A stretch of DNA of 64,000 nucleotides from Macrostomum lignano (taxonomy: Eukaryota). The stretch is from contig NIVC01000013.1 in the NCBI GenBank assembly GCA_002269645.1, positions 558,001 to 622,000 on the forward strand, read 5' to 3'. This document shows positions 1-64,000 of this stretch, piece by piece. Position numbers and translations under genes: made by a program. A model generated the notes under the pieces. It was not told where the DNA came from. It did not search any database and saw nothing but the letters and a program-made list of their open reading frames with translations. Each line of letters opens with the position of its first letter. The first letter of the stretch is position 1.

Positions 1-3000
1 GCCGACTCAATTGACGGTGGAGCGGCTGTTCAAGAGTACACGATGACCGACTTTCTTCGGCAGGACATGCGCGGCCGGGTCGTCACCTCGGCGCTCCTGC
101 CGCTCTCTGGCGGCGTCGGGCAGCGGTTCGGCTCGTTCAAGATTACTCCCAGGGCTCTGGTGGGTTGGCCATTGTTGTTTGATTGCCTTGTTCGCTATGC
201 ACTCATTTCTCAAGATCCTCATTCTCAAGATCCCCATTCTAAATTCTAAAGATCCCCATTCTAAATTCTAAAGATCCCCATTCTAAAGATCCCCATTCTC
301 AAGATCCCCATTCTAAATTCTAAAGATCCCCATTCTAAATTCTAAAGATCCCCATTCTAAAGATTCCCATTCCAATGATCCCCATTCTAAAGTCTAAAGA
401 TCCCCATTCTAAAGATCCCCATTCTAAAGATTCCCATTCCAATGATCCCCATTCTAAAGTCTAAAGATCCCCATTCTAAAGATCCCCATTCTAAAGATCC
501 CCATTCTAAAGATCCCCATTCTAAAGATTCCCATTCCAATGATCCCCATTCTAAAGTCTAAAGATCCCCATTCTAAAGATCCCCATTCTAAAGATTCCCA
601 TTCCAATGATGCCCATTCTAAAGATCCCCATTCTAAAGTCTAAAGATCCTCATTCTAAAGATTCCCATTCCAAAGATTCCCATTCCAAATATCCCCATTT
701 CAAAGATCCCCAATTCAAAGATCTCCATTTTAACGATCCCCATTCCAAAGATCCCCATTTCATAGATCCCCATTTCAAAGATCCCCATTCCAAAGATCAT
801 GATTCTAAAGATCCCCATTTCAAAGATCCCCATTCCTAAGATCCTCATTCTAAAGATCCACACACCAAATATTTAAAATCTCAGAACGCCCACGCCTACC
901 TCAACGCCGCGTTCAACGTCTCCGTGGACTCAGCCAACGGCTACACAGTCACTGATCGGCCCAGAATTGTCTACGGCGGCGTGTGTGACAAGTTTGTAAG
1001 CGCAGATTAAAAAAACACTGATTTTCATGGCTTATGACTGGGAATTTATTTAGTAATGTTAATTTTTCTTTCAGAATCACGCTGTTAAAACTGAGAACTA
1101 TTTGCAGAATAAGAGCCTTATTGATCAGGAGACTGTTAACGGTGAGATTGTCATTCAGGTTGTTAAAAAACACATTTTATTCTCACACTCAAAACGTCCC
1201 TTCATTCACTCTTTCAAATGCTTATCCACGCTCTTACTCACTCACTCACTCGCTCGTTCACTCACTCACTCGCTCACACTCACTCACTCACTCACTCACT
1301 CACTCACTCACTCACTTACTCACTCACTCACTCACTCACTCACTCGCTCACTCACTTACTCACTCACTCACTCACTCACTCGCTCACTCACTCACTCACT
1401 CACTCACTCACTTACTCACTCACTCACTCACTCGCTCACTCACTCTACAATCACTCACTCACTCGCTCGCTCACTCACTCACTCACTCGCTCACTCACTC
1501 ATTCACTCACTCACTCACTTACTCACTCACTCACTCGCTCACTCACTCACTCACTTACTCACTCACTCACTCGCTCACTCACTCACTCACTCACTCATTC
1601 ACTCACTCACTCACTTACTCACTCACTCACTCGCTCACTCACTCACTCACTTACTCACTCACTCACTCGCTCACTCACTCACTCACTCACTCATTCACTC
1701 ACTCACTCATTCACTCACTCACTCACTTACTCACTCACTCACTTACTCACTCACTCACTCACTCACTCACTCACTCACTCACTCACTCGCTCGCTCACTC
1801 ACTCACTCATCCGCCCCCACGCCCGCAGGCGCCATCAAGGTGCTGGAATCGGAGCTGAACCCGGCCGAAGAGGCCACCTGGTCCAGTCCGCAGCACCGCC
1901 GCTCGCTAGCCAGCAACCTGCTGTACAAGTTCATCCTCGGCGTCGCCTCCGCCGCCCTGCCAGCCGCGGACAGCAGCGGAGCTCAAGTTTTCGAGCGTCG
2001 AGTCCAGTCAGCTGAGCAGGACTTCGAGCAGGAGCCGAGCGAGTTGCCGTCGGCGCCGCTAGGGCGAGCCTGCCCCAAGCCCGAGGCCCGAGGACAGACT
2101 GCTGGAGAGGCTCAGTACGTCAACGATGCTCCTAGTAGGAGCAATGAGCTGTTTGGCGCGTTCGTACTCGCCCAGGAGGCTCCGGCTAAGCTGAAGGGAT
2201 TCGGCACCGAGGAGGCTGAGGTGAGCGGCGTTGCGGTAGGGGTGGTAGCATGTGAAATTTGACACTTGATAGATGTCTTGAAATCCTGAGAATCCCAAAA
2301 ATTGTTGATATATGAGTACGCTATGCCACAAAAAACCTCAAAATAAAGGATAAAAGATCAAAGGGTAGCATCCTGCAGTGAAAGTGGAACCTTGGGTAGA
2401 TGTCTCTATTGGAGGGATAGTGGGCACTGAACACCCTGGGGTAGAGGTCTCTAGAGGAGGGATAGCGGGCACTAACCAGCCCTGGGGTAGAGGTCTCTAG
2501 ATGAGGGATAGCGGGCACTGAACACCCTGGGGTAGAGGTCTCTAGATGAGGGATAGCGGGCACTGAACACCCTGGGGTAGAGGTCTCTAGATGAGGGATA
2601 GCGGGCACTGAACACCCTGGGGTAGAGGTCTCTAGATGAGGGATAGCGGGCACTGAACACCCTGGGGTAGAGGTCTCTAGATGAGGGATAGCGGGCACTG
2701 AACACCCTGGGGTAGAGGTCTCTAGATGAGGGATAGCGGGCACTGAACACCCTGGGGTAGAGGTCTCTAGATGAGGGATAGCGGGCACTGAACACCCTGG
2801 GGTAGAGGTCTCTAGATGAGGGATAGCGGGCACTGAACACCCTGGGGTAGAGGTCTCTAGATGAGGGATAGCGGGCACTGAACACCCTAGGGTAGAGGTC
2901 TCTAGATGAGGGATAGCGGGCACTGAACACCCTGGGGTAGAGTTCTCTATTGGAGGGATAGCGGGCACTGAACACCCTGGGGTAGAGGTCTCTAGAGTGG

Positions 3001-6000
3001 GATAACGGGCACTGGGTTAGAGGTCTCTAAGAGTGGGATAACGGGCGCAGAGTCACAGACGAGTTTGGGTTAACGGCCGCACCGTAATGCTCTGACTCAA
3101 ATGATCAACTTTCAGCAAGTGCCAGGCTACGACCGATTGATCACGGCTAAGGATCTGGAAGGTCGTTACGACAATAATTACGTTTCGGCTCTGATTCCGC
3201 CCCAGTTTGCGTGAGTCGTAATATAGGCACGCACTAAAATGCCTAAAAGTACATTCTTAATCTGTCATCATTAAGAGTCTCTCAGTAATCATTGTGAGAG
3301 TCTCTCCATCGTCATCATTATGAGAGTCTCTCCTTCATCGTTGTGAGAGTCTCCATCATCATTGCGAGAGTCTCTCCTTCATCATCTTCAGTTTCCTGCA
3401 TCATCGTGAGAGTCTCCTGCATCATAGTCTTAAGTCTCCTGCACCATTGTGAGTCTCTCCTTCATCGTTGTGAGAGTCTCTCCATCATCATTGTGAGTGT
3501 TCTTCATAATTGTGAGAGTCTCCTGCATCATCGTGAAAGTCTCCTGCATCATTGTGAGAGTCTCCTGCATCATCGTGAAAGTCTCCTGCATCATCGTGAG
3601 AGTCTCCTGCATCATTGTGAGAGTCTCCTGCATCATTTTGAGAGTCTCCTGCATCATCGTGAGAGTCTCCTGCATCATTTTGAGAGTCTCCTGCATCATT
3701 TTGAGAGTCTCCTGCATCATTTTGAGAGTCTCCTGCATCATCGTGAGAGTCTCCTGCATCATCGTGAAAGTCTCCTGCATCATTGTGAGAGTCTCCTGCA
3801 TCATTGTGAGAGAGTCTCCTGCATCATTGTGAGAGTCTCCTGCATCATTGTGAGAGAGTCTCCTGCATCATTGTGAGAGTCTCCTGCATCATCGTGAGAG
3901 TCTCCTGCATCATTGTGAGAGTCTCCTGCATCATCGTGAGAGTCTCCTGCATCATTGTGAGAGAGTCTCACTGCATCATTGTGAGAGTCTCCTGCATCAT
4001 CGTGAGAGTCTCCTGAATCATTGTGAGAGTCTCCTGCATCATTGTGAGAGAGTCTCACTGCATCATTGTGAGAGTCTCCTGCATCATTGTGAGAGAGTCT
4101 CCTGCATCATCGTGAGAGTCTCCTGCATCATTGTGAGAGTCTCCTGCATCATTTTGAGAGTCTCCTGCATCATTGTGAGAGAGTCCCTGCATCATTGTGA
4201 GAGAGTCCCTGCATCATTGTGAGAGAGTCTCCTGCATCATTGTGAGAGTCTCCTGCATCATTGTGAGAGTCTCCTGCATCATTGTGAGAGTCTCCTGCAT
4301 CATCGTGAGAGTCTCCTGCATCATTGTGAGAGTCTCCTGCATCATTGTGAGAGTCTCCTGCATCATTGTGAGAGAGTCTCCTGCATCATTTTGAGAGTCT
4401 CCTGCATCATCGTGAGAGTCTCCTGCATCATTGTGAGAGAGTCTCCTGCATCATCGTGAGAGTCTCCTGAATCACCGTGAGAGTCTCTCCTCCATCAGTG
4501 CGCCCATTTACACAGTCTAAACTCTATATAATTGCACTGCAGACAAACTGAGGAAATCTTGGTCACCACAGAGGTTCGCTACGCCGGCCAGCCGCTGGCC
4601 ATAGTGCTCGCCAAAAGTCAGCGAGCTGCTGACAGAGCCGCCGCCCTGGTCACGGTTGACCTTGAACAGACTGGCGAGCCAATCACTAGCGTTGCTGAAG
4701 CTGTTGCCAAGGCCTCGGTTGTCATGGAGCCGCCCGTGGAGACTGTTGGCTCCGAGGATGTGGCGAAAGAGTTGGATAGTCAGCCTTGCCGGATTGAAGG
4801 CCAAATCGTTGTTAATGAGCAGGTTGGCTTTTCTCATTCTTTTTGGTTTTATAGAGCCTTATAATTGCTAGGAATCGCCATTCACCGGCCTTAGAATCGC
4901 CATTCACCAGCCTTAGCAATCGCCTTTCACTAACTCTTGAAAAATCGCCATTCACCACCTTTAAGAATTTCCATTCACCACTTTAAGAATCGCCATTCAC
5001 CACTCTAAGAATCGCCATTCACCACTTTAAGAATCGCCATTCACCACTTTAAGAATCGCCATTCACCACTCTAAGAATCGCCATTCACCACTTTAAGAAT
5101 TTCCCATTCACCACTCTAAGAATCGCCCAATCACCTTTCTTAGAATCGCCCATTCACCACTTTAAGAATCGCCATTCACCACTCTAAGAATCGCCCAATC
5201 ACCTTTCTTAGAATCGCCCATTCACCACTTTAAGAATCGCCATTCACCACTCTAAGAATCACCATTCACAACTCTAAGAATCGCCATTCACCACATTTAA
5301 AAATCCCCATTTACCACCTCTAAGAATTGCCATTCACTACCTTTAAGAATTGCCATTCACCACCTTAAGAAACACCATTGACTAACCTAAAAAATCGCCA
5401 TTTACCACCCTAAGAATCGCCATTCACATTCCTGAGAATAGCTCGTTCACCATCTTAAGAATCGTCCATTCACCACCTCTAAGAATCGCCATTTACTACC
5501 TTCAGAATAAGAATCGCCATTCACCATCCTAAGAATCGTTATTCACCATCCTAAGAATCGCGATTCAACACCTTAAGAATCGCCGTTCACTACAACGTGA
5601 AGCCACTCTATGGCCCAACCATTCCCAAACCGCAGGCGCACTTCTTCATGGAGTCCCTGACCGCCAGCGTGACGCCATGCGAGGAGGGCCTGCTGATCTC
5701 GGTGCCGCACCAGTGGGCGGACGCCCTGGTCATGACCCTTCGCCGCGTGCTCCGCCGTCCGGCCAACGAGCTCCGAGTTGTGACACCCCGAATCGGCGGC
5801 GGGTTCGGTGGCAAGCTGATCATGTCGGATCTGATCGCCTGCGCCACCTGTGTCGCCGCCGACATTGCCCAGCAACCGGTGCGAATGTACCTGACTCTGG
5901 CCTCCAACATGCAGCTGGCGATGAAGCGGCCCGGCATGCTGCTGCGATACAAGGGCGCCGTCAATGCTGAGGGCAAACTTAGGGCGGCTGACTGGGAGAT

Positions 6001-9000
6001 CAATAATGAAGTTGGCTATACCGTTAATATGCAGGTGAACATGGGGGATTTTTAACTTGAGATTTAAGCAGTTTTGAACTCCATCAATTCATTTTAGGAT
6101 TCCGATTCCATGAAGTTTTTGGGATTTCAGATCCCATAATGTTTTTGAGATTTCAGATTCCATACTGTTTTTGAGATTTCAGATTCCATAATGTTTTTGG
6201 GATTTCAGATTCCATAATGTTTTTGGGATTTCAGATTCCATAATGTTTTTTGGATTTCAAATCCCATGAAGTTTTTGGGATTTCAGATCCCATGAAATTT
6301 TTGTGATTTAAGTTTCCATGGAGTATCTGGGATTTCAGATCCCATGAAGTTTTTGGGATTTCCCATTCCATGAAGTTTTTGGGATTTCCCATTCCATGAA
6401 GTTTTTGGGATTTTAGATCCCATGAAGTTGTTGGGATTTCAGATCCCATTGAAGTTTTGGGGATTTCAGATCCCATGAAGTCGTTGGGATTTCAGATCCC
6501 ATTGAAGTTTTTGGGATTTCAGATCCCATGAAGTCGTTGGGATTTCAGATCCAATGAAGTCGTTGGGATTTCAGATCCCATGAAGTCGTTGGCATTTCCG
6601 ATCCCATGAAGTCGTTGGGATTTCCGATCCCATGAAGTTTTTGGGATTTGCGCTGCCGTGCAATTGTTATTCTAAGAAATCTATAAACTCCGATCCCATC
6701 GTTGTGGGGATTTAAATATCTAAGGATCTTATAAGAGATTATTAGTCTTTTAAACTATTCTCGAAGCAAGCTCCCACCCCTTAAAATTCTCCCCAGACCA
6801 TGATCGCAGACGAGCTCAAGCACACCTTGGACATGGGCTACCGGTGCCCAAACTACTCCTTTCGCATCCGTCACATGCGCACGGACAAACCCGAGAGCAC
6901 GTTTGTTCGCGGCCCGGGACCGGCTGTGAGCTCTCTAGCCAACCTGCTGCTCATGGACCACCTGGCATTCGAGGCCGGCATGGACCCCATTGAGTTCAAG
7001 TTAAACAATCTCTACAAGGATGGAGACGTAATGTTGCCTTGGTTGCTCATTAATTACCAGGCTTAGTCTAGGAACAAAGGATCAGTGATTCTGGGATTGG
7101 GATCAGTGATTCTCAGATTGGGATCAGTGATTCTCAGATTGGGATCAGTGATTCTCAGATAATGATTAGGGATTTTGAGATTGGGATCAGTGATTCTCAG
7201 ATTGGGATCAGTGATTCTCAGATTGGAATCAGTGATTCTCAGATTGGAATCAGTGATTCTCAGATTGGAATCAGTGATTGTGAGATTGGGATCAGTGATT
7301 GTGAGATTGGGATCAGTGATTCTCAGAATGGGATCAGTGATTGTGAGATTGGGATCAGTAATTCTGAGATTGGGATCAGTGATTCTCAGATTGGGATTAG
7401 TGATTCTCAGATTGGGATCAGTGATTCTCAGATAATGATTAGGGATTTTGAGATTGGGATCAGTGATTCTCAGATTGGGATCAGAGATTCTCAGATTGGG
7501 ATCAGTGATTCTCAGATTGGAATCAGTGATTCTCAGATTGAAATCAGTGATTGTGAGATTGGGATCAGTGATTGTGAGATTGGGATCAGTGATTCTCAGA
7601 ATGGGATCAGTGATTGTGAGATTGGGATCAGTGATTCTCAGATTGGGATCAGTGATTCTCAGATTGGGATTAGTGATTCTCAGATTGGGATCAGTGATTC
7701 TCAGATAATGATTAAGGATTTTGAGATTGGGATCAGTGATTCTCAGATTGGGATCAGAGATTCTCAGATTGGGATAAGTGATTCTCAGATTGGAATCAGT
7801 GATTGTGAGATTGGGATCAGTGATTGTGAGATTGGGATCAGTGATTCTCAGAATGGGATCAGTGATTGTGAGATTGGGATCAGTAATTCTGAGATTGGGA
7901 TCAGTGATTCTCAGATTGGGATTAGTGATTCTCAGATTGGGATCAGTGATTCTCAGATAATGATTAGGGATTTTGAGATTGGGATCAGTGATTCTCAGAT
8001 TGGGATCAGAGATTCTCAGATTGGGATCAGTGATTCTCAGATTGGAATCAGTGATTCTCAGATTGAAATCAGTGATTGTGAGATTGGGATCAGTGATTGT
8101 GAGATTGGGATCAGTGATTCTCAGAATGGGATCAGTGATTGTGAGATTGGGATCAGTGATTCTCAGATTGGGATCAGTGATTCTCAGATTGGGATTAGTG
8201 ATTCTCAGATTGGGATCAGTGATTCTCAGATAATGATTAAGGATTTTGAGATTGGGATCAGTGATTCTCAGATTGGGATCAGAGATTCTCAGATTGGGAT
8301 AAGTGATTCTCAGATTGGAATCAGTGATTGTGAGATTGGGATCAGTGATTGTGAGATTGGGATCAGTGATTCTCAGAATGGGATCAGTGATTGTGAGATT
8401 GGGATCAGTGATTCTCAGATCGGGATCAGAGAATAACTCTTAAGACACAAAATCAACGAAACTACTAATCTGAAAACTTCTAAACCAAAAGCTTACTAAT
8501 CTTGCCTTCCAGTTCGACATCCTGGGCAACAAACGGGAGGGCGACAATTTCCAGCGGATGTGGAGCGAGCTGCTGCAGCTGGCCGATATTGAAGCCAGGC
8601 GAAAGGAAATTGAAGAATTTAATAAGGTGAAAGAGCTGGTGTTGTGTCTATTGTTGGGTATTATCTATTCTGTGTCTATTGTTGTTTATCTGTTGTTGCA
8701 CTCCTTTTATACCGAATGCCACTTCTATTATACAGAATGTCACTCCAGTTATACAGAATGTCACTCCTGTTATAAATAATGTCACTCCTGTTATACAAAT
8801 GTCACTCCTGTTGTAAGTAATGTCACTCCTTTTGTAAGTAATGTCACTCCTTTGTACAGAATGTTACTCCTGTTGTACAGAATGTCACTCCTGTTATACA
8901 GAATGTCACTCCGGTTATGAAGAATGTCACTTCTGTTATAAATAATGTCAATCCTGTTATACAGAATGTCACTCCTGTTGTACAAAATGTCACCCCTGTT

Positions 9001-11466
9001 ATACAGAATGTCACTCCTGTTATGAAGAATGTCACTACTGTTATAAATAATGTCACTCCTGTTGTACAGAATATCACTCCTATTATACAAAATGTCACTC
9101 CTGTTATACAGAATGTCACTCCTGTTATACAGAATGTCACTCCTATTATACAGAATGTCACTCCTATTATACAGAATGCCACTACTGTTATACAGAATGT
9201 CACTCCTGTTATACAGAATGTCACTCCTGTTATACAGAATGTCACTCCAGTCATACATACAGAATGTCACTCCTGTTATACAGAATGTCACTCCTGTTAT
9301 ACAGAATGTCACTCCTGTTATACAGAATGCCACTACTGTTATACAGAATGTCACTCCTGTTGTACAGAATGTCACTACTGTTATACAGAATGTCACTCCT
9401 TGCTCACCCCAGGCCAACACATTTCGCAAGCGCGGCCTGGACATGACTGCTGTGTCCTATCAGATCGGCTACGATCGCGGGCGGCCCTCGCAGGTGTACC
9501 TGACTGTCCAGGGCTCCGACGGCAGCGTCACCCTGACCCACAGCGGTGCCGAGATGGGTCAGGGCCTCGGGGTCAAGTGCGCCCAAGCTGTAGCCGCCAA
9601 GCTCAATATCGACCTGACTCTGATCAAACTCAAGCCCACGGATAGTCACGTGACGCCTAATAATGACGTCACCGGGGCAGCTCGACTAGCGAGTGGAACT
9701 GCCAGGCAGCGGTGAACGCCGCGGAGCAGATCAACCAGCGGCTGGAGACGCTCAGGGCTGCCAATCCACAGGACTCTTGGCCGGCTCTGGTGGGCAAGGC
9801 TGTGTCCGCCGGGATCTGCTTGGCCGCAATGGGAGTGTGAGGATTTTGGGGTTGGGATTTTAGATTGTGGGATTGGGATTTTAGATTGTGGGATTGGGAT
9901 TCTAAATTGTGGGATTGGGATTCTAGATTGTGGGATTGGGATTCTAGATTGTGGGATTGGGATTCTAGATTGTGGGATTGGGATTTTAGATTGTGGGATT
10001 GGGATTTTAGATTGTGGGATTGGGATTTTAGATTGTGGGATTGGGATTCTAGATTGTGGGATTGGGATTCTAGATTGTGGGATTGGGATTCTAGATTGTG
10101 GGATTGGGATTCTAGATTGTGGGGTTGGGATTTTAGATTGTGGGATTGGGATTCTAGATTTTAGGATTGGGATTCTAGATTTTAGGATTGGGATTCTAGA
10201 TTTTAGGATTGGGATTCTAGATTTTAGGATTGGGATTCTAGATTTAAGGATTGGGATTCTAGATTTTAGGATTGGGATTCTAGATTTTAGGATTGGGATT
10301 CTAGATTTTAGGATTGGGATTCTAGATTTTAGGATTGGGATTCTAGATTTTAGGATTAGGATTCTAGATTTTGGGGTTGGAATTTCAAATTGTGGGATTG
10401 GGACTTTAGACTTTGGTTCGGAATTTTAGATTGTGGGATTGGGATTCCACAATCTCAATTCTATATAGAGATTTTATATCACCTAGCTTAATGGAGTCAA
10501 CTGGTTCAGAGATGTTGAACTTGAAATCTCAAACCAACCCTGTCGCAGGTTCACGGCAGACAACGCCGGTCGCAAGGCCGGTCGCTACTGCAGCACCGGG
10601 GTCGGCGCCGTGGAAGCCGAGGTCGACGTCCTCACGGGCCTCTACGAGATCCGCCGAGTGGACATCACCATGGACGTGGGCCGGTCCATCAACCCAGGGG
10701 TGGACATTGGCCAGATTGAAGGCGCCTTCGTCATGGGCATGGGCTACTACCTGATGGAGCGGACCGTCTATGATGCCGATTCTGGGCGGAACCTCACCGA
10801 CTCCACCTGGGAGTACAAGGTGCCGCAGGCGGCCGATACGCCTAGGGATTTCCGGGTGCACATTTTGAAGGTGAATAGGCTTGTGCTGTGTCGGGATTTC
10901 TATATCTTATTCCAAAACTCCAAGATCCCCAATCTCAAAACGCAGAGATCTTCCGATTCCAAAAGTGAAATATCCCAAATCCCAAAAATGAAATATCCCA
11001 AATCCCAAAACTCAAAGATCCCCAATCAACCAATCAACTGAAAGATCCTAAATCCCCAAACTGAAATATCCTAATCCAAAAACTCAAAAATCCCCAATCA
11101 CAAAACTGAAATATCCCCAATCCTGAAGCTCAAAGATCCCCAATCCCGAAACTCAAAGATCCCAATCTCAAAACTAAACCAAAACTGAAATATCCCCAAT
11201 CCCAAGACTCAGATCCCACCCACCAATGCTTTCCCCAGAGAACCAGCAACCCGGCAGCCGCCATGAGCACGAAGGCCATCGGCGAGCCGCCGATCTGCCT
11301 GGCGCCGTTGTGCGTCACAGCCATCAAGCGCGCCGTGGAGGCCTACCGTGAGGCCCGGGGCAAGCCGAGGCGCCATCTGACGTTCGACATGCCGCTGACG
11401 CCCGAGCGGGTGCTCATGCTGTGCGAGACCTCCGAGCAGGACCGACTCGTGGCTCGAGAAACCTGA
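1..11466 (+). CDS. Xanthine dehydrogenase/aldehyde oxidase family molybdo-flavoenzyme, 5'-truncated by the window edge, 12 exons
   Basis: Exons joined by hand with consistent phases and GT-AG sites: <1-159, 885-995, 1075-1141, 1829-2220, 3116-3210, 4543-4822, 5636-6034, 6797-7027, 8513-8626, 9413-9836, 10549-10870, 11239-11466. Family motifs: FKITPRAL|NAHAYLNAAFNV (FAD domain), GEAQYVND, Q|AHFFMES, RIGGGFGGK, EMGQGLG, DVLTG, NPGVDIGQIEGAFVMGMG, KAIGEPP. One -1 frameshift in a G run at ~9674-9677. Confidence 0.92.
205..860. repeat. 15-bp minisatellite (CCCCATTCTAAAGAT)n in an XDH/AOX intron
   Basis: Direct reading; fills intron 160-884. Confidence 0.95.
1235..1808. repeat. (ACTC)n microsatellite in an XDH/AOX intron
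   Basis: Direct reading; source of the SLTH-repeat ORFs. Confidence 0.97.
2385..3045. repeat. 45-bp minisatellite (GGGATAGCGGGCACTGAACACCCTGGGGTAGAGGTCTCTAGATGA)n
   Basis: Near-identical core copies inside intron 2221-3115. Confidence 0.95.
3270..4490. repeat. 21/23-bp minisatellite (GAGAGTCTCCTGCATCATTGT)n
   Basis: Direct reading; intron 3211-4542. Confidence 0.95.
4870..5590. repeat. 22-bp minisatellite (TTAAGAATCGCCATTCACCACT)n
   Basis: Direct reading; intron 4823-5635. Confidence 0.93.
6095..6650. repeat. ~26-bp minisatellite (GATTTCAGATCCCATGAAGTCGTTGG)n
   Basis: Direct reading; intron 6035-6796. Confidence 0.92.
7078..8432. repeat. 21-bp minisatellite (GGGATCAGTGATTCTCAGATT)n with 252/273-bp higher-order blocks
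   Basis: The variant monomer GATAATGATTA(G/A)GGATTTTGAG recurs at ~7158, 7431, 7704, 7956 and 8229. Confidence 0.95.
8705..9402. repeat. 21-bp minisatellite (TGTCACTCCTGTTATACAGAA)n
   Basis: Direct reading; runs to within ~10 bp of the acceptor AG at 9411-9412. Confidence 0.95.
9841..10447. repeat. 21-bp minisatellite (GATTGGGATTCTAGATTGTGG)n
   Basis: Starts immediately after the donor GTGAG at 9837. Confidence 0.95.
10910..11215. repeat. Degenerate ~23-bp minisatellite (AATCCCAAAACTCAAAGATCCCC)n
   Basis: Direct reading; same family as 19555-19965. Confidence 0.85.
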
Positions 11467-11469
11467 TTG

Positions 11470-11750
11470 ATTTGATTTGACAACTGATCCTGACATACTG
11501 ATAACTGATCCTGACATACTGACAACTGATCCTGACATACTGACAACTGATCCTGACACTACTGACAACTGATCCTGACATACTGACAACTGATCCTGAC
11601 ACTACTGACAACTGATCCTGACACTTCTGACAACTGATCCTGACACTTCTGACAACTGATCCTGATATACTGACAACTGATCCTGACATGCTGACAACTG
11701 ATCCTGACATGCTGACAACTGATCCTGACACTACTGACAACTGATCCTGA
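11470..11750. repeat. 21-bp minisatellite (GACAACTGATCCTGACATACT)n just after the XDH/AOX stop codon
   Basis: Direct reading. Confidence 0.93.
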
Positions 11751-12024
11751 CAAATCCCTATTCCTGACATTAGTTTTCTTCATACCATTTATTCTGGTGA
11801 CCGGTTTTCTCGCAACTTCGATGCTTTTCTTTAAATTAGAAATATTTAAAATAGTAACTTCATAAATCATAAATCAACATCTAACGAGACCAATGCTAGC
11901 GTTCGAGCACGAATTATCTATCTATGAATATTTTAAAAACATAAGAAATATTCGTTTCTTTATTATTCTGTTCTGTTACCCTAATTGTTCAAAAAATATA
12001 CGTTCATAAAAGTCAATACAAGGC

Positions 12025-13780
12025 TTAATCTACTAAATTCAGATATTCCTTGTCTGACGCGAATTGTACCTGAAAAAAGTCGCTGTTCGAGGGAACTGGG
12101 GACAATTTGACCAGCTAATTTTCATGCACCGTGTCTGCTCTGTGTCTATCCGCTGTGTCTCACCCTCTATCCGCTGTGGCTCACCCTCTATCCGCTGTGT
12201 CTCACCCTCTATTCACTGTGTCTCACCCTCTATCCGCTGTGTCTCACCCTCTATTCACTGTGTCTCACCCTCTATCCGCTGTGGCTCACCCTCTATCCGC
12301 TGTGTCTCACCCTCTATCCGCTGTGGCTCACCCTCTATCCGCTGTGTCTCACCCTCTATCCGCTGTGTCTCACCCTCTCTCCGCTGTGTCTCGCCCTCTT
12401 ATCTGATGCGGCTCACCCTCTATCCGCTGTGGCTCACCCTCTATCCGCTGTGTCTCACCCTCTATCCGCTGTGTCTCACCCTCTCTCCGCTGTGTCTCGC
12501 CCTCTTATCTGATGCGGCTCACCCTCTATCCGCTGTGGCTCACCCTCTATCCGCTGTGTCTCACCCTCTATCCGCTGTGTCTCACCCTCTATCCGCTGTG
12601 GCTCACCCTCTATCCGCTGTGGCTCACCCTCTATCCGCTGTGTCTCACCCTCTATCCGCTGTGTCTCACCCTCTATCCGCTGTGGCTCACCCTCTCTCCG
12701 CTGTGTCTCACCCTCTATTCACTGTGTCTCACCCTCTATCCGCTGTGTCTCACCCTCTATTCACTGTGTCTCACCCTCTATCCGCTGTGGCTCACCCTCT
12801 ATCCGCTGTGTCTCACCCTCTATCCGCTGTGGCTCACCCTCTATCCGCTGTGTCTCACCCTCTATCCGCTGTGTCTCACCCTCTCTCCGCTGTGTCTCAC
12901 CCTCTCTCCGCTGTGTCTCACCCTCTTATCTGATGTGGCTCACCCTCTATCCGCTGTGTCTCACCCTCTCTCCGCTATGTCTCACCCTCTATCCGCTGTG
13001 TCTCACCCTCTCTCCGCTGTGTCTCACCCTCTATCCGCTGTGTCTCACCCTCTCTCCGCTGTGTCTCACCCTCTATCCGCTGTGTCTCACCGTCTCTCCG
13101 CTGTGTCTCACCCTCTATCCGTTGTGTCTCACCCCTCTCTCCGCTGTGTCTCACCCTCTATCCGCTGTGTCTCACCCTCTATCAGCTGTGTCTCACCCTC
13201 TATCCGTTGTGTCTCACCCCTCTCTCCGCTGTGTCTCACCCTATATCAGCTGTGTCTCACCCCTCTATCAGCTGTGTCTCACCCTCCTATCTGATGTGGC
13301 TCACCTTCTATCCGCTGTGTCTCACCCTCTATCCGCTGTGTCTCACCCTCTATCCGCTGTGTCTCACCTTCTATCCGCTGTGTCTCACCCTCTATCCGCT
13401 GTCTCACCCTCTATCCGCTGTGTCTCACCCTCTATCCGCTGTCTTCCCTACAGTATTGCAAACCGCGTATTTAACAATAAACATTAAAAAGCTTTAATTG
13501 TCAAACTTACAATCAGAGTTTTTAATTACCAAAATCTTACATGATCGCATTTTTTGAAGCTAGGAATTCGAAAACTAGATACTATATTATTTATATTAAC
13601 TTCTGCCTATTTAAATAACGGCCTAAAAGATAAAAATTTTGAGCAGAGACTTACGAGTAATTAATGACGCCAATACAAATTGATGTAATGCGTTTTACAT
13701 CGTTATTCGTTACTAATTCGTTAGTAGTCATTGTGCTGTCTTGACTGGGTGCCCTTGAATTTAGTAACGCAATGGTGCAG
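12025..13780 (-). CDS. Candidate 3' exons of an unidentified spliced gene
   Basis: Exons 13780-13655, 13559-13541 and 12069-12025 join in phase through GTAAGT/GTAAGA donors and TTCCTAG/TTTTTTCAG acceptors to give ...CTIALLNSRAPSQDSTMTTNELVTNNDVKRITSICIGVINYSFKKCDHVQFASDKEYLNLVD*. No family recognised. Confidence 0.35.
12145..13442. repeat. 21-bp minisatellite (CCGCTGTGTCTCACCCTCTAT)n
   Basis: Direct reading; same unit at 18823-19107. Confidence 0.96.
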
Positions 13781-14199
13781 CTTAAGGATATCCCATATAA
13801 ATTACTATAATATATAATGTTACACTATACACCTATTATTTACTCGTATATGGGTGATTTCAATATTACTATATGCATCAAATTAAGAATTTTCGCCGAT
13901 CGGGAGGCGAATCGCAAGTGTAGATATTTTATTCTGACAATGGTAATAATCCAAGCTGTACGTGCAGAAACACACAAACCCGTACACATATTGGTGTTAC
14001 AATAGGAAGCAAGCAATTGAAGTAAGGGTTGTGATGATTAAAAGCAAAGTCAAAAGCAATATTTAGCATGGGCTCAATGCTGTTGCTATATATAGAATTT
14101 TATTTACTTCATTTTTTTACAAAATTTTCTATTGTGGGTTCACTATGTAAGAGCGAAGCTGCAGAACAATAGAAAATTGTATTTGAGTACAAATCTGAA

Positions 14200-16400
14200 G
14201 TTGAGAAGCAGCCTGAAATGAAGACCTCCGCGTCGTTGCGGTAGCCGCGAGCCACCAGGCGGAGTTCTGCAGGCGAGCACGCGGAGGATGGTCGGAATGA
14301 CCATAGCAGAGAACTCCGTCCTCGACAATTAGAGCATTCCGGGCCGCTTTGAACGGTCTCTCAGCTGGGGAGCTGCTCGACCATATTTGTTGGTGACGAC
14401 TCGCTTTGTGACATCCATCAGCAGCCTTTCCCTCTGGGTTTCGGCCTTGAGCTCCTGCCATGGGATTACAGCCTCTGCTGTCCGGTGGATAACGCTGTCG
14501 AGCTGCTGCTCTGCACCCTGGTTCTCGAAGCTGTCACCATTAAAGTCTAGCCGTTACAGCGCATCGTCATGCGGGATTGACTCGCCCTTCGTGTAGACGA
14601 TATGGTAGTCGAAAGTCATTAGTTTTATGGCCCACTGAAGCAGCCTGGCGTTTGCGACTTTCGGCATTTGGCGTCTCGGAGCCAAAGCTGAACTCCAGCG
14701 GGCGGTGATCGGTTCTTAGAGTAAATCAAGATCCCAGCAGGAACAATGACAACTAAAGTAGTCTTTGAGCAGGAATTGCTTGGCACGCTTCATGACCCAG
14801 ACGACTTGCGAGTGCCTCTCTTGCTATGTTTGAGTAGCGCGCCCGATCGGTAGTGCTCAGTCGCCTGCTGAATTACATGATTGGGTGACCATCTTGTGAC
14901 GGAATCTGACGAGCGTTGTTTCTTTGCGCTTGTTGTACGGCTTGATGGAGAATGTCCTTGATCAGCGAGAATGTTGCTTGCGAAGCAGGACCCCCGTTGA
15001 ACTCAGCAGCTCGGGCGCGCAGCTGATTGAGCGGCTCAACGTTATCAAAGTACATGTAGCTCCTGATGAACCGCTCAAAGAATTTCGCGAGTCCTAGGAA
15101 AGATTCTAACTGCTTCGTGTCCTTGAGTGGTTTTACCGAGCAGATTTTCTCCACCAGGTCCGGGCCCGGCGTGATTCCGGCGGCGCTAATCTAGTAGCCA
15201 AGGAACGAAAGGGGGTGTCAACTTAAGGCTCTAGAATGGAACCCAAAGCAAAGCTCCAGACCAAATCGACTGGAATCGATAACTAGTCGGACCAGGTGAC
15301 TAGAATCGCCGAGACATCCCATCCGGGTCCCTTCCTTGGGGTCCCAGAGGATAACGGGGGTAAAATAGGGATCTCATGTCAACTTAAGGCTCTAGAATGG
15401 AACCCAAAGAAAGGCTCCAGACCAAACCGACTGGAATCGATAACTGGTCGGACCAGGTGACTAGAATAGCCGAGACAGCCCATCCGGTCTCTTCCTTGGG
15501 GTCGTCACGACAGTAGCTATAGCTGCACAGTTGGTGTTGGCGCATGGGACGTGCTTTGGTGCCGTAAAAGTAGCGTAGAGACCGCCTAGAGTTAACGGTG
15601 CGGTTGAAAACTCCTGCAAAGAAATGCTGAAGATACGATTATCCGGAACTCCTATGGGAAGCTCCTCCGTGCTAGTCAGGCAACTATCGCACGTACGAGT
15701 GTAAATTCGCTTAGGCAATGACGCTGCGCAGCTGCAACTCTGGCAGAATGCACTGTAGCAACTCGTTCATGCAGTGTTGCTGTCTTGGTGCACTGCTGCG
15801 GATAGCTTCGACAAGTTGATCTACGCTTGCTGGTCCAGTCGCCATAGACGTCATCAGGTTGGTCATTGCAGTGTTCACTTCCCCACCTCTGACCGGATGA
15901 AAGAGCTGGACTTTGCTGCTGATGCAGTGAAGCAGTGCAACAACAATTGCGTTGCACTGCTGACCATGGTTTTGAAGATCAAAGAGTCTTGAAGACTGAG
16001 GCTTGGATCGTGAGCTGCTGCTGGCTGACTGAAACTCCTCTTGCTGGCCGCTAGACTGTTGCTCAGTAGGCTTTCGCTGCTGTGGCAAAGCATTTTCTCT
16101 GGCATAAAGAATGGCAACAAGGCCGCGTAGAAGAGCGGAATCAACAAAGCGAAGGCTAACACCAGACCTTCGATAGCTATCTTGGTGGTAAGCGTAGCAG
16201 CCCAGGAGCTTGAGCACTGCCATTACACGACTTCCAGCTTTTGCAGACGAGTAGCAGCCATGAAAAAGTTGCAATCCTGGATCTCTAAAACCAAAGCGAT
16301 TTTCCGCTGCTGTGTCACACACTCTGAGAATCACGCGGTAGGATTCCGAATTGTGGCGCTAGAAAACGACAGCTAAAAAAATCCAAGACGGATGCCACCA
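14200..16400 (-). mobile_element. Degenerate Ty3/gypsy LTR retrotransposon internal region (gag-like, RT C-terminus, RNase H)
   Basis: Minus strand: SFLGY*ISAAGITPGPDLVEKICSVKPLKDTKQLESFLGLAKFFERFI (~15205-15060); FTLRTDHRPL and ARLLQWAIKLMTFDYHIVYTKG...HDDAL*RL (~14720-14560); LIVEDGVLC near 14330. Stops and frameshifts present. TGGTGGCA at ~16401-16394 is a possible degenerate primer-binding site. Boundaries approximate. Confidence 0.8.
15216..15503 (+). repeat. 161-bp direct duplication (1.8 copies); the unit starts TG and ends CA
   Basis: TGTCAACTTAAGGCTCTAGAATGGAACCCAAAG at 15216 and 15377. Confidence 0.9.
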
Positions 16401-17408
16401 GTAGTAATTAAAAATTACACAGAGAGCCGTTTTTTCCATTACGAATCAATGGGTAAGTAAGGTACCGAACCAACCGCTAGTGCTTTCTACAGAAATTGCA
16501 ACTATTCTATCCACATTTCCATTCACAAAGAACGAAAGAAAAGATCTTTTTCATCAACCAACAACCTCTCAACAGAAACACGATCTCTATCCGATGTATA
16601 GGCTAGGCAGGATAGCTGCGTTAGAAGAATCGAGAGAGGCAAGCAAATAAGTGTCGCAAGCCCGAGTTCCTTCCTAGACAATTTCATGCGAACGCTTACC
16701 ACACACATCGAAGAGAGGGGCACGACTATAGCTGCGAGGAAAACGCAGACAAAAGCTTGAAAACCGAGAGCGAAGCCGAACGTTCACCCCCCCCCCCTCG
16801 CGAGAGTATGTACGAGTACATCAAACCCAAATTTGAGGGGTGGGGTGTTGGGAGACGTGGCCTAAGTTAGAAATCGGATTCCAACTGGACTAGTTCGCGC
16901 AAATGGGCTGCCTTCTTTACAAGAATGCCGAAGCCACGGAGCGCAAGTGCGCAACGCTAGGGCCATCGAGACCGAGAGCCTGCAATCCAGCCAGGAAAAA
17001 ACAAGCGAAGCTCTTAAGTCCGTAGCCATTGCCTTTGACCGCACCGAGTCGTCAATCGCGCTATTAAGAAAGCCTGCTCTGTCTCGCCATACTGATCTAT
17101 AAATTTGTTAAGTTTTCGAGATGCCACACGTAAGATACTTTAAAGAAAATATGTCCAATTTTTAATTCCAAACTTATTCTTGAATTTTGCGTCAAAAATC
17201 CAGGAGCGATACCGACTCGCCGGTCATTCGTACATTCGGTACATTCGGTTTATTTTAGCTATAAAAGAAATATACAAGAAACTAAAAAAACAGCGTACGT
17301 ACAACAGTTGTTATTCAAAGCATACTCTACTAAATTACATCAATAGTCCAAAGTTTTAAGTATCGATTCAAACCTCAGCTTTTCTTCACTTAATTGTCCA
17401 TCGTCAAA

Positions 17409-17713
17409 TCAAAGTAATCCACCGGCTTTATCTGAGCACTTCCTCCCTCGTGGATATTCAAAGCGATAGCCATTACTCCCGATCTGAACTATCTCCACAC
17501 GAACATGTCCTTGTTTAAGGCATCCGATCGTGCATTCGTAGCCTGGTGGGGGGGTGTTAAATACCCCGTTTCTTCTTGCTGCAAGAAGTAGAAAGGCAGG
17601 ACGTTACTGCAAGATCTTTTAAAGATTGTTTTGTTAAACACAAAGTAAAATATCTGCTTACCTTCTTTGACATATCGCTCTGCTAACGCTTTTCTTTCTT
17701 TCGACTTGTCCAT
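17409..17713 (-). CDS. Candidate small two-exon ORF (73 aa), unknown function
   Basis: Exon 17713-17662 (ATG...GAA G|GTAAGC) and exon 17578-17409 after TTCTTGCAG give MDKSKERKALAERYVKEARRNGVFNTPPPGYECTIGCLKQGHVRVEIVQIGSNGYRFEYPRGRKCSDKAGGLL*. Confidence 0.3.
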
Positions 17714-18319
17714 TGCTACTATTGTTATTCAAAAAAATATTTTTCAAGAACGCGGCAAAGTTGGAATTGTTGGACTCCATCTCTTCTTTTATATACAAAT
17801 TGTTTACACAGTGCCAGGGAATCCTCTTTGGTTGCTTCGCTTCCCCAGGAAGCGACACTCACTCTGCCCCACCCCCTCCGCTGTACAAGGTTAAGTCTCG
17901 TTTTTCGAGCTGTGTGGGAAGAAGGGTCCAGTCCACAGACCACTAAGTATAACTAGACTGCGCATGTGGGGCAAGAAATGTGTGCCTCTTTCCAAGTAGG
18001 AAAAATGGCACCCCAGCTCCCACCCCCTCACGATCGATATTTTTGGCGTCCCTTCCCTTCCTACCCCTCAGTCATTGGGCCGCTGTATTAATTGTTGTCT
18101 TTTGCCATGGAACACGGATTGCTAACCATTTAACCAACTCTATGTGCAACTAGCAATTTAAGTTTAAATTCAGTATTACTCGTATTTTACGATTTATTTA
18201 TTAAAAACTAAAAAACCGTACAAAAACGCTGGCAGACAAAATAAGACTCTTCGAGCTGATAGCATAGAAGCAATAATAAAAGTAGATGAATAGCTCACCT
18301 GGTTCCGAATAGACTATAA

Positions 18320-18825
18320 ATTAAGAAATATCGCTGCTCGAAGTAGTATCTGCCTCCTTCCGGGTCTTCTGCCTGCGCGAAAAAGTTCTTTAGCTTTAGC
18401 CTAGTTTTTTCATTCTGATATTTATGAAGAGCCCGGCCATGACTCGAATTAAATGGAGCTTGTGCGACTCAATGCCGCTGCTCGCGGATGCCGAATGCGA
18501 GTCAAGCTCAGGGAACAGAACAGCTACGTCACTGGAGAATTGGCTGTTATAGCTGGCACGTCGAATAACAGACTCAGCACTGAGCAGCACACGGAAGACA
18601 TCGCTGCTGGGAAAAATCAAGCCGCCAGTTCCTTCCTTGTTCAAAACATTCTTCAAGGCAACAAGTGCGCAAGGGGCACGAAAAGCTGGTGGCGTCTCGG
18701 AGCTGGCAGTCAGAGCTGACCTGCACAGAGCACATTCGACAACTTTCAACATGCTTTGCACAACTGCTCCGGCAATATAGTACACAATAGACTGGAAAAT
18801 CTCACAATTAGATGCATTCATACAG
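18320..18825 (-). mobile_element. P-element/THAP9-like transposase C-terminal relic
   Basis: YYIAGAVV...CALCRSAL...GGLIFPSSDVFRVL matches the YIAG-CxxC-GGLxxPS signature. Frameshift near 18399. 5' end cut by the 21-bp minisatellite. Confidence 0.75.
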
Positions 18826-19107
18826 TGTCTCACCCTCTCTCCGCTGTGTCTCACCCTCTAACCGCTGTGTCTCACCCTCTATTCACTGTGTCTCACCCTC
18901 TATTCACTGTGTCTCATCCTCTATCCACTGTGTCTCACCCTCTATCCGCTGTGTCTCACCCCTTATCCACTGTGTCTGACCCTCTATCCACTGTGTCTCA
19001 CCCTCTATCCACTGTGTCTCACCCTCTATCCGCTGTGTCTCACCCTCTATTCACTGTGTCTCACCCTCTATCCACTGTGTCTCACCCTCTATTTGCTGTG
19101 TCTCACA
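18823..19107. repeat. 21-bp minisatellite, same family as 12145-13442
   Basis: Unit CC(G/A)CTGTGTCTCACCCTCTAT. Confidence 0.95.
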
Positions 19108-19418
19108 CTCCTATAAAGTTTTCCTACTGCTTTGTCGCACCTCCAATCATGCCCGTGTATGCTTCCACAGTTTTGCAATCGTTTTAAAAACAGATTAAAT
19201 AAAAGCGGCACCCGGTCAAAGTAAGTTTCCTCTAGTAATTTGAGAAGTATTTAATTTCATTAAGTATATTTTTCATAATATTATTTTGCAATGAAATTTT
19301 CACAACAGCATTATAACAGCATTAGTAACATTTAATAATCTTATTCTAACATACGGAAAAAACTACAGTAAATAAACCAAACACTAGAGCCAAAATCCAA
19401 ATTTGAAACTGTTCAATA

Positions 19419-22400
19419 TTACTTCTCAACTCCGTTCACTGTCACGACTATGTTTCGAGAACCTGCGATGGGGCAAATTGGGGTTGATAACGCGAGTGTT
19501 GCGAGCAGTATGACACCAAAAAGTAACAGTCAGACTGAAGCTGAAAGTTTCATTAACAATCAATCCCAAAACTCAAAGATCCCCAATCCCAAAACTGAAA
19601 GATCCCTAATCACAAAACTAAAAGATCCCTAATCCCAAAACTCAAAGATCCCCAATCCCAAAACTCAAAGATCCCTAATCCCAAAACAAAAAGATCCCCA
19701 ATCCCAAAACTCAAAGATCCCTAATCCCAAAACTAAAAGATCCCTAATCCCAAAACTCAAAGATCCCCAATCCCAAAACTGAAAGATAACCAAATCCCAA
19801 AACTCAAAGATCCCCAATCCCAAAACTCAAAGATCCCTAATCCCAAAACTAAAAGATCCCTAATCCCAAAACTCAAAGATCCCCAATCCCAAAACTGAAA
19901 GATCCCCAAATCCCAAAACTCAACGATCATGATTCCAAAACAGAAAGATCCCAATGCTAACTTATTGATACCAATCCTAAAACTCAAAGATCTCCGATTC
20001 CAAAAATCAAAGATACCAAAGATCCCAGTGAAAAGCAGATTAGCGAGGCCAGACACAAAGCAGACTCACTTTTATGATTCCTGTGCTCGCACAACCAAAT
20101 ACCCTGCCAGGTGCCCAGGCACATCTGGCCATTGCTGATGGGTATGGTGAGGCTGCAGCCAAGGATGGCAGCTTTGGCGTGCGCGGGCATGTCGTCGGGG
20201 CCTTCGCACGAGTGCTGATAGCGCTGGTCCTGGAGCGAATGAGTGCATGGGTTGATGACAGGGTCTCTAGATTGATAACAGGGTCTCTAGATTGATAACA
20301 GGGTCTCTAGATTGATAACAGGGTCTCTAGATTGATAATAGGGCCTCTAGATTGATAACACAGGATCTCTAGATTGATAACACAGGATCTCTGGATTGAT
20401 AACACAGGATCTCTAGATTGATAATAGGGCCTCTAGATTGATAACACAGGATCTCTAGATTGATAACACAGGATCTCTAGATTGATAACACAGGATCTCT
20501 AGATTGATAATAGGGCCTCTAGATTGATAACACAGGATCTCTAGATTGATAATAGGGCCTCTAGATTGATAACAGGGTCTCTAGATTGATAACAGGGTCT
20601 CTAGATTGATAACAGGGTCTCTAGATTGATAACAGGGTCTCTAGATTGATAACAGGGTCTCTAGATTGATAATAGGGCCTCTAGATTGATAACACAGGAT
20701 CTCTAGATTGATAACACAGGATCTCTAGATTGATAACACAGGATCTCTAGATTGATAACACAGGATCTCTAGATTGATAACACAGGATCTCTAGATTGAT
20801 AACACAGGATCTCTAGATTGCTAACACAGGATCTCTAGATTGATAACACAGGATCTCTAGATTGATAACACAGGATCTCTAGATTGATAACACAGGATCT
20901 CTAGATTGCTAACACAGGATCTCCAAATTGATAACACAGGATCTCTAGATTGATAACACAGGATCTCCAAATTGATAACACAGGATCTCTAGATTGATAA
21001 CACAGGATCTCCAAATTGATAACACAGGATCTCTAGATTGATAACACAGGATCTCCAAATTGATAACACAGGATCTCTAGATTGATAACACAGGATCTCT
21101 AGATTGATAACACAGGATCTCTAGATTGATAACACAGGATCTCTAGATTGATAACACAGGATCTCTAGATTGATAACACAGGATCTCCAAATTGATAACA
21201 CAGGATCTCTAGATTGATAACACAGGATCTCCAAATTGATAACACAGGATCTCTAGATTGATAACACAGGATCTCCAAATTGATAACACAGGATCTCTAG
21301 ATTGATAACACAGGATCTCTAGATTGATAACACAGGATCTCCAAATTGATAACACAGGATCTCTAGATTGATAACACAGGATCTCTAGATTGATAACACA
21401 GGATCTCCAAATTGATAACACAGGATCTCTAGATTGATAACACAGGATCTCTAGATTGATAACACAGGATCTCTAGATTAATAACACAGGATCTCCAAAT
21501 TGATAACACAGGATCTCTAGATTGATAACACAGGATCTCTAGATTGATAACACAGGATCTCCAAATTGATAACACAGGATCTCCAAATTGATAACACAGG
21601 ATCTCCAAATTGATAACACAGGGTCTCCAAATTGATAACACAGGATCTCCAAATTGATAACACAGGATCTCTAGATTGATAACACAGGATCTCTAGATTG
21701 ATAACACAGGATCTCTAGATTAATAACACAGGATCTCCAAATTGATAACACAGGATCTCTAGATTGATAACACAGGATCTCTAGATTGATAACACAGGAT
21801 CTCCAAATTGATAACACAGGATCTCCAAATTGATAACACAGGATCTCCAAATTGATAACACAGGGTCTCCAAATTGATAACACAGGATCTCTAGATTGAT
21901 AACACAGGATCTCTAGATTGATAACACAGGATCTCTAGATTGATAACACAGGATCTCCAAATTGATAACACAGGATCTCCAAATTGATAACACAGGATCT
22001 CTAGATTGATAACACAGGATCTCCAAATTGATAACACAGGATCTCCAAATTGATAACACAGGATCTCTAGATTGATAACACAGGATCTCCAAATTGATAA
22101 CACAGGATCTCCAAATTGATAACACAGGATCTCTAGATTGATAACACAGGATCTCCAAATTGATAACACAGGATCTCCAAATTGATAACACAGGATCTCT
22201 AGATTGATAACACAGGATCTCCAAATTGATAACACAGGATCTCTAGATTGATAACACAGGATCTCTAGATTGATAACACAGGATCTCTAGATTGATAACA
22301 CAGGATCTCCAAATTGATAACACAGGATCTCTAGATTGATAACACAGGATCTCTAGATTGATAACACAGGGTCTCCAAATTGATAACACAGGATCTCTAG

Positions 22401-25400
22401 ATTGATAACACAGGATCTCTAGATTGATAACACAGGATCTCTAGATTGATAACACAGGATCTCTAGATTGATAACACAGGATCTCCAAATTGATAACACA
22501 GGATCTCTAGATTGATAACACAGGATCTCTAGATTGATAACACAGGATCTCTAGATTGATAACACAGGATCTCCAAATTGATAACACAGGATCTCTAGAT
22601 TGATAACACAGGGTCTCCAAATTGATAACACAGGATCTCTAGATTGATAACACAGGATCTCCAAATTGATAACACAGGATCTCTAGATTGATAACACAGG
22701 ATCTCCAAATTGATAACACAGGATCTCCAGATTGATAACACAGGATCTCTAGATTGATAACACAGGATCTCTAGATTGATAACACAGGATCTCCAAATTG
22801 ATAACACAGGATCTCCAAATTGATAACACAGGATCTCTAGATTGATAACACAGGATCTCCAAATTGATAACACAGGATCTCTAGATTGATAACACAGGAT
22901 CTCTAGATTGATAACACAGGATCTCTAGATTGATAACACAGGATCTCCAAATTGATAACACAGGATCTCTAGATTGATAACACAGGATCTCTAGATTGAT
23001 AACACAGGATCTCTAGATTGATAACACAGGATCTCCAAATTGATAACACAGGGTCTCCAAATTGATAACACAGGATCTCTAGATTGATAACACAGGATCT
23101 CCAAATTGATAACACAGGATCTCTAGATTGATAACACAGGATCTCTAGATTGATAACACAGGATCTCTAGATTGATAACACAGGATCTCTAGATTGATAA
23201 CACAGGGTCTCCAAATTGATAACACAGGATCTCTAGATTGATAACACAGGATCTCTAGATTGATAACACAGGATCTCTAGATTGATAACACAGGATCTCT
23301 AGATTGATAACACAGGATCTCCAAATTGATAACACAGGATCTCTAGATTGATAACACAGGATCTCTAGATTGATAACACAGGATCTCTAGATTGATAACA
23401 CAGGATCTCCAAATTGATAACACAGGATCTCTAGATTGATAACACAGGATCTCTAGATTGATAACACAGGATCTCTAGATTGATAACACAGGATCTCCAA
23501 ATTGATAACACAGGGTCTCCAAATTGATAACACAGGATCTCTAGATTGATAACACAGGATCTCCAAATTGATAACACAGGATCTCTAGATTGATAACACA
23601 GGATCTCTAGATTGATAACACAGGATCTCCAAATTGATAACACAGGATCTCTAGATTGATAACACAGGATCTCCAAATTGATAACACAGGATCTCCAGAT
23701 TGATAACACAGGATCTCTAGATTGATAACACAGGATCTCTAGATTGATAACACAGGATCTCTAGATTATAACACAGGATCTCTAGATTGATAACACAGGA
23801 TCTCTAGATTGATAACACAGGATCTCTAGATTGATAACACAGGATCTCTAGATTGATAACACAGGATCTCCAAATTGATAACACAGGATCTCTAGATTGA
23901 TAACACAGGATCTCTAGATTGATAACACAGGATCTCTAGATTGATAACACAGGATCTCTAGATTGATAACACAGGATCTCTAGATTAATAACACAGGATC
24001 TCTAGATTGATAACACAGGATCTCCAAATTGATAACACAGGATCTCTAGATTGATAACACAGGATCTCTAGATTGATAACACAGGATCTCTAGATTGATA
24101 ACACAGGATCTCCAAATTGATAACACAGGATCTCCAAATTGATAACACAGGATCTCCAAATTGATAACACAGGATCTCTAGATTGATAACACAGGATCTC
24201 TAGATTGATAACACAGGATCTCTAGATTGATAACACAGGATCTCCAAATTGATAACACAGGATCTCTAGATTGATAACACAGGATCTCTAGATTGATAAC
24301 ACAGGATCTCTAGATTGATAACACAGGATCTCTAGATTGATAACACAGGATCTCCAAATTGATAACACAGGATCTCTAGATTGATAACACAGGATCTCTA
24401 GATTGATAACACAGGATCTCCAAATTGATAACACAGGATCTCTAGATTGATAACACAGGATCTCCAAATTGATAACACAGGATCTCCAGATTGATAACAC
24501 AGGATCTCTAGATTGATAACACAGGATCTCTAGATTGATAACACAGGATCTCTAGATTGATAACACAGGATCTCTAGATTGATAACACAGGATCTCCAAA
24601 TTGATAACACAGGATCTCCAAATTGATAACACAGGATCTCCAAATTGATAACACAGGATCTCTAGATTGATAACACAGGATCTCCAAATTGATAACACAG
24701 GATCTCTAGATTGATAACACAGGATCTCCAAATTGATAACACAGGATCTCCAGATTGATAACACAGGATCTCTAGATTAATAACACAGGATCTCTAGATT
24801 GATAACACAGGATCTCTAGATTGATAACACAGGATCTCCAAATTGATAACACAGGATCTCCAAATTGATAACACAGGATCTCTAGATTAATAACACAGGA
24901 TCTCTAGATTGATAACACAGGGTCTCCAAATTGATAACACAGGGCCTCTAGATTGATAACACAGGATCTCTAGATTGATAACACAGGATCTCTAGATTGA
25001 TAACACAGGGTCTCCAAATTGATAACACAGGGCCTCTAGATTGATAACACAGGATCTCTAGATTGATAACACAGGATCTCCAAATTGATAACACAGGATC
25101 TCTAGATTGATAACACAGGATCTCTAGATTGATAACACAGGATCTCTAGATTGATAACACAGGATCTCCAAATTGATAACACAGGATCTCTAGATTGATA
25201 ACACAGGATCTCTAGATTGATAACACAGGATCTCTAGATTGATAACACAGGATCTCTAGATTGATAACACAGGATCTCTAGATTATAACACAGGATCTCT
25301 AGATTGATAACACAGGATCTCCAAATTGATAACACAGGATCTCTAGATTGATAACACAGGATCTCTAGATTGATAACACAGGATCTCTAGATTGATAACA

Positions 25401-27647
25401 CAGGATCTCCAAATTGATAACACAGGATCTCCAAATTGATAACACAGGATCTCTAGATTGATAACACAGGATCTCCAAATTGATAACACAGGATCTCCAA
25501 ATTGATAACACAGGATCTCCAAATTGATAACACAGGATCTCTAGATTGATAACACAGGATCTCTAGATTAATAACACAGGATCTCCAAATTGATAACACA
25601 GGATCTCCAAATTGATAACACAGGATCTCTAGATTGATAACACAGGATCTCTAGATTGATAACACAGGATCTCTAGATTGATAACACAGGATCTCTAGAT
25701 TGATAACACAGGATCTCTAGATTGATAACACAGGATCTCTAGATTGATAACACAGGATCTCTAGATTGATAACACAGGATCTCTAGATTGATAACACAGG
25801 ATCTCTAGATTGATAACACAGGATCTCCAAATTGATAACACAGGATCTCCAAATTGATAACACAGGATCTCCAAATTGATAACACAGGATCTCTAGATTG
25901 ATAACACAGGATCTCTAGATTGATAACACAGGATCTCTAGATTGATAACACAGGATCTCCAAATTGATAACACAGGATCTCTAGATTGATAACACAGGAT
26001 CTCCAAATTGATAACACAGGATCTCTAGATTGATAACACAGGATCTCCAAATTGATAACACAGGATCTCCAAATTGATAACACAGGATCTCTAGATTGAT
26101 AACACAGGGTCTCCAAATTGATAACACAGGATCTCTAGATTGATAACACAGGATCTCTAGATTGATAACACAGGATCTCTAGATTGATAACACAGGATCT
26201 CTAGATTGATAACACAGGATCTCTAGATTGATAACACAGGATCTCTAGATTGATAACACAGGATCTCTAGATTGATAACACAGGATCTCTAGATTGATAA
26301 CACAGGATCTCTAGATTAATAACACAGGATCTCTAGATTGATAACACAGGATCTCCAAATTGATAACACAGGATCTCTAGATTGATAACACAGGATCTCT
26401 AGATTGATAACACAGGATCTCCAAATTGATAACACAGGATCTCTAGATTATAACACAGGATCTCTAGATTGATAACACAGGATCTCCAAATTGATAACAC
26501 AGGATCTCTAGATTGATAACACAGGATCTCTAGATTGATAACACAGGATCTCTAGATTGATAACACAGGATCTCTAGATTGATAACACAGGATCTCCAAA
26601 TTGATAACACAGGATCTCTAGATTGATAACACAGGATCTCCAAATTGATAACACAGGATCTCCAAATTGATAACACAGGATCTCTAGATTGATAACACAG
26701 GATCTCCAAATTGATAACACAGGATCTCTAGATTGATAACACAGGATCTCTAGATTGATAACACAGGATCTCTAGATTGATAACAGGGTCTCTAGATTGA
26801 TAACAGGGTCTCTAGATTGATAACACAGGATCTCTAGATTGATAACAGGGTCTCTAAATTGATAACACAGGATCTCTAGATTAATAACAGGATCTTTAGA
26901 TTGATAACACAGGATCTCTAGATTGATAACAGGATCTCTAGAATGATAACAGGATCTCTAGATTGATAACACAGGATCTCTAGATTAATAACAGGGTCTC
27001 CAGAAAGGATTTGAAACAACTAGAAGTTCAGTTGTAAAGAAGGAAGAGTAGAAAGCTTTTTACTTACCTCTGGTACAAGACGATTCAATATCATTTCCAT
27101 ATCAGTTCTAAAAGTTAGAAAATATAAACAAATCAGGCACTATCCAACACCACAAACCAAAAGTACACAATATACTCACTTAACGGATGCATCCCAGGAC
27201 TAAAATTGGAATGATGAGAAATGTACTTTAATAAACATTGACGTGTTATAGATTTTCAGTTTTCAGGAACCTTAGGCCACCAAAAGTGCATTTGGCCCCT
27301 ATCTTTAAGCGTAAAAAAGATTGATTGACTTACTTCGTTCAAGCACAAACTTGCAGAGGTATGCTGAACTGAAAGTACAGCGTGAAAGTTGATAATGACA
27401 GGTCATGAAATGCTTGAAATACTTTAGTATATTGAAATAGTTTCAATATTATGAGAGCGATCAACTCACGCAACAAGTTAACGGTTCCAATTTTGATTTT
27501 AGCAATCTCTGGTACAGACTTGATTAGATCCGTGATGTAGTGACAGCCTCGAGATTTGCCTGACACCTTCAGCACCGTCTGGTACCAGACTGTAGCACCG
27601 CTGACTGCGGCGGAGGCTTTCGATGAGTTTGACAGAAATAGTGCCGT
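19419..27647 (-). CDS. yjbQ: YjbQ/UPF0047 (secondary thiamine-phosphate synthase family) protein
   Basis: Exons ~27647-27470, 27368-27334, 27199-27180 (20 nt), 27107-27068, 20229-20070 and 19462-19419 splice in phase to ...VWYQTVLKVSGKSRGCHYITD...NLLLQHTSASLCLNESWDASVKTDMEMILNRLVPEDQRYQHSCEGPDDMPAHAKAAILGCSLTIPISNGQMCLGTWQGIWLCEHRNHKSSRNIVVTVNGVEK*. HTSASL-NE, H-EG-DD-PAH and GTWQ motifs present. Start not resolved (no ATG nearby). Confidence 0.85.
19555..19965. repeat. 23-bp minisatellite (AATCCCAAAACTCAAAGATCCCC)n in the last yjbQ intron
   Basis: Direct reading; same family as 10910-11215. Confidence 0.93.
20258..27005. repeat. 6.7-kb 22-bp satellite (GGATCTC[TAG/CAA]ATTGATAACACA)n inside a yjbQ intron
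   Basis: About 300 monomers of two main variants; 20-bp variants at both edges. Confidence 0.98.
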
Positions 27648-27754
27648 CTTGCTTTAGAGTTGCTTGTATTATCTTTTAAACTTGGCGTTCTTAATTTTTA
27701 ATATCGCTTTAATGTTTTAGTTTTTGTATAAAACACAGGGTCTCTGGGGGAAGT

Positions 27755-28510
27755 GGACTGTCAGGAGAGACTGAGAAATGTCAGGAAAGGCTTAAAGATG
27801 CGGGAAAGGCTTAGAAATGTCAGGAAAGGCTTAGAGACGTCAGGAGAGGCTCAGAGATGTCAGGAGAGGCTCAGAGATGTCAGGAGAGACTTAGAGATGT
27901 CAGGAGAGGCTCAGAGATGTCAGGAGAGACTTAGAGATGTCAGGAGAGGCTCAGAGATGTCAGGAGAGACTTAGAGATGTCAGGAGAGGCTTAGAGATGT
28001 CAGGAGAGACTTAGAGATGTCAGGAGAGGCTCAGAGATGTCAAGAGGAACTGAGAAACGTCAGGAGAGACTTAGAAATGTCAGGAAAGGCTGAGAAATGT
28101 CAGGAGAGGCTTAGAGATATCAGGAGAGGCTTAGAGATGTCAGGAAAGGCTTAGATATGTCAGGAGAGGCTTAGAGATGTCAGAAATGCTTAGAGGTGTC
28201 AAGAGAGGCTGAGAAACGTCAGGACAGATTTAAAAATGTCAGGAAAGGCTTAGAGGTGTCAGGAGAGGCTTAGAAATGTCAGGAAAGGCTGAGAACTGTC
28301 AGGAGAGGCTTAGAGATATCAGGAGAGGCTTAGAGATGTCAGGAAAGGCTTAGAAATGTCAGGAGAGGCTTAGAGATGTCAGAAATGCTTAGAGGTGTCA
28401 AGAGAGGCTGAGAAATGTCAGGAAAGGCTGAGAACTGTCAGGAGAGGCTTATAGATAACAGGAGAGTTCTAGAGATGTCAAGAAAATCTTAGAGATGTCA
28501 GGAGAGGCTT
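27755..28510. repeat. 20-bp minisatellite (TCAGGAGAGGCTTAGAGATG)n
   Basis: Direct reading. Confidence 0.93.
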
Positions 28511-29732
28511 GTAATGTTACTTAAATAACGCTGTAAACTGTCTTTGCGACAAAAATTATTTAATTCGAAAAAACAGGAAACTCACAATCTCACAATATGA
28601 CAACATTTATGATGATTTGGCCACACGCGATGAACTGCGCATGGCGGTGCTCCGATAATATACATCAGTAGCAGTAGCATATATATTTCAACCACATATC
28701 AATATTACAAGTAGACAAAGCTTTATTTCAAGCAGTTGAAGCAAAAATAGGGATTATACTTGTACTATTAATTTTCTGAAACACTCACGAGGCTCAAATT
28801 AATTTAATATCTTTAATGACCCAAGCGAACTAACCAAACACCGGATACTGTATGTTTTACATTCTCTGGAAGGCATATCGTATAATAATTGTACATTATT
28901 AAGATGGACCCTAAACTGCAGAAGACAATACGTCTCGTGCTGTTCATTAAGCGCCCAAAACCGAAGAAGGAAGGTTGCATAACAAATATAACAAAATACA
29001 CGGCAAAATAATCATGCATGGGGAAAGAGCGGAGAGACAGAGGGACATTTTGAAAGCTGAAAGAAACTCAATTAAAATCAACCATTTAAAGCTGGATAAA
29101 ACAAATATTTGATTTGAAACACATACTACTCAATATCGATTTTTATCGAGTAGTTAATAGGTATTTTTATAGCAAAATATATGCACCGAGTTTTGGCATT
29201 GAAGAGTCAACTGAATACGCATCCAGCATCAGGGAGAGGGGAGAGAGAGAAGATGGGGAGGAGAGGAGAGAGAGGAGAGATGCCCCCGCACACCTCCACC
29301 CAGTGGAAGTAGCTACAGTACTGGGTTGCTATCACCGATATGTATCGTTAATAAGTTTATACACTCCGGAGTGAAAATTGGACTTTTTAGACTTGACAAC
29401 AAAGGCTGGGGGACAATGAAATAATTAAAGATACAACAGAAAGCACGAAAAAAAATTAATTTAACCGTAAAAGCCTCAAAGTCATGCAGCAGAGAAGGCA
29501 CAGATACTAGAATGTTTAAATATGGTACTAGCGAAAGATGCGTTTATATACTCCGTTTTCAGTAGCATAACTAGAATTTTTGTGTTTTTTTTAAACTTGG
29601 ACTTTCTATAACCAGACTCATGCAACTTGGCATACTTCAGCAGTGTTTTCCTATTCAATTGTGTAAACTGAGCAAAAGTATTTATTCTAGTATCTGTGCA
29701 GAAAATAAACAAAGTAACAATATACATGTAGG

Positions 29733-32700
29733 TCACAGATCTGGTTGACTCGAATCGGTTGGCCGCAGAGCCACAACGGTGCCAGCGGCGACTGTAACGC
29801 CCCGGTCTCTGAGCATGAACTTGCCTAACTCTCTGCTATTAGTATAGACGTCGAGGCATAGCGGCCGGTCCAATTGTAGTTCAACTTCGGCGCAGCAATT
29901 GCTGAGTATGTAGCGCGGATGCCGGCGCTCCAGCTGACCAGTGGATTTGTTAATCTGGGCTAGTAGGCGGATTATCGTGACCGGGACTGACACGGCTTGC
30001 TGGTGGAATATTGCTTGGTAGCCCTGGATAGAAAATAGTCGGTAAAGTAATTATAAACTATAAATCACCGCTTTGTAGAAATATGTGATTTCCCGACCTT
30101 CCCGGAGGGTAGTGGAGTTGAAAACGAATCTACTATACTAAATCAAAATCAAGCAGAAACATTTGATTTCTCAGCCGCTCCGGAGGGGGGGTTGGAATCT
30201 AGTCCACTATACTAAATCTTATCAATTCAGAAATACGTGATTTGCCAACCTCCCCGGAGGGGGGTTGGAATCTAGTCCACTATACTAAATCTTATCAATT
30301 CAGAAATACGTGATTTGCCAACCTCCCCGGAGGGGGGTTGGAATCTAGTCCACTATACTAAATCTTATCAATGCAGAAATACGTGATTTGCCAACCTCCC
30401 CGGAGGGGGGTTGGAATCTAGTCCACTATACTAAATCTTATCAATTCAGAAATACGTGATTTGCCAACCTCCCCGGAGGGGGGTTGGAATCTAGTCCACT
30501 ATACTAAATCTTATCAATTCAGAAATACGTGATTTGCCAACCTCCCCGGAGGGGGGTTGGAATCTAGTCCAGAATACTAAAATATGAAGAGAATACATTT
30601 TTCTTCTGTGAAAATCATCAAAATTGTTATTAAAAGTCATCAAAATTGTCTTTAATAAGATTCTACTATTTATCGACTTACTTTATGTCTGAAGCTTTTG
30701 TTAACCATGTATATTAAAACCTGTAAACATGTATATTAGTATAATGTATATTATATTAAGATAAGAAAACAAAGAAAAATTCACCTTAGTAACCGGCTGG
30801 CTAACATTTATCAGAAGCAGTTTAGCTCTCAGCCGATTAGTACACGGACAGGGCATGGTCACGGAGGACAGCACCGACCCGGGCCCGAAGTGAGCCGGAT
30901 CGACGCCACCCCGGAAACGCTGATAGTGCCGGAATCGCCGGCAAAGATGGCCGGACCAGCAGCCGCGGAAGCATCCTGACCGCTAGATGTCACAGCTTTA
31001 ACTGTTATCCGTTGATTAGCAGGCAATAACAATAATTTATGACCTGGAGCCGCGTAGCCCGACAGTGCGTTGCCGAAGCAGGTCACCGCGCCGGAGCCGC
31101 CGGTGCCGCGACCGCCGGTGGATACCTCCGAGATGTAGAAGCGTAGCGGCTTGTCCACCGATCGGGGTGGCGGAGTTAAACGATCGATCAGGTCAACCAG
31201 TGTTGGTCCTGATGCGTACCTTTTGGGGTGGCGATTAGAAATTATGGGAAGTATTAATCATATTTGTTAATCATATCAACATAGCTTGTTCAGATTATTA
31301 TTTGTCTCCAGTGCAATATGTGATTTGACTAGAAACCAGACTACTTACTGAATCTACTGGCTCAACTTACCAAATAGATTATTCAATGAGTATATACTAA
31401 CTGAACTGAATCTATAAACCGGATTAACGAATACAAAACCCTGGCTACCGAATCTACAAATCAGGCTACCGAAACTACCAAGCGACTCACCAGGGACACA
31501 GTTCAGCTGACAAGGGCTTATTGAGATTGGCCCCCTCCAGGCCAGACACGGGACAATAGCTAACGCAGTCCGGCTTAAACCCAACGGATTTCAAATAGAC
31601 GCCAAGTTTGTCGCGAATTTCAGCGAATCGAGTCTCGGACCATTTGGCCGTGTCCATCTTGTTGATGGCCACCACCAGCTGGCCGATGCCCAGACCCCTG
31701 GCTAGCAGGGCATGCTCTCGGGTCTGGCCGCCCTGGTCGAAGCCGCTTTCAAATTCGCCTCTGGTGGCGTTGATCACCAGCAGGGCGGCGTCCGCGGCCA
31801 TGGCGCCGCTGATCATGTTCGGTATGAAGTCCTTGTGACCGGGGCAATCTAGAAGATTCACTAGCCGGTGAGGCGTGCTCAGCTGACTACGAGCGACGTC
31901 CATTGTGACGCCGCGTTGGCGCTCCTCTTCGCTTTCGTCTAGGACCCAGGCGAATTGGAAGCTGGGCTTGCCGGCTTTGCGGCACTCCTTTGTAATTGGC
32001 AAGGGGAAGGCGATACTAAGAGTGAGGATAATAGGGATCCAAGTGGCTCGCCCAGCAACTTGAGGATCTGGAAGGCTGGCCCAACAACTGACACTCTCTG
32101 GGAGGCTGGCCCAGCAACTGACACTCTAGGGGGGGGAGCAGCTGAGGATCTGGGAGGCTGACCCAACAACTGACACTCTGGGAGGCTGGCCCAGCAGCTG
32201 AGGATCTGGGAGGCTGACCCAACAACTGACACTCTGGGAGGCTGGCCCAGCAGCTGAGGATCTGGGAGGCTGACCCAACAACTGACACTCTAGGGGGGGG
32301 GGGGGGCAGCAGCTGAGGATCTGGGAGGCTGACCCAACAACTGACACTCTGGGAGGCTGGCCCAGCAACTGAGGATCTGGGAGGCTGGCCCAGCAGCTGA
32401 GGATCTGGGAGGCTGGCCCAGCAACTGAGGATCTGGAAGGCTGACCCAACAACTGACACTCTGGGAGGCTGGCCCAGCAGCTGAGGATCTGGGAGGCTGA
32501 CCCAACAACTGACACTCTGGGAGGCTGGCCCAGCAACTGACACTCTGGGAGGCTGGCCCAGCAGCTGAGGATCTGGGAGGCTGACCCAACAACTGAGGAT
32601 CTGGGAGGCTGGCCCAGCAGCTGAGGATCTGGGAGGCTGGCCCAGCAACTGAGGATCTGGGAGGCTGGCCCAGCAACTGAGGATCTGGGAGGCTGGCCCA

Positions 32701-33597
32701 GCAGCTGAGGATCTGGGAGGCGGGCCCAGCAACTGAGGATCTGGGAGGCTGGCCCAGCAACTGAAGATCTAGGAGGCTGGCCCAGCAACTGACGATCTGG
32801 GAGGCTGGCCCAGCAACTGAGGATCTGGTAGACTGACCCAGCAACTGAGGATCTGGGAGTTCAGGAAGTTTCAGCCAGGAACTCAAGACAGAAATTCTAA
32901 CCACAAACTTTACATATCAAGCTTTAATACAACAGCTAGCAGTAAGTACGAGTACAATTGTCAGCCTCACCTGTTCATACCGGTGAATAACTTTCTGACT
33001 AACTGCGCCCAGCAGATACAACAAGTGGCCAATTAGCGTACTTTTACCGGCGTCCACGTGACCAATAATCACTAAATTAATCATGGCCCGGTCGCCCAAG
33101 CCAGCGCAATACCGTTTGTAGGCCTCCGTCGCCGAAGCTTCGGTCGAATCGCCGCCAGCAGAGTCAGGATCGGCGCCGTTTTTTCTAGGCGGCGCCGGGC
33201 TGGCGCTACGGGAGTTGCTGGCGCTACTAGCGGCCTGCTGCTGCTGCTGCTGTTTAGTCGAGAGTAGCCGAGGCGAAGGCGAAGGGACGGATGGCGAGAC
33301 GGCTACGGCGCCGGCAAAACCAACTTTGACGCTGTGCGCCGGTCCAGCCGTAGCCACGTGAAGGCGCGCCATTTGCGGCGCCGGCGCCGATTGGGGTGGC
33401 TCCTCTTTGACGTCAGGCAGAGGAGGCTGGGTGATCCGGCCGCCCGTGTCCTTGTCCCGGACAAACAGGTAAGCGCTGGCGGTGGCCGGCGACACGCCGA
33501 AGGCCGGCTCGTCTTCGAACGAGTGGCCGAACGATTCGTCTACGTCGTAGTCTTCGTCGTCGTTTAAAGCGATGTTTTTCACTCGACGACGGGACAT
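29733..33597 (-). CDS. HBS1L: HBS1-like translational GTPase (eEF1A/eRF3 family), 4 exons
   Basis: Exons 33597-32971, 31987-31491, 31219-30785, 30023-29733. HBS1-type N-terminus [17 protein letters not shown]; G1 GHVDAGKST; [18 protein letters not shown]; DCPGH; NKMD; C-terminal [17 protein letters not shown]. One -1 frameshift at the C run 30909-30912. Confidence 0.88.
30090..30575. repeat. 73-bp tandem repeat (about 6 copies) containing an imperfect inverted repeat
   Basis: TTTGCCAACC recurs at 30241 and 30314; each unit contains CCAACCTCCCCGGAGGGGGGTTGG. Confidence 0.92.
32050..32860. repeat. 28-bp minisatellite (GAGGATCTGGGAGGCTGGCCCAGCAACT)n in HBS1L intron 1
   Basis: Direct reading; related to 48620-49256. 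Confidence 0.93.
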
Positions 33598-33699
33598 GAT
33601 GAGGCTGGCGAGGCTGAGGCTGGAAGCTGGGAATAGAGCATAGTCGATGGGGTGGCTCAGAGAGACTAAAAAACGGTAGGGAAGGATGAGACTAGAGTA

Positions 33700-34272
33700 C
33701 AAAAGGGTGAGACTAGATCAGAGAACAGGATGGTGAGACTAGAGAACACGATGGTGAGACTAGAGAACAGAAGGGTGAGACCAGAGTACAGGAGGGTGAG
33801 AACAGAGAACAGGACGGAGAAACTAGAGTATAGGAGGGTGAGACTAGAGTACAGGATGGTGAGAACAGAGAACAGGAGGGTGAGACTAGAGTACAGGATG
33901 GTGAGAACAGAGAACAGGAGGGTGAGACTAGAGAACAGGATGGAGGAACTAGAGAACAGAAGGGTGAGACCAGAGTACAGGAGGGTGAGAACAGAGAACA
34001 GGACGGAGAGACTAGAGTATAGGAGGGTGAGACTAGAGTACAGGAGGGTGAGACTAGAGTACAGGAGAGTGAGAACAGAGAACAGGAGGGTGAGACTAGA
34101 GAACAGGAGGGTGAGACTAGAGAACAGAAAGGTGAGACTAGAGAACAGAAAGGTGAGACTAGAGAACAGAAAGGTGAGACTAGAGAACAGAAAGGTGAGA
34201 CTAGAGAACAGAAAGGTGAGACTAGAGTACAGGAGGGTGAGACTAGAGAACAGAAAGGTGAGACTAGAGAAC
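33700..34272. repeat. 21-bp minisatellite (GAGACTAGAGAACAGGAGGGT)n between PAK1IP1-like and HBS1L
   Basis: Direct reading. Confidence 0.93.
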
Positions 34273-34499
34273 AGGTGCGCAGGATTAAAAACACTACAAA
34301 GAGAACAATAACCAGAAATAAGATAAATATGCGCAACAGGCGCATTGGTTCCTGGAGTACTGAATCAAAGGTGGCATGACCCAGCCTAATAATACATTTT
34401 ATTTGTCATTCACAATCGGTCGCTTTTGGGAGAAACAATGATCAGGGGTTTTCAAAGCTACTTATTATCGAGCCGTGCCAGAAAAGGTGGGATCATCGG

Positions 34500-34700
34500 A
34501 ATTAGACAGGGTTTCTAAGAATCGGTAGTTTATACCGAGTTTCTAAGAATCAGGATTGGACAATGGCAATTTCTAAGGATCGAGATTAGACAGGGTTTCT
34601 AAGAATCGGTAGTTTATACCCAGTTTCTAAGAATCAGGATAGGACAATGGCAGTTTCTAAGAATCGAGATTAGACAGGGTTTCTAAGAATTGGAATTAGA
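34500..34700. repeat. 84-bp (4x21) tandem repeat with TTTCTAAGAATC core
   Basis: ATTAGACAGGGTTTCTAAGAAT at 34501, 34585 and 34669. Confidence 0.85.
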
Positions 34701-34776
34701 CCGAGACTTAATGTTTTGGATCGCGGGGACTTCAAGATTTAGGACTATAAAGGAAAAAGTATGTCTTCTTGTTAAG

Positions 34777-37700
34777 TTAAGCTGCCTTCTTGGCCGACTT
34801 CCGTCTCAGCTTAGCGGGAGGCGGCGATTCAGATTCCTCGCTGCTGGCCACATCTTCCGGTTCGTCCACTTTGGCCGAGGCACTCGCAGCTTCCGGCTGT
34901 TCAGTTGGTTCGACATCACCATCCGACGAAGGCGGTAGCCAAACAATGCAACGGGTTGGCCGACAATTCGATTGCAAATCCAGACGGTGCAACAGGTTCA
35001 GAGTGCCGGCCTTCTGGTTCAGACTGGCCAGCACTATGCAGTTGGCGTCTCTGCAATTTAGTTATTATTATATAGATTTAGATTAGTAGCATTGATAATT
35101 CGATGATTTTCCTTGTATTGCTACTGTCAGTAGTTCAGTTTGGATATAATTAAGTTAAACTTTTTATACTTTTAAAATACAGTATAAAACAGAGATTTCT
35201 TTGCTTTTTAGTTGCAAAACTGCAAAGCCTAAATTTCAATTTTCACTACATTGAAATGGTTCGTCTTTTTAGGTAGGTATTTATCTATGTGGATTTAAAA
35301 TTAGATTGAAAACCAATAGTCATTAAAGAAAAACAGATGAAAAGTTACTTTTTAGCTTTTGAAATCCTAATTAGTTTAGTTTAAACTAAAACAGCTGCCT
35401 TTAGTTCCTAAAAACCTAAACTAAAACAGCTACTTTTTTAGTTCCTAAAAACCTAAACTAAAACAGCTACTTCTAGTCCCTAGTTTTTAATTTTTAGGTA
35501 CTACAAAACCAAAACCGAAACCCGCAGCTAGCTTTGCCAGATATGCAAAAAAAACAATTTAAAAACTTCTTCCCCATCATTAAACCTACCTGCCAGTACA
35601 CACGGCAGCAAGCATTTGCCGGTTTTTCTGACCCTGACCAGCTGCGTCCAACCAAGCGGTCGCGTCCTTGACTCGACCGACCGCATCCTTGAGCAGGTTG
35701 CCGTCAGCAATGCATTCTCCGCTAGTAGCTCTCAAGCAAGTCAGCACACCGTCTGAGCGACCAACAAGCATCGCGGTTTTACTCTTAAACGAAGGCCAAT
35801 CATCTGATGATAAAAATGAATCGTCGCTAATCCTAGCACAGGTGACGGCAACTCCAACAGAGCTGCTGATTTTATTGATTTCCCAGCTGTGTTGGCACTC
35901 GCAGGTGTCGATGTTGTGCCAGTCAATTGAGTCGCTGTACACCAGAGCGAACACAGTTGAACTGCACCATAGAATCGAGTCCGGCTGACGCTTCAGCTTC
36001 AGGGCGTAGCTAAGGGGGTTGAGCATGATATTGTACAGTGAGCTGCTGTTGAAAGGCTATGACAAGTTGCTGTGGCACTGAGCTTGTCAGGGGCTGCTAC
36101 CCCCTCCTCTACCCCCAGGGTTTCTCAATTATGGCTGCTACCCCCACCTCTACCCCCAGGGTTCCTCAATTGTGGCTGCTACCCCCTCCTCTACCCCCAG
36201 GGTTTCTCAATTATGGCTGCTACCCCCACCTCTACCCCCAGGGTTTCTCAATTATGGCTGCTAGCCCCACCTCTACCCCCAGGGTTCCTCAATTGTGGCT
36301 CCTACCCCCTCCTCTACCCCCAGGGGTACCTCAATTGTGGCTGCTACCCCCTCCTCTACCCCCAGGGTTCCTCAATTATGGCTGCTACTCCTTTCTTTAC
36401 CCCCAGGGTTTCTCAATTATGGCTGCTACTCCCTTCTTTACCCCCAGGGTTTCTCAATTATGGCTGCTACTCCCTCCTCTACCCCCAGGGTTCCTCAATT
36501 ATGGCTGCTACTCCTTTCTTTACCCCCAGGGTTTCTTAATTATGGCTGCTACCCCTCCTCTACCCCCAGGGTTCCTCAATTATGGCTGCTACTCCCTCCT
36601 CTACCCCCAGGGTTCCTCAATTATGGCTGCTACTCCTTTCTTTACCCCCAGGGTTTCTTAATTATGGCTGCTACCCCTCCTCTACCCCCAGGGTTCCTCA
36701 ATTATGGCTGCTACTCCTTTCTTTACCCCCAGGGTTTCTCAATTATGGCTGCTACCCCTCCTCTACCCCCAGGGTTCCTCAATTATGGCTGCTACCCCTC
36801 CTCTACCCCCAGGGTTACTCAATTATGGCTGCTACCCCTCCTCTACCCCCAGGGTTTCTCAATTATGGCTGCTACCCCTCCTCTACCCCCAGGGTTCCTC
36901 AATTATGGCTGCTACTCCTTTCTTTACCCCCAGGGTTTCTCAATTATGGCTGCTACCCCTCCTCTACCCCCAGGGTTTCTCAATTATGGCTGCTACCCCT
37001 CCTCTACCCCCAGGGTTTCTCAATTATGACTGCTACTTCCTCCTCTACCCCAGGGTTTCTCAATTATGACTGCTACTTCCTCCTCTACCCCAGGGTTTCT
37101 CAATTATGACTGCTACTTCCTCCTCTACCCCAGGGTTTCTCAATTAAATGATTGAGTGATTTTAATAAACGTGTCATACTCTATTGTTTTACATTTCCTA
37201 TATAAACCTAAATGTAATAAAAGTGTTTTCTATAGAATGAAGAACACATATGCCAGATAAAACGAATGAATTTTAACCCTGGGTCATCAAGCTTGCGATA
37301 AACAGGAGAGCCAAGAAGATCAGAGCCCATTAGAACAGTTACAAGCTGTGTAAACATAGATAGAAAACCCATGTTATAGAATATAGCTAGCTACTATCAG
37401 AAATGCACCTGTTTATAAATTGCAGCATCAAATTAAGATGAAACAAACTGCAAGTTCCAGTGCTAATAAAAATGTTCACTTATAATATACAGCAAACCAA
37501 ACGTCAGACCCTAGCGTCAATTTACTTTAAACTATAAAAATCTATTTTCTCACTCAACTTATCTACTAGATTCTTAGAACAGGTCAATTACGATTCTTAG
37601 AACAGGTAAAAGGCGATTCTTAGAACAGATCAAGGACGATTCTTAGAACAGGTAAAAGGCGATTCTTAGAACAGGTCAATGACGATTCTTAGAACAGGTA

Positions 37701-38760
37701 AAAGGCGATTCTTAGAACAGGTCAATGACGATTCTTAGAACAGGTAAAAGGCGATTCTTAGAACAGATCAAGGACGATTCTTAGAACAGGTAAAAGGCGA
37801 TTCTTAGAACAGGTCAATGACGATTCTTAGAACAGGTAAAAGGCGATTCTTAGAACAGGTCAATGACGATTCTTAGAACAGGTAAAAGGCGATTCTTAGA
37901 ACAGATCAAGGACGATTCTTAGAACAGGTCAAGGACGATTCTTAGAACAGGTAAAAGGCGATTCTTAGAACAGGTCAAGGGCGATTCTTAGAACAGGTCA
38001 AGGGCGATTCTAAGAACAGGTCAAGGGCGATTCTTAGAACAGGTCAAGGGCGATTATTAGAACAGGTCAAAGGCGATTCTTAGAACAGGTCAAGGGCGAT
38101 TCTTAGAACAGGTCAAGGGCGATTCTTAGAACAGGTCAAGGGCGATTCTTAGAACAGGTCAAGGGCGATTCTTAGAACAGGTCAAGGGCGATTCTTAGAA
38201 CAGGTCAACAGAATTTCAACAGAATAACAAACCAAACAAGCCGGCACTCACGCCTGCCTTCCTCGTATGAGATTCCAGGCTCGCAGGGTGCAATCGTCCC
38301 CAATAGACAGAGCCAGCCGACCCGACTGGTGCACTCCCAGAGATCTGACGCCCTCCTTATGCCGACGCATTGTCCGAAGGCACTCCCAGCCGCGGCAAGA
38401 CCAAATCGCTAAGCTCTTATCGCTGCTGCAGCTTAGCAGATGAGAATCGCCAAAGAATGCCAGATCCGTAACTCCGCCTTCGTGCTGCATCAACTGGCCC
38501 AGCTTGCGCAGATTAGACAGATTGTACAGACTAATCTGTTCGTCTCGAGAGCCGCTGGCTAGCCGGCCATTGGGAGACACAGCTAAACAAGCTATCGCCT
38601 TCAGGTGCGCCGACGCTTCGGTGAATAGAGGCCGAAGTGTACGCGAAAGCGACGAAGATTGATCAGACGGAGTGTCTGCTGACAGATTGCTGACTGAGTA
38701 ACCGGCTAGGCCACCCTCTAGGGTGCCGATCACCAGGACTGGGGCGGACTTGTCACGTGA
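34777..38760 (-). CDS. PAK1IP1: PAK1IP1/Mak11-like WD40 ribosome-biogenesis protein; initiator ATG not found
   Basis: Exons 38760-38252, 36009-35590 and 35050-34777 join in phase. VLVIGTLEG; AHLKAIACLAVSPNGRLASGSRDEQISLYNL; HEGGVTDLAF; LLSCSSDKSLAIW; HKEGVRSLGVHQSGRLALSIGDDCTLRAWNLIRGRQA|YALKLK; basic C-terminal tail KLRRKSAKKAA. Confidence 0.78.
36092..37146. repeat. ~41-bp minisatellite (CCCCAGGGTTTCTCAATTATGGCTGCTACCCCTCCTCTAC)n
   Basis: Direct reading; intron 38251-36010. Confidence 0.94.
37565..38207. repeat. 23-bp minisatellite (GATTCTTAGAACAGGTCAAGGGC)n
   Basis: Direct reading. Confidence 0.94.
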
Positions 38761-38837
38761 CTGCAATTTTAGTAGCAATAAAATTAGTTTAATGGGAGAT
38801 AATGCACTGCTAGATAAGGAGATTGACTTAGGAACAA

Positions 38838-41800
38838 TTTTTTGAGAACACTATTCCATTCTGAGACTGTTTTTGAGAACACTATTCCATTCTGAGACTG
38901 TTTTTGAGAACACTATTCCATTCTGAGACAGTTTTTGAGAACACTACTCCATTCTGAGACTGTTTTTGAGAACACTATTCCATTCTGAGACTGTTTTTGA
39001 GAACACTATTCCATTCTGAGACTGTTTTTGAGAACACTATTCCATTCTGAGACAGTTTTTGAGAACACTACTCCATTCTGAGACTGTTTTTGAGAACACT
39101 ATGCCATTCTGAGACTGTTTTTGAGAACACTATTCCATTCTGAGACTGTTTTTGAGAACACTATGCCATTCTGAGACTGTTTTTGAGAACACTATTCTAT
39201 TCTGAGACTGTTTTTGAGAACACTACTCCATTCTGAGACTGTTTTTGAGAACACTACTCCATTCTGAGACTGTTTTTGAGAACACTATTCCATTCTGAGA
39301 CTGTTTTTGAGAACACTATTCCATTCTGAGACAGTTTTTGAGAACACTACTCCATTCTGAGACTGTTTTTGAGAACACTATGCCATTCTGAGACTGTTTT
39401 TGAGAACACTATTCCATTCTGAGACTGTTTTTGAGAACACTATGCCATTCTGAGACTGTTTTTGAGAACACTATTCTATTCTGAGACTGTTTTTGAGAAC
39501 ACTACTCCATTCTGAGACTGTTTTTGAGAACACTATGCCATTCTGAGACTGTTTTTGAGAACACTATTCCATTCTGAGACTGTTTTTGAGAACACTATTC
39601 CATTTTGAGACTGTTTTTGAGAACACTATTCCATTCTGAGACTGTTTTTGAGAACACTATGCCATTCTGAGACTGTTGTTGAGAACACTACTCCATTCTG
39701 ATACTGTTTTTGAGAACACTATGCCATTCTGAGACTGTTTTTGAGAACACTATGCCATTCTGAGACTGTTTTTGAGAACACTATGCCATTCTGAGACTGT
39801 TTTTGAGAACACTATTCCATTCTGAGACTGTTTTTGAGAACACTATTCCATTCTGAGACTGTTTTTGAGAACACTATTCCATTCTGAGACTGTTTTTGAG
39901 AACACTATTACATTTTGAGACTGTTTTTGAGAACACTATTCCATTCTGAGACAGTTTTTGAGAACACTATTCTATTCTGAGACTGTTTTTGAGAACACTA
40001 TTCCATTCTGAGACTGTTTTTGAGAACACTACTCCATTCTGAGACTGTTTTTGAGAACACTATGCCATTCTGAGACTGTTTTTGAGAACACTATTCCATT
40101 CTGAGACTGTTTTTGAGAACACTATGCCATTCTGAGACTGTTTTTGAGAACACTATTCCATTCTGAGACTGTTTTTGAGAACACTATGCCATTCTGAGAC
40201 TGTTTTTGAGAACACTACTCCATTCTGAGACTGTTTTTGAGAACACTACTCCATTCTGAGACTGTTTTTGAGAACACTATGCCATTCTGAGACTGTTTTT
40301 GAGAACACTATGCCATTCTGAGACCGTTTTTGAGAACACTATTTCATTCTGAGAACACTATTCCATTCTGAGACAGTTTTTGAGAACACTATTCTATTCT
40401 GAGACTGTTTTTGAGAACACTATTCCATTCTGAGACTGTTTTTGAGAACACTACTCCATTCTGAGACTGTTTTTGAGAACACTACTCCATTCTGAGACTG
40501 TTTTTGAGAACACTATGCCATTCTGAGACTGTTTTTGAGAACACTATGCCATTCTGAGACCGTTTTTGAGAACACTATTTCATTCTGAGAACACTATTCC
40601 ATTCTGAGACAGTTTTTGAGAACACTATTCTATTCTGAGACTGTTTTTGAGAACACTATTCCATTCTGAGACTGTTTTTGAGAACACTATGCCATTCTGA
40701 GACTGTTTTTGAGAACACTATGCCATTCTGAGACTGTTTTTGAGAACACTATGCCATTCTGAGACCGTTTTTGAGAACACTATGCCATTCTGAGACTGTT
40801 TTTGAGAACACTATTCTATTCTGAGACTGTTTTTGAGAACACTATTCCATTCTGAGACTGTTTTTGAGAACACTACTCCATTCTGAGACTGTTTTTGAGA
40901 ACACTATGCCATTCTGAGACTGTTTTTGAGAACACTATACCATTCTGAGACTGTTTTTGAGAACACTATGCCATTCTGAGACTGTTTTTGAGAACACTAT
41001 TCCATTCTGAGACTGTTTTTGAGAACACTATGCCATTCTGAGACTGTTGTTGAGAACACTACTCCATTCTGATACTGTTTTTGAGAACACTATGCCATTC
41101 TGAGACTGTTTTTGAGAACACTATGCCATTCTGAGACTGTTTTTGAGAACACTATGCCATTCTGAGACTGTTTTTGAGAACACTATTCCATTCTGAGACT
41201 GTTTTTGAGAACACTATTCCATTCTGAGACTGTTTTTGAGAACACTATTCCATTCTGAGACTGTTTTTGAGAACACTATTCCATTTTGAGACTGTTTTTG
41301 AGAACACTATTCCATTCTGAGACAGTTTTTGAGAACACTATTCTATTCTGAGACTGTTTTTGAGAACACTATTCCATTCTGAGACTGTTTTTTGAGAACA
41401 CTACTCCATTCTGAGACTGTTTTTGAGAACACTATGCCATTCTGAGACTGTTTTTGAGAACACTATGCCATTCTGAGACTGTTTTTGAGAACACTACTCC
41501 ATTCTGAGACTGTTTTTGAGAACACTATTCCATTCTGAGACTGTTTTTGAGAACACTATGCCATTCTGAGACTGTTTTTGAGAACACTATGCCATTCTGA
41601 GACCGTTTTTGAGAACACTATTTCATTCTGAGAACACTATTCCATTCTGAGACAGTTTTTGAGAACACTATTCTATTCTGAGACTGTTTTTGAGAACACT
41701 ATTCCATTCTGAGACTGTTTTTGAGAACACTACTCCATTCTGAGACTGTTTTTGAGAACACTACTCCATTCTGAGACTGTTTTTGAGAACACTATGCCAT

Positions 41801-42251
41801 TCTGAGACTGTTTTTGAGAACACTATGCCATTCTGAGACCGTTTTTGAGAACACTATTTCATTCTGAGAACACTATTCCATTCTGAGACAGTTTTTGAGA
41901 ACACTATTCTATTCTGAGACTGTTTTTGAGAACACTATTCCATTGTGAGACTGTTTTTGAGAACACTATGCCATTCTGAGACTGTTTTTGAGAACACTAT
42001 TCCATTCTGAGACTGTTTTTGAGAACACTATGCCATTCTGAGACTGTTTTTGAGAACACTATGCCATTCTGAGACCGTTTTTGAGAACACTATTTCATTC
42101 TGAGAACACTATTCCATTCTGAGACAGTTTTTGAGAACACTATTCTATTCTGAGACTGTTTTTGAGAACACTATTCCATTCTGAGACTGTTTTTGAGAAC
42201 ACTACTCCATTCTGAGACTGTTTTTGAGAACACTATGCCATTCTGAGACTC
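38838..42251. repeat. 3.4-kb 31-bp satellite (GAGAACACTATTCCATTCTGAGACTGTTTTT)n
   Basis: About 110 monomers directly upstream of the PAK1IP1-like acceptor. Confidence 0.97.
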
Positions 42252-42957
42252 AAGTGAATAAATAAACAGTAAAATAATAACAAACGCAGAACATGTTAAT
42301 GAATGCCAAAACAGCTAGTAACTAAGGGATCATTATGCATATTTTGTATTTGTATAAATATTATTGGTAGAATTAATGAAAAAACTTGATTGCACCTCAA
42401 TAAGCTACTACAGACTACTAATAATGTCTCAATATCAATAGAATACCAATAGAATAAGTGTAATATATAATAAACATAAGGCTATAAATTCTAAGCAAAA
42501 AAACTCGAATGATTCCAATCGAATGTTTGGCGTAAAGAATACCAAAAAGATTGTTTTATGAAAATATATAAAATAGTCGATATATTGTTGAAAAAAAACT
42601 TGTCTGCAAAAAATCTAGAGGCACTACTTGTAACCTAATGGAGTATATAATGAAGATTGGTAATGCGTACTGATCAAAGAGAACTACAATACCTATTGCA
42701 CTCAATATCATAAAATTTATTGTAAACTGGAGATTCGTTGTTGCATATAAAAATGGGATTGAAAACGTCTAGCAATGGCTAAAACTGCCAATAAATCACC
42801 ATAAAATAGATGCGAGCCTATTCAATAATAGTATTGATATATATATGTGTATATAGTATGCACTGAATTGCTATGGCTATAAATATTATGTTGGATATAC
42901 GATGGGCAGCCTTCACCAGACAGATGATATGACAAATTGAATAGACAAACTGGAATA

Positions 42958-43606
<649 letters not shown>

Positions 43607-43692
43607 ATCCAGAGCAGCTAACAGATATAGATAGTCAAAGCTCCCCATATGTCCATACTACTGTTAGTAGCAGCTGACACGAAGCCCGCAGT

Positions 43693-45666
43693 CTAAGCCG
43701 GCAGCACTTCAGTCTTGAAGTCCTTAGTAACCAGGATGAGCAGGCTGCCGGACTGCGGCACGTCGGCGGCCCCGCTGACCCAGTTGGCAAGCAGGTCGGC
43801 CACAAAGCTCAGCGGAGTCCACTCGCTGAGGCCGGCCTCGCCCATGGCCCGCCTGTTAGCCGGGGTGTCCAGCGTGACGGGCAGGATAGCCAGGGCGCGG
43901 GCGCCACTGGGTAGGCCCGAGTTTTTCTCGGCAAGTGAGCGAACCTGAGGTAAAAATAGGCGAGGTTTGATACAAAATGTGAATAAGAACACATTGAATC
44001 AATCGGAAAGATGAGATAAAGGTTGCGGATTGAAGAGAAAAAAATCCGATCAAGAGAAGAAAATGAAGGGATTAAATGAAGGTCATGAAGCGATCCGATG
44101 AAAGGAATGAAGGGATCAGATGAATGAATGGAATGAAGGGATCAGATGAAGGGAATGAAGGGATCAGATGAAGGGAATGAAGGGATCAGATGAAGGGAAT
44201 GAAGGGATCAGATGAAGGGAATGAAGGGATCAGATGAAGGGAATGAAGGGATCAGATGAATGAATGGAATGAAGGGATCAGATGAATGGAATTAAGGGAT
44301 CAGGTGAAGGGAATTAAGGGATCAGATGAATGGAATTAAGGGATCAGGTGAAGGGAATTAAGGGATCAGGTGAAGGTAATTAAGGGATCAGGTGAAGGTA
44401 ATTAAGGGATCAGGTGAAGGGAATTAAGGGATCAGATGAATGGAATTAAGGGATCAGGTGAAGGGAATGAAGGGATCAGATGAATGGAATTAAGGGATCA
44501 GATGAATGGAATTAAGGGATCAGATGAATGGAATTAAGGGATCAGATGAATGGAATTAAGGGATCAGATGAATGAAATTAAGAGATCAGGTGAAGGGAAT
44601 GAAGGGATCAGGTGAAGAGAATTAAGGGATCAGGTGAATGAAGGGAATGAAGGGATCAGATGAAGGGAATGAAGGGATCAGGTGAAGGGAATGAAGGGAT
44701 CAGATGAAGGGAATGAAGGGATCAGATGAAGGGAATGAAGGGATCAGATGAATGAATGGAATGAAGGGATCAGGTGAAGGGAATGAAGGAATCAGATGAA
44801 TGAATGGATCAAATGAAGGGAATGAAGGGATCAGATGAATGAATGGAATGAAGGGATCAGATGAAGGGAATGAAGGGATCAGATGAAGGGAATGAAGGGA
44901 TCAGATGAAGGGAATGAAGGGATCAGATGAATGAATGGAATGAAGGGATCAGATGAAGGGAATGAAGGGATCAGATGAAGGGAATGAAGGGATCAGATGA
45001 AGGGAATGAAGGGATCAGATGAATGAATGGAATGAAGGGATCAGATGAAGGGAATTAAGGGATCGAATGGCAGGAAAGGAATAAAGGAATCTGATGAAAG
45101 GTCATAAGGGATAAAGGGCACAAGTGGAATGAAGGGACTGGACTGAAATGCTAAAAATGCAGTTGGCACACAGACAGACGAGGGCCGCTCACCAGATGAT
45201 GCACGGCAGCCTTGGCCATGCCGTAGCCGATCATGCCGGGCGTCGGTCCCAACGCCGGCTGGGCGCCGGTGAGCAGCAGCAGAGAGTCCTTGGAGTCCAG
45301 CAGGTGCTTGGCGGCCAGAGAAGCGGCAATAACGCTAGTCCAGACCGACTGCTTCAGCACCAAGTCACAGTTGGCGACGAAATTGTCGCTGCCGGCGTCT
45401 CCGCCGGCCCAGCCGCCGGCAACGCAGATCACGGCGTCGAGTTTAGCGCCGTCCAACACTTTGGCAACGTCGGCGACTACGGCGGCGTGTTGATCGGTTA
45501 GACTGCCGCCAGAAGGCGACACGGCTACGCTAGCATCGGCGTCGGGATTGTCAGCGCCGATGTCTACGCTGCACACCCAGCAGCCCAGCTGTTTGAATTT
45601 CATTACGCAGGCTGAGCCAAGGGCGCCGCGACCGCCGTACACGAGGATTCGTTTGGTTGAGGACAT
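43693..45666 (-). CDS. QDPR: Dihydropteridine reductase (SDR family), 2 exons
   Basis: Exon 45666-45193 (MSSTKRILVYGGRGALG...DAVICVAGGWAGG...QSVWTS...LTGAQPAL...GMIGYGMAKAAVHHL) spliced at phase 0 to 43944-43693 (VRSLAEKNSGLP...LPVTLDTPANRRAM...WTPL). Confidence 0.92.
44095..45065. repeat. 22-bp minisatellite (GAAGGGAATGAAGGGATCAGAT)n in the QDPR intron
   Basis: Direct reading. Confidence 0.94.
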
Positions 45667-45769
45667 GTTGCTTTTGGCTTGCTTGAATTGGGGGGAATCG
45701 CTGCTGTTAGTGCCGCCAATGCACATGCATTAGGTTGATTGTAGGAGTTTACTGTCACTGCCATCCATC

Positions 45770-46065
45770 ATCAGTGTCACTCCTCACTCACTCTGTCACT
45801 CCCACTCAGTGTCACTCCTCACTTACCCTGTCACTCCCACTCAGTGTCACTCCTCACTTGCCCTGTCACTCCCACTCAGTGTCACTCCTCACTCACTCTG
45901 TCACTCCCACTCAGTGTCACTCCTCACTTACCCTGTCACTCCCACTCAGTGTCACTCCTCACTTGCCCTGTCACTCCTCACTCACTCTGTCACTCCTCAC
46001 TTGCCCTGTCACTCCCACTCAGTGTCACTCCTCACTCACTCTGTCACCCCTCACTCACTCACTCT
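45770..46065. repeat. 35-bp minisatellite (TCACTCCTCACTTGCCCTGTCACTCCCACTCAGTG)n
   Basis: Direct reading; ~100 bp upstream of the QDPR ATG. Confidence 0.9.
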
Positions 46066-46769
46066 GTCCGGTAAAAACTAGAAGAAATGATAAAAGTCAA
46101 CGCATTCGACACGATTAAAATAGATAATGCAATTAGCCATATATATATATAATAATTAATGTATTACCTGCAGATGAGTGGTCACAAATCAGACAATAAA
46201 AAATCTATATTACGCGCATATCAGATTCATATCTACTATAGTGGACAACAGCTAACACGAAGGCGCATTGTTTAAATGTTAGCGCTAGAAGTTACTATTA
46301 AAACGAAAGTTGAAATCAGTAAAAATAATTGGAATTATAATTTTTAAACGAAATAAACGGTACAATTGTTCAGCATGGCCATCTAGCAGACACAGCAGCA
46401 CTAGCGAAATTTATTTTAATAATAATTATGCCTAAGTCGGGAACAAACCAATACAACTTCAAGGCGGACAACAGACAGAATAAAATATTCCAGAACTATA
46501 ATGAGATAGTACTAAGGTGTCGGTTCATACTACTGGCACACTGGTGCAAAGTTACGCGCATATAATTATAATTTAAACAATCATAATTGCAATTAAAAAT
46601 TAAATTGAAATTCTACACTAAAATGGACAACCGGACAAATTGGATAGACCTGGCGAAAGGACACCTTTCTATGCACACGAAATCCTAGTGTAACCTCATC
46701 GCAACTGAAAGCACATTATAACAGGAATGGTGCACATTTATTAAAGCGCGCGGGGCCAGTGTACATTCG

Positions 46770-47030
46770 AGTGAGAGATTGGGGTGAGAGAGTCGCGTAG
46801 GGCTAGTCGGGAATAATGTACATCGGAGTGAGAGAGTGGGTGGGGGCTAGTCGGGATCAATGTACATTAGGGTGGGAGAGTGGGGCTGGTCGGGATCAAT
46901 GTACATTGGGGTAAGAGAGTGGGGGCTGGTCGGGATCAATGTACATTGGGGTAAGAGAGTGGGGGCTGGTCGGGATCAATGTGCATTTGGGTAAGAGTGG
47001 GAGCTAGTAATGAGTAATGTACATTGGGGT
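46770..47030. repeat. ~40-bp degenerate minisatellite (GGGATCAATGTACATTGGGGTAAGAGAGTGGGGGCTGGTC)n
   Basis: Direct reading. Confidence 0.85.
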
Positions 47031-48333
47031 GAACAATGAAAAATAGTCTGGGGACTAGTCGGTAACAAAGTACATTAGCTGTACACTGGGAGAAATTAGA
47101 GTAAATTTGGTTTTTCGATGATTATTCATCACACGTGTTCACATAATGATGGATAACAGAAGAATCTAAATAGTATTGCACGCTTGAAATATTTTTATAA
47201 CTTGTGACACACACTCGCATACAATAGGGGCATATTTTCGTACACATAGATAAGTTCCTATACCTGTTTATAAAATATTGAAGTATGTAACGATAAAAAA
47301 GAAATTAAAAGGAAGGTAATTATGGAAGTTAAAAAACATCTATAGGTGAGATGATCGGATCGTCTTTGTTTAAATTGTTTCAAGTTAATTTTGTTTGTTC
47401 GATTTAGTTGTAAATCTATAAATATACTAAATTTCATGCTATAAATTATTACCAGTAGACACATAATGATTTTTGTAACCAAGGTAATTACTACTTGACT
47501 TACAACTAAATATACATTTCATTTACGAACACATAAATGACCGGACAAAAACACACCTCTTCCTTGCTTCCGTCAACTCAGGGAGAATAAAAGCGCCAAA
47601 ATCCAAAAATGACTAATTATAAGGATCTTAAAATACAAGCAAAGTTTTTTTCTAAATCAAATACTTTGACGTTTAATATTGGTCGGTCGGTCAGGTCAGC
47701 TTAGACACAAATCTATGGAATGAAGGAGAACAATCTGTAAGAACGATAATGTAAGTTCACTCGACTGAAGCTACATGTATGCGCGTGAGTGCACCTGATA
47801 GTTAAAAAGCGGCTTTCCCGACTACTCCATCAATCAATTTCAAGCAAAAAGGACACCTTTGATCTTCAAAATATAACTGACACTATAGAAATTTATAATA
47901 TTAATAATAATAAAATATTCGACGATCTGTGGACACTCGCGTCCCTTGATGAATCAGATTCGCATCTCTAGCAAAAGTTTAGCGCCAATACAACGATTCT
48001 TGGGCGACTCTTTCGCGACTCTGTAACCATTCTGTACCTCACATGACGCATTTATGATGCAAGTCGCCTCTCCGTCACATTGGATTCTTGTATTCTTGTA
48101 AAGGTATCGTTTTTAACGGGTGTGCCCTGGAGGTTAGTCAGACGCGTTTACCAACTGAGCTGCTCTGCCAATGCACTCGTGGCATTATCCATTCAATCAA
48201 CAGTAGCATCCAACGACATAGGCGCTAACAAAAAAAGCAAAATAAAAAACATAAATCAAGCCTACAACAATTAATCAGTAGGTGAATTTCACAAGAAATT
48301 AAAAACAAACAAGCATTGGCTGACAAAATGGAA

Positions 48334-51300
48334 TTAAAGCTTGTAGAATGTCTCCTCAACGTCATTGGCGGAGACTAATTGCTTTGATCGAACCACCAGT
48401 TCGGGATTTGCCAGAGCATCAGCCGGTGAGCAGTCGGCTAAGCCGGGATCAGCCACAGTTGTCAGGGTAGGAGCGCCAGAGCCGTGCTGGCGCCTGGCCT
48501 GCTGGCTGTGCAGGTAGCGAGCCGTACGCCTGGCAGGCATGCAGCTGTAGGCAGCCTGGGTGTCTTCCTCTGATAGGCTGCGGCGTGGGGTGGGGACTCT
48601 TGCGTGAGGCTCAAGCTACTCTAACTGAGGATCTGAGAGGCTGGCCCAGCGACTGAGGATCTCGGAAGCAACTGAGGATCTGGGAGGGTCACCAAGCAAC
48701 TGAGGATTTGGAGGGTCGCCAAGCAACTGAGGATCTGGGAGGGTTGCCAAGCAACTGAGGATCTGGAGGGTTGCCAAGCAACTGAGGATCTGGGAGGGTT
48801 GCCAAGCAACTGAGGATCTGGGAGGGTCGCCAAGCAACTGAGGATCTGGAGGGTTGCCAAGCAACTGAGGATCTGGGAGGGTTGCCAAGCAACTGAGGAT
48901 CTGGAGGGTTGCCAAGCAACTGAGGATCTGGAGGGTTGCCAAGCAACTGAGGATCTGGAGGGTTGCCAAGCAACTGAGGATCTGGAGGGTTGCCAAGCAA
49001 CTGAGGATCTGGAGGGTCGCCAAGCAACTGAGGATCTGGGAGGGTTGCCAAGCAACTGAGGATCTGGAGGGTTGCCAAGCAACTGAGGATCTGGAGGGTT
49101 GCCAAGCAACTGAGGATCTGGAGGGTTGCCAAGCAACTGAGGATCTGGGAGGCTGGCCCAGCAACTGAGGATCTGGAGGGTTGCCAAGCAACTGAGGATC
49201 TGGGAGGCTGGCCCAGCAACTGAGGATCTGGGAGGCTGGCCAAGCAACTGAGGACCCCATCAAAGCTCTCATTAGTTTAACATTAGATAAAACAAGAAAT
49301 CAATGTTGAAAGTAAAACCGACCAGCCCTACCTGCTCTCATTCTCCAATTTTTCAACGTTAGTCTTTAACTGCATAAATTTGAGATCAAATTTTCTCAAA
49401 AATTCGTTAGAATCCATCTCGCTAAAATCTCTGTCGCTAGCAAAAGTTTTCGACCTGGTGACGGATGAAGAAGAAGCCGATTTCATCGAGTGGTTTGGCT
49501 TAGCCGAACTGTTAGCAGCCGCAGCAGGCTGAGCAGGTGCCTCATCATCGGCCACAAACTGCTCAAAGCTGACTTCCGCCTCAACCACAGTCGAGGGCGG
49601 AGTCGGGTTCCTAGAGGAAGTGCCCGAGGCGGAACCGCTGCGACTGCCAGCTGCCGGCCCAGAAAGCTCGGGCACTTTGATGCTGGACTTCAACTGTAGA
49701 CCATCGTTGCTCCACAAGCCGTTGAGTCTTTTCAGCTCTTCCACCTGAGTGGAAAATTAAGGTCATTGAGTTAGGCAGGCAACTAACAGCCAGAAAGGAG
49801 ACAAATTAGGAAGTAAAATTCAGGGGCTGGCCATAGAGGCACACAGATATGCAAGAAAGTATAGATGTAATTGCGATTAATGTTCTGTACCAAAGGTCGA
49901 CAAACGTTTTTATAAGGGCCAGATAAAGAATATACTTCATGGTCGCTGGTCAGATGAGAGTGGAAAGGAGAGAGAATGGATGAGAAATGAGAGAGAGGAG
50001 AGAGGGGGGAGAGGTGAACCTTTGTGTAGGCCAGAGTTTCAAGTAGGCCAGATTACTATTGTGAAGTTTTAAAAGACCCAAGGGCCAAATAAAGAGGGGT
50101 TTTGTAGGCCTGGCCACATATAGCCTGCAGGCCAGACTTTGCCAACCCTTGTTCTATACAAATCATTTTGAATGTTAAGCTATTTAACATTGATAATGTA
50201 TAAACAGAAAGGATATTTCCATTGCTAAAACTAAATACAAAAGTATAAAAATATAACTATAATTTAAACTTCTTACAATTTGAAACTTAAAGTTTTATGA
50301 ACCATATCTTATTAATGTTTTATATATTATAATAATAATGCCTCAACTTTAACTTTTGTTTGGCATTATAAATTTGGATCCCAGATGCGAATTCTAGCTA
50401 GATACTATTTATTTCAATATACAATATCCATATTTTTAATTCATATATTATCCAAAGTAATAAACTTTAAAAAATTGGGATTGCAAGAATTCTATCAGCT
50501 ATCAAATTTGAAGCACCTATCTATATAAGCCTAGAGCCTATATAAGCCTTAGTGCATTAAAAATATTGAATATATGTTCTAAAATTACTCATTTTATTTT
50601 ATGTTTCCTAGAAAGCATTATTTCAAATCTGCACTAAAAAATTATTTGTTTAAATGCTATGAACCACAAAAATATTTTTGTGACCAATCTTAGTTATAAA
50701 CAGTAAAGAATTTTTGTATAAATAGAAGCCTAGAACAGGCCAAAAAATAATTATCTACAAGCTAGCAAATTCACTTAGCAAACTAATATAATTGTTCCAT
50801 ATTAAAATTGCTAATTGCAGTATTCAAGAGACTTATTCATTTCTTTAGAGTATCAAGTCCTATATTGGGAGTTTTGAAAACAATTGAAAGCAAGTATCGC
50901 CTAAGAGCAATAATTACTATAGAGTAGCAAAATTGCCTTACCTTTAAGGCAGGAGAAACTGCCTCAGGGCAGTGAAATTGCTTAGAAGCTGTAACCCTTT
51001 GATCCTGGGAATATCCAAGGCTGAGAGAAAACTACTGTAGGAGCCATACATGCCTAACACCCATCCAAACCAGATGGGTAAAATGGCCACTGGCCAAGGT
51101 AAGTTGTAAAATCAAAAATGTGAAAAATGAAAAATTTGGAGAAGAAAGGAGAAAAGGAAAAGGAAAAAGGAAGAAGAGAGAAAAGGAAAGAGGAGAGAGA
51201 AAAAGAAAGAAGAAAAGAGAAAAAGGCAAGAAAAGTCATATAAAAAATAAAAATTAGGTTGTAATTGGGAGAAACTAAGTTGCAAATCTAGACAAAACTA

Positions 51301-54300
51301 AGTCACACCAGACAGGTGAAATAGGTCCTAGTCATTTTGTCAACTGGCGTTTTGTCAACTGGCCATTTTGTCAACTTGGTTTTATCACTGGTCGTTTCGT
51401 CAACTAGCCAATGAAGCAATTTCAAACCTCAGTCACTTTATCAACTGGCCAACAGAAGTGTTCCAACATTGTTCACTTCGTCAACTGCCAATAAACTATC
51501 CCCCGCAGCCACAAAAAGGTAAAACTGAACCCTGAAATGACTAAGTCAACAGGCTAATTAATATTCATACCCTTCTGCAACATCTGCCAGCTTTCGATCA
51601 ATGCGTCTCTGTTATATGCTTGTACATGTACTAACAAAATATAATGCCCTCATGTGTTTGAAACGTGTGCAGCACAACGGGGTTGACATCCCGTGTTACA
51701 CATTTGTATATATTAAATTTTGAATGCAGAAGTAATAAAGAAGTAGTACATGTAGTTGAGGAGTAACTGGACCAAAGATAATGCTGAAAGTAGCCGGGTC
51801 CTCTATTCGCAAAACATACATATAGAAAGCATTCCAAATCAAGCCATTACATACATGAATGTGTTCATGTATGAGGGAAGAGGGAGAAAATGTGTTCATG
51901 TATGACTGTGCAGCAGGTCACTTGGACAGAACAGGTTGGCGTGGTGATATAAAAGCTGCATTGGTCACTCCTGTAGGCGATCTTAACTTGAAGGTGGCGT
52001 GCAGCAGGCCAGCATGTACTGCATCAACTTGTTGCTCAAGCAACTTCATCAGCATCCAGGTCTTGACAGTGTATAGCAAGATGGTCTCAATCACCGCCTT
52101 GCCTGGAACAATGCTGTCCTCTAGCGGTCAGCTATACATTAAGCTGGCCTCGGAACGCAGGACTCCCCTAGACTACATGTAAATATATTGTAATTCAAGC
52201 CAGTAGTGTCGGAACATATTTCAGAGTAGGTGGGGGCTCTTGATGGGAGGGCACATTGCATATAATTTCTTCTAATCTAAGGGCACCCAAACTTCTGCTG
52301 TTATATGAGTTTGTAGCAATATGACATAACAAGGCCAATATTCAATTCTGTGTTGGGGTAGCCAAAAGTCTAGCTGAAAATGCTTAAATTTTCAACTAAT
52401 TCAAACATTGTGCAACTGTACTGCACTCATTTCAAGGACTGCACTTAAGTGACTTCAGTGGTCCTTGACTAATTTATTTAGTATATAGTCATAGATTTCT
52501 CAAATGAATGAAAATTGCAAGGGCAAGACCAGTAATTTTCTGGATCTCTTGGCGCTGTCTCTATTCTTTTAGCTTTTATATCTTTCCTCTCATCTTCCTT
52601 TTTTTCTCCATTTTCTTTTCCCTTCCTTTCTCTCTTGATCCTCTCCTTTCCTCTCTCTTCTATTTTGTCTCTCCTCTCCTCTTGATCTATCCTCTCCTAT
52701 TTCATCTCTCCTCTCAATCGTATACTCTCTTATCCTTATTCCTTCGCCTCTCCTTTCTTCTACAAGTATGCCAGCTTGTATTTTTCTTCTCCATTCCCTA
52801 TCCTCTCTCCCTCCTTTGGCTTGCAATCATCAGGGACTCCTGGGTGCATTTTGCTTAGGGGCCCAGCGAAGCAGACCTAGAAGGGCAGTCATTGCGCTAG
52901 GTTTTCAATCTGGCCCTTAAGGTAAAAAGTTTGTTGATCCTACATGTAAAACCACTAGGCTTAGGCATATGGCCAAGTCTTATGCAGCTACATGAGCAGG
53001 AATGCACGAATCAAAAGCACACCACTGTGGTATTGCACCCAATATCGCCAATCGGTTTGCCCATCTGCCTATGCCTTTGCATCTGTCTACTTGTGTCTGC
53101 TTGTGCCTTCTTACAGTGCACTATACATTTTAGTGTTAAGCATGACAAGGAGTGAAATACCTTATACGTGTACGGCATGATCGATTGATGAGCGTGTGTG
53201 AATTGTACAAATTATATACTCTGATTAAAAGCATTATTGGATATCAAGATTCACTGTAGGGGCTTTGGCTGACTATGCACAACGGGGTGGAAGGGTGGGA
53301 AGGTGCACGTAGTCTACTAATTTTTGCGACTCCATATATAGAGGACTTCATAGCAGTCTTCGATGCGTTTTGATAGGAGAAATACCCATGTTTTGTAGTC
53401 GCATGTATGGTTGCATAACACAAATACTCAAGATTCATTAATGCTTGGATGTATATGGGTATGAGTGCGCATAGGGTGACGCATTTGCATAGAATATTTG
53501 CATCAAAACATTTTACCTAATGGACATGCAGTCTGGTATTGCAAAATTGTAAAATTTGTTTGTTTTTTTAAATAAGGCAATTAATAAAACAAGTCATCGA
53601 TATAACAATAATTGTAAGCTATACAAGATATGCAGCTAAATCAGCTACATATATATATATCATTCAAATAATCAAAATCTTAGTTACTTTATCAATAAGC
53701 AAATGGGAAAGACCTAGGCATTAGTCACTTCATCAATATACATGCGCAACTGCTGGCCAACCTGGCCAATCTGGCCACCATAAATTGTGGTGGACCAGAG
53801 GTAAGTCACAAAAATGCTACCCCAAAGAATATGGACATAGTACTAATTAGATTCCAAGGCATTTAGGCCTGATAAGACAGTTATAGTTACTCCTGCCATT
53901 TACTTGTTAATTTTGCTTTAGGTTTTCTTCACAGGTAAGTTGCATTTTTGGTCAAAAAGTAAGTCGCATGGCCAGTGTAAATCAGGGGGGTTGCGCATGT
54001 ATGCTTCATCAACTACCAGTAAAGTTGCCCCAATACTTTGGTCACTTTGTCAACTGAGTTGACAAAATGCCAGTTGATGAAATGACCATCACCTAGTGAA
54101 ATTACACATTAACCAATAAAAATATATAAACAAAGTACATTTATACGCTACCAATAAAAGTTAAGTAACAGCAATAAGATCATCTCAGAGGGAAGAAGAA
54201 GCCCTTAGCCCTGTAACATCTTAACGGTATCAGTGTGATCATTAGGCCTAAAGACAAAAGTTTAGCCCTTTGAGTTTGACAATTATTTAAAATAGATTAG

Positions 54301-54608
54301 TAAGTATTTATTATATAACTTACAAAAAATGCTCATGCCTAGGTTTCAAGTTCTTACTCTTAGGCCCTTAAGCATATTCCATATAATGCTGGCAAGCACT
54401 AAAAAAAGCAACAAAAAGAACTTACTGTTGTTTCATATTTAATTGCTAAAGACACAAGAGTGTCACTAGGTCTAACTTTGTGGAGTCTTGTCTTCTGAGA
54501 TGTTGTTGAAGCACTTTTTGATGTTGCACCATATGTTCGAATTTTCTTAACTGTATTTTTTGGGACAGTTGATCCAGAAGTAAACAATATATCTTTTTCA
54601 TCAGCCAT
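48334..54608 (-). CDS. LysM domain protein, LYSMD1/LYSMD2-like, 3 exons
   Basis: Exon 54608-54426 (HKVRPSDTLVSLAIKYETT) joins exon 49744-49332 (VEELKRLNGLWSNDGL) to form a LysM domain. Last exon ~48598-48334 ends VEETFYKL*, resembling the LYSMD1/2 C-terminus. Last acceptor uncertain. Confidence 0.72.
48620..49256. repeat. 27/28-bp minisatellite (GAGGATCTGG(G)AGGGTTGCCAAGCAACT)n
   Basis: Direct reading; related to 32050-32860. Confidence 0.94.
49891..50151. mobile_element. hAT/Charlie-like MITE, 261 bp
   Basis: Ends CAAAGGTCGACAAACG and (reverse complement) CAAGGGTTGGCAAAGT match 11/16; 8-bp flanks TTCTGTAC and TTCTATAC; internal GGGCCA(G/A)AT motifs. Confidence 0.6.
51328..51490. repeat. 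Dispersed repeat family with CATTT(T/C)GTCAACTG motifs; second copy at ~53720-54095
   Basis: Several direct copies here. The copy near 54041-54085 is palindromic and is interrupted by the MITE at 53737-54003. Confidence 0.7.
51950..52130 (-). mobile_element. RTE-like LINE C-terminal relic
   Basis: AVIETILLYTVKTWMLMKLLEQQVDAVHAGLLHATFK resembles the post-RT (A/V)ETxLxYGxETW motif, also seen near 57110. Confidence 0.55.
53737..54003. mobile_element. Mutator-like MITE, 267 bp
   Basis: TIR (T/C)ATACATGCGCAAC ... GTTGCGCATGTATG; perfect 9-bp TSD CTTCATCAA at 53728-53736 and 54004-54012. Confidence 0.85.
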
Positions 54609-55186
54609 TTCTAAATCTAAACATCACATTGACAAAGGCAAAATATGATAATTGAATAGGCCTACACTGCAAGGTTTAACTTTAAAGATGAAATTCAATT
54701 ATTTTTTGAAATAGTTAAACTTTAGTTTTAAGTCTTTAACAAGTCTTGTCACCGCTTTTCAATTTTTACAACCAAGACTTTCTTCAAATTCAATCTGGCC
54801 GAGTCCTAAATTTTATTTATCCTTAGAAACTGCATTTTAATTTTTTTGAAAGAATTTTTGGGAAATTTACTAGAGACTGATTAGTTTTTAAGAAGAGGGA
54901 CGCAATATGTTCAGCGTGATCGAAAAATGCAAGATTTAGGACAGCCACTGGAGAGGAGATGAGTGCTCTATTCTATCTCTAAGTGAATTCAATTTACATT
55001 AGGCCTAGCTAATTTCAGAGTAAAATTTTACACCATCCGTTTTTTCTGAATTTGTACACTTCAAGCTTAGGCTGCTTAGATTACTATGAAAACGAGAACA
55101 GACAGATTGACTGTGGTGTTAGCCGTTAGGTAAGGTACCATATTTATTCAATTAGATATCATGATGATAAACCAAGCGATTTAAAA

Positions 55187-55565
55187 GGGTCTCCCTAAAA
55201 CACGCACCGCACCGCCCCGAACCGCTACACATTATAACATTTTTTGTCAATGCAGTATTTGATTGCAAGAAAAACTATTTGTTGTAAGAGTAATGGAATA
55301 AATATCTTTAATTATTATTTCAAATATTATTTTATTTTTTATATTCTCGATTTCATAATTAAATTAAATTATTATTATTTTAATAATATTATTATTAATA
55401 TCACTTATTACTCACCAAATTTTATATTTCAAAGTAAAAAAACTAAATTTAATAAAAACTTTGAAGCTTAACAGAAAACGCATTTTGAATTGTCTTCAGT
55501 TATAGTCCAATTTGTTTTAATGTGTAGCGCTGCAGGGCGGTGCGGGGCGTTTTTTAGGGAGACCC
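55187..55565. mobile_element. Mutator-like MITE, 379 bp
   Basis: ~48-bp TIRs (GGGTCTCCCTAAAA...CGCTACACATTA); perfect 9-bp TSD GATTTAAAA at 55178-55186 and 55566-55574; AT-rich interior. Confidence 0.88.
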
Positions 55566-56179
55566 GATTTAAAATCAGCTAACAAAATGGGTTTCTGCTA
55601 AAAAGACATTTAAACAACATATCAACATTTTCGCGAGTTAAGTAGCATAAATGATAAAAATGGTTTACTTAGGCAGGCAAATTACTTTAAATATTTTATT
55701 CAAATTATTGTCGCTTTTTTGAGTAATTTACAATAGCTTGCTTTACTTTTTTAACAGCAGTTTGTTGAAGTACTTCGTTCTATTTACTATTTAAGGATAT
55801 CCCGAGCGATATTCGAGATGGATATAAGTAAATAGCAAAAATCTGCTTTTAAAGCACTAAAAAACAGGAATTTTACAGAAAAAATAATTAACTAATGAGA
55901 TTTTCCAGGTATAAACAACCTTAAAATTGAGCTTGGCGCTTATGATTGAAATGATTTTGTATATTGTAATTCTCATAAAGCTGATGTTTCTTTATCTCGA
56001 CAGTTTTAGGTTGATATTCGATTTTGAGTTCTATCACTTGCTCTCTGTCGCTAAAATTTTAAATTGAAAATCTTTACATACAACAAGAATAATACAACAA
56101 GAAAATAAAGTGATATTAATTAAAGTTCGTTTTGTTACTTTATTCCATCCAATATAGTTTCATCAAATATATTGGCCAT

Positions 56180-57480
56180 CCCTAAAGAAGAGCAACTCTA
56201 GCCGCCTCGACAACTTGCGTGGCATAGCCCTAGAGTGCAGCACTCTAGCCCAAGTCCTTACCATCCCTTCGAAACCGCATTCAACCCATCATCAACCAGA
56301 TCGATCGAGGCTTTTCAATTTCAACATCCAGAGCTTGGCTTTCGACCTGGACGGTTCAACAGCAGAACAAGTCGCTGCGATCCGATGCATCATTGACACG
56401 TGCGAGACTCGCCAGACTTGTCAATTATTTTTGTAGATTTCTGCAAAGCTTTTGACTCCGTCAGCCGAGCGGCCATTTGCCTGGCTCCTCCAGCAGCATG
56501 GAGTTCCTCAGCTGCTGGTTCAGGCGATCATGGACCTCTACAACTCGTCCAAGGCTTTTGTCCAGACTGACCATGGCCCTATAGCTGAATTTGCCACCAC
56601 CTCCGGGGTCCTGCAAGGTGACACCCTATCATCACCGTTTCTATTCGTTATCCTGATCGACTACGTCATGCTGGCTCTGCGCGAAGAAGACGGCTATAAT
56701 ATGAAGTGTTGCATGCCTCGCCGCAGCTCCCGCTTTCCCTGTGTCAAGCTGACCTGCCTCGCCTACACCGAAGACTTACCTGCTGCAGTTCCGAAGCTGC
56801 GCAGAGGGTGCTGAGAGTCGACTGGCTGGAGGGGAAGCGCGTATGGCTCCACGTCAACTACAGCTAGCAAGACAATTAGGTGCTGCAATGCTGGCATTGC
56901 CAACTCTCCACCTCTGCAGCTCTACCCGGACGGCAACACCATTGCCCCGCAACCAGTTCAAGTATCTGGGTTTCCTGGTCACTGACCCGCGGATGCCATT
57001 GTCAACAACCGCAAGCAGCTGGCGTGGCGGGCCTCCCACCTTCTCCGCTCCATCAATTAACTGCCGTCTCGCCACCGACAGCCTGAAGGTCGCCCTCTTC
57101 CGCTCGGCAGTTGAGACGGTGCTGACCTACGGGCTGGAAGCTGTTCCCATGACTGCCACTCGTTAGGCGAGCTTGGCGGCCTGCCATCGTCACCAGCTCC
57201 TGCGCAATGCCCTGGGCATCTGGTTCCCCGAGCACGTGAACGTGCAATGCTGAGAGCTGGCGGCCCGGACCCGCGTGCCGCCCCTGGGTCGCGCTTTGCA
57301 GAGGCGACGCCAAATGTTGATCGGCAGGCGGGCCCACAAACGGGGCACCGGGCCCCCGCTCGCTGACCCTGCTGCTCAGCCCGCCTTGTGGGAGACTCCG
57401 CCGGGCCAGGCGCGCTGTACCACTCTGATCTGACTGACACTTTTCTCACTGCATGACTTGCAGGCTCTGGGCCTCCCCTC
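56180..57480 (+). mobile_element. Degenerate RTE-like non-LTR retrotransposon reverse transcriptase
   Basis: Across frameshifts: LDNLRGIAL; GFRPGRS; TAEQVAAIRCII; FVDFCKAFDSVSR; GVLQGDTLSSPFLF; LAYTEDL; FKYLG; LFRSAVETVLTYGLEA. Confidence 0.85.
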
Positions 57481-58263
57481 TGCAGTCTGCAGCTAAGGCT
57501 GGACTCAGCTGTTTTCCACCAACGAGTGCTTCGCTGACCCCTGTGCCAGTGTCTGTTTAATAACAATAATAGTAATAATCCAATATAATATATAAATACA
57601 ATTCCATTTACATGTTTCTTTACTATAAGTTCTGAAGTTCATACAATAAGCTTTCAACTTTCTCGCCCAACCAACTTTCAGCCAGAGGAATCACAGTGCG
57701 CTCAGATTCTGCCGAAGAATCGACGATTGGTATGCCTACTAGCTTTTGGCATAACTTTTTCTTCTGTTGAGGCTGGAGAATTCGACCAACCTCGCTGCGT
57801 CGCTGCACGCTGCACACAGCGGCTGCTGCCGACAACTTGCAATGCCGCTGCTGCTGCGTGCCAGATGGTGTTGATGCAGGCGCTGCTGCATGCTCACGAG
57901 TCACGACTGGCACTCTCGATCTGTTGCTGTTGCGTATCGGCTGCGGTGTCGTTGGAGTTGTCCAGTGCAGCTGCTGCCTGCCAATCAATTCAGTGCAACA
58001 CAGATGCACCCGTGGTGTGAGTCGATCGCCAGCGTACTTTAGAATTGCTTTGATAGACTCCCTTACATCTTCTTCTGGCTGGTCCGTTGGCTTTTGAAGC
58101 TTTTTGTGGCATCTGTTAGGAACTTTTTAGGGCAAACGAAAATTAGGGGCGCCATAAAAATCGCCAGCTACAAGGGGGGAGGCGACTGCTCCCCTCCACC
58201 ACGCCCCTTAAATCCGCCCCTGAGCATACATAGCTAGCAATCAAAACAAATACCAGCAGCTAA

Positions 58264-58402
58264 TAGGGAATACAATCCCGGGATTGGCAAAGTCCGGGAT
58301 ATCCAGAATCCCGATCCCGAGAATCCCGGGATTTTCGAAGTCCGGGATATCCCGATCCCGAGAATCCCGGGATTGACAAAACTTGGGATTTTGTATTCCT
58401 TA
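58264..58402. mobile_element. 139-bp hAT-like MITE rich in CCCGGGAT motifs
   Basis: Ends TAGGGAATACAATCCC and (reverse complement) TAAGGAATACAAAATCCC; 8-bp flanks GCAGCTAA and GCAGCTAT. A degenerate inverted relative lies at ~59560-59710. Confidence 0.7.
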
Positions 58403-60089
58403 GCAGCTATACGCCTATAATGTATTGTGTATCTATGGGAATTCTTCGGGCAATTGGGCGTGATAAAACCAGACAAAACCTCAGTGCGAAGTTTAGCTTT
58501 TGAATATGCTGGTGGCACTGGCAGTGCATTTCGCGCTGCATCTGTCCAAGGGCAGATCCAGCTGTGGCCAAAATATTTGGGTCATACTTTTTATTGGCCT
58601 GTAACATGCAAGCTAGGCCTATTTTTAAATGTCGGGTTGTAGTTCCTTGGTATAGCTTGTCCCCCCCCCCCCTAAAAAATTCTAAATCCGCCCCTGGCAC
58701 TGTGTTTTCGTCTCAACTCATATTTCCTTCTTTTCCACTCTCATATGGCCCGCACGTCCCGCAGGCAAAAACTAGATATTTTATGTTGCTAAAAAGAAAT
58801 TGAGAAGAAAGAAATTGTCAGGGAGTCGGGGGAATGGGGCAATTCACGCGTTGCGTTCTCGACTGTACTGCGGCGGCAATAGATCGATAAGAAGGCTGCG
58901 CATGCTGTGGGGCCTCCCTCCCCTCTGTACTCTTTCAAGTTCAAACAGCGCCATTCCTTCCTTTCTAACCAATAGGCAGCGAGCTATGACTTATTCACCC
59001 AATGCCCGTGCATGATAGCTTTGCTACCCCTTCATGCCTCTCTTTCTTTCTTACTCGTGTTCAGTGGTTCACAATAGAAGCGAATTGCCATCTTGTCCCT
59101 TCCCTTACGGTTATTATTTAGCTGCCGTCAGGCTCCAGCACACTAAGCAGCTCTCTCTCTCTCTCTCCACTCTTGCTGAAAATTAAATGGTGCTGCCTGC
59201 AACACTGCACTGGAACTGCAACACCGTTGCTGCTGTGGCATTAATTCATCCACAAATTGCAATACCAAGACCAACACACATAGGTACCTATACCTACCGA
59301 CAGACCCATTATTACTTTTTAGTAATGGATAGATGTGAGTATTTATTTATTCTATTTCAACTTCAACTAACTGTTGTCGATGTCGAACAGTCTTCGCGAC
59401 TGCTTGAAAATAAACAGAAAGTGTCTATTTGATTTTTATAGGTAGAGATAAATAGGCGTATATTTTTCATTAGAAAAACTTGAGTCGTGACTGATTGTCA
59501 AAAACTTTTAGATCTAGCTAGAGTGAAATTGCTACAAATTTTGTAATACTTAACTGGTTTTCCTAAGATTCTTAGGATTGGGATATCCAGGACTTAGAAA
59601 ATCTTGGGATTCTTAGGATTTGGATATCCCAGACTTTGCCAAGATGCCAATCCTGGGATCCAACAAATTGGGCCAAGTGCCTAAGATCCCAAGATCCTAG
59701 GGGCTAGGATTAAAAAATTTTCTAATCTTTGGACTTTGTTAGTGCAATTTTGATTTATGATGCCATCTAATCTGATTTTAAGGGGCTTTTAATAATAAAA
59801 TAGTAAAACAAAATAAATTCTTTTGGAAGTTTTGCTAACAAGAAACTGATAATTAGCTCTAAATTGGAATGTGATAATAGCCTGGTATGATTGATGCATT
59901 ATTTATTTTATATACTTAAGACTGGCAATCTTTTACTTTACTGCGTTTAATTTTTTAATGGTTCTTTTTAAATTTCAGAACATAAAGATGGTAGGAGGAT
60001 AAAAGGTAAGTGTCTTTAAGTGTCAGGTAAATCAATTAGTCAGTAATAATGAGCCACCCAGTATAGGAAATTGTCAAACTCCTTTCTAG

Positions 60090-60250
60090 TTCATATGCCC
60101 AAGAATTTCGCAGTAGCCCGTAGGTGGCCAGCCAGCGAATAGTTTGCTGGCTGTTAGACATCAGCAGCATAAGCTTGCGTAGCATGATGTCAATGTTGCA
60201 CAGCTTGGGTGCTGGCCTTAGATTGGCCTCGGGCACAATCGTAGTAGGTG
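60090..60250 (-). mobile_element. Possible Merlin/IS1595-like transposase N-terminal remnant
   Basis: TIRWLATYGLLRNS resembles the WLxxxGLLxN segment preceding the zinc finger of Merlin transposases; nothing else preserved. Confidence 0.25.
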
Positions 60251-60454
60251 CAGAGGGCCTTCCAGCCATCAGTAAGTTGGCTGAAATGAGAAAGAAAAGT
60301 GAAAAATAATGAAACACAGTAAAGTAAAAGATTGCCTTAAGACTTAGTATCAGCTTAGGAAAATCACACTTGATTATAATTTAACCTAGGGAATGATAAC
60401 TTATGAAAGCTATGGCCTGAAGCCAAAGTATTTAATACTATGATAAAAAGAGAT

Positions 60455-61091
60455 GAGTGTTCCATCGTAAGGAGGGTCTATGTACCGTAGCCGTAAGCAA
60501 AACTATGGCTTATTCCAATTTTCTATATTCCATAGCCGTAGGGACCCTAATATTACCATATTCCCGTAGTTCCCATAGCTGAAGCCATAGTTTTAACAAA
60601 AAGTCTAGAAAACAAAATATTTTGAATCAAGAAGATAACTTGGTGCTTAAACAACTGCAAATTAAGTTAGAAAATAAAAGAAACACTCAATTGCTTTTGT
60701 AAGATTATATTTTGTCTTTTTTCAGAGCAACAATACTTAATTGTTACTGAAAGTACTAATGCTGAACTTTTTCACATCAATAAAAATTAGAGTTTACTAG
60801 TGTTTTATTGTACTTTTTTAGGTATATTTTAAAGGTTTCTAAGTTGATAATACAGTTTACTAAAAGTATCTTTGTTTTACTCTACCTGTTTCTAATATTT
60901 TTTCAATGTTTTAACATGAATAACTATGGCTACGAGAATCTATGGAATGTGACAACAACTACCATATTTCCATAGTTGTAGCCATAAGAGCAGCTAGCTA
61001 CCATAAGTGTATCCATAGCTGCCGTAGGCACCTATTTTACTGTATTTGCAATAGGATCCCATAGTCATAGCTATGGCTACGGCAGAACACT
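60455..61091. mobile_element. Candidate non-autonomous DNA transposon with CTATGGCT/AGCCATAG subterminal repeats
   Basis: Short inverted ends (G)AGTGTTC ... GAACACT; 9-bp flanks AAAAGAGAT at 60446-60454 and 61092-61100. Confidence 0.55.
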
Positions 61092-61476
61092 AAAAGAGAT
61101 CCACCACTCAGACCTCACCTCATGCTTGGCATAACAAGGGAATCCTATTTGCTCGCTGCACTCCCTAAGAAGTGACACTGAAAAATGGGGTCTACAAGTT
61201 AAGGCCCAAGTCCCCTCCCCATTCCCCCAATTTCTTGCCTGGTTAGCATGCCTTTTGCATAAGGAATCGTCGAAAAGAAGTAAACAAAAATAATTAAGAC
61301 GGTGTCGAAGAAAATATTCACTGCATTAATTTAATATTTTTTTTCTATGTTGCTCAATTTTGGAGAATAAATCAATATAAAAATCCTCCATTGCACTGGC
61401 AAATGACAGGCAAGAACTCCCATTGAAAAGCACTTCTTCAAGACTCATTGACTCCAGTAGGACTACAGATAGAATC

Positions 61477-62319
61477 ACTCACCCGATAACTTTACCTTCT
61501 TTCTCTTTAAGGCTTTCTCATTCTTCAAGTTGTCGTTGGTCTCATTCACAAAGTTCTTCAAATAGATTCTGACTGCTGGGGTGAGGATTCTGGAGGAGAA
61601 AATAACCCCAGGTCTTCCGCAAGGACACTTCTGTTTCAGCATGTCGCGGAACTCACTGGATCTGCTGATGCAATCCTGGCAGAGCTCTACGATACTCTAA
61701 ACAGCTCCTCCTGAGTACAGCAGATCAGCAGTCAGCAAAGTCTTATCCTTCAGGTGGCCGAACACAAAGTAGGTTACCTCTTCTTCGTAGAAGAAACACG
61801 AAGTCACTGGGGCACTTCAGACCACCACGATCACGCATCTTGATCAAGGCAAAATTCTCAGCGTGGGCCTCATCATCGGATAGGAACTCCAAATAGTCGG
61901 CAGTGACCAGGAAGTTCCTGCAATCCTGGCACTTCAGCTGACCACACAGAGACTTCGTGACATACCCACCAAAATAGGAGCACAAGTTCAGATCAGTTGA
62001 TGAAAGAGCAGCACTCAGATGCTCTAGGCCAGGCAGCGACAAAGACAACAGTTGGCTTAAGAAGTCAGACGGATTTCCTTGATCAAGAATTTGCAAGTCC
62101 CTCAGCTTAAGTCCATGAAACTTGAGCAAGCTCGAGACGCAGATCTTCTCCGCCTGAAAGATCTGACGCACGGAAAGGAAGAAGTTGCCACTGTGAAATT
62201 GGCGGTAGCGACCGAAGCGGCGCTCAATCCAATCGCTGACAATGCGGCCTGTCAAAACGGAAGGAAACGAATGCTTGGCCAACAGGTGCTCTGTGAGGTC
62301 AGCAAGAGTGAGGCAGCAG
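61477..62319 (-). pseudogene. P-element/THAP9-like transposase relic
   Basis: VLTGRIVSDWIERRFGRYRQFHSGNFFLSVRQ; SYFGGYVTK...CQDCR; DRGGLKCPSDFVF; then in a shifted frame ...RIYLKNFVNETND...KRKKVKLSGE*. 5' end cut by the MITE at 62320. Confidence 0.8.
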
Positions 62320-63270
62320 CATACATGCGCAACTGCTGGCCGACCTGGCCAATCCGGCCACCGTAAATTGTGGCTGACCAGGGGTAAGTCGCAAAATTGA
62401 GTCAACCAAAAACAGAAAAACACAAGAACCAAGAAAGGCAAGAGGAAAGCGAAAGAAAGAGCAGTTCAGGGAAAATGGTGAAGCAAAAGAAAAACAATTC
62501 ACAAAAGAAGCAAACTAAGTTGTAAAAATAATCAGGTAAGTCGCAAAAAGGATCAGGTAAGTCGCAACAGGAATCAGGTAAGTCGCAAAAGGGTTAGGTA
62601 AGTCGCAGAAAGGATTAGGTAAGTCCCAAAAAGGATTAGGTAAGTCGCAAAAGGATCAGCTAAGTCGCAAAAGGGTTAGGTAAGTCGCAAAAGGGTTAGG
62701 TAAGTTGCAAAAGGGTTAGATAAGTCGCAAAAGGGTTAGGTAAGTTGCAAAAGGATCAGCTAAGTTGCAAAAGGATTAGGTAAGTCGCAAAAAGGATTAG
62801 GTAAGTCGCAAAAAGGATTAGGTAAGTCACAAAGGGTTAGGTAAGTCGCAAAAGGATTAAGTAAGTCGCAAAAAGGATTAGGTAAGTCGCAAAAAGGATT
62901 AGGTAAGTCACAAAGGGTTAGGTAAGTCGCAAAAAGGATTAGCTAAGTCACAAAGGGTTAGGTAAGTCGCAAAAAGGATTAGGTAAGTCGCAAAAAGGAT
63001 TAAGTAAGTCGCAAAAAGGATTAGGTAAGTCGCAAAAGGGTTAGGTAAGTCGCAAAAGGATTAGGTAAGTCGCAAAAAGGATTAAGTAAGTCGCAAAAAG
63101 GATTAGGTAAGTCGCAAAAAGGATTAGGTAAGCCGTAAGTCACAAAGGGTTAGATAAGGTTAAGTAAGTTGCAAAAAGGATTAGGTAAGTCGCAAAAAGA
63201 AGCAACTAAGTCGCAATAAGAGGGAAGTAAGTCACAATCAGAGGCAATCAGGGGGTAGTAGGTGCAAGTG
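62320..63270. mobile_element. Second copy of the CATACATGCGCAAC MITE family, expanded to ~950 bp by an internal minisatellite
   Basis: The first ~76 bp match 53738-53813 closely. Degenerate right end AATCAGGGGG...GTGCAAGTG. Flanks AGGCAGCAG and TGGCAGGAG (7/9). Confidence 0.7.
62515..63200. repeat. 20-21-bp minisatellite (GGTAAGTCGCAAAA(A)GG(A/G)TTA)n
   Basis: Direct reading. Confidence 0.94.
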
Positions 63271-63459
63271 TGGCAGGAGAGCAAAAACAGAATAGAAGCC
63301 TTCAACCACAGACAAGATCTTTGAAATCAGAAGCCCGCGTCATTTCTTAAACTCTGGAGCAGGGGTTAACAAACTCCGGCTCGCGAAGCCCCTCTATCTG
63401 GCCCTCGCCCCTCGGGTTCTTTGAAACTTCCTAACTACGAGTAGCAAGGTTGGTGTCTC

Positions 63460-64000
63460 TTCAACTCTCATCTTGCCTCCCCTCCTCTCTCTCCCCCCTT
63501 TTCCCTCTTCTCTCTCCTCTCATTTTTACTCTCCTCTCTTCTCCCCCTTTCTCTCTACCCTTTCTCCTCAATGCCCTCTTCTCTCCTCTTATCTTCAGCA
63601 AAAATATGTGCATATTTTCTTACTTCAAAGTAGAGGGAATAGAAGATTAGAGATAAGCAAACAGAGGAGAGGCGAGCGATGCGATGGGAGAAAAGATAGA
63701 AGAGGAGAGAAAAGATAGAAGAGGAGAGAAAAGCTGAGGGAGGAAAAAGAGATGAGAGAGAAGAGGAGATGAGAGAAAAGAGGAAAGAAAAGATGATGGA
63801 TAAGATCAGAAGAGAGGAAAGAGGAAAGAGGAGAGAGTAGATGAGAGAAGAGAGGATAAAGAGAAGATGAGAGGAGAGTGAAGAGAGGAGAGATGAGAGA
63901 GTAGAAAAGAGAGGAGAGATAATGAGAGAGTAGAGTGGAGAGAGACGAGAGGGAAGATAAGATGAGAGAGTAGAGTGGAATGGAGAGAGACGAGAGGAGA
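63460..64000. repeat. CT-rich then GA-rich low-complexity tract
   Basis: Direct reading; similar tracts at ~51110-51240 and ~52550-52820. Confidence 0.85.

What the first reader, a model, noticed from the sequence alone, without database searches (positions are those of the whole stretch)
38700..38840. PAK1IP1-like gene may get its start codon from the spliced leader
The first recognisable coding exon begins in phase 0 directly after a strong acceptor with a branch-like motif (CTACTAAAATTGCAG|TCA CGT GAC AAG). About 7 codons later comes the conserved N-terminal strand VLVIGTLEG. There is no ATG between the satellite and the acceptor, and the first in-frame Met is about 85 codons downstream, inside the WD repeats. 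Upstream lie a 3.4-kb satellite, AT-rich DNA and the QDPR 3' end. Flatworm SLs end in a conserved AUG that can act as the initiator (shown in Schistosoma). SL-AUG joined here gives MSRDKSAPVLVIGT..., a normal-length N-terminus. The QDPR acceptor is also in frame with its ATG. Species and SL use are inferred.
Basis: partly seen in the sequence, partly recalled or inferred. Interest (0 to 1): 0.7.

Follow-up and report, generated by a model that had tools for sequence, protein, structure and literature searches.

The report
WD40 gene lacking its own start codon
A ribosome-assembly gene (PAK1IP1-like) begins right at a splice acceptor with no start codon of its own, most likely borrowing the AUG that ends a flatworm-type spliced leader; that mechanism has been known since 2006, and neither the species nor the transcript could be checked here.

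Summary
On the minus strand a three-exon, 400-codon WD40 gene (38760-34777) starts in phase 0 right after ...gctactaaaattgcag|TCA CGT GAC AAG. It aligns end to end with human PAK1IP1 (E 1e-39), and its conserved first strand (LVIGTLEG) starts 8 codons after the acceptor. There is no ATG in the 78 nt back to the 3.4-kb satellite. All 102 satellite ATGs hit a stop within two codons. The first in-frame ATG is codon 91, inside the propeller.

Every reported flatworm spliced leader (SL) ends in AUG, and more than 40 Schistosoma cDNAs need that AUG. The acceptor fits the Macrostomum trans-splice motif YTNCAG. Gene spacing fits a repeat-inflated operon, QDPR-PAK1IP1-HBS1L.

Three gaps remain. The species could not be identified; codon usage and minisatellite load are only Macrostomum-like. 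No SL gene lies in the window. No transcript was reachable.

One cis rival exists: ATG|GTGATT at 42802. Its donor is weak, and it lies upstream of the only AATAAA after QDPR.

I put SL-donated AUG at about 0.5 and a cis ATG mini-exon at about 0.3. If true, this is a new member of a known kind, of low to moderate interest.

The parts
38761..38775 (-). 3' splice site: branch-like CTACTAA (38775-38769) and ...aaattgcag, with AG at 38762-38761. Proposed SL trans-splice acceptor.
   Evidence: The 9-mer AAATTGCAG occurs only here and at the exon-3 acceptor on this strand. It fits the M. lignano trans-acceptor motif [T/C]TNCAG. GC is 32% upstream and 60% downstream.
38252..38760 (-). Exon 1 of the PAK1IP1-like WD40 gene. 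It starts in phase 0 with TCA (SRDKSAPVLVIGTLEG...) and ends GGC|GTGAGT. It has no in-frame ATG before codon 91 (38490-38488).
   Evidence: Pfam WD40 E 2.7e-21.
35590..36009 (-). Exon 2 (acceptor cccttag|, donor CAG|GTAGGT).
   Evidence: Colinear with human PAK1IP1.
34777..35050 (-). Exon 3 with the TAA stop (34779-34777). Acceptor ...gctactaat...aactaaattgcag|.
38761..38838 (-). 78-nt AT-rich stretch between satellite and acceptor. It has no ATG in any frame and is open in the exon frame. Read here as the end of the outron.
38839..42250 (.). 31-bp-unit satellite (about 110 copies). On the sense strand each unit carries ATG GAA/GCA TAG. That gives 102 ATGs, each closed by a stop within two codons.
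42794..42802 (-). Rival cis mini-exon end: ATG (42802-42800) followed directly by the donor-like GTGATT.
   Evidence: Donor log-odds is 2.06, against 2.8, 8.3 and 6.8 for the three known donors. An equal or better candidate appears in 26% of shuffles. The 163 nt upstream are ATG-free (P 0.04). The region has no special RNA fold.
42716..42721 (-). The only AATAAA/ATTAAA on the sense strand between the QDPR stop and the satellite. Likely QDPR poly(A) signal; it lies downstream of the rival ATG|GT.
43693..45666 (-). QDPR (dihydropteridine reductase) gene, the upstream neighbour on the same strand. Two exons (45666-45193, 43944-43693), with its own ATG.
33595..33597 (-). ATG of the HBS1L-like GTPase gene ([18 protein letters not shown]...), the downstream neighbour on the same strand.
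   Evidence: GTP_EFTU-type hits.
34398..34403 (-). The only AATAAA after the WD gene's stop. Likely its poly(A) signal.

Best explanation
The gene encodes a PAK1IP1/Mak11-like seven-bladed WD40 protein.

Proposed mechanism:
- Its first genomic exon starts at a 3' splice site (AG at 38762-38761) and has no start codon.
- The pre-mRNA is either a read-through from QDPR or starts in the AT-rich spacer.
- Its 5' part, including the 3.4-kb satellite with 102 tiny ATG-stop units, is removed as an outron.
- A flatworm-type spliced leader ending in ...AUG is joined to TCA at 38760.
- Translation then starts at the SL's AUG and gives MSRDKSAPVLVIGTLEG....

Shown here: the anatomy, the homology and the lack of any usable ATG. 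Inferred: that the organism has an AUG-terminated SL and that this site is trans-spliced.
For: - Exon 1 starts in phase 0, 8 codons before the conserved first beta-strand. The two other frames close after 1 and 9 codons.
- End-to-end colinear match to human PAK1IP1 (E 1e-39; residues 10-393 against 3-352). The human sequence was confirmed at 100% identity in the database, next to clusters named PAK1IP1.
- All 19 mammalian orthologues begin ME-LVAGCYE, so no further coding exon is needed.
- In the AF2 model (pTM 0.74) residues 8-13 and 18-22 are strands of the propeller. Starting at Met91 would delete more than a blade.
- No ATG lies in the 78 nt upstream, and the satellite ATGs are all dead ends.
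- No consensus GT[G/A]AG donor in phase 0 follows any open ATG in the 4.9 kb up to QDPR.
- The acceptor is a real-looking 3' splice site, twin of the exon-3 acceptor, and fits YTNCAG.
- All reported flatworm SLs end in ATG. In S. mansoni 28% of trans-spliced mRNAs are in frame and more than 40 cDNAs need the SL AUG.
- The genome style is Macrostomum-like. Tandem repeats cover 45% of the window. Published M. lignano promoter fragments carry 21- and 28-bp minisatellites. The top codon matches M. lignano-optimised codons for 16 of 18 amino acids, including Pro=CCG.
- Repeat-adjusted same-strand spacing is 879 bp and 397 bp, under the 1-kb operon criterion used for M. lignano.
- In M. lignano conserved genes and 85% of neoblast-specific genes are trans-spliced.
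Against: - The species is unidentified. No SL RNA gene is in the window.
- No close relative or transcript is in any searchable collection. Trans-splicing at this site is therefore not observed.
- A cis candidate exists: ATG|GTGATT at 42802. Its donor score is close to the weakest known donor. An equal or better one arises by chance in only 26% of shuffles, and it has an ATG-free 163-nt leader.
- Phase 0 at the acceptor is needed by the cis model as well, so it does not discriminate.
- The YTNCAG motif also fits the cis acceptor of exon 3.
Confidence: 0.5

Rival explanations
1. A cis-spliced 5' mini-exon supplies the ATG. The only concrete candidate ends exactly in ATG at 42802-42800 (donor GTGATT). 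Its 4,039-nt first intron would hold the whole satellite and end at the same acceptor.
For: - ATG|GTGATT is in the required phase. Its donor log-odds (2.06) is not far below the weakest known donor (2.79).
- An equal or better candidate appears in only 26% of shuffled AT-rich cores.
- The 163 nt upstream hold no ATG (P about 0.04), and TATATATAT lies about 40 nt upstream.
- Every confirmed intron in the window holds a minisatellite, so a satellite-filled intron would be in style.
- The acceptor looks just like the cis acceptor of exon 3.
- This model needs no assumption about the species.
Against: - The donor lacks the +5 G that all three known donors have.
- The site lies upstream of the only AATAAA after the QDPR stop, so it is probably inside the QDPR 3' UTR.
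- An exon that ends exactly after its ATG is rare.
- All other ATG...|GT paths in the 4.9 kb have very poor donors or would add a hydrophobic extension unknown in the family.
Confidence: 0.3
2. This is a 5'-truncated or recently disabled copy (or an assembly error in the satellite), and an intact paralogue lies elsewhere. The missing start codon would then simply be damage.
For: - A 3.4-kb satellite sits exactly where a 5' exon or promoter would be.
- Macrostomum-type genomes are highly duplicated.
- No transcript evidence was obtainable.
Against: - 400 codons over three exons are intact, with canonical GT-AG sites and conserved family residues.
- The AF2 model is a complete propeller.
- The exon begins at a well-formed acceptor rather than at a ragged break.
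Confidence: 0.1
3. The message is unspliced at its 5' end. Translation starts at a non-AUG codon (in-frame TTG at 38778 or 38766) or at the internal Met91.
For: - The frame is open for 28 codons upstream and holds two in-frame TTGs.
- Non-AUG starts are reported in SL-using taxa.
Against: - Starting at Met91 removes the N-terminal strands and the first blade.
- An out-of-frame ATG at 38570 would be met first.
- The upstream codons are 32% GC, unlike the 60% GC coding sequence.
- Any longer leader would carry satellite uATGs.
Confidence: 0.05

Closest known systems
SL-AUG-dependent mRNAs of flatworms (Cheng, Cohen, Ndegwa and Davis 2006, J Biol Chem 281:733; called 'slORFs' in PMC9851317)
   Same: A trans-splice-type acceptor sits directly at the start of the conserved ORF in phase 0. 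No in-frame AUG of the gene's own is available. Adding ...AUG gives an N-terminus of normal length.
   Different: There the SL junction was seen on cDNAs and the AUG was tested functionally. Here neither the SL nor the junction was seen, and the species is unknown.
Macrostomum lignano SL trans-splicing and repeat-inflated operons (PMC8629364, PMC5730564)
   Same: The acceptor motif YTNCAG fits. Neighbours lie on the same strand, and their spacing falls below 1 kb once tandem repeats are subtracted. The gene is a conserved housekeeping gene. The DNA is minisatellite-rich with GC-rich codons.
   Different: The window shares no diagnostic sequence with published M. lignano fragments. The predicted proteins are not in the collection. 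Identity with that species or genus is therefore not shown.
PAK1IP1 (human) / Mak11 (yeast), WD40 factor of 60S ribosome biogenesis
   Same: The match is colinear over the full length. The first beta-strand sits at the very N-terminus, the fold is a seven-bladed propeller, and the C-terminal tail is charged.
   Different: Identity is only 29-31%. The C-terminal half is divergent, with two insertions. Reciprocal-best-hit orthology was not tested.
Ordinary genes whose first coding exon ends just after the ATG
   Same: The start codon would be separated from the rest of the ORF by a long first intron that ends at a normal acceptor.
   Different: That needs a real donor after an ATG. The only candidate here is weak and probably lies in the neighbour's 3' UTR.

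Membership tests
SL-AUG-initiated flatworm mRNA | The organism makes an SL RNA whose leader ends in AUG. | not testable with these tools
   No SL RNA gene is in the window (Rfam; M. lignano SL scan; ATG|GTRAG+Sm scan). The species was not identifiable.
SL-AUG-initiated flatworm mRNA | [quoted passage not shown] | tested here: inconclusive
   The acceptor is present and well formed. No consensus donor lies in 4.9 kb, but one weak in-phase ATG|GTGATT exists.
SL-AUG-initiated flatworm mRNA | An AUG joined at the acceptor is in frame with the main ORF, with no stop in between. | tested here: met
   ATG + TCA CGT GAC AAG... reads through 400 codons.
SL-AUG-initiated flatworm mRNA | The gene has no AUG of its own that could give a complete protein. 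| tested here: met
   No ATG lies in 38761-38838. The satellite ATGs close within two codons. The first in-frame ATG is codon 91, inside the propeller.
SL-AUG-initiated flatworm mRNA | SL-bearing transcripts end at this junction. | not testable with these tools
   No transcript of this species is in the collections.
PAK1IP1/Mak11 WD40 family | Full-length colinear similarity, including the N-terminal strand directly after the Met. | tested here: met
   BLASTP E 1e-39, residues 10-393 against 3-352. In the alignment with 19 orthologues, L9, G12, E15, L18 and G20 are invariant.
PAK1IP1/Mak11 WD40 family | Seven-bladed WD40 propeller. | tested here: met
   Pfam WD40. AF2 model with pTM 0.74, all-beta. 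Foldseek matches to seven-bladed propellers over 300-335 columns.
PAK1IP1/Mak11 WD40 family | Reciprocal best hit (orthology rather than generic WD40 similarity). | not tested
   The exhaustive search was swamped by giant WD40 proteins. Human PAK1IP1 is not in the PDB copy.
Flatworm (M. lignano-type) operon | Same-strand neighbours with repeat-adjusted spacing under 1 kb. | tested here: met
   From the QDPR stop to the WD acceptor is 4,932 bp; minus 4,053 bp of repeats this is 879 bp. From the WD stop to the HBS1L ATG is 1,180 bp; minus 783 bp this is 397 bp.
Flatworm (M. lignano-type) operon | The downstream genes are SL trans-spliced from one precursor. | not testable with these tools
   No RNA data were available.

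The most novel reading that the evidence does not exclude
An essential 60S-biogenesis factor in a free-living, minisatellite-laden (macrostomid-like) flatworm has no start codon of its own. It depends wholly on the AUG of the spliced leader. It sits as the middle gene of a QDPR-PAK1IP1-HBS1L operon whose spacers have been inflated several-fold by satellites full of decoy ATGs, which trans-splicing removes.
Probability: 0.3. Interest if true: 0.35.

Novelty: new member of a known kind. Interest (0 to 1): 0.25.

Why it matters
If true, it is a clean example of a conserved, probably essential gene that depends on the SL's AUG. That has a practical consequence. Annotation pipelines that trim the leader before calling ORFs, as was done for M. 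lignano, will report such genes as 5'-partial or start them at an internal Met. The locus would also show trans-splicing protecting a gene from a satellite carrying about 100 upstream ATGs. It does not change what is known about the mechanism.

Tried and rejected
- Protein search with exon 1 gave no hits.
- The exhaustive representative search with the full protein was swamped by multi-repeat WD40 giants and was useless for orthologues or N-termini.
- PDB sequence searches with the N-terminal or C-terminal halves gave only generic WD40 hits or noise. Human PAK1IP1 is not in the PDB copy.
- The HBS1L GTPase exon, used as a species probe, gave a best hit of only 66% identity with no taxonomic signal. 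The best hit's contig is not syntenic.
- A profile search with human plus window protein returned only mammals in the visible list.
- Exact look-ups of ten product variants (with and without Met, from the internal Met, single-exon ORFs, QDPR, HBS1L) found none in the collection.
- Two metagenome scans, one with a 24-mer of exon 1 and one with the protein, found nothing.
- Rfam, tRNA, M. lignano SL and generic ATG|GTRAG+Sm scans of the window found no SL RNA gene.
- K-mer sharing with published M. lignano promoter fragments was not significant at k of 14 or more.
- I considered that the ATG|GT at 42802 could be an SL-RNA-like gene. I rejected this because the fold z-score is -0.52.
- Pfam on other ORFs confirmed only the molybdopterin-binding (xanthine dehydrogenase / aldehyde oxidase-type) gene. 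My impression of transposase-like ORFs was not confirmed.
Full report
**What is there**

The feature is on the minus strand. Read 5'->3', the sequence is ...cattaaactaattttattgctactaaaattgcag|TCA CGT GAC AAG TCC GCC CCA GTC CTG GTG ATC GGC ACC CTA GAG GGT.... The AG is at 38762-38761 and the first exon base is 38760.

I built a three-exon model:
- Exon 1: 38760-38252, donor GGC|GTGAGT.
- Exon 2: 36009-35590, acceptor cccttag|, donor CAG|GTAGGT.
- Exon 3: 35050-34777, acceptor taaattgcag|, TAA stop.

The model gives 400 codons without a Met. Exon 1 alone scores as WD40 (Pfam E 2.7e-21).

**Is it PAK1IP1-like?**

BLASTP against human PAK1IP1 gives E 1e-39 at 29% identity. The match is colinear, residues 10-393 against 3-352. 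It was then confirmed: a database cluster is 100% identical over 100% of it, and neighbouring clusters are named p21-activated protein kinase-interacting protein 1.

In an alignment with 19 mammalian orthologues, all start ME-LVAGCYEQVLFGF. The window protein reads SRDKSAPV-LVIGTLEGGLAGY. Positions L9, G12, E15, L18 and G20 are invariant. Exon 1 therefore already covers the family's whole N-terminus, and only a Met is missing.

An AlphaFold model (pTM 0.74) puts residues 8-13 and 18-22 in beta-strands of an all-beta propeller. Foldseek matches seven-bladed WD40 propellers. Reciprocal-best-hit orthology could not be tested, because the exhaustive search was swamped by giant WD40 proteins.

**Where could a start codon be?**

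- The exon frame is open for 28 codons upstream, back to a TAG in the satellite, and holds no ATG.
- No ATG in any frame lies in 38761-38838.
- The 31-bp satellite (38839-42250) carries 102 sense-strand ATGs. Every one is closed by a stop after one or two codons.
- The other two frames of exon 1 close after 1 and 9 codons, so any upstream exon must join in phase 0.
- In an unspliced message the first ATG would be the out-of-frame one at 38570 (MAG-stop). The first in-frame ATG is codon 91 (38490), inside the repeats.
Otherwise its description is accurate.

**The acceptor**

It is not pyrimidine-rich. However, AAATTGCAG occurs only twice on this strand in 64 kb: here, and at the homology-supported acceptor of exon 3, which also has GCTACTAA upstream. 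GC rises from 32% to 60% across the site. It is a credible 3' splice site, but nothing in it says cis or trans.

**The SL explanation**

All reported flatworm SLs end in AUG (PMC12582326; PMC7653826). In S. mansoni the SL AUG is in frame in 28% of trans-spliced mRNAs, and more than 40 cDNAs need it (PMC9851317 citing Cheng et al. 2006).

For M. lignano:
- The SL is CGGTCTCTTACTGCGAAGACTCAATTTATTGCATG, the trans-acceptor motif is [T/C]TNCAG and the cis donor motif is GT[G/A]AG (PMC8629364). TTGCAG fits the acceptor motif.
- Conserved genes, and 85% of neoblast-specific genes, are trans-spliced there.
- Operons are recognised by a repeat-adjusted spacing below 1 kb, because repeats inflate the spacers.

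In the window, QDPR, the WD gene and an HBS1L-like gene lie head to tail on the minus strand. From the QDPR stop to the acceptor is 4,932 bp, of which 4,053 bp are tandem repeats. From the WD stop to the HBS1L ATG is 1,180 bp, of which 783 bp are repeats. In all three genes a satellite ends 78-104 nt before the first coding exon.

**Is it a flatworm?**

This I could not establish. The evidence is only circumstantial:
- Tandem repeats cover 45% of the window, and almost every intron and spacer has its own 20-45-bp minisatellite.
- M. lignano is reported to have 15% simple and tandem repeats. Two of five published M. lignano promoter fragments open with 21- and 28-bp minisatellites.
- In 1,011 codons GC3 is 0.66. 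The commonest codon equals the M. lignano-optimised codon for 16 of 18 amino acids, including the less usual Pro=CCG.

Against identity with that species:
- K-mer sharing is not significant.
- None of ten predicted products is in the 15-billion-protein collection.
- The best HBS1L match is 66%.
- Both metagenome scans were empty.
- No SL RNA gene lies in the window.

**The main rival**

I listed every sense-strand ATG between QDPR and the acceptor, and every in-phase GT reachable from it without a stop. Only one is worth considering: ATG|GTGATT at 42802-42800.

In its favour:
- Its donor log-odds (2.06) is below the three known donors (2.8, 8.3, 6.8), though not by much against the weakest.
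- An equal or better candidate appears in 26% of Markov-shuffled cores.
- The 163 nt upstream of it hold no ATG (P about 0.04).
- A TATATATAT run lies about 40 nt upstream.

Against it:
- It lacks the +5 G.
- An exon ending exactly after its ATG is rare.
- It lies upstream of the only AATAAA/ATTAAA between the QDPR stop and the satellite (42721-42716). It is therefore probably inside the QDPR 3' UTR.
- The region has no SL-RNA-like fold (z -0.52).

**Weighing**

If the organism is a flatworm, I put the SL model ahead of the cis model by roughly 2-3 to 1. I put 'flatworm' at about 0.7. Overall:

| Explanation | Probability |
|---|---|
| SL-donated AUG | about 0.5 |
| Cis ATG mini-exon | about 0.3 |
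| Truncated copy or assembly artefact | about 0.1 |
| Non-AUG or internal start | about 0.05 |

**Verdict**

The side remark about QDPR is weak; the only in-frame AG is ttcaag| 15 nt upstream, and the cagcag| site is out of frame. The mechanism itself has been known since 2006, so even if true this is a new member of a known kind. Its main value is for annotation.

Noticed in passing
window 1-64000: Tandem repeats cover 45% of the window. Almost every intron and intergenic spacer holds its own array of about 0.3-1.3 kb with a 20-45-bp unit. There is also one 6.7-kb array of a 22-bp unit at 20258-26993.
   Followed up: partly
12145-13442 and 18825-19110; 10912-11175 and 19561-20014; 32045-32859 and 48648-49254: Some minisatellite families recur at separate loci. 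A 21-bp unit TCTATCCGCTGTGTCTCACCC recurs, and so does a 23-bp unit CCAAAACTCAAAGATCCCCAATC. A GCAACTGAGGATCTGG-containing unit occurs in an HBS1L intron and again near 48.6-49.3 kb. The arrays are therefore not all private.
   Followed up: no
38839-42250 (minus strand): Each 31-bp satellite unit carries ATG GAA TAG or ATG GCA TAG on the sense strand. That gives 102 two- or three-codon mini-ORFs in a row, directly upstream of a gene that has no ATG.
   Followed up: yes
38749-38748 (minus strand): A second in-frame AG (gacaag|TCC) lies four codons into exon 1. An AUG joined there would give MSAPVLVIGT..., so two acceptors could serve the same frame.
   Followed up: no
45771, 38839 and 33683 (satellite ends) against 45666, 38760 and 33597: In three consecutive same-strand genes (QDPR, the WD gene, HBS1L-like) a satellite array ends 104, 78 and 85 nt before the first coding base. 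The spacer architecture is thus repeated.
   Followed up: partly
1-11600 (+ strand): C-terminal part of a xanthine dehydrogenase / aldehyde oxidase-type gene (Pfam MoCoBD_1 E 9e-27, MoCoBD_2 E 2e-29). Minisatellites sit between its exons.
   Followed up: partly
54608-54399 and 49744-49328 (minus strand): Two ORFs read like the two halves of a LysM-domain gene (MADEKD...HKVRPSDTLVSLAIKYETT, then MEELKRLNGLWSNDGLQLKSSIKVP), with its own ATG and an intron of about 4.6 kb. Pfam did not score either half on its own.
   Followed up: partly
42966-43606 and 1236-1809: Two long tetranucleotide arrays: (AGAC)n of 641 bp, probably inside the QDPR 3' UTR, and (ACTC)n of 574 bp.
   Followed up: no
61743-62441, 18396-18854, 15711-16334, 56452-56814: Longer non-repeat ORFs that looked transposon-derived by eye (transposase-like or reverse-transcriptase-like) gave no Pfam hit at E <= 0.001. 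Their nature is open.
   Followed up: partly
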